Shown here one piece after another: positions 1 to 43,265 of a stretch of 43,265 nt of DNA. The position numbers were made by a program, and so were the translations under genes. Every line of letters begins with the position of its first letter. Position 1 is the first letter of the stretch. Under the pieces are notes generated by a model. That model saw only the letters and a program-made list of their open reading frames with translations. It was not told the DNA's origin and did no database searches. This stretch comes from Ignavibacteria bacterium (GTDB taxonomy: Bacteria; Bacteroidota; Ignavibacteria; Kapaibacteriales; UBA2268): contig JAAYJM010000203.1 of assembly GCA_012522895.1 (NCBI GenBank), forward strand, positions 1 to 43,265. Direction: 5' to 3'.

Positions 1-33
1 ACAAATTTTCCCAAAAACGAGGGAGACATATTT

Positions 34-2751
34 ATGCTAAAAAAATTTTTCTTAATTGCATTACTAATATGCACGCCGCAGCTGCTTTGGTCGCAAGGAG
101 TATGGACGAAAATTGAAGACTTTGCCGGTAGTGCACGTTATTGTGCTGTTGCGTTTTGCATTGGCGATTATGGATATGTAGGAACGGGTTACGATGGCAC
201 TAACTACAAAAACGATTTGTGGGAATACAACATTTCTACAAATACCTGGACACAAAAAGCAGATTTACCTGGCGCTCCAAGGTCAGAAGCTGTTGGTTTT
301 GCTATTGGTAATTATGGTTATATCGGAACTGGGATGAGTGGTGTAAAAACCTATTGTTTAGATTTCTATGAATATAATCCAGCCACAAATACCTGGGCAC
401 AAAAAGCAAATTTCCCTGGAACTGCTGATTCATCTGCAAGATGTGGCGCTTTTGCTTTTGTTATTAACGGAAAAGGATATGTTGGAGGTGGGATAACGAA
501 TGCAGGTTATACAAATTCATTTTTCGAATATGATCCAGCTACTGATAGTTGGACGCAAAAAAAACAATTTCCTGGCACCGCCCGCAGTGGAGCTTCTGCT
601 TTTGCAATTGATTCCTTGGGATACGCAGGGACCGGATACTATCCACGAAAATATAATAATGACTTCTTTGAGTATAATCCCGCAACAGATACTTGGACGC
701 GAAAAGCTAACTTTGCTGGTGATGCTAGGTCGGATGCAGTTGGCTTTGCACTCGGAACAAAAGGGTATATTGGAATGGGATATGATGGTTTTAATGTATT
801 AGGTTTTTATCCAAATGATTTTTTTAAATATGATCCATCTACTGACAGCTGGACATTGCTTACTGATGATATTGGAATTACAGGAATGAATGCTTGTAGC
901 TTCGTTAACAATAATTATGCTTATGTTGGGCTTGGTTACGATGGAAGTATGAAGAGCAGCTTTGATAGATATGGACTGGGTATTATAACCGGTAATATAA
1001 TTAATGAACCATATTTTTTAGGTGATACTGTTATAGTCCCATTTACTGTAGAAGATGAATTTTTAGAAGGGAATGTATTTACTGCCCAGATATCAGACGC
1101 AAACGGTTCATTTTCAAACCCAATTGATATTGGAACACTAAACGGCGTTAATGCAGGGAATATCACTGCTACTATTCCCTTTGAAGCAGTAGGCGGAACT
1201 AATTATCGAATAAGGGTTGTTTCTTCAGATCCAATTATTAATGGTTCAAATAATGGAAAAGATATAAGAATTATTGGCAGTTGGACGCAAAAGCCAAATT
1301 TTGGAGGAGGAGCCCGCACTGATGCCGTAGGCTTCTCAATTGGCGATGAAGCTTATATTGGAACTGGACAAGTAAAAAAAAATATATCTAAAAATGATTT
1401 TTGGGAATATAATACAGCCACAAATCAGAGCTTACAAAAAGCAGATTTCGAGGGAGTAGAACGTTATAGTGCCGTAGGCTTCTCGATTGGCGCAAAGGGT
1501 TATATTGGACTGGGATTTAGTGATAGTGGAGGTTTTCAAAGTGATTTTTGGGAGTATGATCCTGAAAAAAATCAATGGACCCAAAAAGCTAACTTTGCTG
1601 GGGGCGCACGCAATAGAGCAGTTGGCTTTTCAATAGGCGCAAAGGGCTATTTAGGAACGGGATGCGATGAAGATGAAAAAAGTGATTTTTGGGAGTATGA
1701 CCCTGCTACTAACCAATGGACTCAAAAAGCAGACTTTGGCGGAGGCGCAAGAATAGATGCCGCAGCTTTTTCAATAGGCACAAAGGGCTATATTGGAACG
1801 GGATGGGATGGGAGTTTTTCTATGGATGACTTTTGGGAATATGACCCTGACGCAAATCAATGGACACAGAAAGCAAATTTTCCTGGAGGCAAACGGATAG
1901 AAACAGTAGGTTTTTCGATTGGAAATAAGGGCTATATCGGAACGGGATGGGATGGCTACTGCTATAATGACTTTTGGGAATATGACCCTGTTGCAGAACA
2001 ATGGGCTCAGAGAGCAAGTTTCGCTGGAGCCGCTCGCTTTGAAGCAGTAGGTTTTTCGATTAGAAATAAGGGCTATATTGGAACGGGATATAGCTTTTAC
2101 TATATTGGAGGAGGATATGAAAGTCGTTATTTAATGAGCGATATATGGGAGTATAGCACGCATTTAATAGTAACAAAGCCGCTTTCAAGCGATATATATA
2201 TTCAAGAAGATTCAGTTTTTGTTCCATATAAAGTTAATACTTCTTTCAATACTGGAAATATTTTTAAAGTTCAGCTATCGGATTCAAGTGGCTCTTTTGA
2301 AAACCCAGTTGATTTGGGTTCAGTTCAAGAAATTTCATCTGGAGAAATCACAACAAAAATTCCTATAAATACAGTTCCTGGCGAGCATTATAGAGTAAGG
2401 GTAGTAGGAACTGATCCTTTTACTATTGGCTATGATAACGGAAGCGACATTGTAATAGCAGATGCAACAGGTATTCAAGACGAAAGGGAATCTTCATTAA
2501 GCATAAACATCGTTCCAAATCCAGCTTCCAGCATTACCGCATTTGAATTTAGCATAGAAAACGAAGGCGATGCAGCTATAGAAATTTACACATTAAACGG
2601 TGAATTGATTGCAAAAATCGGAAGCAATTTCTACGCACCGGGAGTATATAAATTGAATTTTGATGCAAGCAGTTTGGTCAATGGAGTTTATAACGTTATA
2701 TTAAGTTCTTCGGGCAAAAGAGCTTCTTCGCTTATGATTATAAATAGGTAG
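34..2751 (+). CDS. Secreted Kelch-like beta-propeller repeat protein with T9SS (Por) C-terminal sorting domain
   Basis: 905-aa ORF with an N-terminal signal peptide (MLKKFFLIALLICTPQLLWSQ). About 14 degenerate ~50-aa repeats W(T/A)QKA.F.G.AR..AVGF.IG.KGYIGTG...DFWEYDP, typical of Kelch/galactose-oxidase-type blades. Two copies of a ~95-aa module (..FTAQISDANGSFSNPIDIG..YRIRVVSSDP and ..FKVQLSDSSGSFENPVDLG..YRVRVVGTDP). The last ~80 aa (IVPNPASSITAFEF...LMIINR) look like a T9SS secretion tail. Confidence 0.8.
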   Translation: MLKKFFLIALLICTPQLLWSQGVWTKIEDFAGSARYCAVAFCIGDYGYVGTGYDGTNYKNDLWEYNISTNTWTQKADLPGAPRSEAVGFAIGNYGYIGTGMSGVKTYCLDFYEYNPATNTWAQKANFPGTADSSARCGAFAFVINGKGYVGGGITNAGYTNSFFEYDPATDSWTQKKQFPGTARSGASAFAIDSLGYAGTGYYPRKYNNDFFEYNPATDTWTRKANFAGDARSDAVGFALGTKGYIGMGYDGFNVLGFYPNDFFKYDPSTDSWTLLTDDIGITGMNACSFVNNNYAYVGLGYDGSMKSSFDRYGLGIITGNIINEPYFLGDTVIVPFTVEDEFLEGNVFTAQISDANGSFSNPIDIGTLNGVNAGNITATIPFEAVGGTNYRIRVVSSDPIINGSNNGKDIRIIGSWTQKPNFGGGARTDAVGFSIGDEAYIGTGQVKKNISKNDFWEYNTATNQSLQKADFEGVERYSAVGFSIGAKGYIGLGFSDSGGFQSDFWEYDPEKNQWTQKANFAGGARNRAVGFSIGAKGYLGTGCDEDEKSDFWEYDPATNQWTQKADFGGGARIDAAAFSIGTKGYIGTGWDGSFSMDDFWEYDPDANQWTQKANFPGGKRIETVGFSIGNKGYIGTGWDGYCYNDFWEYDPVAEQWAQRASFAGAARFEAVGFSIRNKGYIGTGYSFYYIGGGYESRYLMSDIWEYSTHLIVTKPLSSDIYIQEDSVFVPYKVNTSFNTGNIFKVQLSDSSGSFENPVDLGSVQEISSGEITTKIPINTVPGEHYRVRVVGTDPFTIGYDNGSDIVIADATGIQDERESSLSINIVPNPASSITAFEFSIENEGDAAIEIYTLNGELIAKIGSNFYAPGVYKLNFDASSLVNGVYNVILSSSGKRASSLMIINR

Positions 2752-2784
2752 TCGGTTATTGGTAGTCGGTAATCGGTTTTTGAG

Positions 2785-2821
2785 ATGGGCTGTGTTTTTG
2801 AGGCATAGCCCATTTTTTTTT
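2785..2821 (+). terminator. Rho-independent terminator after the Kelch-repeat gene
   Basis: Hairpin ATGGGCTGTG (2785-2794) / CATAGCCCAT (2804-2813), 10 bp with one G-T pair and a 9-nt loop, followed directly by a run of 8 T. Confidence 0.7.
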
Positions 2822-3025
2822 CAGTCTTTCCGAGCGCAGCGAGGAATCCAGAAAAGAAAATCCCCCCGACCACCTTTTCCAAAGGGGGAGAAAGAGTGGC
2901 AACGTCAAAATCACCCCTCCCCTGTGTTTATCCCGACAGGGATTATATTATTGTAGAAGAAAAGATCTGCCGCACTTCTAAAGTGTGGCATATCTGAAGC
3001 AAAAGAGTTAATTAAAAAAAGGTGG

Positions 3026-3160
3026 ATAAAAAGCACTAAGTAATTACAATATTTAAAGATCCACCCCATGCCCCCGCCAGCGGGGGATACTGGACTGTTC
3101 TGTGTTTCCCACCTAAAAAGAATCTCCCCCTTTGAAAAAGTGAGCAAGGGGGATTTTGAG
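3026..3160 (-). repeat. REP/MITE-like intergenic repeat, copy 1 (inverted relative to copy 2 at 23786-23919)
   Basis: By hand alignment, the reverse complement of 3026-3136 matches 23809-23919 at 97 of 111 positions. Weaker similarity continues to 3160 / 23786. Contains the GC hairpin CCCCCGCCAGCGGGGG. An imperfect inverted partner of its end (TTTTCCAAAGGGGGAGA, 2875-2891) lies ~230 bp away. It sits between convergent gene ends. Confidence 0.8.
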
Positions 3161-3210
3161 ATTTCTGAATTGCTCGCTATCGATAAGAATACCAAAAAAC
3201 TGATTCTCTG

Positions 3211-5349
3211 TTAATAGCTTGCTATAATTCTTGCCTCTTGAATTATTTCTTCAACGCTTAAAAGTGTGGCTTTTTCGTAATTTTTGGCGAAGCCAACAGG
3301 AACATCTTTCGAGCCTACCCTCTTTACAGGTGCGTCTAAATATTCAAACAGCTCTGAGGAAATAAAAGCTGAAACTTCGGCGCCAAAACCGACTGTTAAT
3401 CTATCTTCGTGAGCAATGAGAACGCGGTTTGTCTTTTTCACAGAATTTCCAACTGCTTCTTTGTCCCAGGGAATTAGAGAGCGCAAATCCACAACCTCAA
3501 TAGAAATGCCTTCTTTTTCAAGTGCGTTTGCAGCTTCTAAACTCCAATGAACAGCAGTTCCATAGCTTACTATTGTTAGGTTTTCTCCTTCACGCCTGAC
3601 TTTTGCTTTTCCAAAAGGAATAATGAAATTTTGAGGCGGAACGGAGGTTCCGGCATTTTTATAGTTATATAAAAACTTTGGCTCAAGGAACATCGTAACT
3701 CCGCGAGAGCGAATTGAATTCCGCATTAAACCTACGGCATCATCGGCAAAAGCAGGACAGACTACCCGAATTCCGGGGAGAGTAGTGAAAACTGCCTCAA
3801 GGTTTTGAGAATGGTAAAGTCCCCCTTGAATATAGCCGCCGCTTGCAAGACGGATTGTAACGTTTGGACTAAATTGACCGCGTGAGCGCCAGTAATCGTG
3901 AGAGCATTCTATAAGCTGTTCCATAGCGGGCCAAAAATAGTCCGCAAACTCAGCACCCTCGATCACAACGCGAAGGTCATCGCGATAGCGACAAAAACCG
4001 TTAGCAGTCCCCACGATATTATTTTCTGCTATTGGAGAATTGAAAATCCGCTCATTCCCGAATTCTTTTAGCATTCCTTTGCAGACATTGAAAACGCCGT
4101 TTTTATTCTTCGAAGCTATGTCCTGCCCCCAAAGGTATGTCTGGGGATTTAAACGAAATTCCTCCTTCAAACTGCTGTTTAAGGCTTCAAGGAAAGAAAT
4201 TTTTTTGTCGCTTTCCCTTTCTTCGTATTCGCTTTGCTCTGGCGCGATTGCGATTGGCTCGGGCATAATGAATTTATTGTATGTAGAGCCATCGGCATCG
4301 GGAGCAGCTTCAGCTTTATCTGCTGCTTGAAAAATTGTTTCCTTATTTTCATCTTCAATTTTCCGAAGTTCTTCTTCTGTAGCGATATTTCGATTGATAA
4401 GGTGATAACGGAATTGCAACATTGGGTCACGGCGAGCCACATCTTCCAGCTCTTCTTTTGAGCGATAAAGAGTGTGTGGGTCTGAATTTGAGTGCGAGCC
4501 TATTCTATCGCAATCAGCGTGGACGAAAGCAGGTCCTTTGCCAGATTGAATGTATTTTATTGCTTCCTGAATAGCGCGGTATGAATCAAAGGGATCGCGT
4601 CCATCGCAATTTACAATTTTTAAATTCTTAAAACCAATATAATTGTCTGATATTATTGGGTTTGCAGTTTGCTCTCTAAGTGGAACAGAAATGCCATATT
4701 TATTGTTTTGAATAACAAAAAGAGCTGGAAGAACCTCAAGCGTAACGCAGTTAAGAGCTTCCCAAAAATATCCTTCCGAGCAAGCGGACTCGCCACTTGA
4801 ATAAATTGCAATTTCATCTCCGTTGAGTTTTTTAATTGCGCGAGCAGTTCCTGCAACGTGCTGGGAATGATTGCCGGTGCAAGAAGAGACGTTTTGAATG
4901 CGGATCGGCGGCTTTGCAAAGTGATTGCTCATGTGCCTACCTCCACCCGCAACGTCTGTTTCCTTGCTCAAGCCATTTAAAATAATTTCTTCAACCGTTA
5001 GCCCTGCTGCCAAAGTTGTAAGCATATCTCGATAATAAGGAAAAAGGAAGTCCTTATTCTGACGGAAGCTAAGTCCCAAAGCAAGTTGAATCCCATCGTG
5101 TCCCGCGAAAGGAGCGTGATATGACCAGCCCTTTGCCATTTTCAAATACAATGCTGCTTTTTCGTCAAGCCGTCTGCCAAGATTGAGCAATTTATACCAT
5201 TTGATAATTGTTTCCTTATCGAAGCCAGTAAAATCGAATTTTGAAGACAGCTCGATTTCACGTTCCTTGTTCAAATAAATAATTTTAACTCTCTGAGCTT
5301 TTTGGTTTTCTTTTCCCTTCTCAGCTTTATTTTGTTTGTTTTTAGCCAT
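3211..5349 (-). CDS. 2-oxoacid (branched-chain alpha-keto acid type) dehydrogenase E1 component, fused alpha+beta subunits
   Basis: 712-aa ORF. The N-terminal half has a TPP-binding E1-alpha signature (..SSGESACSEGYFWEALNCVTLEVLPALFVIQNNKYGIS..). The C-terminal half is transketolase-like E1-beta (..NSPIAENNIVGTANG.., ..EPKFLYN.., C-terminal ..VEVVDLRSLIPWD..). Confidence 0.85.
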   Translation of the reverse strand: MAKNKQNKAEKGKENQKAQRVKIIYLNKEREIELSSKFDFTGFDKETIIKWYKLLNLGRRLDEKAALYLKMAKGWSYHAPFAGHDGIQLALGLSFRQNKDFLFPYYRDMLTTLAAGLTVEEIILNGLSKETDVAGGGRHMSNHFAKPPIRIQNVSSCTGNHSQHVAGTARAIKKLNGDEIAIYSSGESACSEGYFWEALNCVTLEVLPALFVIQNNKYGISVPLREQTANPIISDNYIGFKNLKIVNCDGRDPFDSYRAIQEAIKYIQSGKGPAFVHADCDRIGSHSNSDPHTLYRSKEELEDVARRDPMLQFRYHLINRNIATEEELRKIEDENKETIFQAADKAEAAPDADGSTYNKFIMPEPIAIAPEQSEYEERESDKKISFLEALNSSLKEEFRLNPQTYLWGQDIASKNKNGVFNVCKGMLKEFGNERIFNSPIAENNIVGTANGFCRYRDDLRVVIEGAEFADYFWPAMEQLIECSHDYWRSRGQFSPNVTIRLASGGYIQGGLYHSQNLEAVFTTLPGIRVVCPAFADDAVGLMRNSIRSRGVTMFLEPKFLYNYKNAGTSVPPQNFIIPFGKAKVRREGENLTIVSYGTAVHWSLEAANALEKEGISIEVVDLRSLIPWDKEAVGNSVKKTNRVLIAHEDRLTVGFGAEVSAFISSELFEYLDAPVKRVGSKDVPVGFAKNYEKATLLSVEEIIQEARIIASY

Positions 5350-5382
5350 AAAATACCTCTGATTTTATATTATTATTTATTA

Positions 5383-6606
5383 TTATTCAAAAAAAGATAA
5401 ACTTGCAAATGTAACAGCGGATTTCGTTGCAAGCTCATTCCACTGTTCATATTTAAGAAACTCTGCCTTTGTGGGCTGAGCTGCGTAAAGCATAGAGTAA
5501 ATTGAGGATATACCGCAAATACTTCTTTGGTCTTTAGCTTTGCTTATAGACTCGAAAAAGGCATCTGGATTGCAATTTGATAAATGTTCGATTAACTCCA
5601 TATCCTCGTTTTTAACTGTATCGAGCATTGTTTCGGCATCGAAGCTATTGCCAAATTTTCTGCCAATATGGGCAAAATCGGCGCTTGCAATGAAAACAGC
5701 TTTTCTGTTCAGTGCGGCAATACTTTCATTTAGTTTAGAAATAAATTTATTAAACATTTCATCGCTTTTCGGCAAACTATTTTTCAAAATAAAATTATGA
5801 AAAGAGCCGCAAAGAACAGGCAATATCTTAAATTCTTTCTTCCCAAACAAATGCTTTAAAATAACAGTTTGCAATTCTATTGAATGCTCGTTGCGGTGCG
5901 CTAAATCGTCAATAGTAAGCCGCAACGCACTATCCTTTTGCATAAAGTCAATTAATTCCGTATCGCTTTCCACTATTCCGAGTGGAGTTCTAAAGCCTTT
6001 TTTCGTCAGCATAAAAAGGTCGCTATTTCCAAAATGCGCTGTTCCGAATATGACGAAAAGGTCGGCGTCTGTATTTTTTATTGCGTTATAAGCAGTGGAA
6101 TAAGTTGAGTTAGCTTCCCGCCCAACCCTAAAATCTATATGTGGAACTATGATTGCCTTAGCATTTTGTTTATATTTTTTGGCGTCCTCGCATTTAAGCA
6201 ATTTATTTAAGAAAAGCACAAGCTCCAAACTTTCTGCTGGATAACTTGAAGCGGCACAACTTGGGTTTCTTATTGGAGATTGCAAGTAATATTCAAAATC
6301 AAATTTTTTCCAATAAAAGCGCGGAGTTTCAAGCAAGCAAAACTCGTCAAGTTGCCGAAAAATATTCAAATACTGCGACAGGTCAAAGCCAAAGCCAATT
6401 GCTTTAGAAACAGATTCAGCAAGCTCGAATATAGTGCTTTTTCCATCTAACATTTTTATTATAGGGAAAAGAGGAGATGGTATATAGGCTGGCGCTTCTG
6501 CATATCCTTTTGGGTCGATTAAAACAATCTGCTTCCCTTCTTGCCCAATTTCTATTTCCTCAAAAACAATGTCGCTCCTCAATTTCGGAACTATTAAATC
6601 ATTCAC
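5383..6606 (-). CDS. MEMO1-family protein (AmmeMemoRadiSam system protein B-like) with N-terminal extension
   Basis: 407-aa ORF with Memo-like motifs (..AIIVPHIDFRVGR.., ..FGTAHFG.., ..HSIELQ.., ..SADFAHIGRKFG.., ..RSICGISSIY..). About 130 aa lie N-terminal to the core. No AmmeMemoRadiSam A or radical-SAM partner is present in the window. Confidence 0.65.
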   Translation of the reverse strand: MNDLIVPKLRSDIVFEEIEIGQEGKQIVLIDPKGYAEAPAYIPSPLFPIIKMLDGKSTIFELAESVSKAIGFGFDLSQYLNIFRQLDEFCLLETPRFYWKKFDFEYYLQSPIRNPSCAASSYPAESLELVLFLNKLLKCEDAKKYKQNAKAIIVPHIDFRVGREANSTYSTAYNAIKNTDADLFVIFGTAHFGNSDLFMLTKKGFRTPLGIVESDTELIDFMQKDSALRLTIDDLAHRNEHSIELQTVILKHLFGKKEFKILPVLCGSFHNFILKNSLPKSDEMFNKFISKLNESIAALNRKAVFIASADFAHIGRKFGNSFDAETMLDTVKNEDMELIEHLSNCNPDAFFESISKAKDQRSICGISSIYSMLYAAQPTKAEFLKYEQWNELATKSAVTFASLSFFE

Positions 6607-6725
6607 CTTAACTCCTTAAATTATTTTTCTTTTTTCATTTTTTGATTATTAATTTTTTCGCTTTTATTTTAATTCATTTTACAGTTCCCTTTTCCCCTCT
6701 CTTTAGAAGAAAAATTTTCCCCTTT

Positions 6726-7883
6726 TTAAAAGGAAGGCGGAGTAAAAACCAAATCCTCGCTGCTAAAATGTTGCGATATTATTTCTTTCCAAACGCTTAT
6801 ATGTTCCGGCTTAACCTCTGTAGAATACTTGAAGTCTTTTATAAGGTTGTTTGTATAATTCTCTACGAATCTATGATAATTATCTATAAACCTCAAATAG
6901 TATTTTAAACTGTTTATTATTCCATTAACTATTATCTCAAAACCATATTCTTTTTTTATGCTTAGCACTAAATCATTGATATAGTTTTCTTCGTCTTCTG
7001 ATTCAAAATTGTTTGGATGAGTTGTTAAAATATAGTATTTAGAGATAGGTTGATTTTCAATTTTTTTTATTATATCAAAGATTAAATACCTATCAATGGA
7101 AATGTTATGCTTAATTTCAATCACCTCAAAAGGCTGTCTATCTTTATTGTATATTTCAATATCACCAAAGCTGTGCTTATCTAAAGATGTGTGAACGTTA
7201 AGCTTTAAAAGATTTTTATCTGAATACCTATTTACACTTTTAACTAATTCCTGATAGACTGAGTAAATAGCTAAAACAGGTAGCCGAGAGCTATGCTTCG
7301 TTGAAAAGTGCTTTTTAAGCATTGCAATAACGGTGTTTATATTTAGATCCGCAACTTTTTTTATATCTTTTAACGAGGCTAAAAGTATTTTATGTTCTTT
7401 TTGAGATAGTTCAAATAATCTATGAAAAATGTAAACCAAATATTGCCAAGGGCTTTGGTTTCTAACTTGAATGTTATGAAGAATTTGTAAGAACGCAATT
7501 TTTAGTTCGATGTTTCTAATTTTCAGAGCATTCCCTTCTTTTAACTTCCAAGGTATTTTTTCCCTTGTTGCCAAGGTTAGAAAAGCAGTTTCTTTGTTTG
7601 CATATCTCGGAAAATGCTCTTTAAAAAAAGGAGTAATGAAATTAGTATCTAAACTTCTTGCAGAATATCCATTTTCAAAGTCTACTCTATGTAAACGGAT
7701 ATCTTGATTAGGTTCTAAAATTTTTTTGACTAAGCTTGTTGTTAATGCAGAAACTAAAGATTTATTAGTATCAATATAATTTATCAAAACATCAACATTG
7801 TCAATTATTTCTTTTTTAACTCTTGATACTGTCAAGATTTTAGCTTCGTTTAATGCGTTTATTAAAACATCATCAGCGCTCAT
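6726..7883 (-). CDS. Putative Type II restriction endonuclease (family not recognised)
   Basis: 385-aa ORF whose ATG overlaps the TGA of the upstream methyltransferase gene (ATGA at 7883-7880, minus strand). Candidate PD-(D/E)XK motif GDIEIY-x-EVIEIKH (D-x14-E-x-K). I recognise no other family motif. Confidence 0.55.
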   Translation of the reverse strand: MSADDVLINALNEAKILTVSRVKKEIIDNVDVLINYIDTNKSLVSALTTSLVKKILEPNQDIRLHRVDFENGYSARSLDTNFITPFFKEHFPRYANKETAFLTLATREKIPWKLKEGNALKIRNIELKIAFLQILHNIQVRNQSPWQYLVYIFHRLFELSQKEHKILLASLKDIKKVADLNINTVIAMLKKHFSTKHSSRLPVLAIYSVYQELVKSVNRYSDKNLLKLNVHTSLDKHSFGDIEIYNKDRQPFEVIEIKHNISIDRYLIFDIIKKIENQPISKYYILTTHPNNFESEDEENYINDLVLSIKKEYGFEIIVNGIINSLKYYLRFIDNYHRFVENYTNNLIKDFKYSTEVKPEHISVWKEIISQHFSSEDLVFTPPSF

Positions 7884-8908
7884 ACAAATAAAGTCTCCAT
7901 TCTTATTTTATCAATTTCTTGAAGCCGTTTATTGGCATATTTATTATAATCGGAGTTGATTTCTATTCCAATATAATTTCGATTCAGTAGCTTTGCTGCA
8001 ACGCAAGTAGTTCCACTGCCGTTAAAAGGGTCAAGAACAACTGCACCTTCTTTTGTAAGCAACTTAATAATCTGCTGAACTATAAATACTGGGTAAACAG
8101 CAGGATGCGGGTTACCCTTAATAGATTCAACAGGACTTTCAATAACATCTTTTTTTAAAGCCTTACCATAGATTCGAATAATAGTAAAACCATTTTTTTT
8201 TATTTGCGTTTTCCTTCCCCCTTCTTGTCCACCAAACGGTTGGGAATGAATATTTCTTATTTTCATTCTAAAACTATCAAGATTGCCAGCTCTCACCTCT
8301 TTGATAACTTTTTCTAACTCTTTTTTTGCTTTAGATTTTTCTTGATCGTTAAGATCGGATTGCTTAATCAGTTCAAAATATTTTGTGCCAATATTAGCGC
8401 TGCTCCCGTTGTTTTTTCTTGTTTTAGCTTTTAGCAAGTCTAAATATTCCATAAAAGCGTCTTGATCAAAGTAGTAGTCATTTGACTTAGCGAATACGAA
8501 AAAAGGCTCAGTTGATGGCACTAGCTTTCTTTTATCTTGTCTGGGAGTAGGGTTCAACTTTGTCCATGTAATGTTATTGATTAGCTTTAAATTAAATTTT
8601 TCTTTTATCCCTATAGCAAATTTATACGGTATTAAAGACAGCGATCCATCTAAATATTTATCACCTATATTAAAAACAATGGTGCCGGTGTCCTTTGTTA
8701 CTCTAATGCATTCACTGAAAACAGAATATAAATTTTTTAAATATTCGTCTTCGGTCCGTTCGTTCCCTATACCAGAAAAACCATATTCTCTTTGCTGAAA
8801 GTAAGGCGGAGAAGTAACAATTAAATCAACTAAATCTGATGGAAAATATTTTAAAACATCTTCGCAGTCGCCAGTAATGATTATATTTTTTTTAATTAAG
8901 TTTTCCAT
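7880..8908 (-). CDS. Beta-class N4/N6 amino DNA methyltransferase (SPPY type, probably N4-cytosine)
   Basis: 342-aa ORF. Motif IV (LIVTSPPYFQQREY) lies near the N-terminus and the SAM-binding motif I (VVLDPFNGSGTTCVAA) near the C-terminus. This is the beta-class circular permutation, with a ~200-aa variable region between the motifs. Confidence 0.85.
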   Translation of the reverse strand: MENLIKKNIIITGDCEDVLKYFPSDLVDLIVTSPPYFQQREYGFSGIGNERTEDEYLKNLYSVFSECIRVTKDTGTIVFNIGDKYLDGSLSLIPYKFAIGIKEKFNLKLINNITWTKLNPTPRQDKRKLVPSTEPFFVFAKSNDYYFDQDAFMEYLDLLKAKTRKNNGSSANIGTKYFELIKQSDLNDQEKSKAKKELEKVIKEVRAGNLDSFRMKIRNIHSQPFGGQEGGRKTQIKKNGFTIIRIYGKALKKDVIESPVESIKGNPHPAVYPVFIVQQIIKLLTKEGAVVLDPFNGSGTTCVAAKLLNRNYIGIEINSDYNKYANKRLQEIDKIRMETLFV

Positions 8909-9068
8909 TGCTACTTTGCTTAAGTCATTCCTTAGAATTAATTATACATAATAAAAATTATTGCTGACTGTAAAAATTCTTTTCTAAATACATTTTTATA
9001 TTCTCTGTAAAATCAATAATTAATTTTTTTAAAAATTAACTTTTACACCAAAGCAATCAATAAACCCC

Positions 9069-9968
9069 CTACACGCTATATCCATAAGATTTAAGTAAAT
9101 TGGGGTTGTTACGCCATTTTTCCCTTACTTTAACAAATAAATCTAAATAAACTTCCGTTTGTAAATGCTCTTCAATTTTTGCTCTTGATTTCTCGCCAAT
9201 TTTTTTAACCATTTGACCATTTTTGCCAACTAAAATTTGCTTTTGGGAATTTCTTTCTACAATAATATCAGCGGAAATGAACCATTTCTCATTTTTACGC
9301 TCTTTAAACTGGGTGATTACAACCTCAGTAGAATAAGGAACCTCCATCTTAAATTCCTTGAAAATATTCTCGCGAATTAACTCTGCAACAAAAAATCTTT
9401 CAGGCTGAATGCTCAAAAAATCTGGATCATAATAAAATTCAGATTCAGGTAAATATTTTTTTATAATCTCTAATAACTCTTTAATGGAAACCTTTTTTCT
9501 GGCAGAAATTGGAATAATCTCATTAAAAATATTCTGCTTAATAGCGCTTTCCATTAAAGGCAGCATTTTCTTTCTATCGTCAAGCAAATCAAGTTTGTTT
9601 AATGCTAAAATTTTTGCTTTGCTTATGCTTTTTAAATACTGATAAAAACCATCTTCAAAGTCATCAATTTCAGCTAATAGCTTGCTTGCATCGGCGATTA
9701 TTAAAACTATATCCGCCTCGCCGACAGCTTTTTCCACATAATTAAGCATAGCTTGATGTAGCTTATATTTTGGCTTTAAAAAGCCAGGAGTGTCTAAAAA
9801 AATTGCTTGGCTGTTCTCGCTGGTATAAATGCCTAAAACTGTCCGGCGCGTAGTTTGCGCCTTCCGAGTAACAATAGAAATGTTTTCTCCTAAAATAGCA
9901 TTAAGCAAAGTGGATTTGCCTGCATTCGGTTTTCCGATTACAGCAACGGTGCCTGCGTAAGTTTGCAT
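9069..9968 (-). CDS. era: GTPase Era
   Basis: 299 aa. G1 GKPNAGKSTLLN, G3 DTPG, G4 NKLD, and a C-terminal KH domain (..VERNSQKQILVGKNGQMVKKIG..). Confidence 0.9.
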   Translation of the reverse strand: MQTYAGTVAVIGKPNAGKSTLLNAILGENISIVTRKAQTTRRTVLGIYTSENSQAIFLDTPGFLKPKYKLHQAMLNYVEKAVGEADIVLIIADASKLLAEIDDFEDGFYQYLKSISKAKILALNKLDLLDDRKKMLPLMESAIKQNIFNEIIPISARKKVSIKELLEIIKKYLPESEFYYDPDFLSIQPERFFVAELIRENIFKEFKMEVPYSTEVVITQFKERKNEKWFISADIIVERNSQKQILVGKNGQMVKKIGEKSRAKIEEHLQTEVYLDLFVKVREKWRNNPNLLKSYGYSV

Positions 9969-9971
9969 AAG

Positions 9972-10301
9972 CTATTCTTTTCCTACTTCCTTCTTAAAAA
10001 CTTTCATTATTCCAAGCGGAATTAGAACGCAATAGCCAATAACAAGGACGATTGGCGCAAGAGTAACAGCAAAAAAGTTATTCCACTTTCCGTCAAGCAC
10101 TGCTGGTTCCTCTGTTATTCCGGAAGCTAAAAGCAAATAGCCAACTACTATGACAAGCAGTCCAGCGGCTAACAATATGAAATTGCTTTTAGTTAAAGGA
10201 AATTTGAATATATCGCTAGCTCGGGTTTTGCGAACTCTACTTGGGCTTTTACTTTTTTGCTTTGGGCTTTCTTGAGCTGTGATTCTTGATTTTGCTGCCA
10301 T
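9972..10301 (-). CDS. Small membrane protein (two predicted TM helices; DUF3098-like)
   Basis: 109-aa ORF ending 3 nt upstream of era. Basic N-terminus followed by two hydrophobic helices (FILLAAGLLVIVVGYLLLA, FFAVTLAPIVLVIGYCVLIPL). Confidence 0.5.
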   Translation of the reverse strand: MAAKSRITAQESPKQKSKSPSRVRKTRASDIFKFPLTKSNFILLAAGLLVIVVGYLLLASGITEEPAVLDGKWNNFFAVTLAPIVLVIGYCVLIPLGIMKVFKKEVGKE

Positions 10302-10449
10302 TTTTAATCATTATATTAATATAAAACAAAACTTACAATATACAAATTTAAACAAAAAAAAGCTAATTAATTTCACATTTTCTTTGTTTGCAGTAAATTC
10401 AATTTTGTTTGTTAACTTTGTATGTTTTTATTTTGCAAATTGTTAAATA

Positions 10450-11169
10450 ATGAAACAAAGTAAATTATACGTATTCTCTGATTTTGACGGCACGATAACA
10501 AAGAAAGACATAGGCGACGACATTTTTGTTCAATTTGGAAAATTTGAGCCTTTGCATAGCCAGCTTTTAAATGAAGAAATAGATATTTTTACATATTGGA
10601 AAAGCATTTTTAAAACACTTGATGTTTCCTTTACAAAAGAAAAATTTGGAGAGTATTTAAAAAAAGCAGAAGTAGACGACTTTTTCTTTGATTTTGCAAA
10701 TTTTTGCAAAGCGTCTAATATTTAACTTTCAGTGGTAAGTGATGGCTTTGATGCTTATATTCAGCCAATTTTAAAAAAAGAAAATCTTGATTGGATAAAA
10801 GTATACTCAAATAAAATGCACGTTGATGAGAATAATAATTATTTCCCTGAGTTTTACGGAGTAAACGAGAGTTGCGTTTGCAAAAGTGCTTCTTGCAAAA
10901 GGAATACAATACTTTCACAAACTTCTGAGAATGCTTTGCTAATCTACATCGGCGATGGATATAGCGATTACTGCGCTGCCGCTCATTGTGATATTATTTT
11001 TGCAAAAAACAATTTAGCAACTTTTTGCAATGAAAATAAAATTCCGCATTATAATTTCAAGAATTTTTCCGATATTATGTTTATATTAAAAAATAGAATT
11101 TTGTCAAAAAAAATAAAAATTCGGAATCAAGCATTTTTGTTAAGAAAAAGAGCATTTGAAACTGAGTAG
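10450..11169 (+). pseudogene. HAD-IB family phosphatase (MtnX-like) interrupted by an in-frame TAA
   Basis: ORFs 10450-10725 and 10732-11169 are in the same frame, separated only by TAA at 10723-10725 (..CKASNI*LSVVSDGFD..). HAD motif I (VFSDFDGTIT) is in the first part. Motif II (VVSDG) and motif III/IV (IGDGYSDYCAA) are in the second. Confidence 0.7.
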
Positions 11170-11178
11170 AGGTAAGCT

Positions 11179-12690
11179 ATGAAAACTACAATTAACCATT
11201 ATATTTTATTTTTAACAGCATTGTTTTTGCTTTTTCCTTTTAACTCGCTCAACGCAAGCGAGGGAAGAAGGGTGCTAATATCAAAGGTTTTTGTTAATAA
11301 GGATTCTATTCCGCTTGAAGAAACCAAAAATCTTGTTTTATCGAGTGAAGATGTTTTAAGGGTTAATTACTATTTAGAATCTGGCAACGCCGACAGGACT
11401 GCTTTTCTTTTTAGAGTTTTTATTAAGCAGGACACAATGGAAAGCTCTACCACTACGAGCGTGAATTCTTTTACTTATAATTCTTTGCCAGAGGGGAAAT
11501 ATAGAATTAGAATCACTGCTTTCAACCCGCGTGATAGTTGGATTGCCGAGCAGGCTGAGTTAAGTTTTATGGTTGATGACTACACTGCTTCGCTATTGAA
11601 AGAGATTGAAACAAGGGAAAAAGAAGCTTCTCTTTCCAAAGAAGACAGAGGCGGCTTGCATAAACTACTCGCTAATTCTATTTACGGTGTTAACATATTT
11701 TCTATTGTAACTGGATTTATACTTAGCTCATTAATATTTGGCACAGTATTTGCAACAAAGAACAAGAAAAGTAAAAAAAACAAAGAGCAAGTTATGAGCA
11801 ACGAAGATACTTTAAAAAATGAAAAGATGCAGCATAATAAGCTTGCTGCAGAAAATAGTAATTTAAGAGCAGAAATATCTGCACTTCGTGGTCAAATAGA
11901 TGCTATGCAAAGCCGTGGAGAAGAGCTAAACAATCAAAATGTTGAGCTGAAAGAAACTATTGACAGGCTTAAAAAGAGCCAAAATGAATTTGAGGAACTT
12001 CAAACTCAGAAAGACGACCTTTTTGCTGTTATTATTCATGATATAAAAAATCCAGCGGCGCTGATTAAAAGTTTAGTTGAACTGCTTCGCTCCTACGATC
12101 TCACTGCTACCGAGCAGCAAGAAATTATTGATGATATATTTGAAACTACTTCAAAAATCGTTAATCTTTCACAAGAAGTAACGCGAATCCTTGCCCTTGA
12201 GTGCAGTAGTATTCACTTGAAAAAAGAAAAATGCCAAATTAACGACATAATTAATGATGTCCAAAGGCGTAACACCATCGCCTCTTCTAATAAGCAAATT
12301 GAAGTGCTTTTAGATTTGCAAGATGACTTGCCAGAAATAATGCTCGACCCAAATAAAGTTGACGAGGTTGTCGATAATCTAATATCAAATGCAATTAAAT
12401 TTTCTCACAAAGGAAGTCAAATTCGCATCAAGTCCTATAAAGATGCTAACTCAGTCTCAGTTGAGGTCAGTGATAATGGGCTTGGGATGTCGGAAGATGA
12501 TATTCGTCAGGCATTTCAAAAGGGTATGCGATTAAGCGCAGCTCCAACTGCAGGAGAATCTACTTCGGGGTTTGGTCTTTGGGTGGTGAAAAAGCTTATT
12601 GAAGCTCACGATGGAAAAGTTTGGGTGAAAAGTGTGATTGGAAAAGGTTCCACTTTCTTTTTTAGCTTGCCAATTGAAAGTCTAAGTTAA
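11179..12690 (+). CDS. Sensor histidine kinase (extracytoplasmic Ig-like/Y_Y_Y-type domain, one TM, coiled coil, HisKA + HATPase_c)
   Basis: 503 aa with a signal/anchor sequence and a periplasmic ~130 aa domain (..YNSLPEGKYRIRITAFN..). TM helix IFSIVTGFILSSLIFGTVFA and a coiled coil follow. H-box AVIIHDIKNPAA, N-box DNLISNAIKFS, G1 DNGLGM, G2 GFGLWVVKKL. No response regulator is adjacent. Confidence 0.85.
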   Translation: MKTTINHYILFLTALFLLFPFNSLNASEGRRVLISKVFVNKDSIPLEETKNLVLSSEDVLRVNYYLESGNADRTAFLFRVFIKQDTMESSTTTSVNSFTYNSLPEGKYRIRITAFNPRDSWIAEQAELSFMVDDYTASLLKEIETREKEASLSKEDRGGLHKLLANSIYGVNIFSIVTGFILSSLIFGTVFATKNKKSKKNKEQVMSNEDTLKNEKMQHNKLAAENSNLRAEISALRGQIDAMQSRGEELNNQNVELKETIDRLKKSQNEFEELQTQKDDLFAVIIHDIKNPAALIKSLVELLRSYDLTATEQQEIIDDIFETTSKIVNLSQEVTRILALECSSIHLKKEKCQINDIINDVQRRNTIASSNKQIEVLLDLQDDLPEIMLDPNKVDEVVDNLISNAIKFSHKGSQIRIKSYKDANSVSVEVSDNGLGMSEDDIRQAFQKGMRLSAAPTAGESTSGFGLWVVKKLIEAHDGKVWVKSVIGKGSTFFFSLPIESLS

Positions 12691-12791
12691 GCAGCGAGGA
12701 GGCATTGGATTTGAATTAATTATTTTTTAGTTTATTTAAGTTTGCAGAAATATCGCTATTAAAGAAGTATCAATCTTTACATAGCTTTTAT

Positions 12792-13727
12792 TTATAAATT
12801 CTCAATTTCCTCTTTGTCCAAGCCAGTTAAAGCAATTATTGTTTCAATCGGTAAATTGCTTTGTTTTGCTTTTAAAGCTATTTCTACCGCTTTTTTCTTC
12901 TCGCCTATTTCAATTCCTTCCGCCTTGCCCTTAGCAAGTCCTTCCGCACGACCTTCCGCCTTGCCCTCAGCCCGACCTTTTATACTCCCTTCTATATTGC
13001 CGAGTTTATATGTAGATACGAACATACTTGCTTGATAGTGCAGCTCGAATTGATATGCTTCGTAAATATCCAGCTCATCTTTGCTAAGTTTAAGAATATC
13101 AAGTTTCTTTTTTGCTTCCGACAAACCCTTTGCGCTAAAATTTTCTTTTATTTCTTCATTTTTAAGGAAAAAGACCCACTCGTCTAAAGTGTTTTTTGCT
13201 ACATCGTCAAAATTATTTACTTTTATAATATAATATTCTGGAAAAATTGACGAAATTTCTTCTTTTTTAAATAAGATTTTTTGTTTATCGCTAAGTTTAA
13301 GCGAATCATTTTTGTTCAAGCCAATGAACTCCGTTTTACCTTTATAAAGGTAATCATTTCCTTGTCCTAAATCAAAATATACAATATTCACGGAAATGAT
13401 TTTTTTTACTTCCTCGAAAGCATTACCTTCTGCAATATGATCTACAACAAGTTTAGAGCTGCTATAAAGCATTCTTTGCATAAAATCAAGCTGGCGCTGG
13501 TTTTGCACTTCGATTATTATTAGCTCACCTTTTGTATTTTCTACGAGCAAGTCAACGCGATTAAATTTCGCAATAGCTTTATCTTTGTTCGTTTCGCTTT
13601 CTAAAAGCTGCTTGATTTTTACATCTTCTTTCAGCAATTCAGAAAGAAAGCCTTCCAAAATGCCAAAATTAGCTTTACTGCGTAAAATTTTCTTCGCTGC
13701 CCAATCAAAACTTATTAGCTTTCTCAT
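12792..13727 (-). CDS. Rpn-family / PD-(D/E)XK nuclease family putative transposase-like protein
   Basis: 311 aa. The N-terminal core (..FNRVDLLVENTKGELIIIEVQNQRQLDFMQRMLYSSSK..) is typical of the PDDEXK_2/TIGR01784-type family. The C-terminal low-complexity tract is GRAEGKAEGRAEGLAKGKAEG. Confidence 0.7.
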   Translation of the reverse strand: MRKLISFDWAAKKILRSKANFGILEGFLSELLKEDVKIKQLLESETNKDKAIAKFNRVDLLVENTKGELIIIEVQNQRQLDFMQRMLYSSSKLVVDHIAEGNAFEEVKKIISVNIVYFDLGQGNDYLYKGKTEFIGLNKNDSLKLSDKQKILFKKEEISSIFPEYYIIKVNNFDDVAKNTLDEWVFFLKNEEIKENFSAKGLSEAKKKLDILKLSKDELDIYEAYQFELHYQASMFVSTYKLGNIEGSIKGRAEGKAEGRAEGLAKGKAEGIEIGEKKKAVEIALKAKQSNLPIETIIALTGLDKEEIENL

Positions 13728-13809
13728 TTTGTTCCTCTTGCTTTTTTGCTTTCAATATGCAAATATAATGAATTATTGCGACATTTTTTTCAAATTTTAA
13801 GATTGAAAA

Positions 13810-14424
13810 TTAAAAATTTAAGCTTTTTATTAAGCTCAAAACAAATAGAGTTGTTTTTTCTAAACTTTCAAAATCTTTGTCGTTAAGAATGACAAAATCA
13901 GCAAGTTCCCTTTTTTCTCTGCGTGAGATTTGCTCTTTTTCTACTGCCTCAAATCGCTCTCGCGTTATGTTCTTTTGATTTTTCAATCGATTAAATGAAT
14001 TTTCTGGGTCTGAGTGAACGACAATAATAAAATCAAATGCCTCCTCAAGATCAGCCTCGTAAATCAAAGCACTTTCTACAAAGCAAATCTGCGAGCCTTC
14101 CAATTCAAACTCTTCAATTTTTTCCCTCAAATAGTCTAAAACTTCAGGGTGAACGATTTTATTTAATGCTTGTAAATTTTCTTTACACTCTTTTTTTTCT
14201 CCATAAACCTTTTTCGATAAAAACTCGGTATTAATCAAATTGTCTGATAAATAAACATCTTTGCCAAAGTTTTCAATCAATTTCTTTTTTATATTTTCAT
14301 TTTCGTTCATTAATTTTTTTGCAATAGAATCGGAATCGAGAACTTTATAGCCTTGCTCAGCAAGAATCTTTGAAACAGAAGATTTCCCGCTCCCAATGTT
14401 TCCAGTTATCCCAATAGTTTTCAT
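13810..14424 (-). CDS. coaE: Dephospho-CoA kinase
   Basis: 204 aa. P-loop IGITGNIGSGKSSV. Size and layout fit CoaE (..VHPEV.., ..VESALIYE..). Confidence 0.85.
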   Translation of the reverse strand: MKTIGITGNIGSGKSSVSKILAEQGYKVLDSDSIAKKLMNENENIKKKLIENFGKDVYLSDNLINTEFLSKKVYGEKKECKENLQALNKIVHPEVLDYLREKIEEFELEGSQICFVESALIYEADLEEAFDFIIVVHSDPENSFNRLKNQKNITRERFEAVEKEQISRREKRELADFVILNDKDFESLEKTTLFVLSLIKSLNF

Positions 14425-14496
14425 TTTTATTCTTTTATTTATTATAAAAAATATTATATTGCAAATTAGTTTGTTTAATAATAATAATCAAATAAT

Positions 14497-16398
14497 ATGA
14501 AAACAAAGTCTATACTAAAATTGTTTGCTATGGCTGTTTTCTTCTTTACCGGTTTTCAGCTTCACTCTCAGCAAACAGGTGTGTTTAACAAAGCTGTTCC
14601 TTTCAATGGCGAGCAAAGAATACTTGCTTACTATGTGCCAAACGATTATGATGAAACGCAGCAATATAGCCTAATGGTGTGCCTTCACGGAATGGGCGAC
14701 ACCTGCACAAATTATAGAGATGCACTGATTCTTGGCTTGGCATGGCATCAATTCATAACAAATACGATTTTTGTATGCCCCGATGCTGGCTCCGACATAT
14801 ACAAAGATTTCTACCGCCCCGATGGAGATGAAATGATTATAATTGAAGCAATTAACGATGCTAAAATCAATTACAATATTGATGAAAGTAAAATTATTTT
14901 GCAAGGCTTCTCTTTGGGCGGTCGAAGTGCTTTGAAATTTGGGTTGGATAACCCAGAATTGTTTCAAGGACTTTTACTTAACACCCCTGCAATTCAAGGG
15001 CTTGTTGACTTGAACAACGACCCCCTTATGAGCTCTTTATATAAATATGAAAACTCTACAAAAGTTCCCATTTTTATCATTCACGGCACCGAAGATTTTA
15101 CTTATTTGAGCATGGACAGAATGCTTTACGATAAGCTAATTGAGCACAATGGGATTGTAAGATATGCTTTAGTTCAGGGTTTGGCGCACCACATTCCCGC
15201 TCGCAATGTAATCGAAAATGCAGTAAATTTTTTAAAGAATCCTACTCCAAATGAAAATGAAATTGAGTTTTTAGATATAATTGTAAAACCACGTTATTTT
15301 ACTAATGATATTACAGCTTATTGCAGAGTTCGAAATACTGGAAGTGAGATTAGCAGCACTCAGACTGTTGATTTTGAATTAAACGATACAAAACTTAGCG
15401 CCGAAAGTAATAAGGAATTAAAATCCTTTGAGTATAGCGATATTCCGCTTGAGCTTGGCGCTCAAAATTTGGGATTTGGCACACATTTCCTTTCAGTTCT
15501 TTTAGACGGCTACAATAAATACACTAAGAGCTTCGCTATCTTTGAAAAAGGCGCACTATTGCCTCTTTTTGAAGGCTTTGAATCTGGCTCTTTCCCGCCA
15601 CAGAATTGGATTTTAAATGAATCTGGAAATCTTGTTTCTTGGATGCTCGACCCCGAGGTAAAAAAATCTGGCAGCTATTCAATCTTTATGTTTAATTCTT
15701 TGTTTTTACTGAATAATATCGGTTTTAGTGAGGATTTATTAAGTCCAATCTTAGATTTAAGCTCTGTTGAAAAGCCAGTTCTAACTTTTGACCTTGCATA
15801 TAATTATCATCTATACACTCCGCCATATTTTGAGAGCGATTACGCGCTGACTGATACTCTTAAAGTATTTATTTCTGAGGATTGCGGCGAAACTTTTACA
15901 CTTATCTATAAAAAAGGTGGTGCTGAACTTGCTACTGCTGATGAGCCGATTATCAATCCTTTGGATATTGAAGAGTGTTTTTTCGTGCCTAATAGTGATG
16001 GATGGAGGACAGAGCAAATTGATTTAAGCAATTTCAAGCATTTAGACAAGGCTGTTTTCAATTTTAGCTATAAGTCCTCTTTGGGGGGGAGTATAAATAT
16101 CGACAATATTACCTTTAAACATGACGATGGAACAAGCGTTCAAGCTGTAAAAGAAAGCGGGGATTTGCTTCTTTATCCAAACCCGGCCCAAGATTTCTTG
16201 CGTATTAAAAACCCAGAGCCAATTAGCAAAGTAAGGATTTTCAGCTCTAATGGACTGGAAATATATTCAAATGACTTGGGGCTGATTAGCAATGAATTGA
16301 CAGTAAATTTGAGTGAATTCTCTTCTGGCTTTTACATTGTGGAAATTTATTGCGGAAGTTCAGTTTTTAGAGAAAAATTGATTGTTAATAAAAAGTAA
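14497..16398 (+). CDS. Secreted alpha/beta-hydrolase (esterase) with T9SS C-terminal sorting domain
   Basis: 633 aa with a signal peptide. Carboxylesterase/phospholipase-like fold with nucleophile elbow GFSLGG and ..IIHGTEDF.. / ..GLAHH... The central beta-rich region is unassigned. The C-terminal tail (LLLYPNPAQDFLRIKN...GFYIVEIY...) is T9SS-type. Confidence 0.75.
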   Translation: MKTKSILKLFAMAVFFFTGFQLHSQQTGVFNKAVPFNGEQRILAYYVPNDYDETQQYSLMVCLHGMGDTCTNYRDALILGLAWHQFITNTIFVCPDAGSDIYKDFYRPDGDEMIIIEAINDAKINYNIDESKIILQGFSLGGRSALKFGLDNPELFQGLLLNTPAIQGLVDLNNDPLMSSLYKYENSTKVPIFIIHGTEDFTYLSMDRMLYDKLIEHNGIVRYALVQGLAHHIPARNVIENAVNFLKNPTPNENEIEFLDIIVKPRYFTNDITAYCRVRNTGSEISSTQTVDFELNDTKLSAESNKELKSFEYSDIPLELGAQNLGFGTHFLSVLLDGYNKYTKSFAIFEKGALLPLFEGFESGSFPPQNWILNESGNLVSWMLDPEVKKSGSYSIFMFNSLFLLNNIGFSEDLLSPILDLSSVEKPVLTFDLAYNYHLYTPPYFESDYALTDTLKVFISEDCGETFTLIYKKGGAELATADEPIINPLDIEECFFVPNSDGWRTEQIDLSNFKHLDKAVFNFSYKSSLGGSINIDNITFKHDDGTSVQAVKESGDLLLYPNPAQDFLRIKNPEPISKVRIFSSNGLEIYSNDLGLISNELTVNLSEFSSGFYIVEIYCGSSVFREKLIVNKK

Positions 16399-16431
16399 GA
16401 AAAAAGCCACTTAAATAGTGGCTTTCTTTTT
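16399..16431. terminator. Bidirectional rho-independent terminator (esterase gene on + strand, tRNA-Leu on - strand)
   Basis: Perfect 7-bp stem AGCCACT / AGTGGCT (16405-16411 / 16417-16423) with a 5-nt loop. It is flanked by an A-run on the left and TTCTTTTT on the right. Confidence 0.65.
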
Positions 16432-16432
16432 G

Positions 16433-16515
16433 TGCGGAAGGCGGGACTTGAACCCGCACGCCTGCGCGGCACCACCCCCTCAAGATGGCGTGTCTGCCTA
16501 TTTCACCACTTCCGC
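16433..16515 (-). tRNA. tRNA-Leu (anticodon GAG)
   Basis: Reverse complement reads GCGGAAGTGGTGAAATAGGCAGACACGCCATCTTGAGGGGGTGGTGCCGCGCAGGCGTGCGGGTTCAAGTCCCGCCTTCCGCA. Acceptor stem GCGGAAG/CTTCCGC. Anticodon stem CCATC/GGTGG with loop TTGAGGG (GAG, G37). Long variable arm (type II tRNA). T-arm GCGGG-TTCAAGT-CCCGC. No encoded CCA. Confidence 0.85.
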
Positions 16516-16613
16516 AGTTGTGGATTACAAAAATACAAATATTTAATAAAATTACAAAGAAGTTTTTTTATTTTTAAAAATTCACTTCCTTTTAGTAAAA
16601 TAATTTCAGAAAT

Positions 16614-16638
16614 AAAAAAAGTCAGCTAAAACGCTGAC
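16614..16638 (-). terminator. Rho-independent terminator downstream of tRNA-Pro
   Basis: 6-bp stem GTCAGC / GCTGAC (16621-16626 / 16633-16638) with a 6-nt loop. On the minus strand it is followed by 7 T (A-run 16614-16620 on the + strand). Confidence 0.55.
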
Positions 16639-16647
16639 TTTGAATTG

Positions 16648-16723
16648 TCGGGGCGGCAGGATTCGAACCTGCGGCCTCCTGCTCCCAAAACAGGCGCGCT
16701 AAACCGGACTGCGCCACGCCCCG
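16648..16723 (-). tRNA. tRNA-Pro (anticodon TGG)
   Basis: Reverse complement reads CGGGGCGTGGCGCAGTCCGGTTTAGCGCGCCTGTTTTGGGAGCAGGAGGCCGCAGGTTCGAATCCTGCCGCCCCGA (76 nt). C1-G72 acceptor stem is typical of bacterial tRNA-Pro. Anticodon loop TTTGGGA. T-arm GCAGG-TTCGAAT-CCTGC. Confidence 0.9.
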
Positions 16724-16914
16724 CAAAACAGAATACAAAATTAACAAGTTTTCTTTTTATTTCCAAATATTATTTCTCCTGTAAATGATTTTTTATCAAA
16801 TTTTTTATAAAACTTGGAAGAAATGCTTTTTTTATAAGGCATTTTTGCCCTGCTATTCATTTTTTTCTGCTTGTGTCGATAACAGTGTAATAATAGCATA
16901 GCTTTATTAGTTTT

Positions 16915-19900
16915 ATGTTTAAAAGCAATAACATATTTCGGCTATTTTCTTTTCAAAAAGGTAGAATTCTTTTTATTCTACCCATAATTTTCATTTTTTT
17001 GCAAAAGCAGATCTGCCTTTCTGAGACTATTGTAAATAGCAATATTACGGAAAATGCCGTTTGGACTGCAGAAAATAGCCCATATTATATTTTAAGAGAT
17101 ATCACGGTCACTGAAAAGGCAGTGCTTAGCATTCATCCCGGAACTATCATCAAATTTGCAAAAGCAAGAAATCTTTTCGTGAAAGGAATTTTGTCTGCAC
17201 TTGGCACTGAAGAGGAAAAGATTTATTTTACAAGCGATAATGAAAAAAAAGCAAAAAGCCAGTGGGGAGCTATTCATTTTGATTATTCTGCAAAAAACCT
17301 CAGCTCAATAATATCGAAGGCCCTGTTCGAGGGGAGCGGACATAATAATTTGGCGCCGATTGTGCTGGACGCAAGAGCTAATGTTGATTTGAGCAATATA
17401 GAAATGAAAAACAACCTTTATTGCGGAATTGAAATTAAAGCTATTCCATACTCCAAAAGTATTTATTTGAAAAAATTTGAGCTACCCTATCTTGCATTAA
17501 AACAAATTGAGATAGAAAAAGGAGCTGCTTTAGAAATTGAGTCTGGCGCTGTTATCAAATTTGCAAGAAACATAGATTTGCTTATTAAAGGCGATTTAGT
17601 TGCTGATGCGAGCTGGGAGGAGCAAATTATTTTCACTTCGATAAAAGACGATAAAGCAGATGGAATTGATTCAGATTGCAATGGTTTGTCTTTTGGAGAA
17701 AAATTTGATTGGGGCGGTATCGCAATCGAAAATAGCGACAATTCTTTTTTTCGATACGTCCAAATAAAATATGGTGGCGGTTCTGCGAATAGCCAAAATT
17801 CCCTTCTTTTTCTCGATAATTCATCAGCAAGGATTGAACATTGCAGATTTGAGGAATCTGGAAGATATGGAATGAGCTTGCAAAATAATGCCGCTCCCGA
17901 TTTAGGGAAAGGGGACAAGCAATCGGCTGGAATGAATAATTTTTTCGGATTTAGTAAAAACTATTTTGCAATTTTAAATAAATCCACTCAAAATATTTCT
18001 GCAAAAAGTAACTGCTGGGGAACTAATAGCCCAAGTGAAATTGACGAAATGATTTACGATTATTACGATAAAAGTCGCTATGGGAAAGTGGATTACACTG
18101 ATTTTTTAGAAGATTGCTTCGGCTTGCCTTCGATTCCAATTCCTTTGTTTCCAGAAGATCACAGTGAAAATTTAGAGCCAGCGATTGACTTTTTATGGGA
18201 AGAAGCAAGCTCAGCAGCGGAATACGAATTTTCCATTAGCAAAGATCCGTTTTTTAAAAATACTCTGCTCGATACAAGTGGCTTAAAAAACAATGTGTTA
18301 AGCATAGAAAATCTTGAATACAACACAAAATACTTTTGGCAACTGAGGGCAGTAAATCGTTTGGGAATGAGCGATTGGAGTGAAATTTTTAGCTTTTCTA
18401 CCAAAGATAGCGCGAAACCGGAAAAAGTAGTTCTTATCTCACCAGAAAATAATTCTGAGGAAATTGCAAGCATAGTAGATTTTTTATGGCAAAGCTCAGC
18501 CAACACAGAGAAAAGCCATTTGCAAATCTCAAAAAATAGCTCTTTTTCTGAGATTATTTTTGAAAAATTTGGAATAATAGGTAACTCTTTAAAGGAATTG
18601 CTTTTAAGTCCAGAAGAAGAATACTTTTGGCGCGTGCGTGCCGAAAATATGAACGGTTTAAGTGATTGGAGTGAAGTTTTTAGCTTTTCTACTGCTGCTT
18701 GTAAAGATTATCCTGTTCCAGCGTCTTGGGAATTTGAAAAATATACCGGCTCAAATTCAATAATTTTACTCACAAAGGACACAGAACGCTTTTTCGGAGA
18801 TTTTGAGCTGCGAAAAAACGATGCGATTGGAGTTTTTTACAATCAAGATAGTGTGTTGCGTTGTGGTGGCTATGCTTTGCTCGATGATGAGGAAAACATT
18901 GCTATTCCAGTTTGGGGAAAGAATTCGATGACTGGAAGCGAAAAAGACGGCTTTGACGATTTGGAGAATTTGAAGTTTAAAATTTGGAATTCCTGCTGCG
19001 GGGTTGAGCTTATTTGCGCTGTGGAAATGCTTGTTGGCCCTGATTATTTCCTTCCCGACACCATTTCCATAATAAAGAAATTTAATCCACTCGCCAGCAC
19101 CGTCATCAGTTTTAACAGAAACGAGTGGAAAATGGTTTCAAGTCCCGTTTCTCCTTATGATGCTTATTTTAAATCTATTGCGAAAAATAAAAATTTGACT
19201 ATTAAAGAAAATGGCGAAACGGTGTTTTCACCGGAAAAAAATATTTTCATTTCAAATTATTGGAACGCTCAAAATTGCTATGAAATTTTTTCTCCAAAGC
19301 GGGATTCCATCGAGCTAAAAGGAAATTTTCTTCAAGCGGCGCAAAATCCAATTTACATTCAAGCAAGAAGAACGCAAATTATTCCATATTATTTAAACTT
19401 TCCTCAAGCCCTTGAAACTGCACTTGCTCCAATTCTTCAAGATATTCTTTTAGTTAAAGATTCAGAAGGAAAGTGCTTTGTGCCAGATTATATGCACAAT
19501 TCTCTTGGAGCTTTTAAGCCAAACCAGGCATACAAAATAGTATTAAAAAATGATGCAGTTTTTACTTATAATGAAAAGGGAAGTCAAGATTTTTCAATGT
19601 TGGAGCAGAGTGGACCAAAGCATTTTAGACATATAACAAATAGATTCACTGGCTCAAATGCCGTTTTCCTCATCGAATCCGACGTGTTTGAAGATGGCGA
19701 TGAGATTGCTGCTTTAAATGAAAATAATCAAATCCTGGGTTGCGCTCTTGTGGAAAATTCTTTTTGCTTGCTTACTATTTTTGCTGATAATGAAATGACT
19801 CCGCTTGAAAAAGAAGGCGCTAAGGAAAACGAGTCAATACATTTTTTACATTGGAAAAAAAAGGAAAACGCCGAGCAAGAGCTTAACATTGTTGAGTTGA

Positions 19901-20259
19901 AAAATCTTATTACAAATCAATATGAAAGCATTCTTTTAAAATACAAAAAAGATGCTTTTTACAGCTTGTTTCTTAGTCCTCAGCCAAGTTCTAGCAAAGA
20001 AGAAAGCAAGAGCGGAGAAATAAAATTTTTCTTTGACAGGCAAAGCAAGTTATTTCATATTGATTTTGCAAATTCAAATTCTAAAATTGAGATGCTTCAG
20101 CTATGCGATATTTTAGGGAATGAGCTTTTAAGAAAAGAATTTTCCAGCGAAAAAAATATTGCTTATCAGATTGATTTGAATTCAGTTCAGAGCGGAATCT
20201 ATTTTATAAGGATAAAAACTTATCAAGCTGCTATTGTTAAAAAAATCGTAGTTTATTAG
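16915..20259 (+). CDS. Large secreted protein with parallel beta-helix-like repeats, FN3-like modules and T9SS C-terminal domain
   Basis: 1114 aa with an N-terminal signal/anchor. The segment pattern ..V.(I/L).(P/S)G..IKFA(K/R)...L.(V/I)KG.L.A.G..E..I.FTS... occurs twice, as in right-handed beta-helix proteins. Two ~95-aa modules (..DFLWEEASSAAEYEFSISKD..YFWQLRAVNRLGMSDWSEIFSFST / ..DFLWQSSANTEKSHLQISKN..YFWRVRAENMNGLSDWSEVFSFST) are FN3-like. The C-terminal tail is ..QSGIYFIRIKTYQAAIVKKIVVY. Confidence 0.7.
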   Translation: MFKSNNIFRLFSFQKGRILFILPIIFIFLQKQICLSETIVNSNITENAVWTAENSPYYILRDITVTEKAVLSIHPGTIIKFAKARNLFVKGILSALGTEEEKIYFTSDNEKKAKSQWGAIHFDYSAKNLSSIISKALFEGSGHNNLAPIVLDARANVDLSNIEMKNNLYCGIEIKAIPYSKSIYLKKFELPYLALKQIEIEKGAALEIESGAVIKFARNIDLLIKGDLVADASWEEQIIFTSIKDDKADGIDSDCNGLSFGEKFDWGGIAIENSDNSFFRYVQIKYGGGSANSQNSLLFLDNSSARIEHCRFEESGRYGMSLQNNAAPDLGKGDKQSAGMNNFFGFSKNYFAILNKSTQNISAKSNCWGTNSPSEIDEMIYDYYDKSRYGKVDYTDFLEDCFGLPSIPIPLFPEDHSENLEPAIDFLWEEASSAAEYEFSISKDPFFKNTLLDTSGLKNNVLSIENLEYNTKYFWQLRAVNRLGMSDWSEIFSFSTKDSAKPEKVVLISPENNSEEIASIVDFLWQSSANTEKSHLQISKNSSFSEIIFEKFGIIGNSLKELLLSPEEEYFWRVRAENMNGLSDWSEVFSFSTAACKDYPVPASWEFEKYTGSNSIILLTKDTERFFGDFELRKNDAIGVFYNQDSVLRCGGYALLDDEENIAIPVWGKNSMTGSEKDGFDDLENLKFKIWNSCCGVELICAVEMLVGPDYFLPDTISIIKKFNPLASTVISFNRNEWKMVSSPVSPYDAYFKSIAKNKNLTIKENGETVFSPEKNIFISNYWNAQNCYEIFSPKRDSIELKGNFLQAAQNPIYIQARRTQIIPYYLNFPQALETALAPILQDILLVKDSEGKCFVPDYMHNSLGAFKPNQAYKIVLKNDAVFTYNEKGSQDFSMLEQSGPKHFRHITNRFTGSNAVFLIESDVFEDGDEIAALNENNQILGCALVENSFCLLTIFADNEMTPLEKEGAKENESIHFLHWKKKENAEQELNIVELKNLITNQYESILLKYKKDAFYSLFLSPQPSSSKEESKSGEIKFFFDRQSKLFHIDFANSNSKIEMLQLCDILGNELLRKEFSSEKNIAYQIDLNSVQSGIYFIRIKTYQAAIVKKIVVY

Positions 20260-21899
20260 AATTTTTTCACATAAAAGCAGTAAATTATTGAAATTAAAAC
20301 GATTGTAGTCGATATTATTGATAAAAAATTCCCAATTATTGCAAAGCAGCTATTTTCACTTAACAAAGGCAAACTTGCTGCAACAGCCACTCTTTGATAC
20401 TGAGGCGCTTTTAAAAGCGGCTCCCCACTTGCTTTTATAAATCCAGAAACTCCCGTGTTAGCACAACGGGCGAGGTATCGTCTGTTTTCAATAGCGCGCA
20501 TTTGAGCAATGCAAAAATGCTGCTCTGGACCAATAGTATGGTCATACCAGCCGTCATTTGTAATCACAGACAGCAAATTTGCATTTAGCAAAACGAAATT
20601 TCTTACTAAAAGTGGGAAAATTGATTCAATGCAAATTACTGGCGCAATAACGACATCGCAGTCATTCTTTTTAAAAGATAAATTTTTCAGCTCCTGTCCA
20701 ACTCCCCAGCCAGAAATTCCGACTCCCCATTCCATCCATTTTATAGCAAATTTAAGGTATTCGGCATAAGGAAGGCGTTCTCCAAAAGGAGTAAGTTGCG
20801 ATTTATGATATATTTGTGGGTTGTTCTTTTCATAGCTATTGCCTCGCTCTTTTATTAGCAATGCTGAATTAAAGGGTTCAAACAAAGAATCGCTATCGAA
20901 CCAATATCTTGCAGTAACAGGGGCTTTTTCTTTGTTGGGGTATATGTAAAAGTCTGCAAAGCCAGTTAAAAGGTTTGTTCCGCTGCTGTCAATCCAGTCT
21001 TGCAGGAAGGAAAAGTTGTGTTTTAAGTTAAATTCTGGGCTAATATAGGTAATAGAAGTTTCACTCCAAATAGCTAAATCAAGTCTCCCAACTGACTTTA
21101 CAAGCGAATCTTGAATGCTTTGGTGCAACTCTATTTGCTGATACGAGTCTAATTCCCATTTTTTCCAAGGATTTATATTCGGTTGAATAATTCCAACTTT
21201 AATACTTGGGTTATTTGCAAGCATTTCTTGATGCTCAAATTGATTTACCCTTATTATCCCATAAACGTATGGTAATAATACTGTTAAAAAAAGCGCTATT
21301 GTATATTTTTTAAAAGATGGAATCGCAAAAATTTCTTTAAAAACAATTTTTTTTGATTGCCTTTGTTTAAAAAGGTAAATTAATTTGTAAATTATTACAT
21401 TGACCCAAAGCACAAGAAAACTGACCCCCCAAACGCCAGAAATATCAGCGGTTTGCACATAATAAAAATTTAGTGTTTGCGTGTAACCCAATGAAAGCCA
21501 AGGGTATGCCAGATCGCCAATGCTATGCAGCCACTCAAAGCTCACCCAAATAAAGGGGAACAGCATAAGCGAGGTCGAAGGCAGGGAGCGTTTTTTTATT
21601 ATGTTGTAAGTTGCGATTGGGACGATAAAAAAGAAGGGATGGACAAAGGCAAGTGCAAAACAAGAAGCTATTAAGTAAGGGTCGCTTTCGCTTGTCCAAC
21701 TGCCTATCCACCAATTTGCAAGAGCGTGAAAGAGGAAAAAGGTTAAATAGACGTATAAATAAAGACGCTTGGGCTGAGCTTCAATTAAAAGTAAAAGAGG
21801 GACAAAGCCAACAAAAGCGAGCAAAGGAAAAGGGTAGGGTGGGAAAGACAGCCCCAACAACAGCCCAGATGATATAGAAAGAAATAAGTATTTTCGCAA
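20256..21899 (-). CDS. lnt: Apolipoprotein N-acyltransferase
   Basis: 547 aa. Multi-TM N-terminal domain (..LLGLSFPPYPFPLLAFVGFVPLLLL..), then a CN-hydrolase domain with ..VGIIQPNINPW.., ..AIWSETS.., ..APVICIESIFP.. and a final TM helix. Confidence 0.85.
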   Translation of the reverse strand: MRKYLFLSISSGLLLGLSFPPYPFPLLAFVGFVPLLLLIEAQPKRLYLYVYLTFFLFHALANWWIGSWTSESDPYLIASCFALAFVHPFFFIVPIATYNIIKKRSLPSTSLMLFPFIWVSFEWLHSIGDLAYPWLSLGYTQTLNFYYVQTADISGVWGVSFLVLWVNVIIYKLIYLFKQRQSKKIVFKEIFAIPSFKKYTIALFLTVLLPYVYGIIRVNQFEHQEMLANNPSIKVGIIQPNINPWKKWELDSYQQIELHQSIQDSLVKSVGRLDLAIWSETSITYISPEFNLKHNFSFLQDWIDSSGTNLLTGFADFYIYPNKEKAPVTARYWFDSDSLFEPFNSALLIKERGNSYEKNNPQIYHKSQLTPFGERLPYAEYLKFAIKWMEWGVGISGWGVGQELKNLSFKKNDCDVVIAPVICIESIFPLLVRNFVLLNANLLSVITNDGWYDHTIGPEQHFCIAQMRAIENRRYLARCANTGVSGFIKASGEPLLKAPQYQRVAVAASLPLLSENSCFAIIGNFLSIISTTIVLISIIYCFYVKKF

Positions 21900-22070
21900 T
21901 GTATTCTCTTTTTTTGCAAATTTAATAATTTTTAGCTAAATAAAGTGCTTGAAAAGAAAAAAATCCGTCATTTTTAACGAAATGAAAAATCCAGAGAGAA
22001 CTTGACTTAAAAAGTTTTCTGCTTTCTTCAATTCGTTTAGAACGTCTTCGCAAAATATATGACAAATCAT

Positions 22071-22649
22071 TTAAATTAGAAACCTCAACTCTAATTCTGC
22101 TGACTTTGTGATTCCAATTCTTTTCGTAACCATTATATTTTCTTCTTTAATTTCTTTATAGCTTTGAAAAAACAGCTCTTTGCTTCGTAACGATGCGAGA
22201 TTATCTTTTAACGTAAAGCCGAATGCTTTCCCTAAATTTCCCGGACCTTTGCAAAGCGTTTCTATTTTTTCGCTTTTACGCCTTGCTTTCATTTCGTCTA
22301 TTCCCAAAAGAGGAATTGCGGCACGCAAAAGCACACCAGTTCCAACTCCTTTTTCACCAGCTACGCAATTTACGCAGTGGTGTATTCCATAACTTTTATA
22401 GACATACAAAATTCCTCCTTTCTCAAACATAGCAGCGTTACGCTTTGTAAGCCCAACAGCGGAATGAGAGGCAAAATCATTTTGCGGCAGATATGCCTCG
22501 GTTTCGACAATCATCGCAGCTAAAAAATGACTATCTTCTTTTTTGACAAGGACTTTCCCTAATAGCTTGCGAGCAAGGATTTCAGCTTTTTGTAAAAAGA
22601 ACTCTTCTGGCATTGAATTTGAAAAAGACGGCTCAAACTTAGGCATCAT
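22071..22649 (-). CDS. mpg: DNA-3-methyladenine glycosylase (AAG/Mpg family)
   Basis: 192 aa. ..ARKLLGKVLV.., ..IVETEAYLPQNDFASHS.., ..GILYVYKSYGIHHCVN.. are hallmark Mpg motifs. Confidence 0.85.
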   Translation of the reverse strand: MMPKFEPSFSNSMPEEFFLQKAEILARKLLGKVLVKKEDSHFLAAMIVETEAYLPQNDFASHSAVGLTKRNAAMFEKGGILYVYKSYGIHHCVNCVAGEKGVGTGVLLRAAIPLLGIDEMKARRKSEKIETLCKGPGNLGKAFGFTLKDNLASLRSKELFFQSYKEIKEENIMVTKRIGITKSAELELRFLI

Positions 22650-22704
22650 ATTTGGTTTTAGTTATCTTATTTCATACAAATTAACTAATTTTGAATATAA
22701 ATTA

Positions 22705-23739
22705 ATGAAAATAAACAAATTTACAAAAATGATAATTGGAAAGCATAATATAGAAAATGGAGTTTTGCTCGCTCCGATGGAAAGCGTTACAGACCTGCCT
22801 TTTCGAGTGATTTGCAAAAAAATGGGCGCCGACATCGTTTACACAGAATTTATTGCATCTGAGGCACTTATCCGCGATGTCCAACGCTCTATTAATAAAA
22901 TGCAATTTCGAGAAGACGAGCGCCCGATTGCCGTTCAAATTTTTGGTAGCAAAATCGAATCTATGGTCGAATCGGCAAAAATTGTCGAGGAAAGCGGAGC
23001 TGATATTCTTGATATAAATTATGGCTGCTGGGTGAAAAAAGTTGTCAATAATAATTCCGGCGCTGCTCTTTTAAAGGATTTAAGCTTGATGGAAAATATG
23101 ACAAAAGAACTTGTGAAGGCAGTGAAAATCCCTGTTACTGTGAAAACGCGACTCGGTTGGGACGAAAATAGTATCAATATAATAGAAGTTGCAAAAACGC
23201 TGGAAAGCACTGGAATTGCTGCACTTACAATACATTGTCGAACTCGCGAGATGGCTATGCGTGGTAATGCTGATTGGACTTGGATTAACCGCGTAAAAGA
23301 AAAAGTGAATTTGCCAATCATACTTAATGGAGATGTCCGAAGTCCGCAAGATGTAAAACGAGCTTTTGCCGAAACTAACTGCGATGCCCTGATGATTGGG
23401 CGTGCTGCAATTGGTAACCCCTTTCTTTTCAAGCAAATAAAAGCATTTTCAAACAATAATGAAATAATTGGAGAGCCATCGCTTGAAGAGAGGATTAACA
23501 CTCTTTTTTTGCATTTAAACTTGAACATAGAATCAAAGGGCTTCCCGCGTGGTCTTTATGAATTTCGCAAGCATTACAGCGGCTACTTAAAAGGACTTTA
23601 CAACAGCTCGCAGTATCGCCAGCGACTCGTTGTAGCAATGTCAGTCGAAGAAATTCACTCAATTATAAATGAATTATTGGAGGAGCTAAATCATTATTGG
23701 GCAACAAAACCGGATCAGGAATTGGGAGTCGGGAATTAG
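22705..23739 (+). CDS. dusB: tRNA-dihydrouridine synthase
   Basis: Dus motifs ..VLLAPMESVTDLPFR.., ..QIFG.., ..DINYGCW.., ..VTVKTRLGWD.., ..LTIHCRTR... I chose the ATG at 22705 (MKINK..) because the ORF-track start at 22543 would overlap the divergent mpg gene by ~100 nt. Confidence 0.85.
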   Translation: MKINKFTKMIIGKHNIENGVLLAPMESVTDLPFRVICKKMGADIVYTEFIASEALIRDVQRSINKMQFREDERPIAVQIFGSKIESMVESAKIVEESGADILDINYGCWVKKVVNNNSGAALLKDLSLMENMTKELVKAVKIPVTVKTRLGWDENSINIIEVAKTLESTGIAALTIHCRTREMAMRGNADWTWINRVKEKVNLPIILNGDVRSPQDVKRAFAETNCDALMIGRAAIGNPFLFKQIKAFSNNNEIIGEPSLEERINTLFLHLNLNIESKGFPRGLYEFRKHYSGYLKGLYNSSQYRQRLVVAMSVEEIHSIINELLEELNHYWATKPDQELGVGN

Positions 23740-23785
23740 GAATAAGAAAGAATATCGGTCTTTCTGAACCTAGTGAAGAAGCCAG

Positions 23786-23919
23786 AGAAAATTCCCCAGC
23801 CGTTTTTTTCAAAGTGGGAGAATCTTTTTAGGCAGAAAACGCAGGACAGTCCATTATCCCCCGCTGGCGGGGGCAGGGGGTGGATCTTTATACATCGCAA
23901 TTACTTAATGCTTTTTATA
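23786..23919 (+). repeat. REP/MITE-like intergenic repeat, copy 2
   Basis: See copy 1: 97/111 identity of 23809-23919 to the reverse complement of 3026-3136. Same GC hairpin CCCCCGCTGGCGGGGG. Short inverted ends TTCAAAGTGGGAGA (23808-23821) and CTTCCCATTTGAA (23921-23933). It also sits between convergent gene ends. Confidence 0.8.
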
Positions 23920-25315
23920 TACTTCCCATTTGAATTTGGGAAGGAGGAGGGGGTTTTGGAAGGAGAGGAAAATAAATAAAGGGAAAGAAAAAAGCTTAGG
24001 GTAGTGTTTGTAATGGGTGGTTAATGTTAAGCCACCAAGCAAGCGATTGTAATACCTTGCTATGTTCCAGTGGTGGACGTGGTATTCGTCTCGGGCAAAA
24101 AATCGAAATATTTTTATGCCGCGGTCCTTGAAGTCCGGGCAATCGAAACGAGATAAGTCTGCTTGGGTATGGGCTTGTATTAGTGAATCGTATTTACCGA
24201 AAAACAAGCTTCTTGATTTGGGTGTCTCGAATCTAAACCAGCGAACTCGCAATGAACTATGCCCGTGATAAGTTACTTCTATTTTTAAGGAATCTATTTT
24301 TATATAATCACTACTTTTTTTCTTTAGAAAAAAATTGATTAATGTATCAATACCATTAATATTTCTAATACCACAGAAAAAACTACTTGAAATAGTAATA
24401 TCTCTATTACCTCCAATTGGCAACATATTTCTTGTAATAACGAATTCATTAGTTGTGTTAAATTTAATGCCCTACCTCTGTATCTGTTTCTTGCATCTAT
24501 TATTCCAAACGTATCAGCAATTGTAGGACTTGGCGTTCTGTCGAATTCAATGTAGTCAGGTGGTGTTCTGTTTCCGTTAACAGGTAAGGTAATATATTTT
24601 ACTTTTATTGTTAAAACAGGTTCATTGTCTAATACAAGATCATCATCTTCATCCCTTCCAAGATTGCACGTCAAATACCACATTTCACCATTTACTTCCC
24701 ATTTAGAAATCTTTTTCGACTCTGAGTCGGCATCTTCAGGAGGGGAATAAACAATATCATGCCCATGCTTTGATGAAGTATGCTCTAACTCTGCTGAGGG
24801 CCAGTTATCGCTTAAAACAAAACCATTATTAACATAATCAGAATCTTTTTCAAATATTTGATAATCTCCTTCTCTTCTCCCTTTACATTAATAAACCCAA
24901 ATATTGATTGTAAATTGTCATTTTCAAGGACATTACAATCTTTAGTAGGGTCAATTTTAAGACGTGCATCAAATTGCATTGCCTGTGCTTGTGTTGGTGT
25001 TCTCTGATTTCCATTAGCGCCAACATAATATGTTTTTCTAATAATGTAAGTACTATCACAATAACTATTTGGTTCTGTTACTCCAATTTTTGATCCACCA
25101 ACGTGGATATTCATACCCATTAATTTATCTATTAAGGAGTCACCAGACCAATGAAATCCGCGTAAAAACTTATTTGTTTGAAATTCCTCATAATTTGGGC
25201 TTAATTGCCTCGGTGTATTCGGCTCATTACCATAAAAGAAATGCAGCGTATCTGCATCGAAATTTTGTGCTGATATAATTGAAAACGAAAAAAGTAATAA
25301 TAATAAATATCTCAT
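23905..25315 (-). pseudogene. Secreted hypothetical protein gene broken into three reading frames (at least 2 frameshifts)
   Basis: ORF 24812-25315 begins with a signal peptide (MRYLLLLLFSFSIISAQ). A second frame is open from ~24887 to 24339 and a third from ~24471 to 23905. The open frames overlap end to end, as expected for frameshifts inside 24812-24887 and 24339-24471. No family recognised. Confidence 0.45.
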
Positions 25316-25319
25316 TGTT

Positions 25320-25565
25320 TCACTCCTTAATAAATTTGTGTGTTTCAGTTTCTTGATTAGATGTTATTCTCAAGAAATAAGCGCCAATAGGTAATTTTGA
25401 TGTATTTATAATTTTACTATTTTCTTCAATAGTTATAACTTCATTAAAAATTGAATTTCCATTAATATCAATTATTTCAATTTTATTTATTATTTGATTA
25501 TCAAAATCAATTTTCAAAATATTATCAATTGGATTAGGACTTATTTTTATTTTAAATTTTTTAAA
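25320..25565 (-). pseudogene. Orphan T9SS C-terminal sorting domain (remnant of a truncated cargo gene)
   Basis: The frame is open only from 25565. It encodes ..KIKISPNPIDNILKIDFDNQIINKIEIIDINGNSIFNEVITIEENSKIINTSKLPIGAYFLRITSNQETETHKFIKE, a complete ~77-aa Por-tail. A stop codon lies immediately upstream (25566-25568), and there is no ATG/GTG start or protein body. Confidence 0.6.
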
Positions 25566-25919
25566 TTATAAGAAAAATTCTAATAATTTTATTGAAAATC
25601 AGATTGGAGAACTTATATCAATTAACGGTAGTTGCTACTAAAACAAAAAAAGGAAAACACATGGTAGTATAAAAATAATTAATTAAGTGTTTTGCTAATT
25701 AGATTTCTTTTGATATCTTTGGTAGTTTTCAAATGTTATTGAGGTTGCTATTATGAGAAAGCTACGCTTTTTAGCTCTTATGACCTTTGCACAATTATTT
25801 ATCACTATTGAAGTTGAATTTCAAAGGGAATGCTGAATATCTTTTCGTTCCAATTTCTGTGTGGAATTGATTGAACGATTCATTAGAAAAAGAAAACATA
25901 AGTAAATTTTGATTATAAT

Positions 25920-28079
25920 TTGAGTTATGATATGGCAACGATGTCTCCCGACTGGAATACTATTCAAAACCTTCAGCAAAAAACTACAGAAGGGGAATTG
26001 TATTTGTTGAAATTTCTCGATGAAAATCTTGATGAAAGCTATGAGGTATATTTTCAGCCTTTTTTAAACGGAGATAGGCCAGATATTGTTGTAATGAGAC
26101 AAGGCTCAGGCGTATTGATAATTGAAGTAAAAGATTGGAGCTTGCAGAACTATGTTAACAGATGTGGGAAATGGTTTGTTAAAAAAGATGGACAAGAACA
26201 CCTTGTTTTATCACCCTACAAACAAGTTAAAAAATATAAAGAAAACCTTTATAACTTACATATACCTACACTTTTAGAAAATAAAATAAGAAATCCAAAT
26301 TTCTTTTCAGTAGTGAATTGCGCCTTGTATTTCCACAATTCAAATAAGCTTGAATTTAATGAATTTAACAAAGAAGAAAGTCCTTCTAATACAAAGTGGA
26401 TACGAGGCTTAACCCCAGATCAACTTAAAAGGAATGGATATTTTCAAAGGTTTCTTTATGAAACTTATTTGAGCAGGCAATCTATATTGTTTTTAGAAGA
26501 TTTGTATAATAGCTTTAAAAGGTTTTTTCAACCACCAACTCATACGATCGAAGAAGTAATTGAAATTACTTATTCTAAAGAGCAGAAACAATTGATAGAA
26601 AGTAAAGCTGGTGATAAAAAGATAAGAGGAGTAGCTGGTTCAGGTAAAACTATGGTGTTGGCTAAAAGGGCTGTAAATTCACACTTGAGAACTCGAGAGA
26701 AAGTTTTAATCCTAACTTATAACATTACTTTAAAAAACTATATTCATGATTTATTAAGTAAAGTCAGAGAAAACTTTGCTTGGGAGCATTTTAAAATCAA
26801 TAATTACCATAATTTTATAAATCATTTTTTAAACAATGAAGGGATATCGAAAGAAGAGCTTTTTAAAAGTGTCTTGCGCCAAGATTCAAAACTTATAAAA
26901 TTTGCAAATAATAATAATTTTGATAATCTTCAAGAGCAAATAGTTGAGGACTTAGGCAAAGAGGATTTGTCAGAAATTTGGGAAAAAGCTGTTTACTCGA
27001 ATTTAAATTTTTTTTCAAAGCATGAAATTTCTGTTTCTGACAAATATGATTCAATTTTTATTGATGAGGTCCAAGATTATCATTATGAATGGTTAGAAAT
27101 AATTAAAAAATGTTTCTTGAACTCAGGCGGAGAATATGTGCTATTTGGGGATGAAAAGCAAAATATTTATGAAAGGCAATTAGAAACTGATAAAAAAGTA
27201 AAAACAAATATTTCTGGTAGGTGGGATGAATCACTAAAAAAATCATTTAGACTTCATAAAAATATAGCTTCAATTGCAGCCGATTTTCAGAAAGAATTTC
27301 TTAATAAATACGAATTTGACAGTATAGAAATAGTTGAACAGAAATCACTTTTTAATGAAAATATTTTAAAAATTGAGTATCATGAGATTCGAAATGAGCC
27401 AGCAGTTATAGCAAATTTTATTAATTCATACATTGAAACTAACGGTATAAGTCCAAATGATGTAGCAGTTTTAGGCACAGCCGTTTCATTTTTAAGAAAT
27501 ATTGATTTTGAATTTAGGCAAGTAAGTAGAGAAAGGACTTCTACCACTTTTGAAACACAAGAAATGTTTGAGCTATTATTCCGAAAAGATTACAATTCCA
27601 TTTCAAAGGAGGATGAAGAAATCAAGCTAAATAAAAATTTTTTAGATGGTAATCTTCAAATTGCATTAAGAAAAGTTTTATCTAAAATAGATTTTATTGA
27701 AAACCCTGAAATATACACTGAAGTGCCAGATGAGGTTGGTTTGAATAATGATTACCGAGTAGACAATTTAGTAGAAAAAATTACTCCAAGAATTAATATG
27801 GAAATTGAAAATATAAGAAAGAACAAAAAAGTACATTTTTGGATGAATTCAGGTGTGGTTAAAATGTCAACAATTCACAGCTTTAAAGGTTGGGAAGTTC
27901 CTACATTGTTTTTATTGTTAGATAATATGAATGATAGATTTCCAAAGCATGAACTTATTTATACAGCTATAACAAGATGCAGATTTAATCTTGTTGTATT
28001 AAGCATTGGCTCTCAAACATATTCAGACTTCTTTAAACGTAAATGCAATATATTTCAACCTATTAATGGCGTTGATTGA
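25920..28079 (+). CDS. NERD-domain nuclease fused to UvrD/Rep-like SF1 helicase
   Basis: 719-aa ORF. The track start is TTG at 25920; the first ATG is at 25932. NERD/PD-(D/E)XK-like N-terminus ..GDRPDIVVMRQGSGVLIIEVKDW... Walker A GVAGSGKTMVLAKRA. Motif II SIFIDEVQDYH. C-terminal UvrD_C motifs ..MSTIHSFKGWEVPTLFLLL.. and ..LIYTAITRCRFNLVVL... Confidence 0.85.
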   Translation: MSYDMATMSPDWNTIQNLQQKTTEGELYLLKFLDENLDESYEVYFQPFLNGDRPDIVVMRQGSGVLIIEVKDWSLQNYVNRCGKWFVKKDGQEHLVLSPYKQVKKYKENLYNLHIPTLLENKIRNPNFFSVVNCALYFHNSNKLEFNEFNKEESPSNTKWIRGLTPDQLKRNGYFQRFLYETYLSRQSILFLEDLYNSFKRFFQPPTHTIEEVIEITYSKEQKQLIESKAGDKKIRGVAGSGKTMVLAKRAVNSHLRTREKVLILTYNITLKNYIHDLLSKVRENFAWEHFKINNYHNFINHFLNNEGISKEELFKSVLRQDSKLIKFANNNNFDNLQEQIVEDLGKEDLSEIWEKAVYSNLNFFSKHEISVSDKYDSIFIDEVQDYHYEWLEIIKKCFLNSGGEYVLFGDEKQNIYERQLETDKKVKTNISGRWDESLKKSFRLHKNIASIAADFQKEFLNKYEFDSIEIVEQKSLFNENILKIEYHEIRNEPAVIANFINSYIETNGISPNDVAVLGTAVSFLRNIDFEFRQVSRERTSTTFETQEMFELLFRKDYNSISKEDEEIKLNKNFLDGNLQIALRKVLSKIDFIENPEIYTEVPDEVGLNNDYRVDNLVEKITPRINMEIENIRKNKKVHFWMNSGVVKMSTIHSFKGWEVPTLFLLLDNMNDRFPKHELIYTAITRCRFNLVVLSIGSQTYSDFFKRKCNIFQPINGVD

Positions 28080-28213
28080 AATACCAGCTATCCTAATCTC
28101 TCGCTTTACTCCGAAGGGCTTTTCCTTTTTATAAAATGCTTGAAGTGCCAACTTTTTTTCAATCAAGCAATCTTCTAATTGGCAAGCAGAATGTATGTAT
28201 TGGATGCTAAAAG

Positions 28214-28239
28214 CTGTCCAACTTGCTGGTAGCAGGGCA
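28214..28239 (+). repeat. 26-nt direct repeat, left copy (CTGTCCAACTTGCTGGTAGCAGGGCA)
   Basis: 24/26 identical to 35482-35507, in the same orientation. Weaker similarity extends ~8 nt upstream (GCTAAAAG vs GTTAAAT). Confidence 0.75.
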
Positions 28240-28445
28240 TACAGATTATTGCTAATGATACATTAACAGAAGAAAGATTTGGCAGAATACTGCATATTAG
28301 CGGCCTTCAAAATCGAAGTAGGTATTTTGACGATGAACTTATTTATACAACAATAACAAGGGCAAGATTTAACATAATCATACTTAATCTTGGCGTGATG
28401 AAATACCATCAATTTTTTGAAAGTTCAATAAGAAATGGAATATAA
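28233..28445 (+). pseudogene. C-terminal remnant of a second UvrD-like helicase gene
   Basis: Open frame of 70 codons bounded upstream by TAG (28230-28232), with no start codon. It encodes ..ERFGRILHISGLQNRSRYFDDELIYTTITRARFNIIILNLGVMKYHQFFESSIRNGI*. This aligns with the last ~60 aa of the 719-aa helicase (..TIHSFKGWE...HELIYTAITRCRFNLVVLSIGSQTYSDFFKR..; 13/21 identical over the ELIYT..G core). Confidence 0.6.
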
Positions 28446-28579
28446 AGAAGTGAAAACAATAACGAAAGTTGGTATGGTAATTGAAATCAAATTTAAGGTA
28501 AATGTAAATTTTTTCGATGAAATAAACTCTGCATTTTAGTATTAAATAATAAAATTAAGATATAAGGGGAAATTCAGTT

Positions 28580-31500
28580 ATGTTATTAGACAACAAAACA
28601 AGCATTGCCGGTAGAAAATACTTTAAAGTGTTTGATTATTTAAAGGCTTATGCAGGCGAAAACGGAACGATGAATATAGTTACCGGCTACTTTACAATTT
28701 ATGCTTTATCTGAAATTTACGATAAGCTATGCAAGAAAAATGTTAAGGATGAGCAAGAAGACGGGAATATACAATGCAAATTTAGATTGCTGCTTGGGTA
28801 TTTGATAGCAAAATATGACAAAAAGGATAAAATTATTGATTTACTGAGAGAAGATCTAGATATTGACAAAACTCTTAGGTTAAGCTCGTATGCTAAAAAA
28901 GCTATAAAATTTCTTGAGCAAGATGCAGTTCAAATTAAGCATATTTCAGATAGCTTTTGCCACGCTAAAGCCTTCATTTATGAAGAAGATGACAGTCGCC
29001 ATAAGTTCTATATTGTCGGAAGTTCGAATTTGACGGAAGCCGGTCTTGGAATTCAAAGGTCATCAAATATTGAGCTTAATATCGCTATTTCAGGTGGAGA
29101 TTCAGACTATGAGGATATTTTGCAATGGTTCAATCAACTTTGGAAAAACACTGCGAGCGACAAAATCAAACAGAATGGAGGTCGAAAAGTTGACCTAAAA
29201 GAACACTTAATCGAGAAGATTCAAGATTTTTTCATTAAGCGCAGCCCTAAAGATATTTATTATAAGATTCTTTATGAGCTATTTAAAAAAGATTTTGATA
29301 ACGGGATACTTGATCCTGTTTTTCAAAGAGAAATTGCTTTTGTCCAAGATACAAGGCTTTACAAAGCTCTTTACCCCTTCCAAAAAAAAGCAGTCATTAG
29401 CTTAATAAAAATGCTTCTAAAAAGAAATGGTGCTATTCTTGCTGACGCTGTGGGTCTTGGTAAAACATGGACTGCGCTTGCTGTTATGAAATATTTTGAA
29501 ATGCAAGGATATAGAATTGTTGTCTTTTGTCCTAAAAAACTTGCTCAAAATTGGAAACAGTACTTATATGGAAATAGATCTAAGTTCGATAAAGATAAAT
29601 TGGATTATTGGGTTCGCTTCCACACCGATTTACAGGACGAAAGATTAGACCGCTACGATAGGAAGCTAAATGCCTTGCAAGGGAATCCCAAAATATTGTT
29701 TGTTATTGACGAAAGCCATAATTTAAGAAACGATAAGTCATCAAGATATGGATTTCTTGTGGAAAATGTATTGAAGAAAAATAGAGATGTAAAAGTATTG
29801 CAGCTTTCGGCTACTCCGATTAATAATAGATTGATTGATGTTAGAAATCAATTCAAATTGATTGTAAAAGGAGAGGATGCTGGGTTTGAAAAATCAGATG
29901 TCGAAATAAAAAGCCTTGAAAGACTTTTTGCAAGAGCTCAAAGAGATTTCAAAGAGTGGCAGGAAAATGATGATAGAAAAATATGTGATTTTATATCAAA
30001 ATTAGATAATAAATTTTTTACATTAACGGATTCATTAATCGTTGCTCGAACTAGGCCTATCATAGAAAAAGAATTTGACAGCTTAAGGTTTCCAAAAAAA
30101 GAAAAACCGAAAAACGTATTCATAAGCCCTGAGAATATTGGTTCCCTTCGGGCTTTTGATGAGATTTTAAACGCTTGTGCAGTAAATTTAACTGCGTATA
30201 GACCAAGCGAATATACAGAAGTGGCAAAACCTGTAAGCGTTCTGGAAGACCAACAACAACGTGAAAAGTTTTTATGCAAAATGATGTATATTCTTTTTGT
30301 TAAAAGATTGGAATCGAGCTGGTATTCATTTAAAATTACAATTAATAAAATTTTAGAGCAGCACCAAAAAGCACTTAAAAAAGTCAACAATTACTTGAAA
30401 AGCACAAGTCGTTCGTCAGACATTGAGATTGACAGCGTTGATTATGAACAATTTGAAGAGTATGAAGATGAGCCTGAATTTGAACTTGGGGCAAAGAATC
30501 CAATCAGAATTTCAAGCATATCGAATATACAATTATTTAAAGAGCATCTTGAAAAAGACATAGAAAAAATGGAAAACTTAAAAGAAAATTTAATAAAGTA
30601 TTCTGAAACAGTTCAAAATGATTATAAATGCGATACTAAAATCAATAAATTGATAGAAATAATTAGAGAAAAACAAGAGAAATCAAATAATAAAAAAGTC
30701 GTTATCTTTACTACATTTAGCGATACAGCTAAATATATTTTCGACACACTAAAAAAAGTTGGACTAAAAAGGATTGCTTTCGTTAGCGGTAGCAAGTGCA
30801 AAACTGACGAACCTTTAAGTAATAAATCTGATAGATTTGATGCAATTCTCGAGCGCTTTGCCCCCTTCACTAAACTTTTCAACGAAAAAGATTGGTCTAC
30901 GCTTTATGAAGAAAATTCAATTGAGACAATACAAGATTATGAAGAATGGAAAAAATTTGTAATAAAGCACGACAAGGATACCCGCGTAAAACTTGAAAAT
31001 CCAATCGACATACTTATCGCAACAGACTGCTTAAGCGAGGGACAAAACTTGCAAGATGCCGATTGCGTGATTAATTACGATATTCACTGGAATCCCGTTC
31101 GACTCGTGCAAAGGTTTGGGCGTATAGATAGAATTGGCTCGCCAAATGAATCAATTATTGGCATTAACTTTTGGCCCGCTAAGGACTATGAAGATTATTT
31201 GAGGCTTAAAGAAAGAGTAGAAACAAGAATGGCACTTATGACAGTGGTCGGTGCTGAAGTCGATGAAGAACTGACGCAGGAATTGCGAGAGATGCTGGAA
31301 GATAATCCGCTTCTTGCGAAGCAAACTGAAAAAATGCTCGAACAACTTCAAGAAACTTGGGAGGGAATTGAGCAAGAAAACGAAAAATTTGGAATGAGCG
31401 ATTTATCACTTGAGTTGCATAGACAAGATTTTTATGATAAGATGATGGAAAACAGAAAAGAATATGAATCTATTCCAAATGGCGTTTTTTCTGGATTCAA

Positions 31501-31942
31501 AGCAAAACCAGATGCCGATTTCCCAAATTTACCGAATGGCATAATCGCTGCTCTCGGCTATCCAAAAAATAGAATAGAAGAAGAAAATTTTTATTACGAT
31601 GAAATACATTTGCTTTACATTGACTCAAAAGGCACAAGTTTATTTAAAAATAGTAGTGAAATTTTAGCTATATTGAGAAAACATAAAGAAGAGGATAGAT
31701 ATGTCCCTGATAAAATTGAAAACGTTGACAAAGATGAAATTAAAATACTTGCAGATTTGCTTAAAAAAGTAATAAAAGGACAAAGAGGAGAGCAAGCTGT
31801 AGAAGAAATAAATAATCTTTTTCAATATGGCGCCCTCCCGAGAAACCAGGGAGAAAATATGCTGATTGAAGAAAAATTTAAACCAGAAAATTTCGACTTA
31901 ATTACTTGGGTAGTTGTTTCTGATAATAAGGATATTGAATAA
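28580..31942 (+). CDS. PLD-family (single HKD) nuclease domain fused to SNF2-family SF2 ATPase/helicase
   Basis: 1120 aa with the Shine-Dalgarno-like AAGGGG 10 nt upstream. N-terminal HKD-type motif CHAKAFIYE..x..[15 protein letters not shown]2 motifs: [41 protein letters not shown], then a long inter-lobe insertion. C-lobe ..[14 protein letters not shown].., ..[43 protein letters not shown]. Confidence 0.85.
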
Positions 31943-34900
31943 ATGGATTTAACTAAATTTAACTCTGAAAATCTTTTTGAAGCTGGGCTTTCTTTTTTTA
32001 AGCAGCTTAGCGTTCCTTTGAAACTTATGACTAAGGAAAAAGTTTCAGCAGAAAGCATTTTAAAAAATCATTTTAAGCCATTGCCAGTTTTTAAATCTAT
32101 CGTAGAGACTTATTTTCTTGGAACTATTGAAGAATCAGTTTTTGAAACGACTTCAAATGAAGAAAAAACTGAGCAAAGCTTCGATGAATTTATTGAAGAA
32201 GTTGATGAGAAATATAAAATCATTATGATTTTTGCTCTTAAACTTGAAAATTATGCCCCCACGAGAACGGAAATAGCAAGCCTTGTAAGAGCTTTCAATA
32301 GAGCAAGCAAAGAAGCACCAGTGATTTTATTGCTCAAATATGAAAACGGGGACAGCAGCTTTCTTACTTTTTCTACCATAGAAAGAACTGCCTACACCCA
32401 AAAATGGCGAGAAGGTGAAAAGTTGGGCAAAGTCTCTATGCTCAAAGACATTAATATCGAAAAGCCACACGCCGGGCATTTGAAAATTCTGCAAGATTTG
32501 AAATTGAAGTCCGATGTAAAATGCTTTGAGGCTCTATACAAACAATGGAAAGAAGTTTTTGACATTCAGTTGCTCAATAAACAATTTTATAAAGAAATTG
32601 CAAATTGGTATTTCTGGGCTAAATCGGTAGTTAAATTCCCAACGATTGCAGGCACTGAGGAAAAAACTCAGGCTGACGCAAGTTTAATTCGCTTGCTTAC
32701 TCGAATTATTTTCATTTGGTTCTTGAAAGAAAAAAAACTTGTTCAAGATGAATTGTTTAATAAAAATTCCCTTGATACTATTTTAGATTACAAAGACGAA
32801 ACCGGCTCAACCTATTACAAAGCTATATTGCAAAATTTGTTCTTTGCGACATTAAATACAGCAATGAAAAAGGACAAGCCAAAAAGTAGGATTTTTATTG
32901 AAGACGCAAAGAAATATGGCTATATTAATGACGGATACCTCCAATCTGGCTATTATAGATATAAAAGATTTATTAAAAAGCCCGACACGTTGCTGAAATT
33001 GTTTGCAAATATTCCTTTTCTCAATGGCGGACTTTTTGAGTGCTTGGATAGTAAAATTGATGGAAAAGAAATTAGAATTGATTGCTTTTCCGACAATAAG
33101 AAAAATGAATCGCTTTTAAAAGTGCCAGATGAATTATTCTTTAGCCAAGAAAAAGATAATGATCTTAATAAAGATTATGGAACTAAAAATAAAATATACA
33201 AAGTATGCGGCTTAATCAATATTTTAAATAGGTATAAATTTACTATTGATGAAAATACGCCATTGGAAGAAGACATTGCTCTCGACCCAGAATTACTGGG
33301 AAGGGTGTTTGAAAATCTTTTAGCAAACTACAATCCCGAAACTGGCGACACTGCTCGAAAGGCTACAGGCTCATTTTACACCCCTCGCGAAATCGTAAAT
33401 TATATGGCCGATGAGAGTTTAATCGCATACCTCGAAGAAAAATTTGAAAAAAACAAAGAAAGCACAGATCATCCCTCAAATAGGGAAAGGCTGAAAAAAC
33501 TGCTTACTTATGCCGAAGATGAGCCGGACTTTAACGAAAACGAAGTCCAAACAATTATTGATGCTATTGATAAAATTAAAATACTCGACCCCGCCTGCGG
33601 CTCCGGCGCTTTCCCTATGGGGATACTTCATAAATTAGTGCATATACTTCATAAACTTGACCCTGAAAACGAAAGATGGAAGAAAAAACTTATCGAAAAA
33701 ACGCCTTACGAAATTCGGACTGAAACTGAAAAAGCACTCGAAGGAAAGCCACTTGATTACATCCGCAAACTCGGACTTATTGAGTCCTGCATCTATGGTG
33801 TTGATATTCAGCCGATTGCCATTCAAATTGCTAAACTTAGATTTTTTATCTCCTTAATCGTTGAGCAAAAAATTGACGACTCGAAAGAAAATCGCGATAT
33901 TAGACCTTTGCCCAATCTTGAAACTAAATTTGTTGCTGCTAATACGCTTATTGGATTAGAACAAGACGATAGCTTAAAATCCGAATATGTGGAGAAAGCT
34001 GAACATAATTTATTCGATATTAGAAGAAAAATTTTTTATTCTAATAGCTCAAGCGTAAAAAAAGTTTTGCAAAAAAAGGAAAAAGAAGCCCGAGAAAATC
34101 TAAAAGAAGCATTGAAACAGAGCGGCTTTAATAACCAAATAGCTGAAAAAATTGCATCTTGGGATCCATTCGAGCAAAACAGCTCGGCTAATTGGTTCGA
34201 CCCTGAATTTATGTTCGGTCTGAAAAATGGTTTCGATATTGTGATTGGAAATCCACCTTATGGTGCGAAATATCCAGAAAAATATAAAAAATACTTCAAG
34301 GATAACTATGAATCTGCCAAAACAAAAGAAATAATTGAAAATGGACAAAAAGTAAAGTTAAAAGGTTCGCTTGATACTTTTTCGCTGTTTATTGATAAAA
34401 GCATGCAAATTATTAATAACAACTCCTTCTTGACTTTTATAGTGCCTTTGGCTATTACTTCAAGTGACTCAATGTTATCTTTACATAGGATAATGTTTGA
34501 AAAATGCGAAACAATTAAAGTATCAACTTATTCTGACCGACCCAAAAAGATTTTTGACAATGCCGAGCAAGCTGTATCGATCCTAAGTTTTCAAAAAAAC
34601 AACAAACAGAATACAAACTTATTTACAACAAAGGTTAATAAAAAGTATTCAGATACAAGTATCAGCACAGTATTAGAAAAACTGAAGTTTATTAACTCTA
34701 AGGATTTCGTGTTACCAGGAAGAATACCAAAAATTGGTTTACCTATAGAACTTAAAATTTTGGAAAAGATTTTTACAATAAAAACAACAATCAAAGACCT
34801 GCTGGTTAAAGAGAATGGGAATCCAATTTATTACAGAGCGGCTGGCGGTAGATATTTTAAGGTGATTACAAATTATACAACTAATTCATCAGCAGAAAAG

Positions 34901-35284
34901 TATCTTATTTTTGACAAAAATATTTGTAATACAATTGGAGCAATACTAAGCACCAATTTATACTATTGGTTTTATCATATTTACTCTGATACTTTAAATA
35001 TGAAGTTGTATGAACTAGAAATTATGCCAATTCCAGTTGATAAACTAGTTCACCAAAAAGACAAAATTGAAAGATTATATGATGAATACCTAAAAGACCT
35101 GCACAAGAACTCAAAGATAAAAAAAGTTAACTATTCCCACATTTCTGAATATCGTGAGTATTATGCCAGAAAGTCCAAGCATATTATAGATCAAATAGAT
35201 TTAGCCATACAAGATGCATACGGTTTTACAGATGAAGAAATAAATTTTATAATAAATTATGATATTGAATTCAGGCTGGGTTAA
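31943..35284 (+). CDS. Large gamma-class N6-adenine DNA methyltransferase (Eco57I/PglX/DrmMI-like) with C-terminal target-recognition domain
   Basis: 1113 aa. The ATG directly abuts the TAA of the upstream gene (TAAATG). Motif X ATGSFYTPREIVNYM, motif I ILDPACGSGAFPMG and motif IV DIVIGNPPYG occur in gamma-class order. The C-terminal ~330 aa has a TaqI-C-like TRD signature (..ILSTNLYYWFYHIYS..YELEIMPIPV..) and a typical tail YGFTDEEINFIINYD. The N-terminal ~450 aa are unassigned. Confidence 0.85.
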   Translation: MDLTKFNSENLFEAGLSFFKQLSVPLKLMTKEKVSAESILKNHFKPLPVFKSIVETYFLGTIEESVFETTSNEEKTEQSFDEFIEEVDEKYKIIMIFALKLENYAPTRTEIASLVRAFNRASKEAPVILLLKYENGDSSFLTFSTIERTAYTQKWREGEKLGKVSMLKDINIEKPHAGHLKILQDLKLKSDVKCFEALYKQWKEVFDIQLLNKQFYKEIANWYFWAKSVVKFPTIAGTEEKTQADASLIRLLTRIIFIWFLKEKKLVQDELFNKNSLDTILDYKDETGSTYYKAILQNLFFATLNTAMKKDKPKSRIFIEDAKKYGYINDGYLQSGYYRYKRFIKKPDTLLKLFANIPFLNGGLFECLDSKIDGKEIRIDCFSDNKKNESLLKVPDELFFSQEKDNDLNKDYGTKNKIYKVCGLINILNRYKFTIDENTPLEEDIALDPELLGRVFENLLANYNPETGDTARKATGSFYTPREIVNYMADESLIAYLEEKFEKNKESTDHPSNRERLKKLLTYAEDEPDFNENEVQTIIDAIDKIKILDPACGSGAFPMGILHKLVHILHKLDPENERWKKKLIEKTPYEIRTETEKALEGKPLDYIRKLGLIESCIYGVDIQPIAIQIAKLRFFISLIVEQKIDDSKENRDIRPLPNLETKFVAANTLIGLEQDDSLKSEYVEKAEHNLFDIRRKIFYSNSSSVKKVLQKKEKEARENLKEALKQSGFNNQIAEKIASWDPFEQNSSANWFDPEFMFGLKNGFDIVIGNPPYGAKYPEKYKKYFKDNYESAKTKEIIENGQKVKLKGSLDTFSLFIDKSMQIINNNSFLTFIVPLAITSSDSMLSLHRIMFEKCETIKVSTYSDRPKKIFDNAEQAVSILSFQKNNKQNTNLFTTKVNKKYSDTSISTVLEKLKFINSKDFVLPGRIPKIGLPIELKILEKIFTIKTTIKDLLVKENGNPIYYRAAGGRYFKVITNYTTNSSAEKYLIFDKNICNTIGAILSTNLYYWFYHIYSDTLNMKLYELEIMPIPVDKLVHQKDKIERLYDEYLKDLHKNSKIKKVNYSHISEYREYYARKSKHIIDQIDLAIQDAYGFTDEEINFIINYDIEFRLG

Positions 35285-35481
35285 GCAAGCATATAACTAA
35301 ACCCCATTCCAGCGTTCCGATTTAGAACAATAAATCGAGCTTTTTGTCCGCCGCTTGCTTGTGACAGCAGCGTCATTTTATCTATATCTTTTTTTGAAAA
35401 TAAAGTTCCAATCAAAACTGCGGGACTTCCAAAAAAATTGAACAGCTGAATATAATTTAATCAATATATAAGTTGTTAAAT

Positions 35482-35507
35482 CTGTCCAATTTGCTGGTAG
35501 CGGGGCA
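35482..35507 (+). repeat. 26-nt direct repeat, right copy (CTGTCCAATTTGCTGGTAGCGGGGCA)
   Basis: 24/26 identical to 28214-28239. It lies ~200 nt after the methyltransferase stop and 90 nt before tRNA-Met. Confidence 0.75.
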
Positions 35508-35596
35508 CCTTCTAACTTACTAAGAAAGCTATGTCTGGGCTTTTTTTATATCTTGCAAAAAAAATAATATTCTATTGAAAAAAAAGGTGTTTCTTG

Positions 35597-35670
35597 TGGG
35601 CCTGGAGGGACGTGAACCCCCAACCTACGGATTATGAGTCCGGCGCTCTAACCAGTTGAGCTACAGGCCC
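35597..35670 (-). tRNA. tRNA with anticodon CAT (elongator tRNA-Met, or lysidine-type tRNA-Ile2)
   Basis: Reverse complement reads GGGCCTGTAGCTCAACTGGTTAGAGCGCCGGACTCATAATCCGTAGGTTGGGGGTTCACGTCCCTCCAGGCCCA. 7-bp acceptor stem GGGCCTG/CAGGCCC with a paired 1-72 (so not an initiator). D-arm GCTC..GAGC. Anticodon loop CTCATAA. Confidence 0.85.
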
Positions 35671-35782
35671 TCTTTTCCTCTATTATTCAAATAATAGCTT
35701 ACAAAATTATTAAATTATTTAATATATTCAAAAAATAATTGAATATTTTTTTTAATTTTGATTCTTTTTTGCAAGATTTAAT

Positions 35783-37591
35783 ATGTCATTAAGAATTCTG
35801 AAAAGAAAACTCGAAAAGCTAAACAAAATACAGCCCGAAAAAACAAGCAAGCTGCCTCAAATATGGGCAAATCCTAATAGCAAGCTCTTAAATGAAATTG
35901 AAATAAACAGCGCCAAATTTTTCCTTGAGCAAATAGAAAAAATCGAACAGCTTTCTAAAAGTGAAAAAATTGAGTTTAAAGCTAAAAATTGGACAAAGGA
36001 AGCGATTATATACAATATTTTTGTTCGATACGCCGCTGGCTCTTTTCTCAATGCGATTGCAATGCTGCCTTATATCCATTGGCTTGGTGCGAACACGGTT
36101 TACCTCCTCCCTATTGCTTCGATTGGTCAGCAAGGGAAAAAAGGCGAGCTTGGCTCCCCTTATTCAATACGCAATGCTAACGAAATTGACGAAAACCTTG
36201 CTGACAGCACAATAGATATGAGCGCATCGGAGCAGTTCCTTGCATTTATTGAAGCGGCGCATTTGCTTGGAATGAAAGTAGTTCTCGAATTTGTGTTTCG
36301 CACTGCAAGTTTGGATAGCGATTGGGCAATCGAGCATCCAGAGTGGTTTTATTGGATTAAGGAAGAGAACGCAAATAATTTTTCTCCTCCTTGCTTTTCC
36401 GAAGAAGAATTAGGAAAGATTAAAGAAAATATTTTAGCTCAAAATTTTATAGAGCTAATTCCTCCAAACAAGGATTATATTGAAAAATTTGTTGAAAGAC
36501 CAAAAAAAGTTTTTAAAGAAGCCGGGAAAATCATTGCTATCAATGAAAAAGGAGAGCGCTGCGTTATTCCCTCGGCTTTTGCAGATTGGCCCCCGGACGA
36601 TAAGCAGCCGCTTTGGTCTGACGTTACATATTTGAAACTATATAATCACCCAAGCTTTAACTACATTGCATACAACACAGTTAGAATGTATGACAAAGAG
36701 CTTGCGAAAGAAAAATACGAGCAAAAAGAACTCTGGCAAAAAATTTCTGAAATTATTCCTTTTTATCAAAAAAAATATGGTATTGATGGGGTGATGGTAG
36801 ATATGGGGCATGCCCTCCCTGCAAAGCTTTTAAAGCAAATAATTGCAAAAGCAAAGAAAATAAACGAGGATTTTGTTTTTTGGGAAGAAAACTTTGCAAT
36901 CCAGGAAAAGTCGAAAAAAGCGGGATATAGTGCTGTAGCGGGTTACCTTTATTTCGATGAGCATATTCCTTGGAAAATGCAAAACTTCTTTTATATGCTC
37001 GAAACGGAGCAAGTCGCTATTCCTTTTTTTGCTTCCGCAGAAAACCACAATACCCCGCGTGCAATTACCCGTTTCGGTAGTATCAAATACTCTGAGCTGT
37101 GTTGGGCAATTAACTGCCTTGTTCCAGGTTTGCCCTTCATTCATAATGGTTTTGAAATTGCTGAACTTGCTCCAATAAATACTGGGCTGGATTTCACAGA
37201 TGAAGAAATGAGCGAGTATCCAATAGAAAAGTTAGCTCTTTTTTCAAACATTCGATTGAATTGGAGCAGCTCTCATTCAATAATTCCAGCGATAAAAGAA
37301 CTTTTAGAGATAAGGAAAAAGTATATAAAAGCAAGGGACAATTTTAAGAAAGGAACATTTTTCAAAGTTAATACAAATAATGAACAAATTTTGAGCTTTA
37401 TTAGAAAATTTGAAAAAAGCATTTTGTTTTTAGCAAATTTGAGCAAAAGCGAAAACTATGCAGAAATTGAGCTTCCGAATTTTTATAATGGCATAACAAA
37501 TATTCTGAACAGCAGAAATATTGATTTTCATTATAATAGAATAAAATTAACTTTACAGCCTTTTGAGTATCTTATTTTTGAATTGCATTGA
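35783..37591 (+). CDS. Alpha-amylase family (GH13-like) protein
   Basis: 602 aa. ..WLGANTVYLLPI..GSPYSIRNANEIDENL.. (region I context), ..YGIDGVMVDMGHALP.. (region II nucleophile Asp), ..FVFWEENF.. (region III Glu), ..ASAENHNTPRA.. (region IV-like). Confidence 0.7.
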   Translation: MSLRILKRKLEKLNKIQPEKTSKLPQIWANPNSKLLNEIEINSAKFFLEQIEKIEQLSKSEKIEFKAKNWTKEAIIYNIFVRYAAGSFLNAIAMLPYIHWLGANTVYLLPIASIGQQGKKGELGSPYSIRNANEIDENLADSTIDMSASEQFLAFIEAAHLLGMKVVLEFVFRTASLDSDWAIEHPEWFYWIKEENANNFSPPCFSEEELGKIKENILAQNFIELIPPNKDYIEKFVERPKKVFKEAGKIIAINEKGERCVIPSAFADWPPDDKQPLWSDVTYLKLYNHPSFNYIAYNTVRMYDKELAKEKYEQKELWQKISEIIPFYQKKYGIDGVMVDMGHALPAKLLKQIIAKAKKINEDFVFWEENFAIQEKSKKAGYSAVAGYLYFDEHIPWKMQNFFYMLETEQVAIPFFASAENHNTPRAITRFGSIKYSELCWAINCLVPGLPFIHNGFEIAELAPINTGLDFTDEEMSEYPIEKLALFSNIRLNWSSSHSIIPAIKELLEIRKKYIKARDNFKKGTFFKVNTNNEQILSFIRKFEKSILFLANLSKSENYAEIELPNFYNGITNILNSRNIDFHYNRIKLTLQPFEYLIFELH

Positions 37592-37741
37592 TTTTTGCAA
37601 AAAACTCCTTTTAATTTATTTGCAAGCTGTGTAAATTTAATTATATTTCATTATATTACGATTGCAAAAAAGGTGCTTTTATACAAATGTAGATCAATTA
37701 AATCAGTGATTATTAAATGAATTGAATTATAGACAAAAAAA

Positions 37742-39250
37742 ATGCTAAATATTTTAACTCCGAAAGAAATGTATGCAGTTGATAATTATTCAATTAATGA
37801 ATATGGCGTGCCATCTGCTATTTTAATGGAAAACGCAGCTCGCTCTTCTTCGATATATATTGAAAAAATTATTAGAAAACGCAATTTGAATCGCCCAAGT
37901 GTAATTATCTTATGTGGGAGCGGGAACAATGGAGGAGACGGCTTTGCTCTTGCACGCCACCTTTTCGAGAAATGCGAGCTGAAGTGTTTTTGGATTGGCG
38001 CTGAAGAAAAAATGAGTCCCGAGACAAAAGATAATTTTTTAGCAGCAAAAAATATTGGCGTGAATCTAATTAAAATTGAATCAGAAGAATTTTTAAACGA
38101 AATTGACTTTAGTTGCGATATCTTAATAGATTCGATGATCGGAGTTGGTGGCTCAGAAAATATTCGCGGTCTTGCTCTTTCAATTTTAAAAAAAATTACT
38201 GATAACCGCGCGCTGAAAATCGCTATTGATGCGCCCACCGGACTTAATACTGAAATTGGCTTTGCAAGTGAATTCTGCTTCAAAGCTGATTACACAATTA
38301 CTATGTTTGCCATTAAAACGGGAATGCTTTTAAATGATGGTATGGAGCTTTGTGGAAAAATCAAAATTGCCAATCTCGGTGTTCCAAGCAAAATAGTTAA
38401 TGAATATAGCACTATTTCCGTTTTAGAAAAAAAAGATATTGAAAACTTTTTTCCAAAGCGTAAAAAAAAGAGTTCAAAATTTGATTATGGTCGAGTTTTA
38501 ATTATTGCAGGCTCGAAAAAATATCCCGGTGCTGCTGCTCTTTGTGCTAACGCTGCCATTAAGTCCGGAGCAGGTTTGGTGGAGCTATGCACAAACAGTG
38601 TGCATTCGGCAGTTTTGCCAGAAATCATTATAAACAATCTTGATGTAAATGAATTTGGAACTATAAGCGATACAGGGTATAATTTAGATTTAATTTTGGA
38701 AAGAGCTGAAAAATCAAATGCTATTGCTATTGGTCCAGGCATTTCGGATAATAGAGAAGCATTAGAGCTATGCGCAAAAATTATAGAAAGAGTAAGTAAA
38801 AATATTCCAGTTGTAATTGATGCCGATGCTTTAAGGGTAGTGAGCAAAGATTCAATTTTAAGGAAAAACATAATTTTAACGCCTCATTGTGGAGAATTTG
38901 CAAGGATAACAGAACTTGAAAGGCAAGAAGTTGAGCTACACGCACATAGTTTGGCAAAGGAGTGGGCAGAAAAACTTGGCTGCATTGTCCATTTAAAGAA
39001 TGTGCCTTCAATCACAAGCGATGGGCAGCGCAGTTTTTGGACTGTAAACGGGAACCCTGGTATGGCAAGCGCTGGTAGCGGCGATCTTTTAACTGGGATT
39101 ATTGCCTCCTTTCTGTCCCAAGGATTGAATCCTTTAATCGCGAGCGCTCTGGCGTCTTTTCTACACGGCCGAGCTGGCGATTTATTTGCAAAAAGGTATA
39201 ATGAGGAAACGCTTACTGCGTCTGCTTTAATCGAAATGTTGCAATTTTAA
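37742..39250 (+). CDS. nnr: Bifunctional NAD(P)H-hydrate repair enzyme (epimerase + ADP-dependent dehydratase)
   Basis: 502 aa. The YjeF_N part has ..ILCGSGNNGGDGFALARHL... The C-terminal carbohydrate-kinase part has ..IIAGSKKYPGAAALCANAAIKSGAGLV.., ..IGPG.., ..GNPGMASAGSGDLLTG... Confidence 0.85.
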   Translation: MLNILTPKEMYAVDNYSINEYGVPSAILMENAARSSSIYIEKIIRKRNLNRPSVIILCGSGNNGGDGFALARHLFEKCELKCFWIGAEEKMSPETKDNFLAAKNIGVNLIKIESEEFLNEIDFSCDILIDSMIGVGGSENIRGLALSILKKITDNRALKIAIDAPTGLNTEIGFASEFCFKADYTITMFAIKTGMLLNDGMELCGKIKIANLGVPSKIVNEYSTISVLEKKDIENFFPKRKKKSSKFDYGRVLIIAGSKKYPGAAALCANAAIKSGAGLVELCTNSVHSAVLPEIIINNLDVNEFGTISDTGYNLDLILERAEKSNAIAIGPGISDNREALELCAKIIERVSKNIPVVIDADALRVVSKDSILRKNIILTPHCGEFARITELERQEVELHAHSLAKEWAEKLGCIVHLKNVPSITSDGQRSFWTVNGNPGMASAGSGDLLTGIIASFLSQGLNPLIASALASFLHGRAGDLFAKRYNEETLTASALIEMLQF

Positions 39251-39471
39251 AAAAAATAAATTTAAAATAAATTTAAAAAATAAATAATTTCTTTTGATTA
39301 TTAAATAAAAATCATTTATCTTGCATAAAACCAATTTACCATTTGCAGCAGTGGTAAATTACAGATCATTTTTTCTGAAACTTTGTAAGTATCTAAGAAT
39401 ACAGGGTGTTATGAATTTTCTGTTTTTTATGAAATAGCAGAATAATTGTTTCCTATTTTAAAAATGAGAAA

Positions 39472-40227
39472 ATGGAAAATAGTAATAACATAGAAATAAA
39501 AAAGTTAGCATTTAAGCTGGTCTTACTTTTTGTGTTTTTTGTGTTGTTAATCATTACAGCTGTAAGGTGGAACTTTCAACAGCCCGTAAAAAGCATAAAA
39601 ATAGAAGGGACGGTTGTTATTCCAGAAGAAGAAATATCTGATTTAATAAAAGAGCAAGTGATTGATACACCAAAAAGTAATATCAAACTTTCAAAACTAA
39701 AAGAAGATCTGCACTCGGTCCCTTTGATGGACGAAGCGTATAGCTCTTACAGAACTACAGATGAAATTGTTATTGCTATTAGTGAAAAGCAGATTGAAGC
39801 ACTTTTAATAGCAGAGGAAGGGAAAAAGTATTTCGTTGATTCAGATGGCAAGTTGTTAAATTATAAACTTTATAAAAAATTGCCAGATGTCCCAATTCTT
39901 AGAGGGATTATCAAAGGAGAACAGACGGACGTTTTGCTTTTAAATAATGCTTTGCAGCTAATAAACGAAGTGAAACAGCAAGAGGATAGCACTTTAATCA
40001 ATGAAGTTTCTGAAATATTTTTTGATAAGAAAAAGCAAGCCTTCGTCATTATTTTAAATGAAAATGCAAGCGAGGCAATTATCGGAAACAAGGATTTATT
40101 TGAAAGCGCAGTGAAAAAGCTATCAAGGTTTTTTAAAGAAAAAAAGAATAACAAGTTTTTAGAACAAGCAAAATACATAGATTTAAGATTTTTAAATAAG
40201 ATTTATTTTTCATTTAATAGAAATTGA
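39472..40227 (+). CDS. ftsQ: Cell division protein FtsQ
   Basis: 251 aa. Single N-terminal TM helix (LAFKLVLLFVFFVLLIITAV) followed by a POTRA-like segment (..VKSIKIEGTVVIPEEEI..). Located directly upstream of ftsA-ftsZ. Confidence 0.75.
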   Translation: MENSNNIEIKKLAFKLVLLFVFFVLLIITAVRWNFQQPVKSIKIEGTVVIPEEEISDLIKEQVIDTPKSNIKLSKLKEDLHSVPLMDEAYSSYRTTDEIVIAISEKQIEALLIAEEGKKYFVDSDGKLLNYKLYKKLPDVPILRGIIKGEQTDVLLLNNALQLINEVKQQEDSTLINEVSEIFFDKKKQAFVIILNENASEAIIGNKDLFESAVKKLSRFFKEKKNNKFLEQAKYIDLRFLNKIYFSFNRN

Positions 40228-40233
40228 AATAAA

Positions 40234-41523
40234 ATGCCTCAAGCACAAACACAGGTTAATGCCCAAAAAGAAGAGCAGAATATTGCAGTAGGGCTTGATT
40301 TAGGCACCTCTAAGGTGTGTGTTATCGTTGTTTCTCAGAACTCCGCAAGTAAACAAATAAATATTTTAGGAGTAGGAGTTGCTGAAAGTCTCGGTATGAA
40401 ACGCGGGGTTATTTCCAATATAGAAAAAACAACTAACGCAATTCAAAAAGCCGTTTTGATTGCTGAGCAGCAATCGGGCATAAAAATCAAAGAGCTTGTT
40501 GTTGGAATTGCTGGCGATCATATCGAATCCTATCAAACGCGTGGAATTGTGGGCATATCGAATCCAGACAAAGAAATTACAAAAGAAGACGTAGACCGAG
40601 TTTTAGATGAATGCAGGAACACTCAGATCCCTTCGGAACGGCGAATTCTCCACATTATCCCACAAGAGTTTATTATAGACAAACAAGACGGTATATACGA
40701 TCCTGTTGGTATGGCGGGTGTGCGTATGGAAGCTATAACCCATATAGTAACCGGCCTGTCCTCATCTGTTAGAAATATTTACAGATGCGTGGAAAAATTA
40801 GGAATTAGCATCAAAGATATTATATTAGAGCCAATAGCAAGCGCTTATTCTGTGCTTTTTGAAGATGAGAAAGAATTAGGAGTTGCTTTAATTGATATTG
40901 GTGGCGGAACAACTGATATTACTATTTTTGAAGAAGGCATAATCAGGTTTACAAAAGTAATTGCTCTCGGTGGAATGCTTGTTACAAGCGATATTAGAAC
41001 AGTGGTCGGTATTCCGGATATTCAAGCAGAAAGAGCGAAAATTGAGTATGGTAGCTGCTATGGACCTCACCTTGTTGATAATGAAGAAAAATTTCAGATT
41101 CCTGGTATTTCTGGACGAAAGCCAAAAGAATTGAAAGCTAAGGAGCTTTGCCAAATAATTCAACCGAGAATGGAAGAGATTTTCCAGTTTGCCTTAAATG
41201 AAATACGGACCTCGCCTTATTCAGCTCGTTTGGGCGCGGGGGTGGTTCTTACCGGCGGCTGCTCTCTTTTAAGAGGAGCTGAAGACTTGGCAGAGGAAGT
41301 TTTTGGTATGCCTATAAAAATGGGAATACCTTCTGTCAATGGCTTTTCCGGACTGACTCAAAAAATAAACAATCCAGCATATTCTACTGCTATCGGTTTA
41401 GCCCTTCATTCTTTAAAAATTGAAGAAGATAAAGGCACAACGCAAGTAGAAGAGGTAGAAATTAAAAAGGAAAAAAAACATACAATTTTTAATAAAATAA
41501 CTAATTTTTTAAAAGATTTGTAG
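40234..41523 (+). CDS. ftsA: Cell division protein FtsA
   Basis: 429 aa. Actin-fold phosphate motifs VGLDLGTSKVCVIV and LIDIGGGTTDITIF, ..VVLTGGCSLLRG.., and a C-terminal amphipathic tail. Confidence 0.9.
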   Translation: MPQAQTQVNAQKEEQNIAVGLDLGTSKVCVIVVSQNSASKQINILGVGVAESLGMKRGVISNIEKTTNAIQKAVLIAEQQSGIKIKELVVGIAGDHIESYQTRGIVGISNPDKEITKEDVDRVLDECRNTQIPSERRILHIIPQEFIIDKQDGIYDPVGMAGVRMEAITHIVTGLSSSVRNIYRCVEKLGISIKDIILEPIASAYSVLFEDEKELGVALIDIGGGTTDITIFEEGIIRFTKVIALGGMLVTSDIRTVVGIPDIQAERAKIEYGSCYGPHLVDNEEKFQIPGISGRKPKELKAKELCQIIQPRMEEIFQFALNEIRTSPYSARLGAGVVLTGGCSLLRGAEDLAEEVFGMPIKMGIPSVNGFSGLTQKINNPAYSTAIGLALHSLKIEEDKGTTQVEEVEIKKEKKHTIFNKITNFLKDL

Positions 41524-41570
41524 CATAAAAAGAAAACGATTTTTATAAATACATTCAGGGGGGTTCTTTA

Positions 41571-42920
41571 ATGTCAATTGGTATTGAACTTGATAATGCA
41601 CCGCATGATGGTGTAAAAATTACAGTATATGGCGTAGGAGGAGCAGGGGGTAATATTGTCAACAATTTAGTAAAGAAAGAGCTTAATGGTATTGATTGTG
41701 TGGCAGCTAACACCGATAAACAAGCTCTCGATGTCAGCTTAGCGCAAACAAAGCAGCAATTAGGCAAGCAAATCACAGGCGGTAAAGGAGCTGGTGGCAA
41801 ACCAGAAATTGGGAAAAAAGCAACCGAAGAATCATTAGAAGAAGTTAAAGAGACTATTCGCGACACAGACCTTCTTTTTATTTATGCCGGTATGGGTGGA
41901 GGAACTGGAACGGGCGGCGCTCCAACCATTGCCAAAACGGGAATGGAATCCGGCGCTCTTGTTGTTGCTTTTGTAACCACTCCTTACAATCATGAAGGAA
42001 AAGTTAGAATCAAAGTTGCCGAGGAAGGTATTAACGAACTAAAGCAACACGTAGACGCACTTATCGTTATTCCAAACCAAAATCTATTGGAATTTTGTCC
42101 CTCAGATATGCCCTTTAAAGAGGTATTGAAACAGGTTGATGATATGCTTGCCAATGCAGTGATTGGAATGCTCGGCATTATTACTGAGGTCGGCACGATA
42201 AATGTGGATTTTGCTGACGTATGCACGATTTTGAAAGGAAAAGGAGATGCACTTATTGGCACTGGATCCGGCTCTGGAAAAAATAAAGCAAACGAAGCCT
42301 TCCACAATGCTTTAAATTCACCTTTGCTAAACGGCAAAACGATTGAAGGGGCAAAATCTATATTGCTCAATATGGTGGTTGGAGAAGACTTTACAAACGG
42401 AGAATTAGGAGAAATTCTGACAGAAATTCAAAACAAATGCAACGAACAGCTGAACTTTATCCACGGCATAGTTCATAAAAACGAGATGGAGGGCAAAGTG
42501 GATATTACAGTAATTGCAACAGACTTCTCAAACCCCACGAAGGAGAACAATAATGCAAAAAAAAACAGCTCCGGAAAATATGATCTATTTACAATAAACG
42601 CAGATGGAACTGAAATAATGATTCCAAAAAATCAAGAAAATCCTTATAGACCAAACATTATTTTAAACCCTCGGCCTAATATTAGTCGACAAGATGGAGT
42701 TATATCTACTCCTAAAGGACACGAGCAACTGGGTAAATACGATGAGCCAGCTATTAGCAGAATCAACTCAACTGAGGCAAGGCCTAATGAGTTTGACAGC
42801 ATTAAAAATATATTCGAAAAACAGCATAGCAATGAATATTCTACCCAAGAAGCAGGCACTAACAAAGAGAATGTTAAAGATATTTCGATTCCCCCAGTAT
42901 TCAAGAAACTCTATGATTAA
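41571..42920 (+). CDS. ftsZ: Cell division GTPase FtsZ
   Basis: 449 aa. ..VYGVGGAGGNIVNN.. and the tubulin signature AGMGGGTGTGGAPTIAK. Long disordered C-terminal linker ending in the conserved peptide ..DISIPPVFKKLYD. SD-like AGGGGGG upstream. Confidence 0.95.
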   Translation: MSIGIELDNAPHDGVKITVYGVGGAGGNIVNNLVKKELNGIDCVAANTDKQALDVSLAQTKQQLGKQITGGKGAGGKPEIGKKATEESLEEVKETIRDTDLLFIYAGMGGGTGTGGAPTIAKTGMESGALVVAFVTTPYNHEGKVRIKVAEEGINELKQHVDALIVIPNQNLLEFCPSDMPFKEVLKQVDDMLANAVIGMLGIITEVGTINVDFADVCTILKGKGDALIGTGSGSGKNKANEAFHNALNSPLLNGKTIEGAKSILLNMVVGEDFTNGELGEILTEIQNKCNEQLNFIHGIVHKNEMEGKVDITVIATDFSNPTKENNNAKKNSSGKYDLFTINADGTEIMIPKNQENPYRPNIILNPRPNISRQDGVISTPKGHEQLGKYDEPAISRINSTEARPNEFDSIKNIFEKQHSNEYSTQEAGTNKENVKDISIPPVFKKLYD

Positions 42921-43074
42921 TTTATTTTAACAATACCGAAGAAAAATATTATTTTCAAAGAAATAATTATTTTCGATGAAACGTAAAATAAAAAGAAAAT
43001 ATTAAACAAAAGAAAAAAGGAATCAAATTTCAAATTTTTGGAAATGGCACAATAGCAGTTTATTATAACAATAA

Positions 43075-43265
43075 ATGAAAAAACAAATAATGAAAAGTAT
43101 GAAATTTAAAAGAAATCAATTTGTTTATTTGTTATTAATTATTTCGTTTATATTCAAATTATCATTTTCCTTAATATTTGGGGAATTTGAAAATCCGGAG
43201 CTATATGAACATGGGATGATTGCAAAATGCTTGCTGGAAAGTGGAAACTACACAATGCATTGGCC
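43075..43265 (+). CDS. Membrane protein, 5' partial at window end (possibly ArnT/GT39-83-like glycosyltransferase)
   Basis: Frame open from the ATG at 43075 to the window end: MKKQIMKSMKFKRNQFVYLLLIISFIFKLSFSLIFGEFENPELYEHGMIAKCLLESGNYTMHW. It has a TM helix followed by an E..YE..IA..L..G pattern. Only 63 codons are visible. Confidence 0.35.
   Translation, partial: MKKQIMKSMKFKRNQFVYLLLIISFIFKLSFSLIFGEFENPELYEHGMIAKCLLESGNYTMHW

What the first reader, a model, noticed from the sequence alone, without database searches (positions are those of the whole stretch)
25920..28079. NERD nuclease + UvrD-like SF1 helicase fusion: Nhi-like single-gene defence candidate, or a third partner of the neighbouring operon
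The N-terminal ~110 aa carry a NERD/PD-(D/E)XK-type signature (..RPDIVVMRQGSGVLIIEVKDW..). A full SF1 helicase core follows (GSGKT; FIDEVQDY; TIHSFKGWE; YTAITRCRFNLVV), with a poorly conserved ~100-aa insert before the last motifs. A nuclease fused to an SF1 helicase is the architecture reported for the staphylococcal anti-phage protein Nhi, and UvrD-like helicases are accessory subunits in Gabija (GajB). Here the gene is on the same strand, 500 nt upstream of the PLD-SNF2/MTase operon. A remnant of a second helicase of the same type lies directly in front of that operon (separate finding). So a helicase of this type has sat upstream of the pair at least twice, which hints at functional linkage rather than chance neighbourhood.
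Basis: partly seen in the sequence, partly recalled or inferred. Interest (0 to 1): 0.65.

Follow-up and report, generated by a model that had tools for sequence, protein, structure and literature searches.

The report
Stand-alone NERD nuclease–UvrD helicase defence cassette
The gene is real and encodes a nuclease fused to a UvrD-type DNA helicase, most likely a self-contained, horizontally moving anti-phage gene that landed beside, rather than forming part of, the neighbouring restriction-like operon.

Summary
An intact 715-aa gene (true start ATG 25932, stop 28079) encodes an N-terminal NERD nuclease with all catalytic residues. It is fused to a complete SF1A helicase of the UvrD/PcrA/Rep type.

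It is not a member of the Nhi family. Nhi and Nhi-like carry a DUF2075/Dda-type helicase, which is absent here. The best match is PADLOC's candidate model 'NERD+UvrD' (E 3e-63), for which I found no experimental test.

The 'third partner' reading is not supported:
- The gene sits on a 2.6-kb cassette (25642-28238) that is 92.5% identical in DNA to a copy in an unrelated locus lacking the PLD-SNF2/MTase pair.
- The five closest relatives each sit beside a different defence system.
- Only 1 of 80 genomic homologue loci carries the pair.
- Four of five related pairs examined lack such a helicase.

The upstream helicase relic is real. It is an internally deleted copy of a different, nuclease-dead paralogue. 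In four relatives that paralogue is a backbone gene of an integrative element, followed each time by different cargo.

A 30-nt direct repeat brackets the PLD-SNF2/MTase module next to a tRNA-Met gene. The neighbourhood is therefore hotspot architecture. This is a new member of a known candidate kind, of moderate interest.

The parts
25642..25931 (+). Upstream leader of the transferred cassette. It probably holds the gene's own promoter; a Bacteroidota -7-like TATCTTTG lies at 25714-25721.
   Evidence: DNA homology to L001/L003 (92.5% over 2,600 nt) begins at 25642. The TAnnTTTG match is and is not more frequent than chance window-wide.
25932..28079 (+). NERD nuclease-UvrD-like SF1A helicase gene, 715 aa, intact.
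   Evidence: AF2 model: mean pLDDT 88.1, pTM 0.86.
25932..26336 (+). NERD (PD-(D/E)XK) nuclease domain, aa 1-135. Catalytic D51 (PD, nt 26079-26084), E65-V66-K67 (nt 26124-26132), Q98xxxY102.
   Evidence: Pfam NERD E 1.9e-10. D51, E65, K67, Q98 and Y102 are invariant in 68 homologues. dN/dS 0.19 against the 89%-identical homologue.
26562..28076 (+). SF1A helicase core, aa 211-715. Walker A GSGKT (nt 26637-26651), motif II DEVQD (27057-27080), motif III GDEKQNIY, motif V TIHSFKGWE (27870-27896), motif VI YTAITRCR (27960-27983).
   Evidence: Pfam UvrD-helicase, AAA_19, UvrD_C_2. PDB profile hits to HelD, AddA, FBH1, UvrD. Foldseek top 23 hits are UvrD/PcrA/Rep/UvrD1, E down to 8.5e-18.
27588..27806 (+). 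Clade-specific helical insert in the 2B domain, aa ~553-625.
   Evidence: Absent from most homologues. Helical in the model. dN/dS 0.76 for aa 541-635.
28080..28239 (+). 3' tail of the cassette, ending in copy 1 of a 30-nt motif (28210-28239).
   Evidence: Homology to L001 ends at 28238. Motif.
28242..28445 (+). Relic of a second helicase gene of the nuclease-dead L100 type. Residues 159-191 are fused in frame to residues 720-768 at a shared 'DEL', so about 540 codons are deleted.
   Evidence: tblastn of the L100 helicase: 61% over 33 aa and 63% over 49 aa, E 3e-19. Collinear with L100 through to PLD-SNF2.
28580..31942 (+). PLD (HKD)-SNF2 helicase, a neighbouring separate module.
   Evidence: Pfam PLDc_2, SNF2-rel_dom, Helicase_C. 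PADLOC 'HKD+Snf2' E 1.3e-72.
31943..35284 (+). Eco57I/MmeI-type (type IIG-like) N6-adenine methyltransferase, partner of the PLD-SNF2 gene.
   Evidence: Pfam Eco57I E 1e-23. PADLOC REase_MTase_IIG E 6.5e-59. The same pair occurs in L101, L102, L104, L191 and L069.
35478..35507 (+). Copy 2 of the 30-nt motif. With copy 1 it brackets the 7.27-kb relic + PLD-SNF2 + MTase module.
   Evidence: 27/30 identical to copy 1. Two matches in the window against 0 expected.
35596..35670 (-). tRNA-Met gene whose 3' end faces the island; a possible integration landmark.
   Evidence: ARAGORN.
25320..25517 (-). Orphan C-terminal T9SS sorting domain, a truncated host gene at the left edge of the island.
   Evidence: Pfam Por_Secre_tail E 4.5e-10. 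The reading frame is broken by stops upstream.

Best explanation
The gene is a self-contained, horizontally mobile, single-gene nuclease-helicase module. Its most probable role is defence against phages or other invading DNA.

Shown:
- It has an intact NERD (PD-(D/E)XK) nuclease domain carrying the D...ExK and QxxxY residues.
- It has a complete UvrD/PcrA/Rep-type SF1A motor.
- It travels as a 2.6-kb cassette with its own upstream leader.
- It has no conserved partner gene.
- It sits in variable neighbourhoods rich in defence genes and mobile-element genes.

Inferred mechanism:
- By analogy with UvrD-type motors, the helicase loads on single-stranded DNA at ends, gaps or forks of replicating foreign DNA and translocates 3'->5' using ATP.
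- It feeds the strand to the N-terminal nuclease. This would make it a miniature AddA/RecB-type helicase-nuclease with the domain order reversed.
- As reported for Nhi, the nuclease is probably held inactive until a phage-specific replication intermediate or protein is met.
- The fast-evolving linker and 2B insert are candidate regulatory or sensor surfaces.

Its position 500 nt upstream of the PLD-SNF2/MTase pair reflects successive insertions into one hotspot next to tRNA-Met, not a three-gene system.
For: Domains and motifs:
-.
- D51, E65, K67, Q98, Y102 and all helicase motifs are invariant in 68 homologues.

Structure:
- AF2 model with pLDDT 88.
- Foldseek: UvrD/PcrA/Rep E ~1e-17, AddA 8e-14, GajB 1.5e-11, RecB 1.8e-11.
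- PDB profile: HelD, AddA, UvrD.

Defence-candidate model:
- PADLOC 'NERD+UvrD' E 3.2e-63.

Mobility:
- Window 25642-28238 is 92.5% identical to L001/L003 in a different context.
- GC is 29% (GC3 23%), against 33% for the neighbouring pair and 35-38% for host genes.
- Family members come from at least nine bacterial phyla and one archaeon.
- 25 of 72,556 plasmids carry a homologue. One is IS-flanked on a Klebsiella IncFIB plasmid; another lies beside a type II RM on an IncN plasmid.
- Only 630 of 1.84 billion representative proteins match at E<=1e-30.

No conserved partner:
- The largest neighbour cluster covers 6 of 80 loci.
- 130 Pfam families occur among 134 immediate neighbours, and 179 among 128 next neighbours.

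The five closest contexts each adjoin a different defence-type gene set:
- RtcR plus an NsnB-like ATPase
- A retron-like RT plus RtcR
- A type III REase
- Type I RM plus an AriA/NsnB-like ATPase
- PLD-SNF2 plus MTase (this window)

Selection:
- dN/dS is 0.19 for NERD and 0.31-0.37 for the motor, so both activities are maintained.
Against: - No member of this family has, to my knowledge or in the papers searched, been tested against phage. The PADLOC model is a candidate only.
- About a tenth of immediate neighbours are recognisable defence genes, and some are plainly housekeeping (IDH, aconitase, NrdD). The island association rests mainly on the closest relatives.
- Translocation polarity, nuclease substrate and trigger are all inferred.
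- No intrinsic terminator was found after the gene, and no Bacteroidota-type -7 box lies in front of PLD-SNF2. Read-through transcription into the pair is therefore not excluded.
Confidence: 0.6

Rival explanations
1. Third subunit of the downstream system. The UvrD-type helicase works together with PLD-SNF2 and the type IIG-like methyltransferase. In this genome the intact NERD-UvrD gene functionally replaced the decayed, nuclease-dead paralogue.
For: - A helicase of this family lies directly upstream of, or beside, such a pair in three independent arrangements. These are the window (intact gene plus relic), L100 (139-nt gap) and L069 (order MTase, PLD-SNF2, NERD-UvrD, 26-nt gap, same strand).
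- No terminator or obvious promoter was found in the 500-nt gap.
- There is precedent: ARMADA type II combines an SNF2 helicase, a PglX-like MTase and a GajB-like UvrD helicase carrying an N-terminal nuclease domain (PMC12458937).
Against: - 79 of 80 genomic loci of the family lack the pair.
- Four related PLD-SNF2/MTase loci (L102, L104, L190, L191) have no such helicase.
- 0 of 80 viral PLD-SNF2 loci have one.
- The 89%-identical homologue sits on the same 2.6-kb cassette without the pair.
- The L100-type helicase keeps its place while the downstream cargo changes: a type III-like enzyme, a 294-aa protein plus UvrD, or a channel plus HipA.
- A 30-nt repeat separates the two modules.
- GC3 differs: 0.23 for the gene against 0.29-0.30 for the pair.
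Confidence: 0.1
2. A gene serving the mobile element rather than the host. Examples are a replication or recombination helicase-nuclease of plasmids and integrative elements, or a weapon against competing elements.
For: - Homologues occur on conjugative plasmids.
- The 66% homologue lies on an element with an integrase and a primase.
- The nuclease-dead clade is a fixed backbone gene next to S24 repressor genes of an integrative element.
Against: - In the window and in L001, L007 and L194 the gene is not accompanied by element backbone genes.
- On plasmids it sits among IS elements or RM cargo, away from the replication or transfer modules.
- The active-NERD clade has no fixed place in any element.
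Confidence: 0.12
3. A promiscuous helper or effector for reverse-transcriptase-based or RtcR-regulated systems. The helicase-nuclease would be the effector arm of a neighbouring RT/RtcR module that has been lost in this window.
For: - Mestre et al. 2022 report that 7 of 17 UG34 RTs are co-located with a NERD+helicase cluster (PMC9226505).
- PADLOC models 'RTasHel' (E 1.8e-19) and, for a relative, 'RTasNERD-Hel' match.
- RTs are immediate neighbours in 4 of 80 loci.
- An RT plus RtcR lie directly upstream of the 66% homologue.
- RtcR-like genes lie beside two of the closest relatives and within two genes in two more loci.
Against: - RT adjacency is 5% and RtcR adjacency is lower.
- RtcR orientation is not conserved (convergent in L001, co-directional in L004).
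- Neither an RT nor an RtcR gene is in the window near the gene.
- The cassette shared with L001 excludes all but the last few bases of the RtcR gene.
Confidence: 0.08
4. Housekeeping DNA repair helicase-nuclease.
For: The fold and motifs are those of the repair helicases UvrD and AddA. Some homologues have housekeeping neighbours.
Against: - Distribution is very patchy: 171 confirmed matches among 185,579 species genomes with the two search patterns used, which is a lower bound.
- There is no conserved synteny.
- GC content is atypical for the host, and a near-identical copy sits in another locus.
Confidence: 0.03

Closest known systems
PADLOC-DB candidate model PDLC01087 'C3a187: NERD+UvrD'. 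NCBI annotates the same family as 'NERD domain-containing protein/DEAD/DEAH box helicase'.
   Same: Same two-domain architecture. The model matches aa 11-517 at E 3.2e-63 and also matches every relative tested, including the nuclease-dead clade. NCBI names for homologues agree.
   Different: It is only a candidate model, and I found no experimental validation. The window protein belongs to a small sub-clade (P0002-P0005) with two extra inserts, about 40 aa in 1B and about 75 aa in 2B, giving 715 aa rather than ~608 aa.
Nhi (SERP2475, Staphylococcus epidermidis; Bari et al. 2022) and Nhi-like (Millman et al. 2022)
   Same: A single polypeptide of 600-700 aa with an N-terminal PD-(D/E)XK-type nuclease followed by an SF1 helicase. 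Also stand-alone, horizontally spread and near other defence genes. The review PMC10952713 lists NERD in Nhi-like. It probably works alike, degrading replication intermediates with an autoinhibited nuclease.
   Different: - The Nhi helicase is DUF2075 (PF09848), Dda-like. Here there is no PF09848 hit.
- The motifs are DExQD and GDxxQxIY, and the fold is UvrD/PcrA/Rep, i.e. SF1A.
- The Nhi nuclease resembles the HsdR N-terminus; here it is NERD.
- No PADLOC model named Nhi was among the hits.
AddA / RecB (AddAB, RecBCD helicase-nucleases)
   Same: A UvrD-like SF1A motor and a PD-(D/E)XK nuclease with a QxxxY motif in one chain. AddA and RecB are among the structural matches (E 8e-14 and 1.8e-11). 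RecBCD-type degradation of linear foreign DNA is an established barrier to phage (established knowledge).
   Different: The domain order is reversed, with the nuclease N-terminal. The protein is about half the size. There is no partner subunit gene, no evidence of Chi-type regulation, and sequence identity is 12-14%.
GajB of Gabija
   Same: A UvrD-like SF1A helicase used in defence. GajB models match at up to E 2e-13, and GajB structures (8iud, 8sm3) are among the fold hits.
   Different: GajB has no nuclease domain and acts with GajA (OLD-family ATPase/TOPRIM). No GajA-like gene is near this gene in the window.
ArmD of ARMADA type II (PMC12458937)
   Same: [quoted passage not shown]
   Different: The ArmD N-terminus is RelE-like, not NERD. 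ARMADA is defined by a YprA-like helicase, which is absent here.

Membership tests
NERD domain (PF08378; PD-(D/E)XK superfamily) | Profile match above Pfam's gathering score | tested here: met
   41.7 bits against a cut-off of 22.1, aa 19-128, profile positions 3-108 of 111.
NERD domain (PF08378; PD-(D/E)XK superfamily) | Catalytic D...(D/E)xK residues present and conserved | tested here: met
   D51, E65 and K67, together with Q98 and Y102, are invariant in 68 homologues. They are lost only in the L100 clade.
SF1A UvrD/Rep/PcrA-like helicases | Walker A, motif II DExQD, motif III GDxxQxIY, and motifs V and VI | tested here: met
   GSGKT, IDEVQDY, GDEKQNIY, TIHSFKGWE and YTAITRCR are present and invariant in the family. 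Pfam UvrD-helicase scores 37.5 against 23.
SF1A UvrD/Rep/PcrA-like helicases | Four-subdomain fold (1A/1B/2A/2B) closest to UvrD/PcrA/Rep | tested here: met
   The top 23 Foldseek PDB matches are UvrD, PcrA, Rep and UvrD1, E 8.5e-18 to 2.4e-14. Profile search finds HelD, AddA, FBH1 and UvrD.
SF1A UvrD/Rep/PcrA-like helicases | 3'->5' translocation on ssDNA, ATP-dependent unwinding | not testable with these tools
   Requires biochemistry.
PADLOC candidate 'NERD+UvrD' (PDLC01087) | Match to the family HMM over both domains | tested here: met
   E 3.2e-63, 212 bits, protein aa 11-517 against profile positions 8-461 of 559.
PADLOC candidate 'NERD+UvrD' (PDLC01087) | Demonstrated anti-phage activity | not testable with these tools
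   No experimental report was found in the searched library.
Nhi / Nhi-like | Helicase of the DUF2075 (PF09848), Dda-like type | tested here: not met
   No PF09848 match at E<=0.01, and none in the precomputed domains of the protein. The fold and profile are UvrD-like.
Nhi / Nhi-like | N-terminal PD-(D/E)XK nuclease required for immunity | tested here: inconclusive
   A PD-(D/E)XK nuclease is present, but it is of the NERD type rather than HsdR-N-like. The requirement for immunity is untested.
Nhi / Nhi-like | Detectable sequence homology to SERP2475 | not tested
No PADLOC hit carried the name Nhi.
Gabija (GajB) | UvrD-like helicase matching GajB models | tested here: met
   The best GajB model gives E 2e-13, which is 50 orders of magnitude weaker than the NERD+UvrD model.
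Gabija (GajB) | Adjacent GajA (OLD-family ATPase + TOPRIM) | tested here: not met
   None of the neighbouring window ORFs scanned matches GajA, OLD or TOPRIM.
Three-gene system with PLD-SNF2 + type IIG-like MTase | Conserved co-occurrence of the helicase with the pair | tested here: not met
   1 of 80 helicase loci (L069) carries the pair. L102, L104, L190 and L191 carry the pair without the helicase. The sample of pair loci is small.
Three-gene system with PLD-SNF2 + type IIG-like MTase | Inherited or transferred as one unit | tested here: not met
   The cassette 25642-28238 recurs alone at 92.5% identity. A 30-nt repeat brackets the pair separately.
Three-gene system with PLD-SNF2 + type IIG-like MTase | Co-transcription or functional dependence | not testable with these tools
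   Only DNA metagenome runs hold the sequence. No terminator or promoter was resolved in the gap.
DISARM / ARMADA | Core DrmA/DrmB (DUF1998) or YprA-like helicase in the locus | tested here: not met
   The PLD-SNF2 protein scores 147.7 bits on the DrmD model against a cut-off of 610. No DrmA, DrmB or YprA-like gene is among the window ORFs scanned.

The most novel reading that the evidence does not exclude
UvrD-type helicases of this family may be interchangeable 'front-end' modules for variable downstream effectors.

The nuclease-dead clade always sits immediately upstream of a changing effector set: PLD-SNF2+MTase, a type III-like enzyme, a 294-aa protein plus UvrD, or a channel plus HipA. 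Twice it has a separate Endonuclease_NS gene in front.

In this window the dead copy decayed after a nuclease-active paralogue arrived in the same position. That would be paralogue displacement, and would imply that the PLD-SNF2/MTase system needs such a helicase.
Probability: 0.1. Interest if true: 0.65.

Novelty: new member of a known kind. Interest (0 to 1): 0.36.

Why it matters
NERD-UvrD fusions are a sizeable family: 630 representative clusters match at E<=1e-30. They are already listed as defence candidates but have not been tested.

This locus supplies a clean, minimal test object. It is a 2.6-kb cassette with defined ends and intact catalytic residues, sitting next to a separable two-gene restriction-like module.

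The locus also shows how repeated adjacency of 'the same kind' of gene can arise from hotspot and element-backbone architecture rather than from functional coupling. That is a useful caution for guilt-by-association predictions.

If the gene protects on its own, it would add an SF1A (UvrD-type) counterpart to the DUF2075-type Nhi systems.

Tried and rejected
- **Sequence search of PDB.** The single protein gave no hit. The NERD-domain profile gave only a chance hit. No close solved structure exists.
- **IMG/VR scan with a PLD-SNF2 alignment.** It gave 80 loci, but at only 28-34% identity, and 75 lacked the MTase. It is weak evidence on the pair.
- **Terminal repeats of the cassette.** None are convincing. 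The only notable direct repeat is the 40-nt motif-VI segment shared by the gene and the relic.
- **Duplicated tRNA-Met 3' end as an att site.** None found.
- **The 30-nt motif in IMG/VR.** None found.
- **An 'empty-site' joint in four metagenomes.** None found.
- **Rfam and tRNA scans of the region.** Nothing apart from tRNA-Met.
- **Sigma-70 and terminator scans.** At or below chance.
- **One literature search ('Nhi-like' OR 'NERD').** It was swamped by unrelated uses of 'NERD'.
- **NCBIfam.** It has no specific model for the protein.
- **Rejected: Gabija, DISARM and ARMADA membership.** The defining partner genes are absent.
- **Rejected: assembly chimera.** Independent contigs span both junctions.
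Full report

Yes. The + strand carries one long ORF, 25920-28079. In an alignment of 18 homologues M1 and A2 are invariant. The start is therefore the ATG at 25932, not the TTG at 25920, and the product is 715 aa.

Pfam finds NERD (aa 19-128, E 1.9e-10, above threshold), UvrD-helicase, AAA_19, Viral_helicase1 and UvrD_C_2. In 68 homologues the nuclease residues D51, E65, K67, Q98 and Y102 are invariant, as are Walker A, DExQD, GDEKQNIY, motif V and motif VI.

The 'poorly conserved insert' (aa ~553-625) and a second insert (~305-345) are specific to the small clade P0002-P0005. Most relatives are about 608 aa long.

Contigs from independent anaerobic-digester and wastewater metagenomes span 25389-28537 and 27869-28709 with at most one mismatch. 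The arrangement is not an assembly artefact.

**2. What kind of protein is it?**

The AlphaFold model built on 68 sequences is confident (mean pLDDT 88.1, pTM 0.86). Against the PDB its 23 best matches are UvrD, PcrA, Rep and UvrD1 (E 8.5e-18 to 2.4e-14). These are followed by AddA, FBH1, AdnAB, GajB, RecB and SLFN11. A sequence profile finds HelD, AddA, FBH1 and UvrD.

The motor is thus SF1A of the UvrD type. The NERD domain has no close solved relative by sequence.

PADLOC's best model is 'C3a187: NERD+UvrD' (E 3.2e-63). GajB models reach only 2e-13, and no hit is named Nhi.

Compared with its 89%-identical homologue, dN/dS is 0.19 in NERD and 0.31-0.37 in the motor. It is 0.74-0.76 in the linker and in the 2B insert. 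Both catalytic parts are therefore maintained, while the inserts drift or diversify.

**3. Comparison with Nhi.**

The Nhi preprint (bioRxiv 10.1101/776245) describes SERP2475 as a 606-aa protein. It has a DUF2075 (PF09848) helicase resembling T4 Dda and an N-terminus resembling an HsdR nuclease. It shows 3'-5' exonuclease and nickase activity that is nearly absent in the full-length protein, plus bidirectional unwinding.

Millman et al. call their protein 'Nhi-like' because it has a nuclease plus DUF2075 (10.1101/2022.05.11.491447).

The window protein shares the architecture class and probably the logic. It fails the defining DUF2075 feature, so it is an analogue and not a member.

**4. Is it part of the neighbouring operon?**

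Five lines of evidence say no.

(a) *A separately transferred cassette.* Window 25642-28238 is 92.5% identical in DNA to L001/L003. There the same gene (89% aa identity) lies between a host porin-like gene and an RtcR/ABC-ATPase cluster. Homology covers 290 nt upstream, the gene and 159 nt downstream, and then stops.

(b) *Different neighbours in the closest relatives.* The closest relatives adjoin different defence-type genes:
- P0002 (89%): RtcR plus an NsnB-like ATPase.
- P0003 (66%): a retron-like RT plus RtcR.
- P0004 (59%): a type III restriction enzyme.
- P0005 (53%): type I RM plus an AriA/NsnB-like ATPase.

(c) *No conserved partner across the family.* The 80 genomic loci of the family come from Bacteroidota, Cyanobacteria, Ignavibacteriota, several classes of Pseudomonadota, Campylobacterota, Bacillota, Planctomycetota, Chloroflexota, Patescibacteria and one archaeon. 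The largest neighbour cluster covers 6 loci. Immediate neighbours fall into 130 Pfam families and next neighbours into 179. Only L069 carries an MTase/PLD-SNF2 pair.

(d) *The pair usually stands without such a helicase.* PLD-SNF2/MTase pairs related to the window's (53-68% identity) lack it in L102, L104, L190 and L191.

(e) *Composition.* The gene's GC3 is 0.23, against 0.29-0.30 for the pair.

**5. What is the relic in front of the operon?**

The closest PLD-SNF2 homologue (P0122, 67%) has a 768-aa helicase 139 nt upstream of it (L100). That helicase is 32% identical to the window protein.

The window relic (28242-28445) matches that helicase's residues 159-191 (61% identity), fused in frame to residues 720-768 (63% identity). 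The junction is at a 'DEL' shared by both segments, which implies an internal deletion of about 540 codons. From there the window is collinear with L100 and L101 through the spacer, PLD-SNF2 and the MTase.

In the L100 clade (P0241-P0245) the NERD catalytic residues are lost: PD becomes PT or PN, ExK becomes EVF, QFF or SIS, and QxxxY is lost. The helicase motifs are intact.

Context look-ups show this dead-NERD helicase at a fixed place in an integrative or prophage-like element. It follows a pair of S24-peptidase genes, and twice an Endonuclease_NS gene lies directly in front of it. Four different cargoes follow it:
- PLD-SNF2 plus MTase
- a 294-aa protein plus a UvrD helicase
- a type III-like ResIII/RE_endonuc protein
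- a K+ channel, HipA_2 and DUF3037, running up to the integrase

The relic is therefore a piece of element backbone that came in with the pair as cargo. It is not evidence that the pair needs such a helicase.

**6. Island anatomy.**

- *Left edge.* An orphan T9SS sorting domain (25320-25517, minus strand) marks a truncated host gene.
- *Repeated motif.* A 30-nt motif occurs exactly twice in the window, at 28210-28239 and at 35478-35507. The first copy forms the last bases of the NERD-UvrD cassette. The second lies 198 nt past the MTase stop and 89 nt before the 3' end of tRNA-Met (35596-35670, minus strand). The copies are 27/30 identical, against 0 matches expected by chance.
- *Other copies.* Among 195 fetched loci, the only other copies are in L001-L003, again at the end of the cassette homology.
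- *Interpretation.* The two copies bracket the 7.27-kb relic + PLD-SNF2 + MTase module. I read this as an att-like or cassette-end site and as further evidence that the two modules are separable. It is unproven: there is no integrase between the copies, no empty-site contig was found, and there is no match in IMG/VR.

**7. Most likely mechanism.**

Steps shown:
- An intact PD-(D/E)XK nuclease with a QxxxY motif.
- An intact UvrD-type motor.
- Single-gene mobility.
- Variable neighbourhoods rich in defence and mobile-element genes.

Steps inferred from established knowledge of UvrD/PcrA/Rep and AddAB/RecBCD, and from the Nhi work:
- The motor translocates 3'->5' on single-stranded DNA exposed at ends, gaps or forks of replicating foreign DNA and hands it to the N-terminal nuclease.
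- Activity is probably restrained until a phage-specific intermediate or protein is encountered.
- The variable linker and 2B insert are candidate control surfaces.

I put 0.6 on a stand-alone anti-phage or anti-mobile-element nuclease-helicase. The rivals are a third subunit of the pair (0.1), an element-serving function (0.12), an RT/RtcR-linked effector (0.08) and housekeeping repair (0.03).

**8. Novelty and verdict.**

The family is already annotated by NCBI and catalogued by PADLOC as a candidate. I found no experimental test of it. This is a new member of a known candidate kind.

The added value lies in three things: the defined cassette, the explanation of the relic, and the nuclease-dead backbone clade. 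Interest is moderate.

Noticed in passing
window 28210-28239 and 35478-35507: A 30-nt direct repeat (27/30 identical, 0 expected by chance) brackets the 7.27-kb helicase-relic + PLD-SNF2 + MTase module. The only other copies among the fetched loci are in L001-L003, at the end of the shared cassette, where the motif overlaps the stop codon of an RtcR-like gene. It is a possible att or cassette-end site.
   Followed up: partly
L100:5556-7862, L105:9001-11319, L107:7350-9668, L108:9001-11325: A clade of NERD-UvrD paralogues has a catalytically dead NERD domain but an intact helicase. It holds a fixed position after S24-peptidase genes in an integrative or prophage-like element. Different cargo follows it each time, and twice an Endonuclease_NS gene precedes it.
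   Followed up: partly
window 23668-24001 (core ~23757-23890): A high-copy dispersed repeat. Metagenome contig depth here is 100-345x against 5-12x for the flanks, with many alternative junctions. A 58-nt match (81%) lies in L001 at 18388-18445. It includes a G-rich palindromic stretch (CCCCCGCTGGCGGGGGCAGGGGG). There was no Rfam hit.
   Followed up: partly
window 35596-35670 (- strand): A tRNA-Met gene whose 3' end faces the island, 89 nt beyond the second motif copy. It is a likely landmark of an integration hotspot, but no duplicated tRNA segment was found.
   Followed up: partly
window 25320-25517 (- strand): An orphan T9SS C-terminal sorting domain (Por_Secre_tail, E 4.5e-10) with no upstream coding part. 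It is a host gene truncated at the left edge of the island.
   Followed up: yes
window 28435-28539; L101:1-111: A short ORF (34 aa, MEYKEVKTITKVGMVIEIKFKVNVNFF...) lies between the relic and PLD-SNF2. It resembles the peptide encoded just upstream of PLD-SNF2 in L101 and L100 but is absent from L102 and L104. Whether it is a small gene or only a conserved spacer is unknown.
   Followed up: no
L001:11053-12525 (-), L004:8450-9892 (+), and two of L008-L087: RtcR-like sigma-54 activators with CARF-type N-termini lie next to the two closest homologues of the gene, in different orientations. They also lie within two genes in two further loci. No such gene is in the window.
   Followed up: partly
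L069:3435-11833: In a Hyphomicrobiales MAG the order is MmeI-like MTase, PLD-SNF2, then a NERD-UvrD with active-site residues intact. All are on one strand, with gaps of 19 and 25 nt between the ORFs I called. This is the one locus where a three-gene operon looks plausible.
   Followed up: partly
window 27949-27988 and 28333-28372: A 40-nt direct repeat (85% identical), 384 nt apart, formed by the motif-VI coding segments of the intact gene and the relic. It is a substrate for homologous deletion that would fuse the two.
   Followed up: no
window 30276-30673: Several metagenomes (X2, X5, X8) hold contigs that match only this stretch of the SNF2 gene and continue into unlike sequence on both sides, with locally doubled depth. 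This points to a conserved SNF2 segment shared with another organism or a recombinant variant.
   Followed up: no

Follow-up and report, generated by a model that had tools for sequence, protein, structure and literature searches.

A PLD–SNF2 protein and a PglX-like methyltransferase encoded side by side as a candidate two-protein restriction system

Several described systems resemble in part the locus analysed here. BREX is, to our knowledge, not known to cleave DNA. Its methyltransferase PglX (BrxX) does not methylate when alone (PMC11341690). In Class 1 DISARM, deletion of the methylases causes no autoimmunity and the phospholipase-D-type (PLD) protein DrmC is dispensable (bioRxiv 10.1101/2021.12.28.474362). 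Type ISP enzymes (LlaGI, LlaBIII), as defined in PMC3874165, are single polypeptides with an Mrr-like PD-(D/E)xK nuclease, while Type IIL and IIG enzymes (MmeI, DrdV, the Eco57I family) have a PD-ExK nuclease at their own N-terminus and work without ATP or a motor. SauUSI, a single protein that attacks methylated DNA and has its own SRA-type target-recognition domain (TRD), has at its N-terminus a single PLD nuclease with an HxK(x)4E motif, joined to an SF2 ATPase able to translocate along DNA; dimerisation through the PLD domains creates the active site (PMC7913695).

In this work we analysed two adjacent genes in a stretch of 43,265 nucleotides (the window) of contig JAAYJM010000203.1 from an Ignavibacteria bacterium. 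The features of the locus are listed below with position, strand, content and basis.

28214..28239, + strand: direct repeat, left copy, 26 nt, bracketing the two-gene cassette (repeat search)
28580..31942, + strand: ORF1, PLD(HKD)-SNF2 nuclease-ATPase, 1120 aa, ATG start (ORF list, translation, Pfam, PADLOC)
28661..29149, + strand: single-HKD phospholipase-D-type nuclease domain of ORF1, ~aa 28-190 (Pfam PLDc_2 over residues 102-188)
28961-28984 and 29018-29029, + strand: PLD motifs HxK(x)4E and GSSN, respectively (motif coordinates)
29345..29869, + strand: SNF2 ATPase lobe 1, ~aa 256-430, with GLGKT (I), DESH (II) and SATP (III) (Pfam SNF2-rel_dom, ResIII)
29870..30964, + strand: long inter-lobe insertion, ~aa 431-795, conserved across the family (alignment A1)
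30965..31414, + strand: ATPase lobe 2, ~aa 796-945, with a motif of 10 residues (Pfam Helicase_C over 806-853)
31415..31939, + strand: conserved C-terminal domain of ORF1, ~aa 946-1120 (many invariant positions in A1)
31940..31945, + strand: TAAATG junction, ...gaa TAA ATG gat... (sequence read)
31943..35284, + strand: ORF2, DUF4391-like, helical, gamma-class N6-adenine methyltransferase and TRD parts, 1113 aa, ATG start (translation, Pfam, AlphaFold2)
31943..32557, + strand: N-terminal DUF4391-like alpha/beta domain, ~aa 1-205, proposed adaptor to ORF1
32558..33277, + strand: helical domain, ~aa 206-445, with invariant NGGLF at 33023-33037 (invariant columns in alignments A2 and A3)
33278..34657, + strand: gamma-class N6-adenine methyltransferase domain, ~aa 446-905 (Pfam Eco57I, N6_Mtase)
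33365-33385, 33587-33613 and 34250-34261, + strand: methyltransferase motifs X (TGSFYTP), I (DPACGSGAF) and IV (NPPY) (motif coordinates)
34658..35281, + strand: C-terminal TRD, ~aa 906-1113 (PDB fold matches)
35482..35507, + strand: direct repeat, right copy, 26 nt, 88 nt before tRNA-Met (repeat search)
35596-35670, - strand: tRNA-Met

Both open reading frames have the coordinates and strand given in a first-pass annotation of this DNA (ORF list), and the zero-spacer junction that it described is present in the sequence, the ORF1 stop codon (31940-31942) directly abutting the ORF2 ATG at 31943. The two genes overlap or lie at most 40 nt apart in 76 of 129 related pairs. The region around the pair is low in GC, adjoins a tRNA and has direct repeats on both sides; the 26-nt repeat occurs exactly twice in the window, with 0 occurrences expected by chance. 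When the flanks of the repeats are aligned, a weaker similarity continues leftward. A NERD+UvrD candidate defence gene is a neighbour of the pair.

The earlier description of ORF1 as a fusion of a single-HKD PLD nuclease with an SNF2 ATPase is borne out by its motifs and by Pfam scores above the cut-offs for PLDc_2 (31.0 bits, cut-off 27), SNF2-rel_dom (42.1, cut-off 24.9), ResIII (40.2, cut-off 22.5) and Helicase_C (57.9, cut-off 23.5). The PLD motif HAKAFIYE (H128 to E135) has the HxK(x)4E form and GSSN occupies residues 147-150; alignment A1 shows no variation at H128, K130 or G147-N150. The motor motifs are GLGKT (292-296), DESH (377-380), SATP (410-413) and QRFGRIDR (844-851), and the ATPase motifs are invariant in all 75 aligned relatives, including G294/K295/T296 and D377/E378/H380 (75/75) as well as R845, R848 and R851 (75/75). 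Residues 250-410 have SNF2-family remodellers as PDB profile matches. No single Pfam family covers the whole inter-lobe insertion, in which residues 686-761 weakly match the Hef helicase (PDB 1wp9), and the C-terminal domain (946-1120) has no Pfam and no PDB match. ORF1 has more than 7000 homologues, about 1125 aa in length. No curated family covers either protein, all NCBIfam matches being far below cut-off, and the only full-length PADLOC match is that of ORF1 (residues 82-1044) to an unnamed cluster, 'C3a139 HKD+Snf2' (1.3e-72).

The assignment of ORF2 as a gamma-class N6-adenine methyltransferase with motifs X, I and IV also stands: TGSFYTP (475-481), DPACGSGAF (549-557) and NPPY (770-773) are invariant in alignment A3, and Pfam gives 84.7 bits for Eco57I (cut-off 25.3), 44.4 for N6_Mtase and 33.9 for MmeI_Mtase. 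The best fold matches are BREX PglX/BrxX (E 7e-15), then CamA, MmeI and DrdV, and those PDB matches that align over more than 1000 columns (PglX/BrxX, MmeI) extend through the C-terminal part. The C-terminal domain was assigned as a TRD because of the fold match to PglX, CamA and MmeI; it had previously been called a TaqI-C-like TRD, a qualifier that we drop since Pfam TaqI_C was not detected in ORF2 and is present in some homologues only. Close relatives have exchanged residues 745-1113 (16-30% identity, versus 65-74% over residues 215-700), and such shuffling of the half that comprises the NPPY lobe and the TRD would be expected for diversifying specificity. The ~450 residues formerly left unassigned now divide into the DUF4391-like domain (~1-205) and the NGGLF domain (~206-445), mostly helical with a few short strands in the AlphaFold2 models. 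The model of the whole of ORF2 has a pLDDT of 82 and a pTM of 0.80; that of residues 1-450 is confident (pLDDT 84), with no PDB match at E<1e-3 (Foldseek). As no PD-(D/E)xK or other nuclease domain was detected in ORF2 (Pfam; AlphaFold2 and Foldseek), the PLD domain of ORF1 is the only candidate nuclease of the pair.

The DUF4391-like domain had been overlooked. Its kinship with DUF4391 is statistically modest: Pfam DUF4391 has no match in ORF2 of the window itself and sub-threshold matches in homologues (E 4e-5 to 6e-6), hhalign gives E 6.8e-5 with a probability of 63%, and an HMM of standalone DUF4391 matches the N-termini of many ORF2 homologues (E 3e-7 to 1e-3, Z=1e6). The AlphaFold2 model of the domain is confident and has no nuclease-fold match. 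The history of the domain follows that of ORF1 (r=0.90), compared with r=0.25 and 0.22 for the remaining parts of ORF2 and 0.00 +/- 0.055 in a permuted control. Along ORF2, co-inheritance with ORF1 stays at r=0.79-0.88 to about residue 210, then falls to 0.38 and to about 0.25, with a sharp break at about residue 205, and the history of the ORF1 C-terminal domain (946-1120) likewise tracks the ORF2 N-domain (r=0.89). These observations show that ORF1 and the ORF2 N-domain are inherited as a shared module, whose parts may bind each other.

Searches from both ORF1 and ORF2 show that the genes are co-conserved as neighbours, and their pairing is near-obligate. Of the genome loci, 52 include 4.5 kb or more of downstream DNA; an ORF2-type gene is present in 46 of these and DUF4391, Mod and Res genes in the other 6, none being partnerless; in metagenome loci retrieved through ORF2 and with enough upstream DNA, ORF1 is directly upstream on the same strand in 64 of 67. 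The family is patchily distributed over many bacterial phyla and archaea; plasmids also carry it, a few phage records include it, and Tn7-type transposition genes can be its neighbours. Other loci have known defence candidates (PDC-S02/YhcG, Abi_2, DUF4062) inserted between the two genes.

The first-pass annotation also missed an alternative architecture in which an SNF2 protein with a degenerate PLD domain, homologous to ORF1 over its full length, is followed by DUF4391, Type III Mod and Type III Res (for example on E. coli plasmid NZ_CP029688, E. hirae plasmid NZ_MK798156 and M. hollandica pMETHO01). The DUF4391 unit again lies between the SNF2 and methyltransferase genes, but as a separate protein of ~250 aa; in place of the Eco57I-type gamma-class enzyme of ORF2 there is a Type III Mod (Pfam N6_N4_Mtase), and a Res helicase-endonuclease is present. 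This architecture and the DUF4391-like domain, both overlooked, change the classification of the system. Outside the Res-containing architecture, 65 of 66 relatives (most with a confirmed partner) retain the catalytic H and K of the HKD motif; these residues are replaced in 13 of 13 loci with Type III Res, which has an endonuclease domain. This distribution is in keeping with an effector nuclease and not with a domain that can be dispensed with.

We consider it probable (about 0.6) that the two genes encode a single PLD restriction system of two proteins, which depends on ATP and is guarded by methylation. ORF2 would be the specificity and modification subunit, a PglX/Type IIL-like gamma-class methyltransferase with a C-terminal TRD and no nuclease of its own, and, judging from its closest relatives, its target is probably a short asymmetric site that it methylates on one strand. 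Its DUF4391-like domain would dock it to ORF1, as co-inheritance and the alternative architecture suggest. ORF1 would be the effector: its SNF2-type motor, a predicted double-stranded-DNA translocase, would burn ATP once the complex meets an unmethylated site, and ORF1 also carries the single-HKD PLD nuclease domain. A PLD active site requires two HKD halves, so that cleavage should need two ORF1 molecules. The intact catalytic motifs, invariant across the family in both proteins, are consistent with a restriction system, as is the defence context (NERD+UvrD neighbour, embedded defence candidates, plasmid occurrence), and SauUSI offers a precedent for restriction by a PLD domain and a motor (PMC7913695). 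The earlier functional model of a methylation-guarded, ATP-driven PLD nuclease agrees with the comparative evidence; overall, what the first-pass annotation had observed holds, and its interpretation is partly supported.

The proposal of a split Type ISP enzyme survives as an analogy. The functional order of nuclease, SF2 ATPase, gamma-class methyltransferase and TRD is the same, and the natural model to work from is a translocating nuclease that is driven by ATP and kept in check by hemimethylation of an asymmetric site. Kinship is not supported, because here there are two polypeptides, the nuclease is PLD, the motor scores as SNF2 family and a DUF4391-like adaptor domain lies at the junction. 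Moreover, LlaBIII ranks about 49th among the ORF2 fold matches (E 1e-7, TM 0.2-0.26), far from the best, PglX/BrxX, and was absent from the results of the sequence and profile searches of the PDB (E up to 0.01 and 1).

Points against a restriction reading are that PglX/BrxX is closest to ORF2 (PDB 8c45, 8q56, 9ewz; Foldseek E 7e-15 to 1e-13, 811-1112 aligned columns) and that DISARM, which supplies the nearest named defence HMMs (DrmD and DrmMI, with BrxHI/BrxHII also near for ORF1), is not autoimmune without its methylases and can do without DrmC. They would fit a BREX/DISARM-like exclusion without classical cleavage, which we regard as rather unlikely, in which ORF2 marks self DNA and the SNF2 motor is recruited to unmethylated sites, where it blocks replication or remodels and evicts proteins on the invading DNA, the PLD domain being minor or non-nucleolytic. 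ORF2 and PglX/BrxX are both gamma-class N6-adenine methyltransferases of large size in which an N-terminal region that is not a nuclease is combined with a helical domain, NPPY and a TRD at the C-terminus, and both need partner proteins (PMC11341690 for PglX); since PglX alone does not methylate, the pair could behave in a BREX-like rather than RM-like way. However, sequence similarity is marginal (NCBIfam BREX PglX models give 31-35 bits against cut-offs of 400-900), the N-terminal region of PglX is a helical bundle whereas that of ORF2 is alpha/beta, PglZ, BrxC, BrxB and BrxL are absent here, and the partner of ORF2 carries a nuclease. A stripped-down DISARM, the other earlier proposal, holds as a resemblance, as Class 1 DISARM has an SNF2-like helicase gene (DrmD) directly followed by a large N6-adenine methyltransferase gene (DrmMI), and a PLD-domain component. 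It fails as kinship: the DrmD equivalog gives ORF1 147.7 bits (cut-off 610), the window lacks the core of DrmA (helicase), DrmB (DUF1998) and DrmC, and among the 80 related genome loci no cluster besides the partner genes is present at more than 13. In addition, PLD is fused to the SNF2 protein here, and ORF2 fits Type IIG models better than DrmMI (PADLOC). Among the scanned window ORFs of at least 80 aa, no DUF1998/DrmB, DrmA, PglZ, BrxC, HsdS or Type III Res was found, in agreement with the absences reported earlier. The lack of PglZ, BrxC, DrmA and DrmB, the lack of any further cluster at more than 13 of those 80 loci and the retention or loss of HKD according to Res all argue against exclusion.

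It is less probable still that ORF2 is a complete, self-cutting Type IIG/IIL enzyme and that ORF1 and the DUF4391-like domain together serve as an accessory to RM enzymes that would otherwise be self-sufficient, acting as a 'booster' or against evasion. ORF2 does share the methyltransferase and TRD architecture of Type IIL/IIG enzymes, with their Eco57I and MmeI_Mtase Pfam domains and significant fold matches to MmeI (5hr4, E 8e-10) and DrdV (7lo5, E 1e-9), its best PADLOC models are REase_MTase_IIG (6.5e-59), and the SNF2+DUF4391 module adjoins a complete Type III Mod/Res in the alternative architecture. But ORF2 has a DUF4391-like domain at its N-terminus in place of a detectable nuclease, the nuclease and motor being supplied by the neighbouring gene; the PADLOC matches begin at residue 351 or later, so that the N-terminal domain lies outside them; and ORF2 relatives almost never occur without ORF1.

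We find it very improbable that ORF1 is a modification-dependent, SauUSI-like Type IV nuclease beside an unrelated or antagonistic methyltransferase: it shares the N-terminal PLD and SF2-motor layout and the HxK(x)4E form of SauUSI, and its C-terminal domain could be a reader, but Pfam and PDB searches with ORF1 gave neither a sequence-level PDB match to SauUSI nor a domain for reading modified bases (SRA or other), its motor is SNF2-type, its methyltransferase/TRD partner is obligate, with an N-domain to which the history of ORF1 is tied, and a host methyltransferase making the nuclease's own target would be self-destructive. Just as improbable is a pair without a role in defence, either an inactive remnant or one with an epigenetic or chromosome-maintenance function (such as an orphan methyltransferase and a RapA-like remodeller), suggested by weak matches of ORF1 to RapA and chromatin remodellers, given the patchy and mobile distribution, the shuffled TRD, the embedded or adjacent defence genes, the low-GC, tRNA-adjoining and repeat-bracketed setting, and two intact ORFs with all motifs present.

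In conclusion, searches of PADLOC and NCBIfam gave no characterised subtype and no named system that has this two-gene architecture; coverage of the literature is incomplete, and a published characterisation may exist. The PLD–SNF2 and methyltransferase pair looks like an uncharacterised, very widespread defence of the restriction-modification type.

ORF1, the PLD(HKD)-SNF2 nuclease-ATPase (28580-31942, plus strand, 1120 aa), and ORF2, the methyltransferase protein with its target-recognition domain (TRD) (31943-35284, plus strand, 1113 aa), lie in the ORF list of the window where the first-pass annotation had placed them. The zero-spacer junction that it described is present, the ORF1 TAA (31940-31942) being followed by the ORF2 ATG from 31943. 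The fusion of a PLD module to a SNF2 motor proposed for ORF1 is confirmed by Pfam, as PLDc_2, SNF2-rel_dom (42.1 bits, cut-off 24.9), ResIII and Helicase_C (57.9 bits, cut-off 23.5) all score above their cut-offs. ORF1 has a single HKD-type motif, H128-A-K130-AFIY-E135, followed by G147-S-S-N150, which corresponds to the HxK(x)4(D/E) and GSxN signature of the PLD/HKD nuclease superfamily in one copy per chain; these residues are invariant in A1, our alignment of ORF1 relatives. The protein also carries the full SF2/SNF2 motif set (GLGKT, 292-296; DESH, 377-380; SATP, 410-413; QRFGRIDR, 844-851), with both lobes and motifs I, II, III and VI expected of the SNF2 family, and the ATPase motifs are invariant in 75/75 aligned relatives. 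Sequence and profile searches of the PDB return SNF2 remodellers and RapA alone, remodellers being the top profile matches.

No curated NCBIfam family covers ORF1 or ORF2, all scores being below cut-off. The sole full-length PADLOC match of ORF1 is 'C3a139 HKD+Snf2' (1.3e-72), a label without an assigned function, which originates in a 2018 compilation of genes neighbouring type III CRISPR loci (PMC6546367); the DrmD, BrxHI/II, DpdE and HmaA models of PADLOC match the ATPase lobes of ORF1 only. The first-pass annotation could not place the pair in a canonical class from sequence alone, and we likewise found no curated or named subtype with this two-gene architecture in NCBIfam or PADLOC, nor a named system of this composition in a limited literature search (a prior description may exist), in which Iyer 2008, Vassallo 2022 and the PADLOC literature gave no account of the pair.

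ORF2 is composed of four parts: an alpha/beta domain (residues 1 to ~205), a helical domain (206-445) with an invariant NGGLF motif, the methyltransferase and a C-terminal TRD. AlphaFold2 models were obtained for residues 1-450 (pLDDT 84, pTM 0.75) and for the full-length protein (pLDDT 82, pTM 0.80). The gamma-class N6-adenine methyltransferase motifs noted earlier are found in the order X-I-IV (TGSFYTP, 475-481; DPACGSGAF, 549-557; NPPY, 770-773), and Pfam detects Eco57I (84.7 bits, cut-off 25.3), MmeI_Mtase (33.9 bits, cut-off 27) and N6_Mtase. The TRD had been called TaqI-C-like; a C-terminal TRD is indeed assigned, but Pfam TaqI_C is undetected in ORF2 and is seen in some homologues only. 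In fold comparisons the full-length protein matches BREX PglX/BrxX first (E 7e-15 to 1e-13), then CamA, MmeI (8e-10), DrdV (1e-9) and M.BseCI; LlaBIII (1e-7), from Type ISP, trails PglX and MmeI by a wide margin. The PDB sequence and profile matches of ORF2 (TaqI, DrdV, BrxX) are all weak. The top PADLOC models are Type IIG REase_MTase (6.5e-59), with matches beginning at residue 351 or later; DrmMI (5.6e-21, methyltransferase core only) and PglX rank below them. Some ORF2 relatives have extra domains: a Vsr/DUF559-type endonuclease domain in the homologue P0181, and in P0204 and P0210 a Y1 (IS200-type) transposase domain, perhaps inserted.

Pfam detects no nuclease family in ORF2 residues 1-450, even at E up to 10, and the model of this region has no PDB match at E<1e-3, which indicates the absence of a recognisable nuclease fold; matches to a YTH domain, CorA and exopolyphosphatase were rejected as noise (TM 0.1-0.2, rmsd 9-17 A). 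Several observations suggest a link between the N-terminal domain and DUF4391. The link comes from homologues, profile-profile comparison and HMM tests and not from direct detection, as ORF2 itself has no Pfam DUF4391 (PF14335) match at E up to 10. Several ORF2 homologues show sub-threshold DUF4391 matches at residues ~105-220 (23-27 bits against a cut-off of 29.9, E 4e-5 to 6e-6); hhalign aligns the ORF2 N-domain family with free-standing DUF4391 proteins (E 6.8e-5, probability 63%); an HMM built from seven free-standing DUF4391 proteins of the alternative loci described below matches many N-termini of ORF2 relatives (E 3e-7 to 1e-3, Z=1e6), and the reverse search is also positive. In a large profile search, the best 150 matches, to which the listing was limited, were all ORF2-type. 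Gene position is equivalent too, DUF4391 being invariably flanked by the SNF2 gene and the methyltransferase. The evidence from these comparisons is consistent, though statistically modest. At the end of the DUF4391-like domain lies a PHxGH motif (ORF2 residues 175-179, window 32465-32479), with H176, H179 and R148 invariant; the motif is not evident in the single printed alignment of ORF2 to a free-standing DUF4391 protein.

The ORF1 family is very large and uniform in length (~1125 aa), with more than 7000 matches at E<=1e-10 among 8000 candidates scored, and the DUF4391-like domain is present in 1230 clusters at 50% identity. When one genome per species was scanned, 80 ORF1 loci were recovered across many bacterial phyla and an archaeon; other members come from plasmids and a few phage records, or adjoin Tn7-type transposition genes. 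Downstream sequence reaches at least 4.5 kb in 52 of the 80 loci. An ORF2-type gene accompanies ORF1 in 46 of them, nearly always on the same strand and downstream of it (upstream in locus L036); the other six have an alternative arrangement of DUF4391, Type III Mod and Type III Res genes, so that none is without a partner. Reciprocally, the PLD-SNF2 gene is directly upstream in 64/67 metagenome loci that were retrieved with the N-terminal 450 aa of ORF2 and had enough upstream DNA. The pairing first read from a single locus extends to the homologues, which are co-conserved as neighbours in both directions.

The two ORFs overlap or are at most 40 nt apart in 76/129 pairs, and in 36/129 (~28%) a gene is embedded between them, such as YhcG/DUF1016 (PADLOC PDC-S02), DUF4062+HATPase_c_4 or Abi_2, which matches the reported nesting of defence genes inside other immune loci (bioRxiv 10.1101/2024.01.29.577857). 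Embedded genes are found at L002, L007, L009, L022, L024, L041, L044, L052, L054, L064 and other loci. There is no consistent third gene, the commonest extra cluster being present in 13/80 loci. The candidates for a third component are only occasional (SMC/AAA ATPase in 7 loci, YhcG/PDC-S02 in 8, DUF4062 in 13), and the NERD+UvrD neighbour of the pair in the window has no homologue among 160 related loci. The SMC_N/AAA ATPase (~540 aa) usually comes right after the methyltransferase gene in its 7 loci.

The gene content of the window is chromosomal (Por_Secre_tail (T9SS) proteins, ftsQ-ftsA-ftsZ, lnt, dus; ~35% GC) and points to a host with a T9SS, probably in the Bacteroidota. The pair occupies a low-GC stretch with housekeeping genes on one side and tRNA-Met on the other.

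Features flanking the two-gene cassette
25920-28079, plus strand: NERD+UvrD gene just upstream of the pair (719 aa, TTG start, local GC 27-30%)
28214-28239 and 35482-35507: 26-nt direct repeat CTGTCCAAyTTGCTGGTAGCrGGGCA, exactly twice in the window, bracketing the cassette
28333-28372: remnant of a second UvrD-like 3' end, 85% identical to 27949-27988 at the 3' end of the NERD-UvrD gene
35596-35670, minus strand: tRNA-Met

The bracketing repeat, found while seeking a tRNA-derived att repeat, is not part of the tRNA, and the UvrD-like remnant sits in the 500-nt spacer upstream of ORF1. Repeats and remnant suggest insertion or exchange of the cassette at a hot spot beside tRNA-Met. The NERD nuclease-UvrD-like SF1 helicase gene matches PADLOC 'C3a187 NERD+UvrD' best (3.2e-63), GajB models being much lower, and is probably an independent single-gene defence candidate. 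The window has no CRISPR array, although both C3a models are labelled 'type III CRISPR-associated'; Rfam finds tRNA only, and scans for sigma-70 promoters and terminators stay at chance level. Elsewhere in the window, an N6_N4_Mtase DNA methyltransferase (7880-8908, minus strand, 342 aa) has a 4-nt overlap with the downstream ORF 6726-7883 (minus strand, 385 aa, no Pfam match), and the two are likely a separate Type II restriction-modification pair. The N- and C-terminal halves of a HAD-family phosphatase are matched by adjacent short ORFs (10450-10725 and 10732-11169, both plus strand), which could reflect a stop or frameshift interruption or a sequencing error. A PD-(D/E)XK_2 family 'transposase-like' ORF (12792-13727, minus strand, 311 aa) lies among housekeeping genes, and a Kelch-repeat protein (ORF 34-2751, plus strand, 905 aa) holds a 141-nt tandem repeat (1542-2089, 3.9 copies, 77% matches) that codes for the Kelch repeats.

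Pairwise identities in 84 ORF1/ORF2 pairs locate a boundary inside ORF2. ORF1 identity correlates with that of ORF2 residues 1-210 (r=0.90), against r=0.25 for residues 215-700 and r=0.22 for residues 745-1113 (permuted controls, r = 0.00 +/- 0.055). All parts of ORF1 correlate with the ORF2 N-domain (0.85-0.89), including the PLD domain 3 kb away, and sliding-window analysis puts the break near ORF2 residue 205. This pattern indicates that the inherited unit is the PLD-SNF2 protein plus the DUF4391-like domain. The closest relatives retain 65-74% identity in ORF2 residues 215-700 and 16-30% in the half containing the NPPY lobe and TRD; together with the correlations, these swapped halves indicate that methyltransferase and specificity parts are exchanged independently.

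The alternative architecture provides further information on the PLD domain. The catalytic H and K of the HKD motif are kept in 65/66 relatives outside the Res-containing loci (an ORF2-type partner is confirmed for most), and are replaced in 13/13 loci with an additional gene for a Type III Res that has an endonuclease domain. This complementary pattern, drawn from sequence comparison, is the strongest indirect evidence that PLD would be the effector nuclease in the two-gene form. The main rival explanation is a non-cleaving exclusion like that of BREX or DISARM, in which the PLD domain would play a minor or non-nucleolytic part; it draws on the PglX-like fold of ORF2 and on the behaviour of DISARM. 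The alternative order is also found on PGAP-annotated plasmids of E. coli, Enterococcus hirae, Shewanella, Acinetobacter, Desulforapulum and the archaeon Methanomethylovorans, as 'helicase-related protein', 'DUF4391 domain-containing protein' and 'site-specific DNA-methyltransferase', with a 'DEAD/DEAH box helicase' (Res) next in all records but that of Desulforapulum, whose gene table may be incomplete. This second cluster, SNF2 protein with degenerate PLD, DUF4391, Type III Mod and usually then Type III Res, is apparently unnamed; it occurs in bacteria and archaea, at loci L033, L053, L066, L069, L070, L071 and L075 and plasmid loci L161-L166, and in A. gerneri it directly follows TnsA/TniB/TniQ-type transposition genes.

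Among known systems, the split Type ISP-like enzyme first proposed holds in part, as an analogy. ORF2 has the gamma-class N6-adenine methyltransferase and, C-terminal to it, the TRD of such enzymes. However, Type ISP enzymes combine nuclease, motor, methyltransferase and TRD in a single polypeptide (PMC3874165), whereas here a TAA stop separates two ORFs and no fused version appears among the related loci or homologues listed, the longest ORF2 relatives being ~1560 aa; and the N-terminal Mrr-like PD-(D/E)xK nuclease of Type ISP is replaced in ORF1 by PLDc_2 with HxK(x)4E and GSSN. By analogy, the pair would function as a divided Type ISP enzyme, without the single chain and the Mrr-like nuclease. 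Type ISP enzymes also translocate and cleave at the expense of ATP, for which two head-to-head sites are needed. Type III systems share Mod and Res with this SNF2 family in its alternative architecture, but neither gene adjoins the pair in an ORF scan of the window. Type IIG/IIL enzymes (MmeI, Eco57I) share the gamma-class methyltransferase domain with ORF2, yet they carry the endonuclease in the same chain as methyltransferase and TRD; as none is detected in ORF2, the pair is not a Type IIG enzyme. The fold of ORF2 is closest to PglX/BrxX, but the NCBIfam PglX models give 35.3 bits (cut-off 400) and 31.4 bits (cut-off 900), and the PglZ phosphatase and BrxC ATPase that accompany PglX in BREX are both missing from the window (ORFs of at least 80 aa). 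Class 1 DISARM has a core of DrmA (helicase), DrmB (DUF1998) and DrmC (PLD) (bioRxiv 10.1101/2021.12.28.474362). The pair resembles the DrmD-DrmMI half of that system without its DrmABC core, and the suggested stripped-down DISARM is a resemblance only: the DrmD equivalog NF038317, the closest NCBIfam model for ORF1, reaches 147.7 bits (cut-off 610), spread over three incomplete segments. The absences listed by the first-pass annotation hold at the same ORF length (no DrmA, DrmB/DUF1998, PglZ, BrxC, HsdS or Type III Res), and a check for DISARM and BREX partners found no further gene cluster in more than 13/80 related loci. Identity with Hma, a three-gene system of helicase, m5C methyltransferase and ATPase (PMC8565338), was rejected, as the methyltransferase here is N6-adenine gamma-class, no third ATPase gene is present and HmaA matches the Helicase_C lobe only (2.9e-20).

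We rate the pair as most likely an NTP-dependent, methylation-based restriction system; this analysis adds that its SNF2+DUF4391 module would be common to it and to Type III systems. The most likely role of ORF2 is to recognise and methylate an asymmetric site, by analogy with PglX, MmeI and DrmMI; its N-domain would couple it to ORF1, whose SNF2 motor would translocate on unmethylated DNA, and the single-HKD domains would have to pair to form an active site, either constitutively or by collision. The closest precedent is SauUSI, which combines an N-terminal PLD nuclease of the HxK(x)4E form with an SF2 motor and is dimeric by way of its PLD domains (PMC7913695), and nuclease pairing produced by collision is described for Type ISP enzymes (PMC3874165). 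In its widest form, to which we give a probability of about 0.35, this reading makes DUF4391 a general coupling adaptor that plugs one SNF2 lineage into unrelated methyltransferase modules, PglX-like here and Type III Mod/Res elsewhere; the PLD-armed pair would in that case constitute an ATP-dependent restriction-modification type of its own, widely distributed, and not a variant of ISP, BREX or DISARM, its single-HKD nuclease being active only on dimerisation or collision of the motors.

If this model holds, the pair would be among the commoner uncharacterised methylation-based defence modules and would represent a fourth design of ATP-dependent restriction enzyme, with a SNF2 motor and a PLD nuclease. 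For DUF4391, a domain of unknown function, the model provides a role that can be tested, that of coupler of motor and methyltransferase, and the loss of HKD residues in the presence of Res offers a natural experiment on the exchange of effector nucleases between systems. The pair would also explain unassigned m6A motifs in methylomes, and in Bacteroidota, as in many other groups, it would have to be considered as a barrier to transformation.
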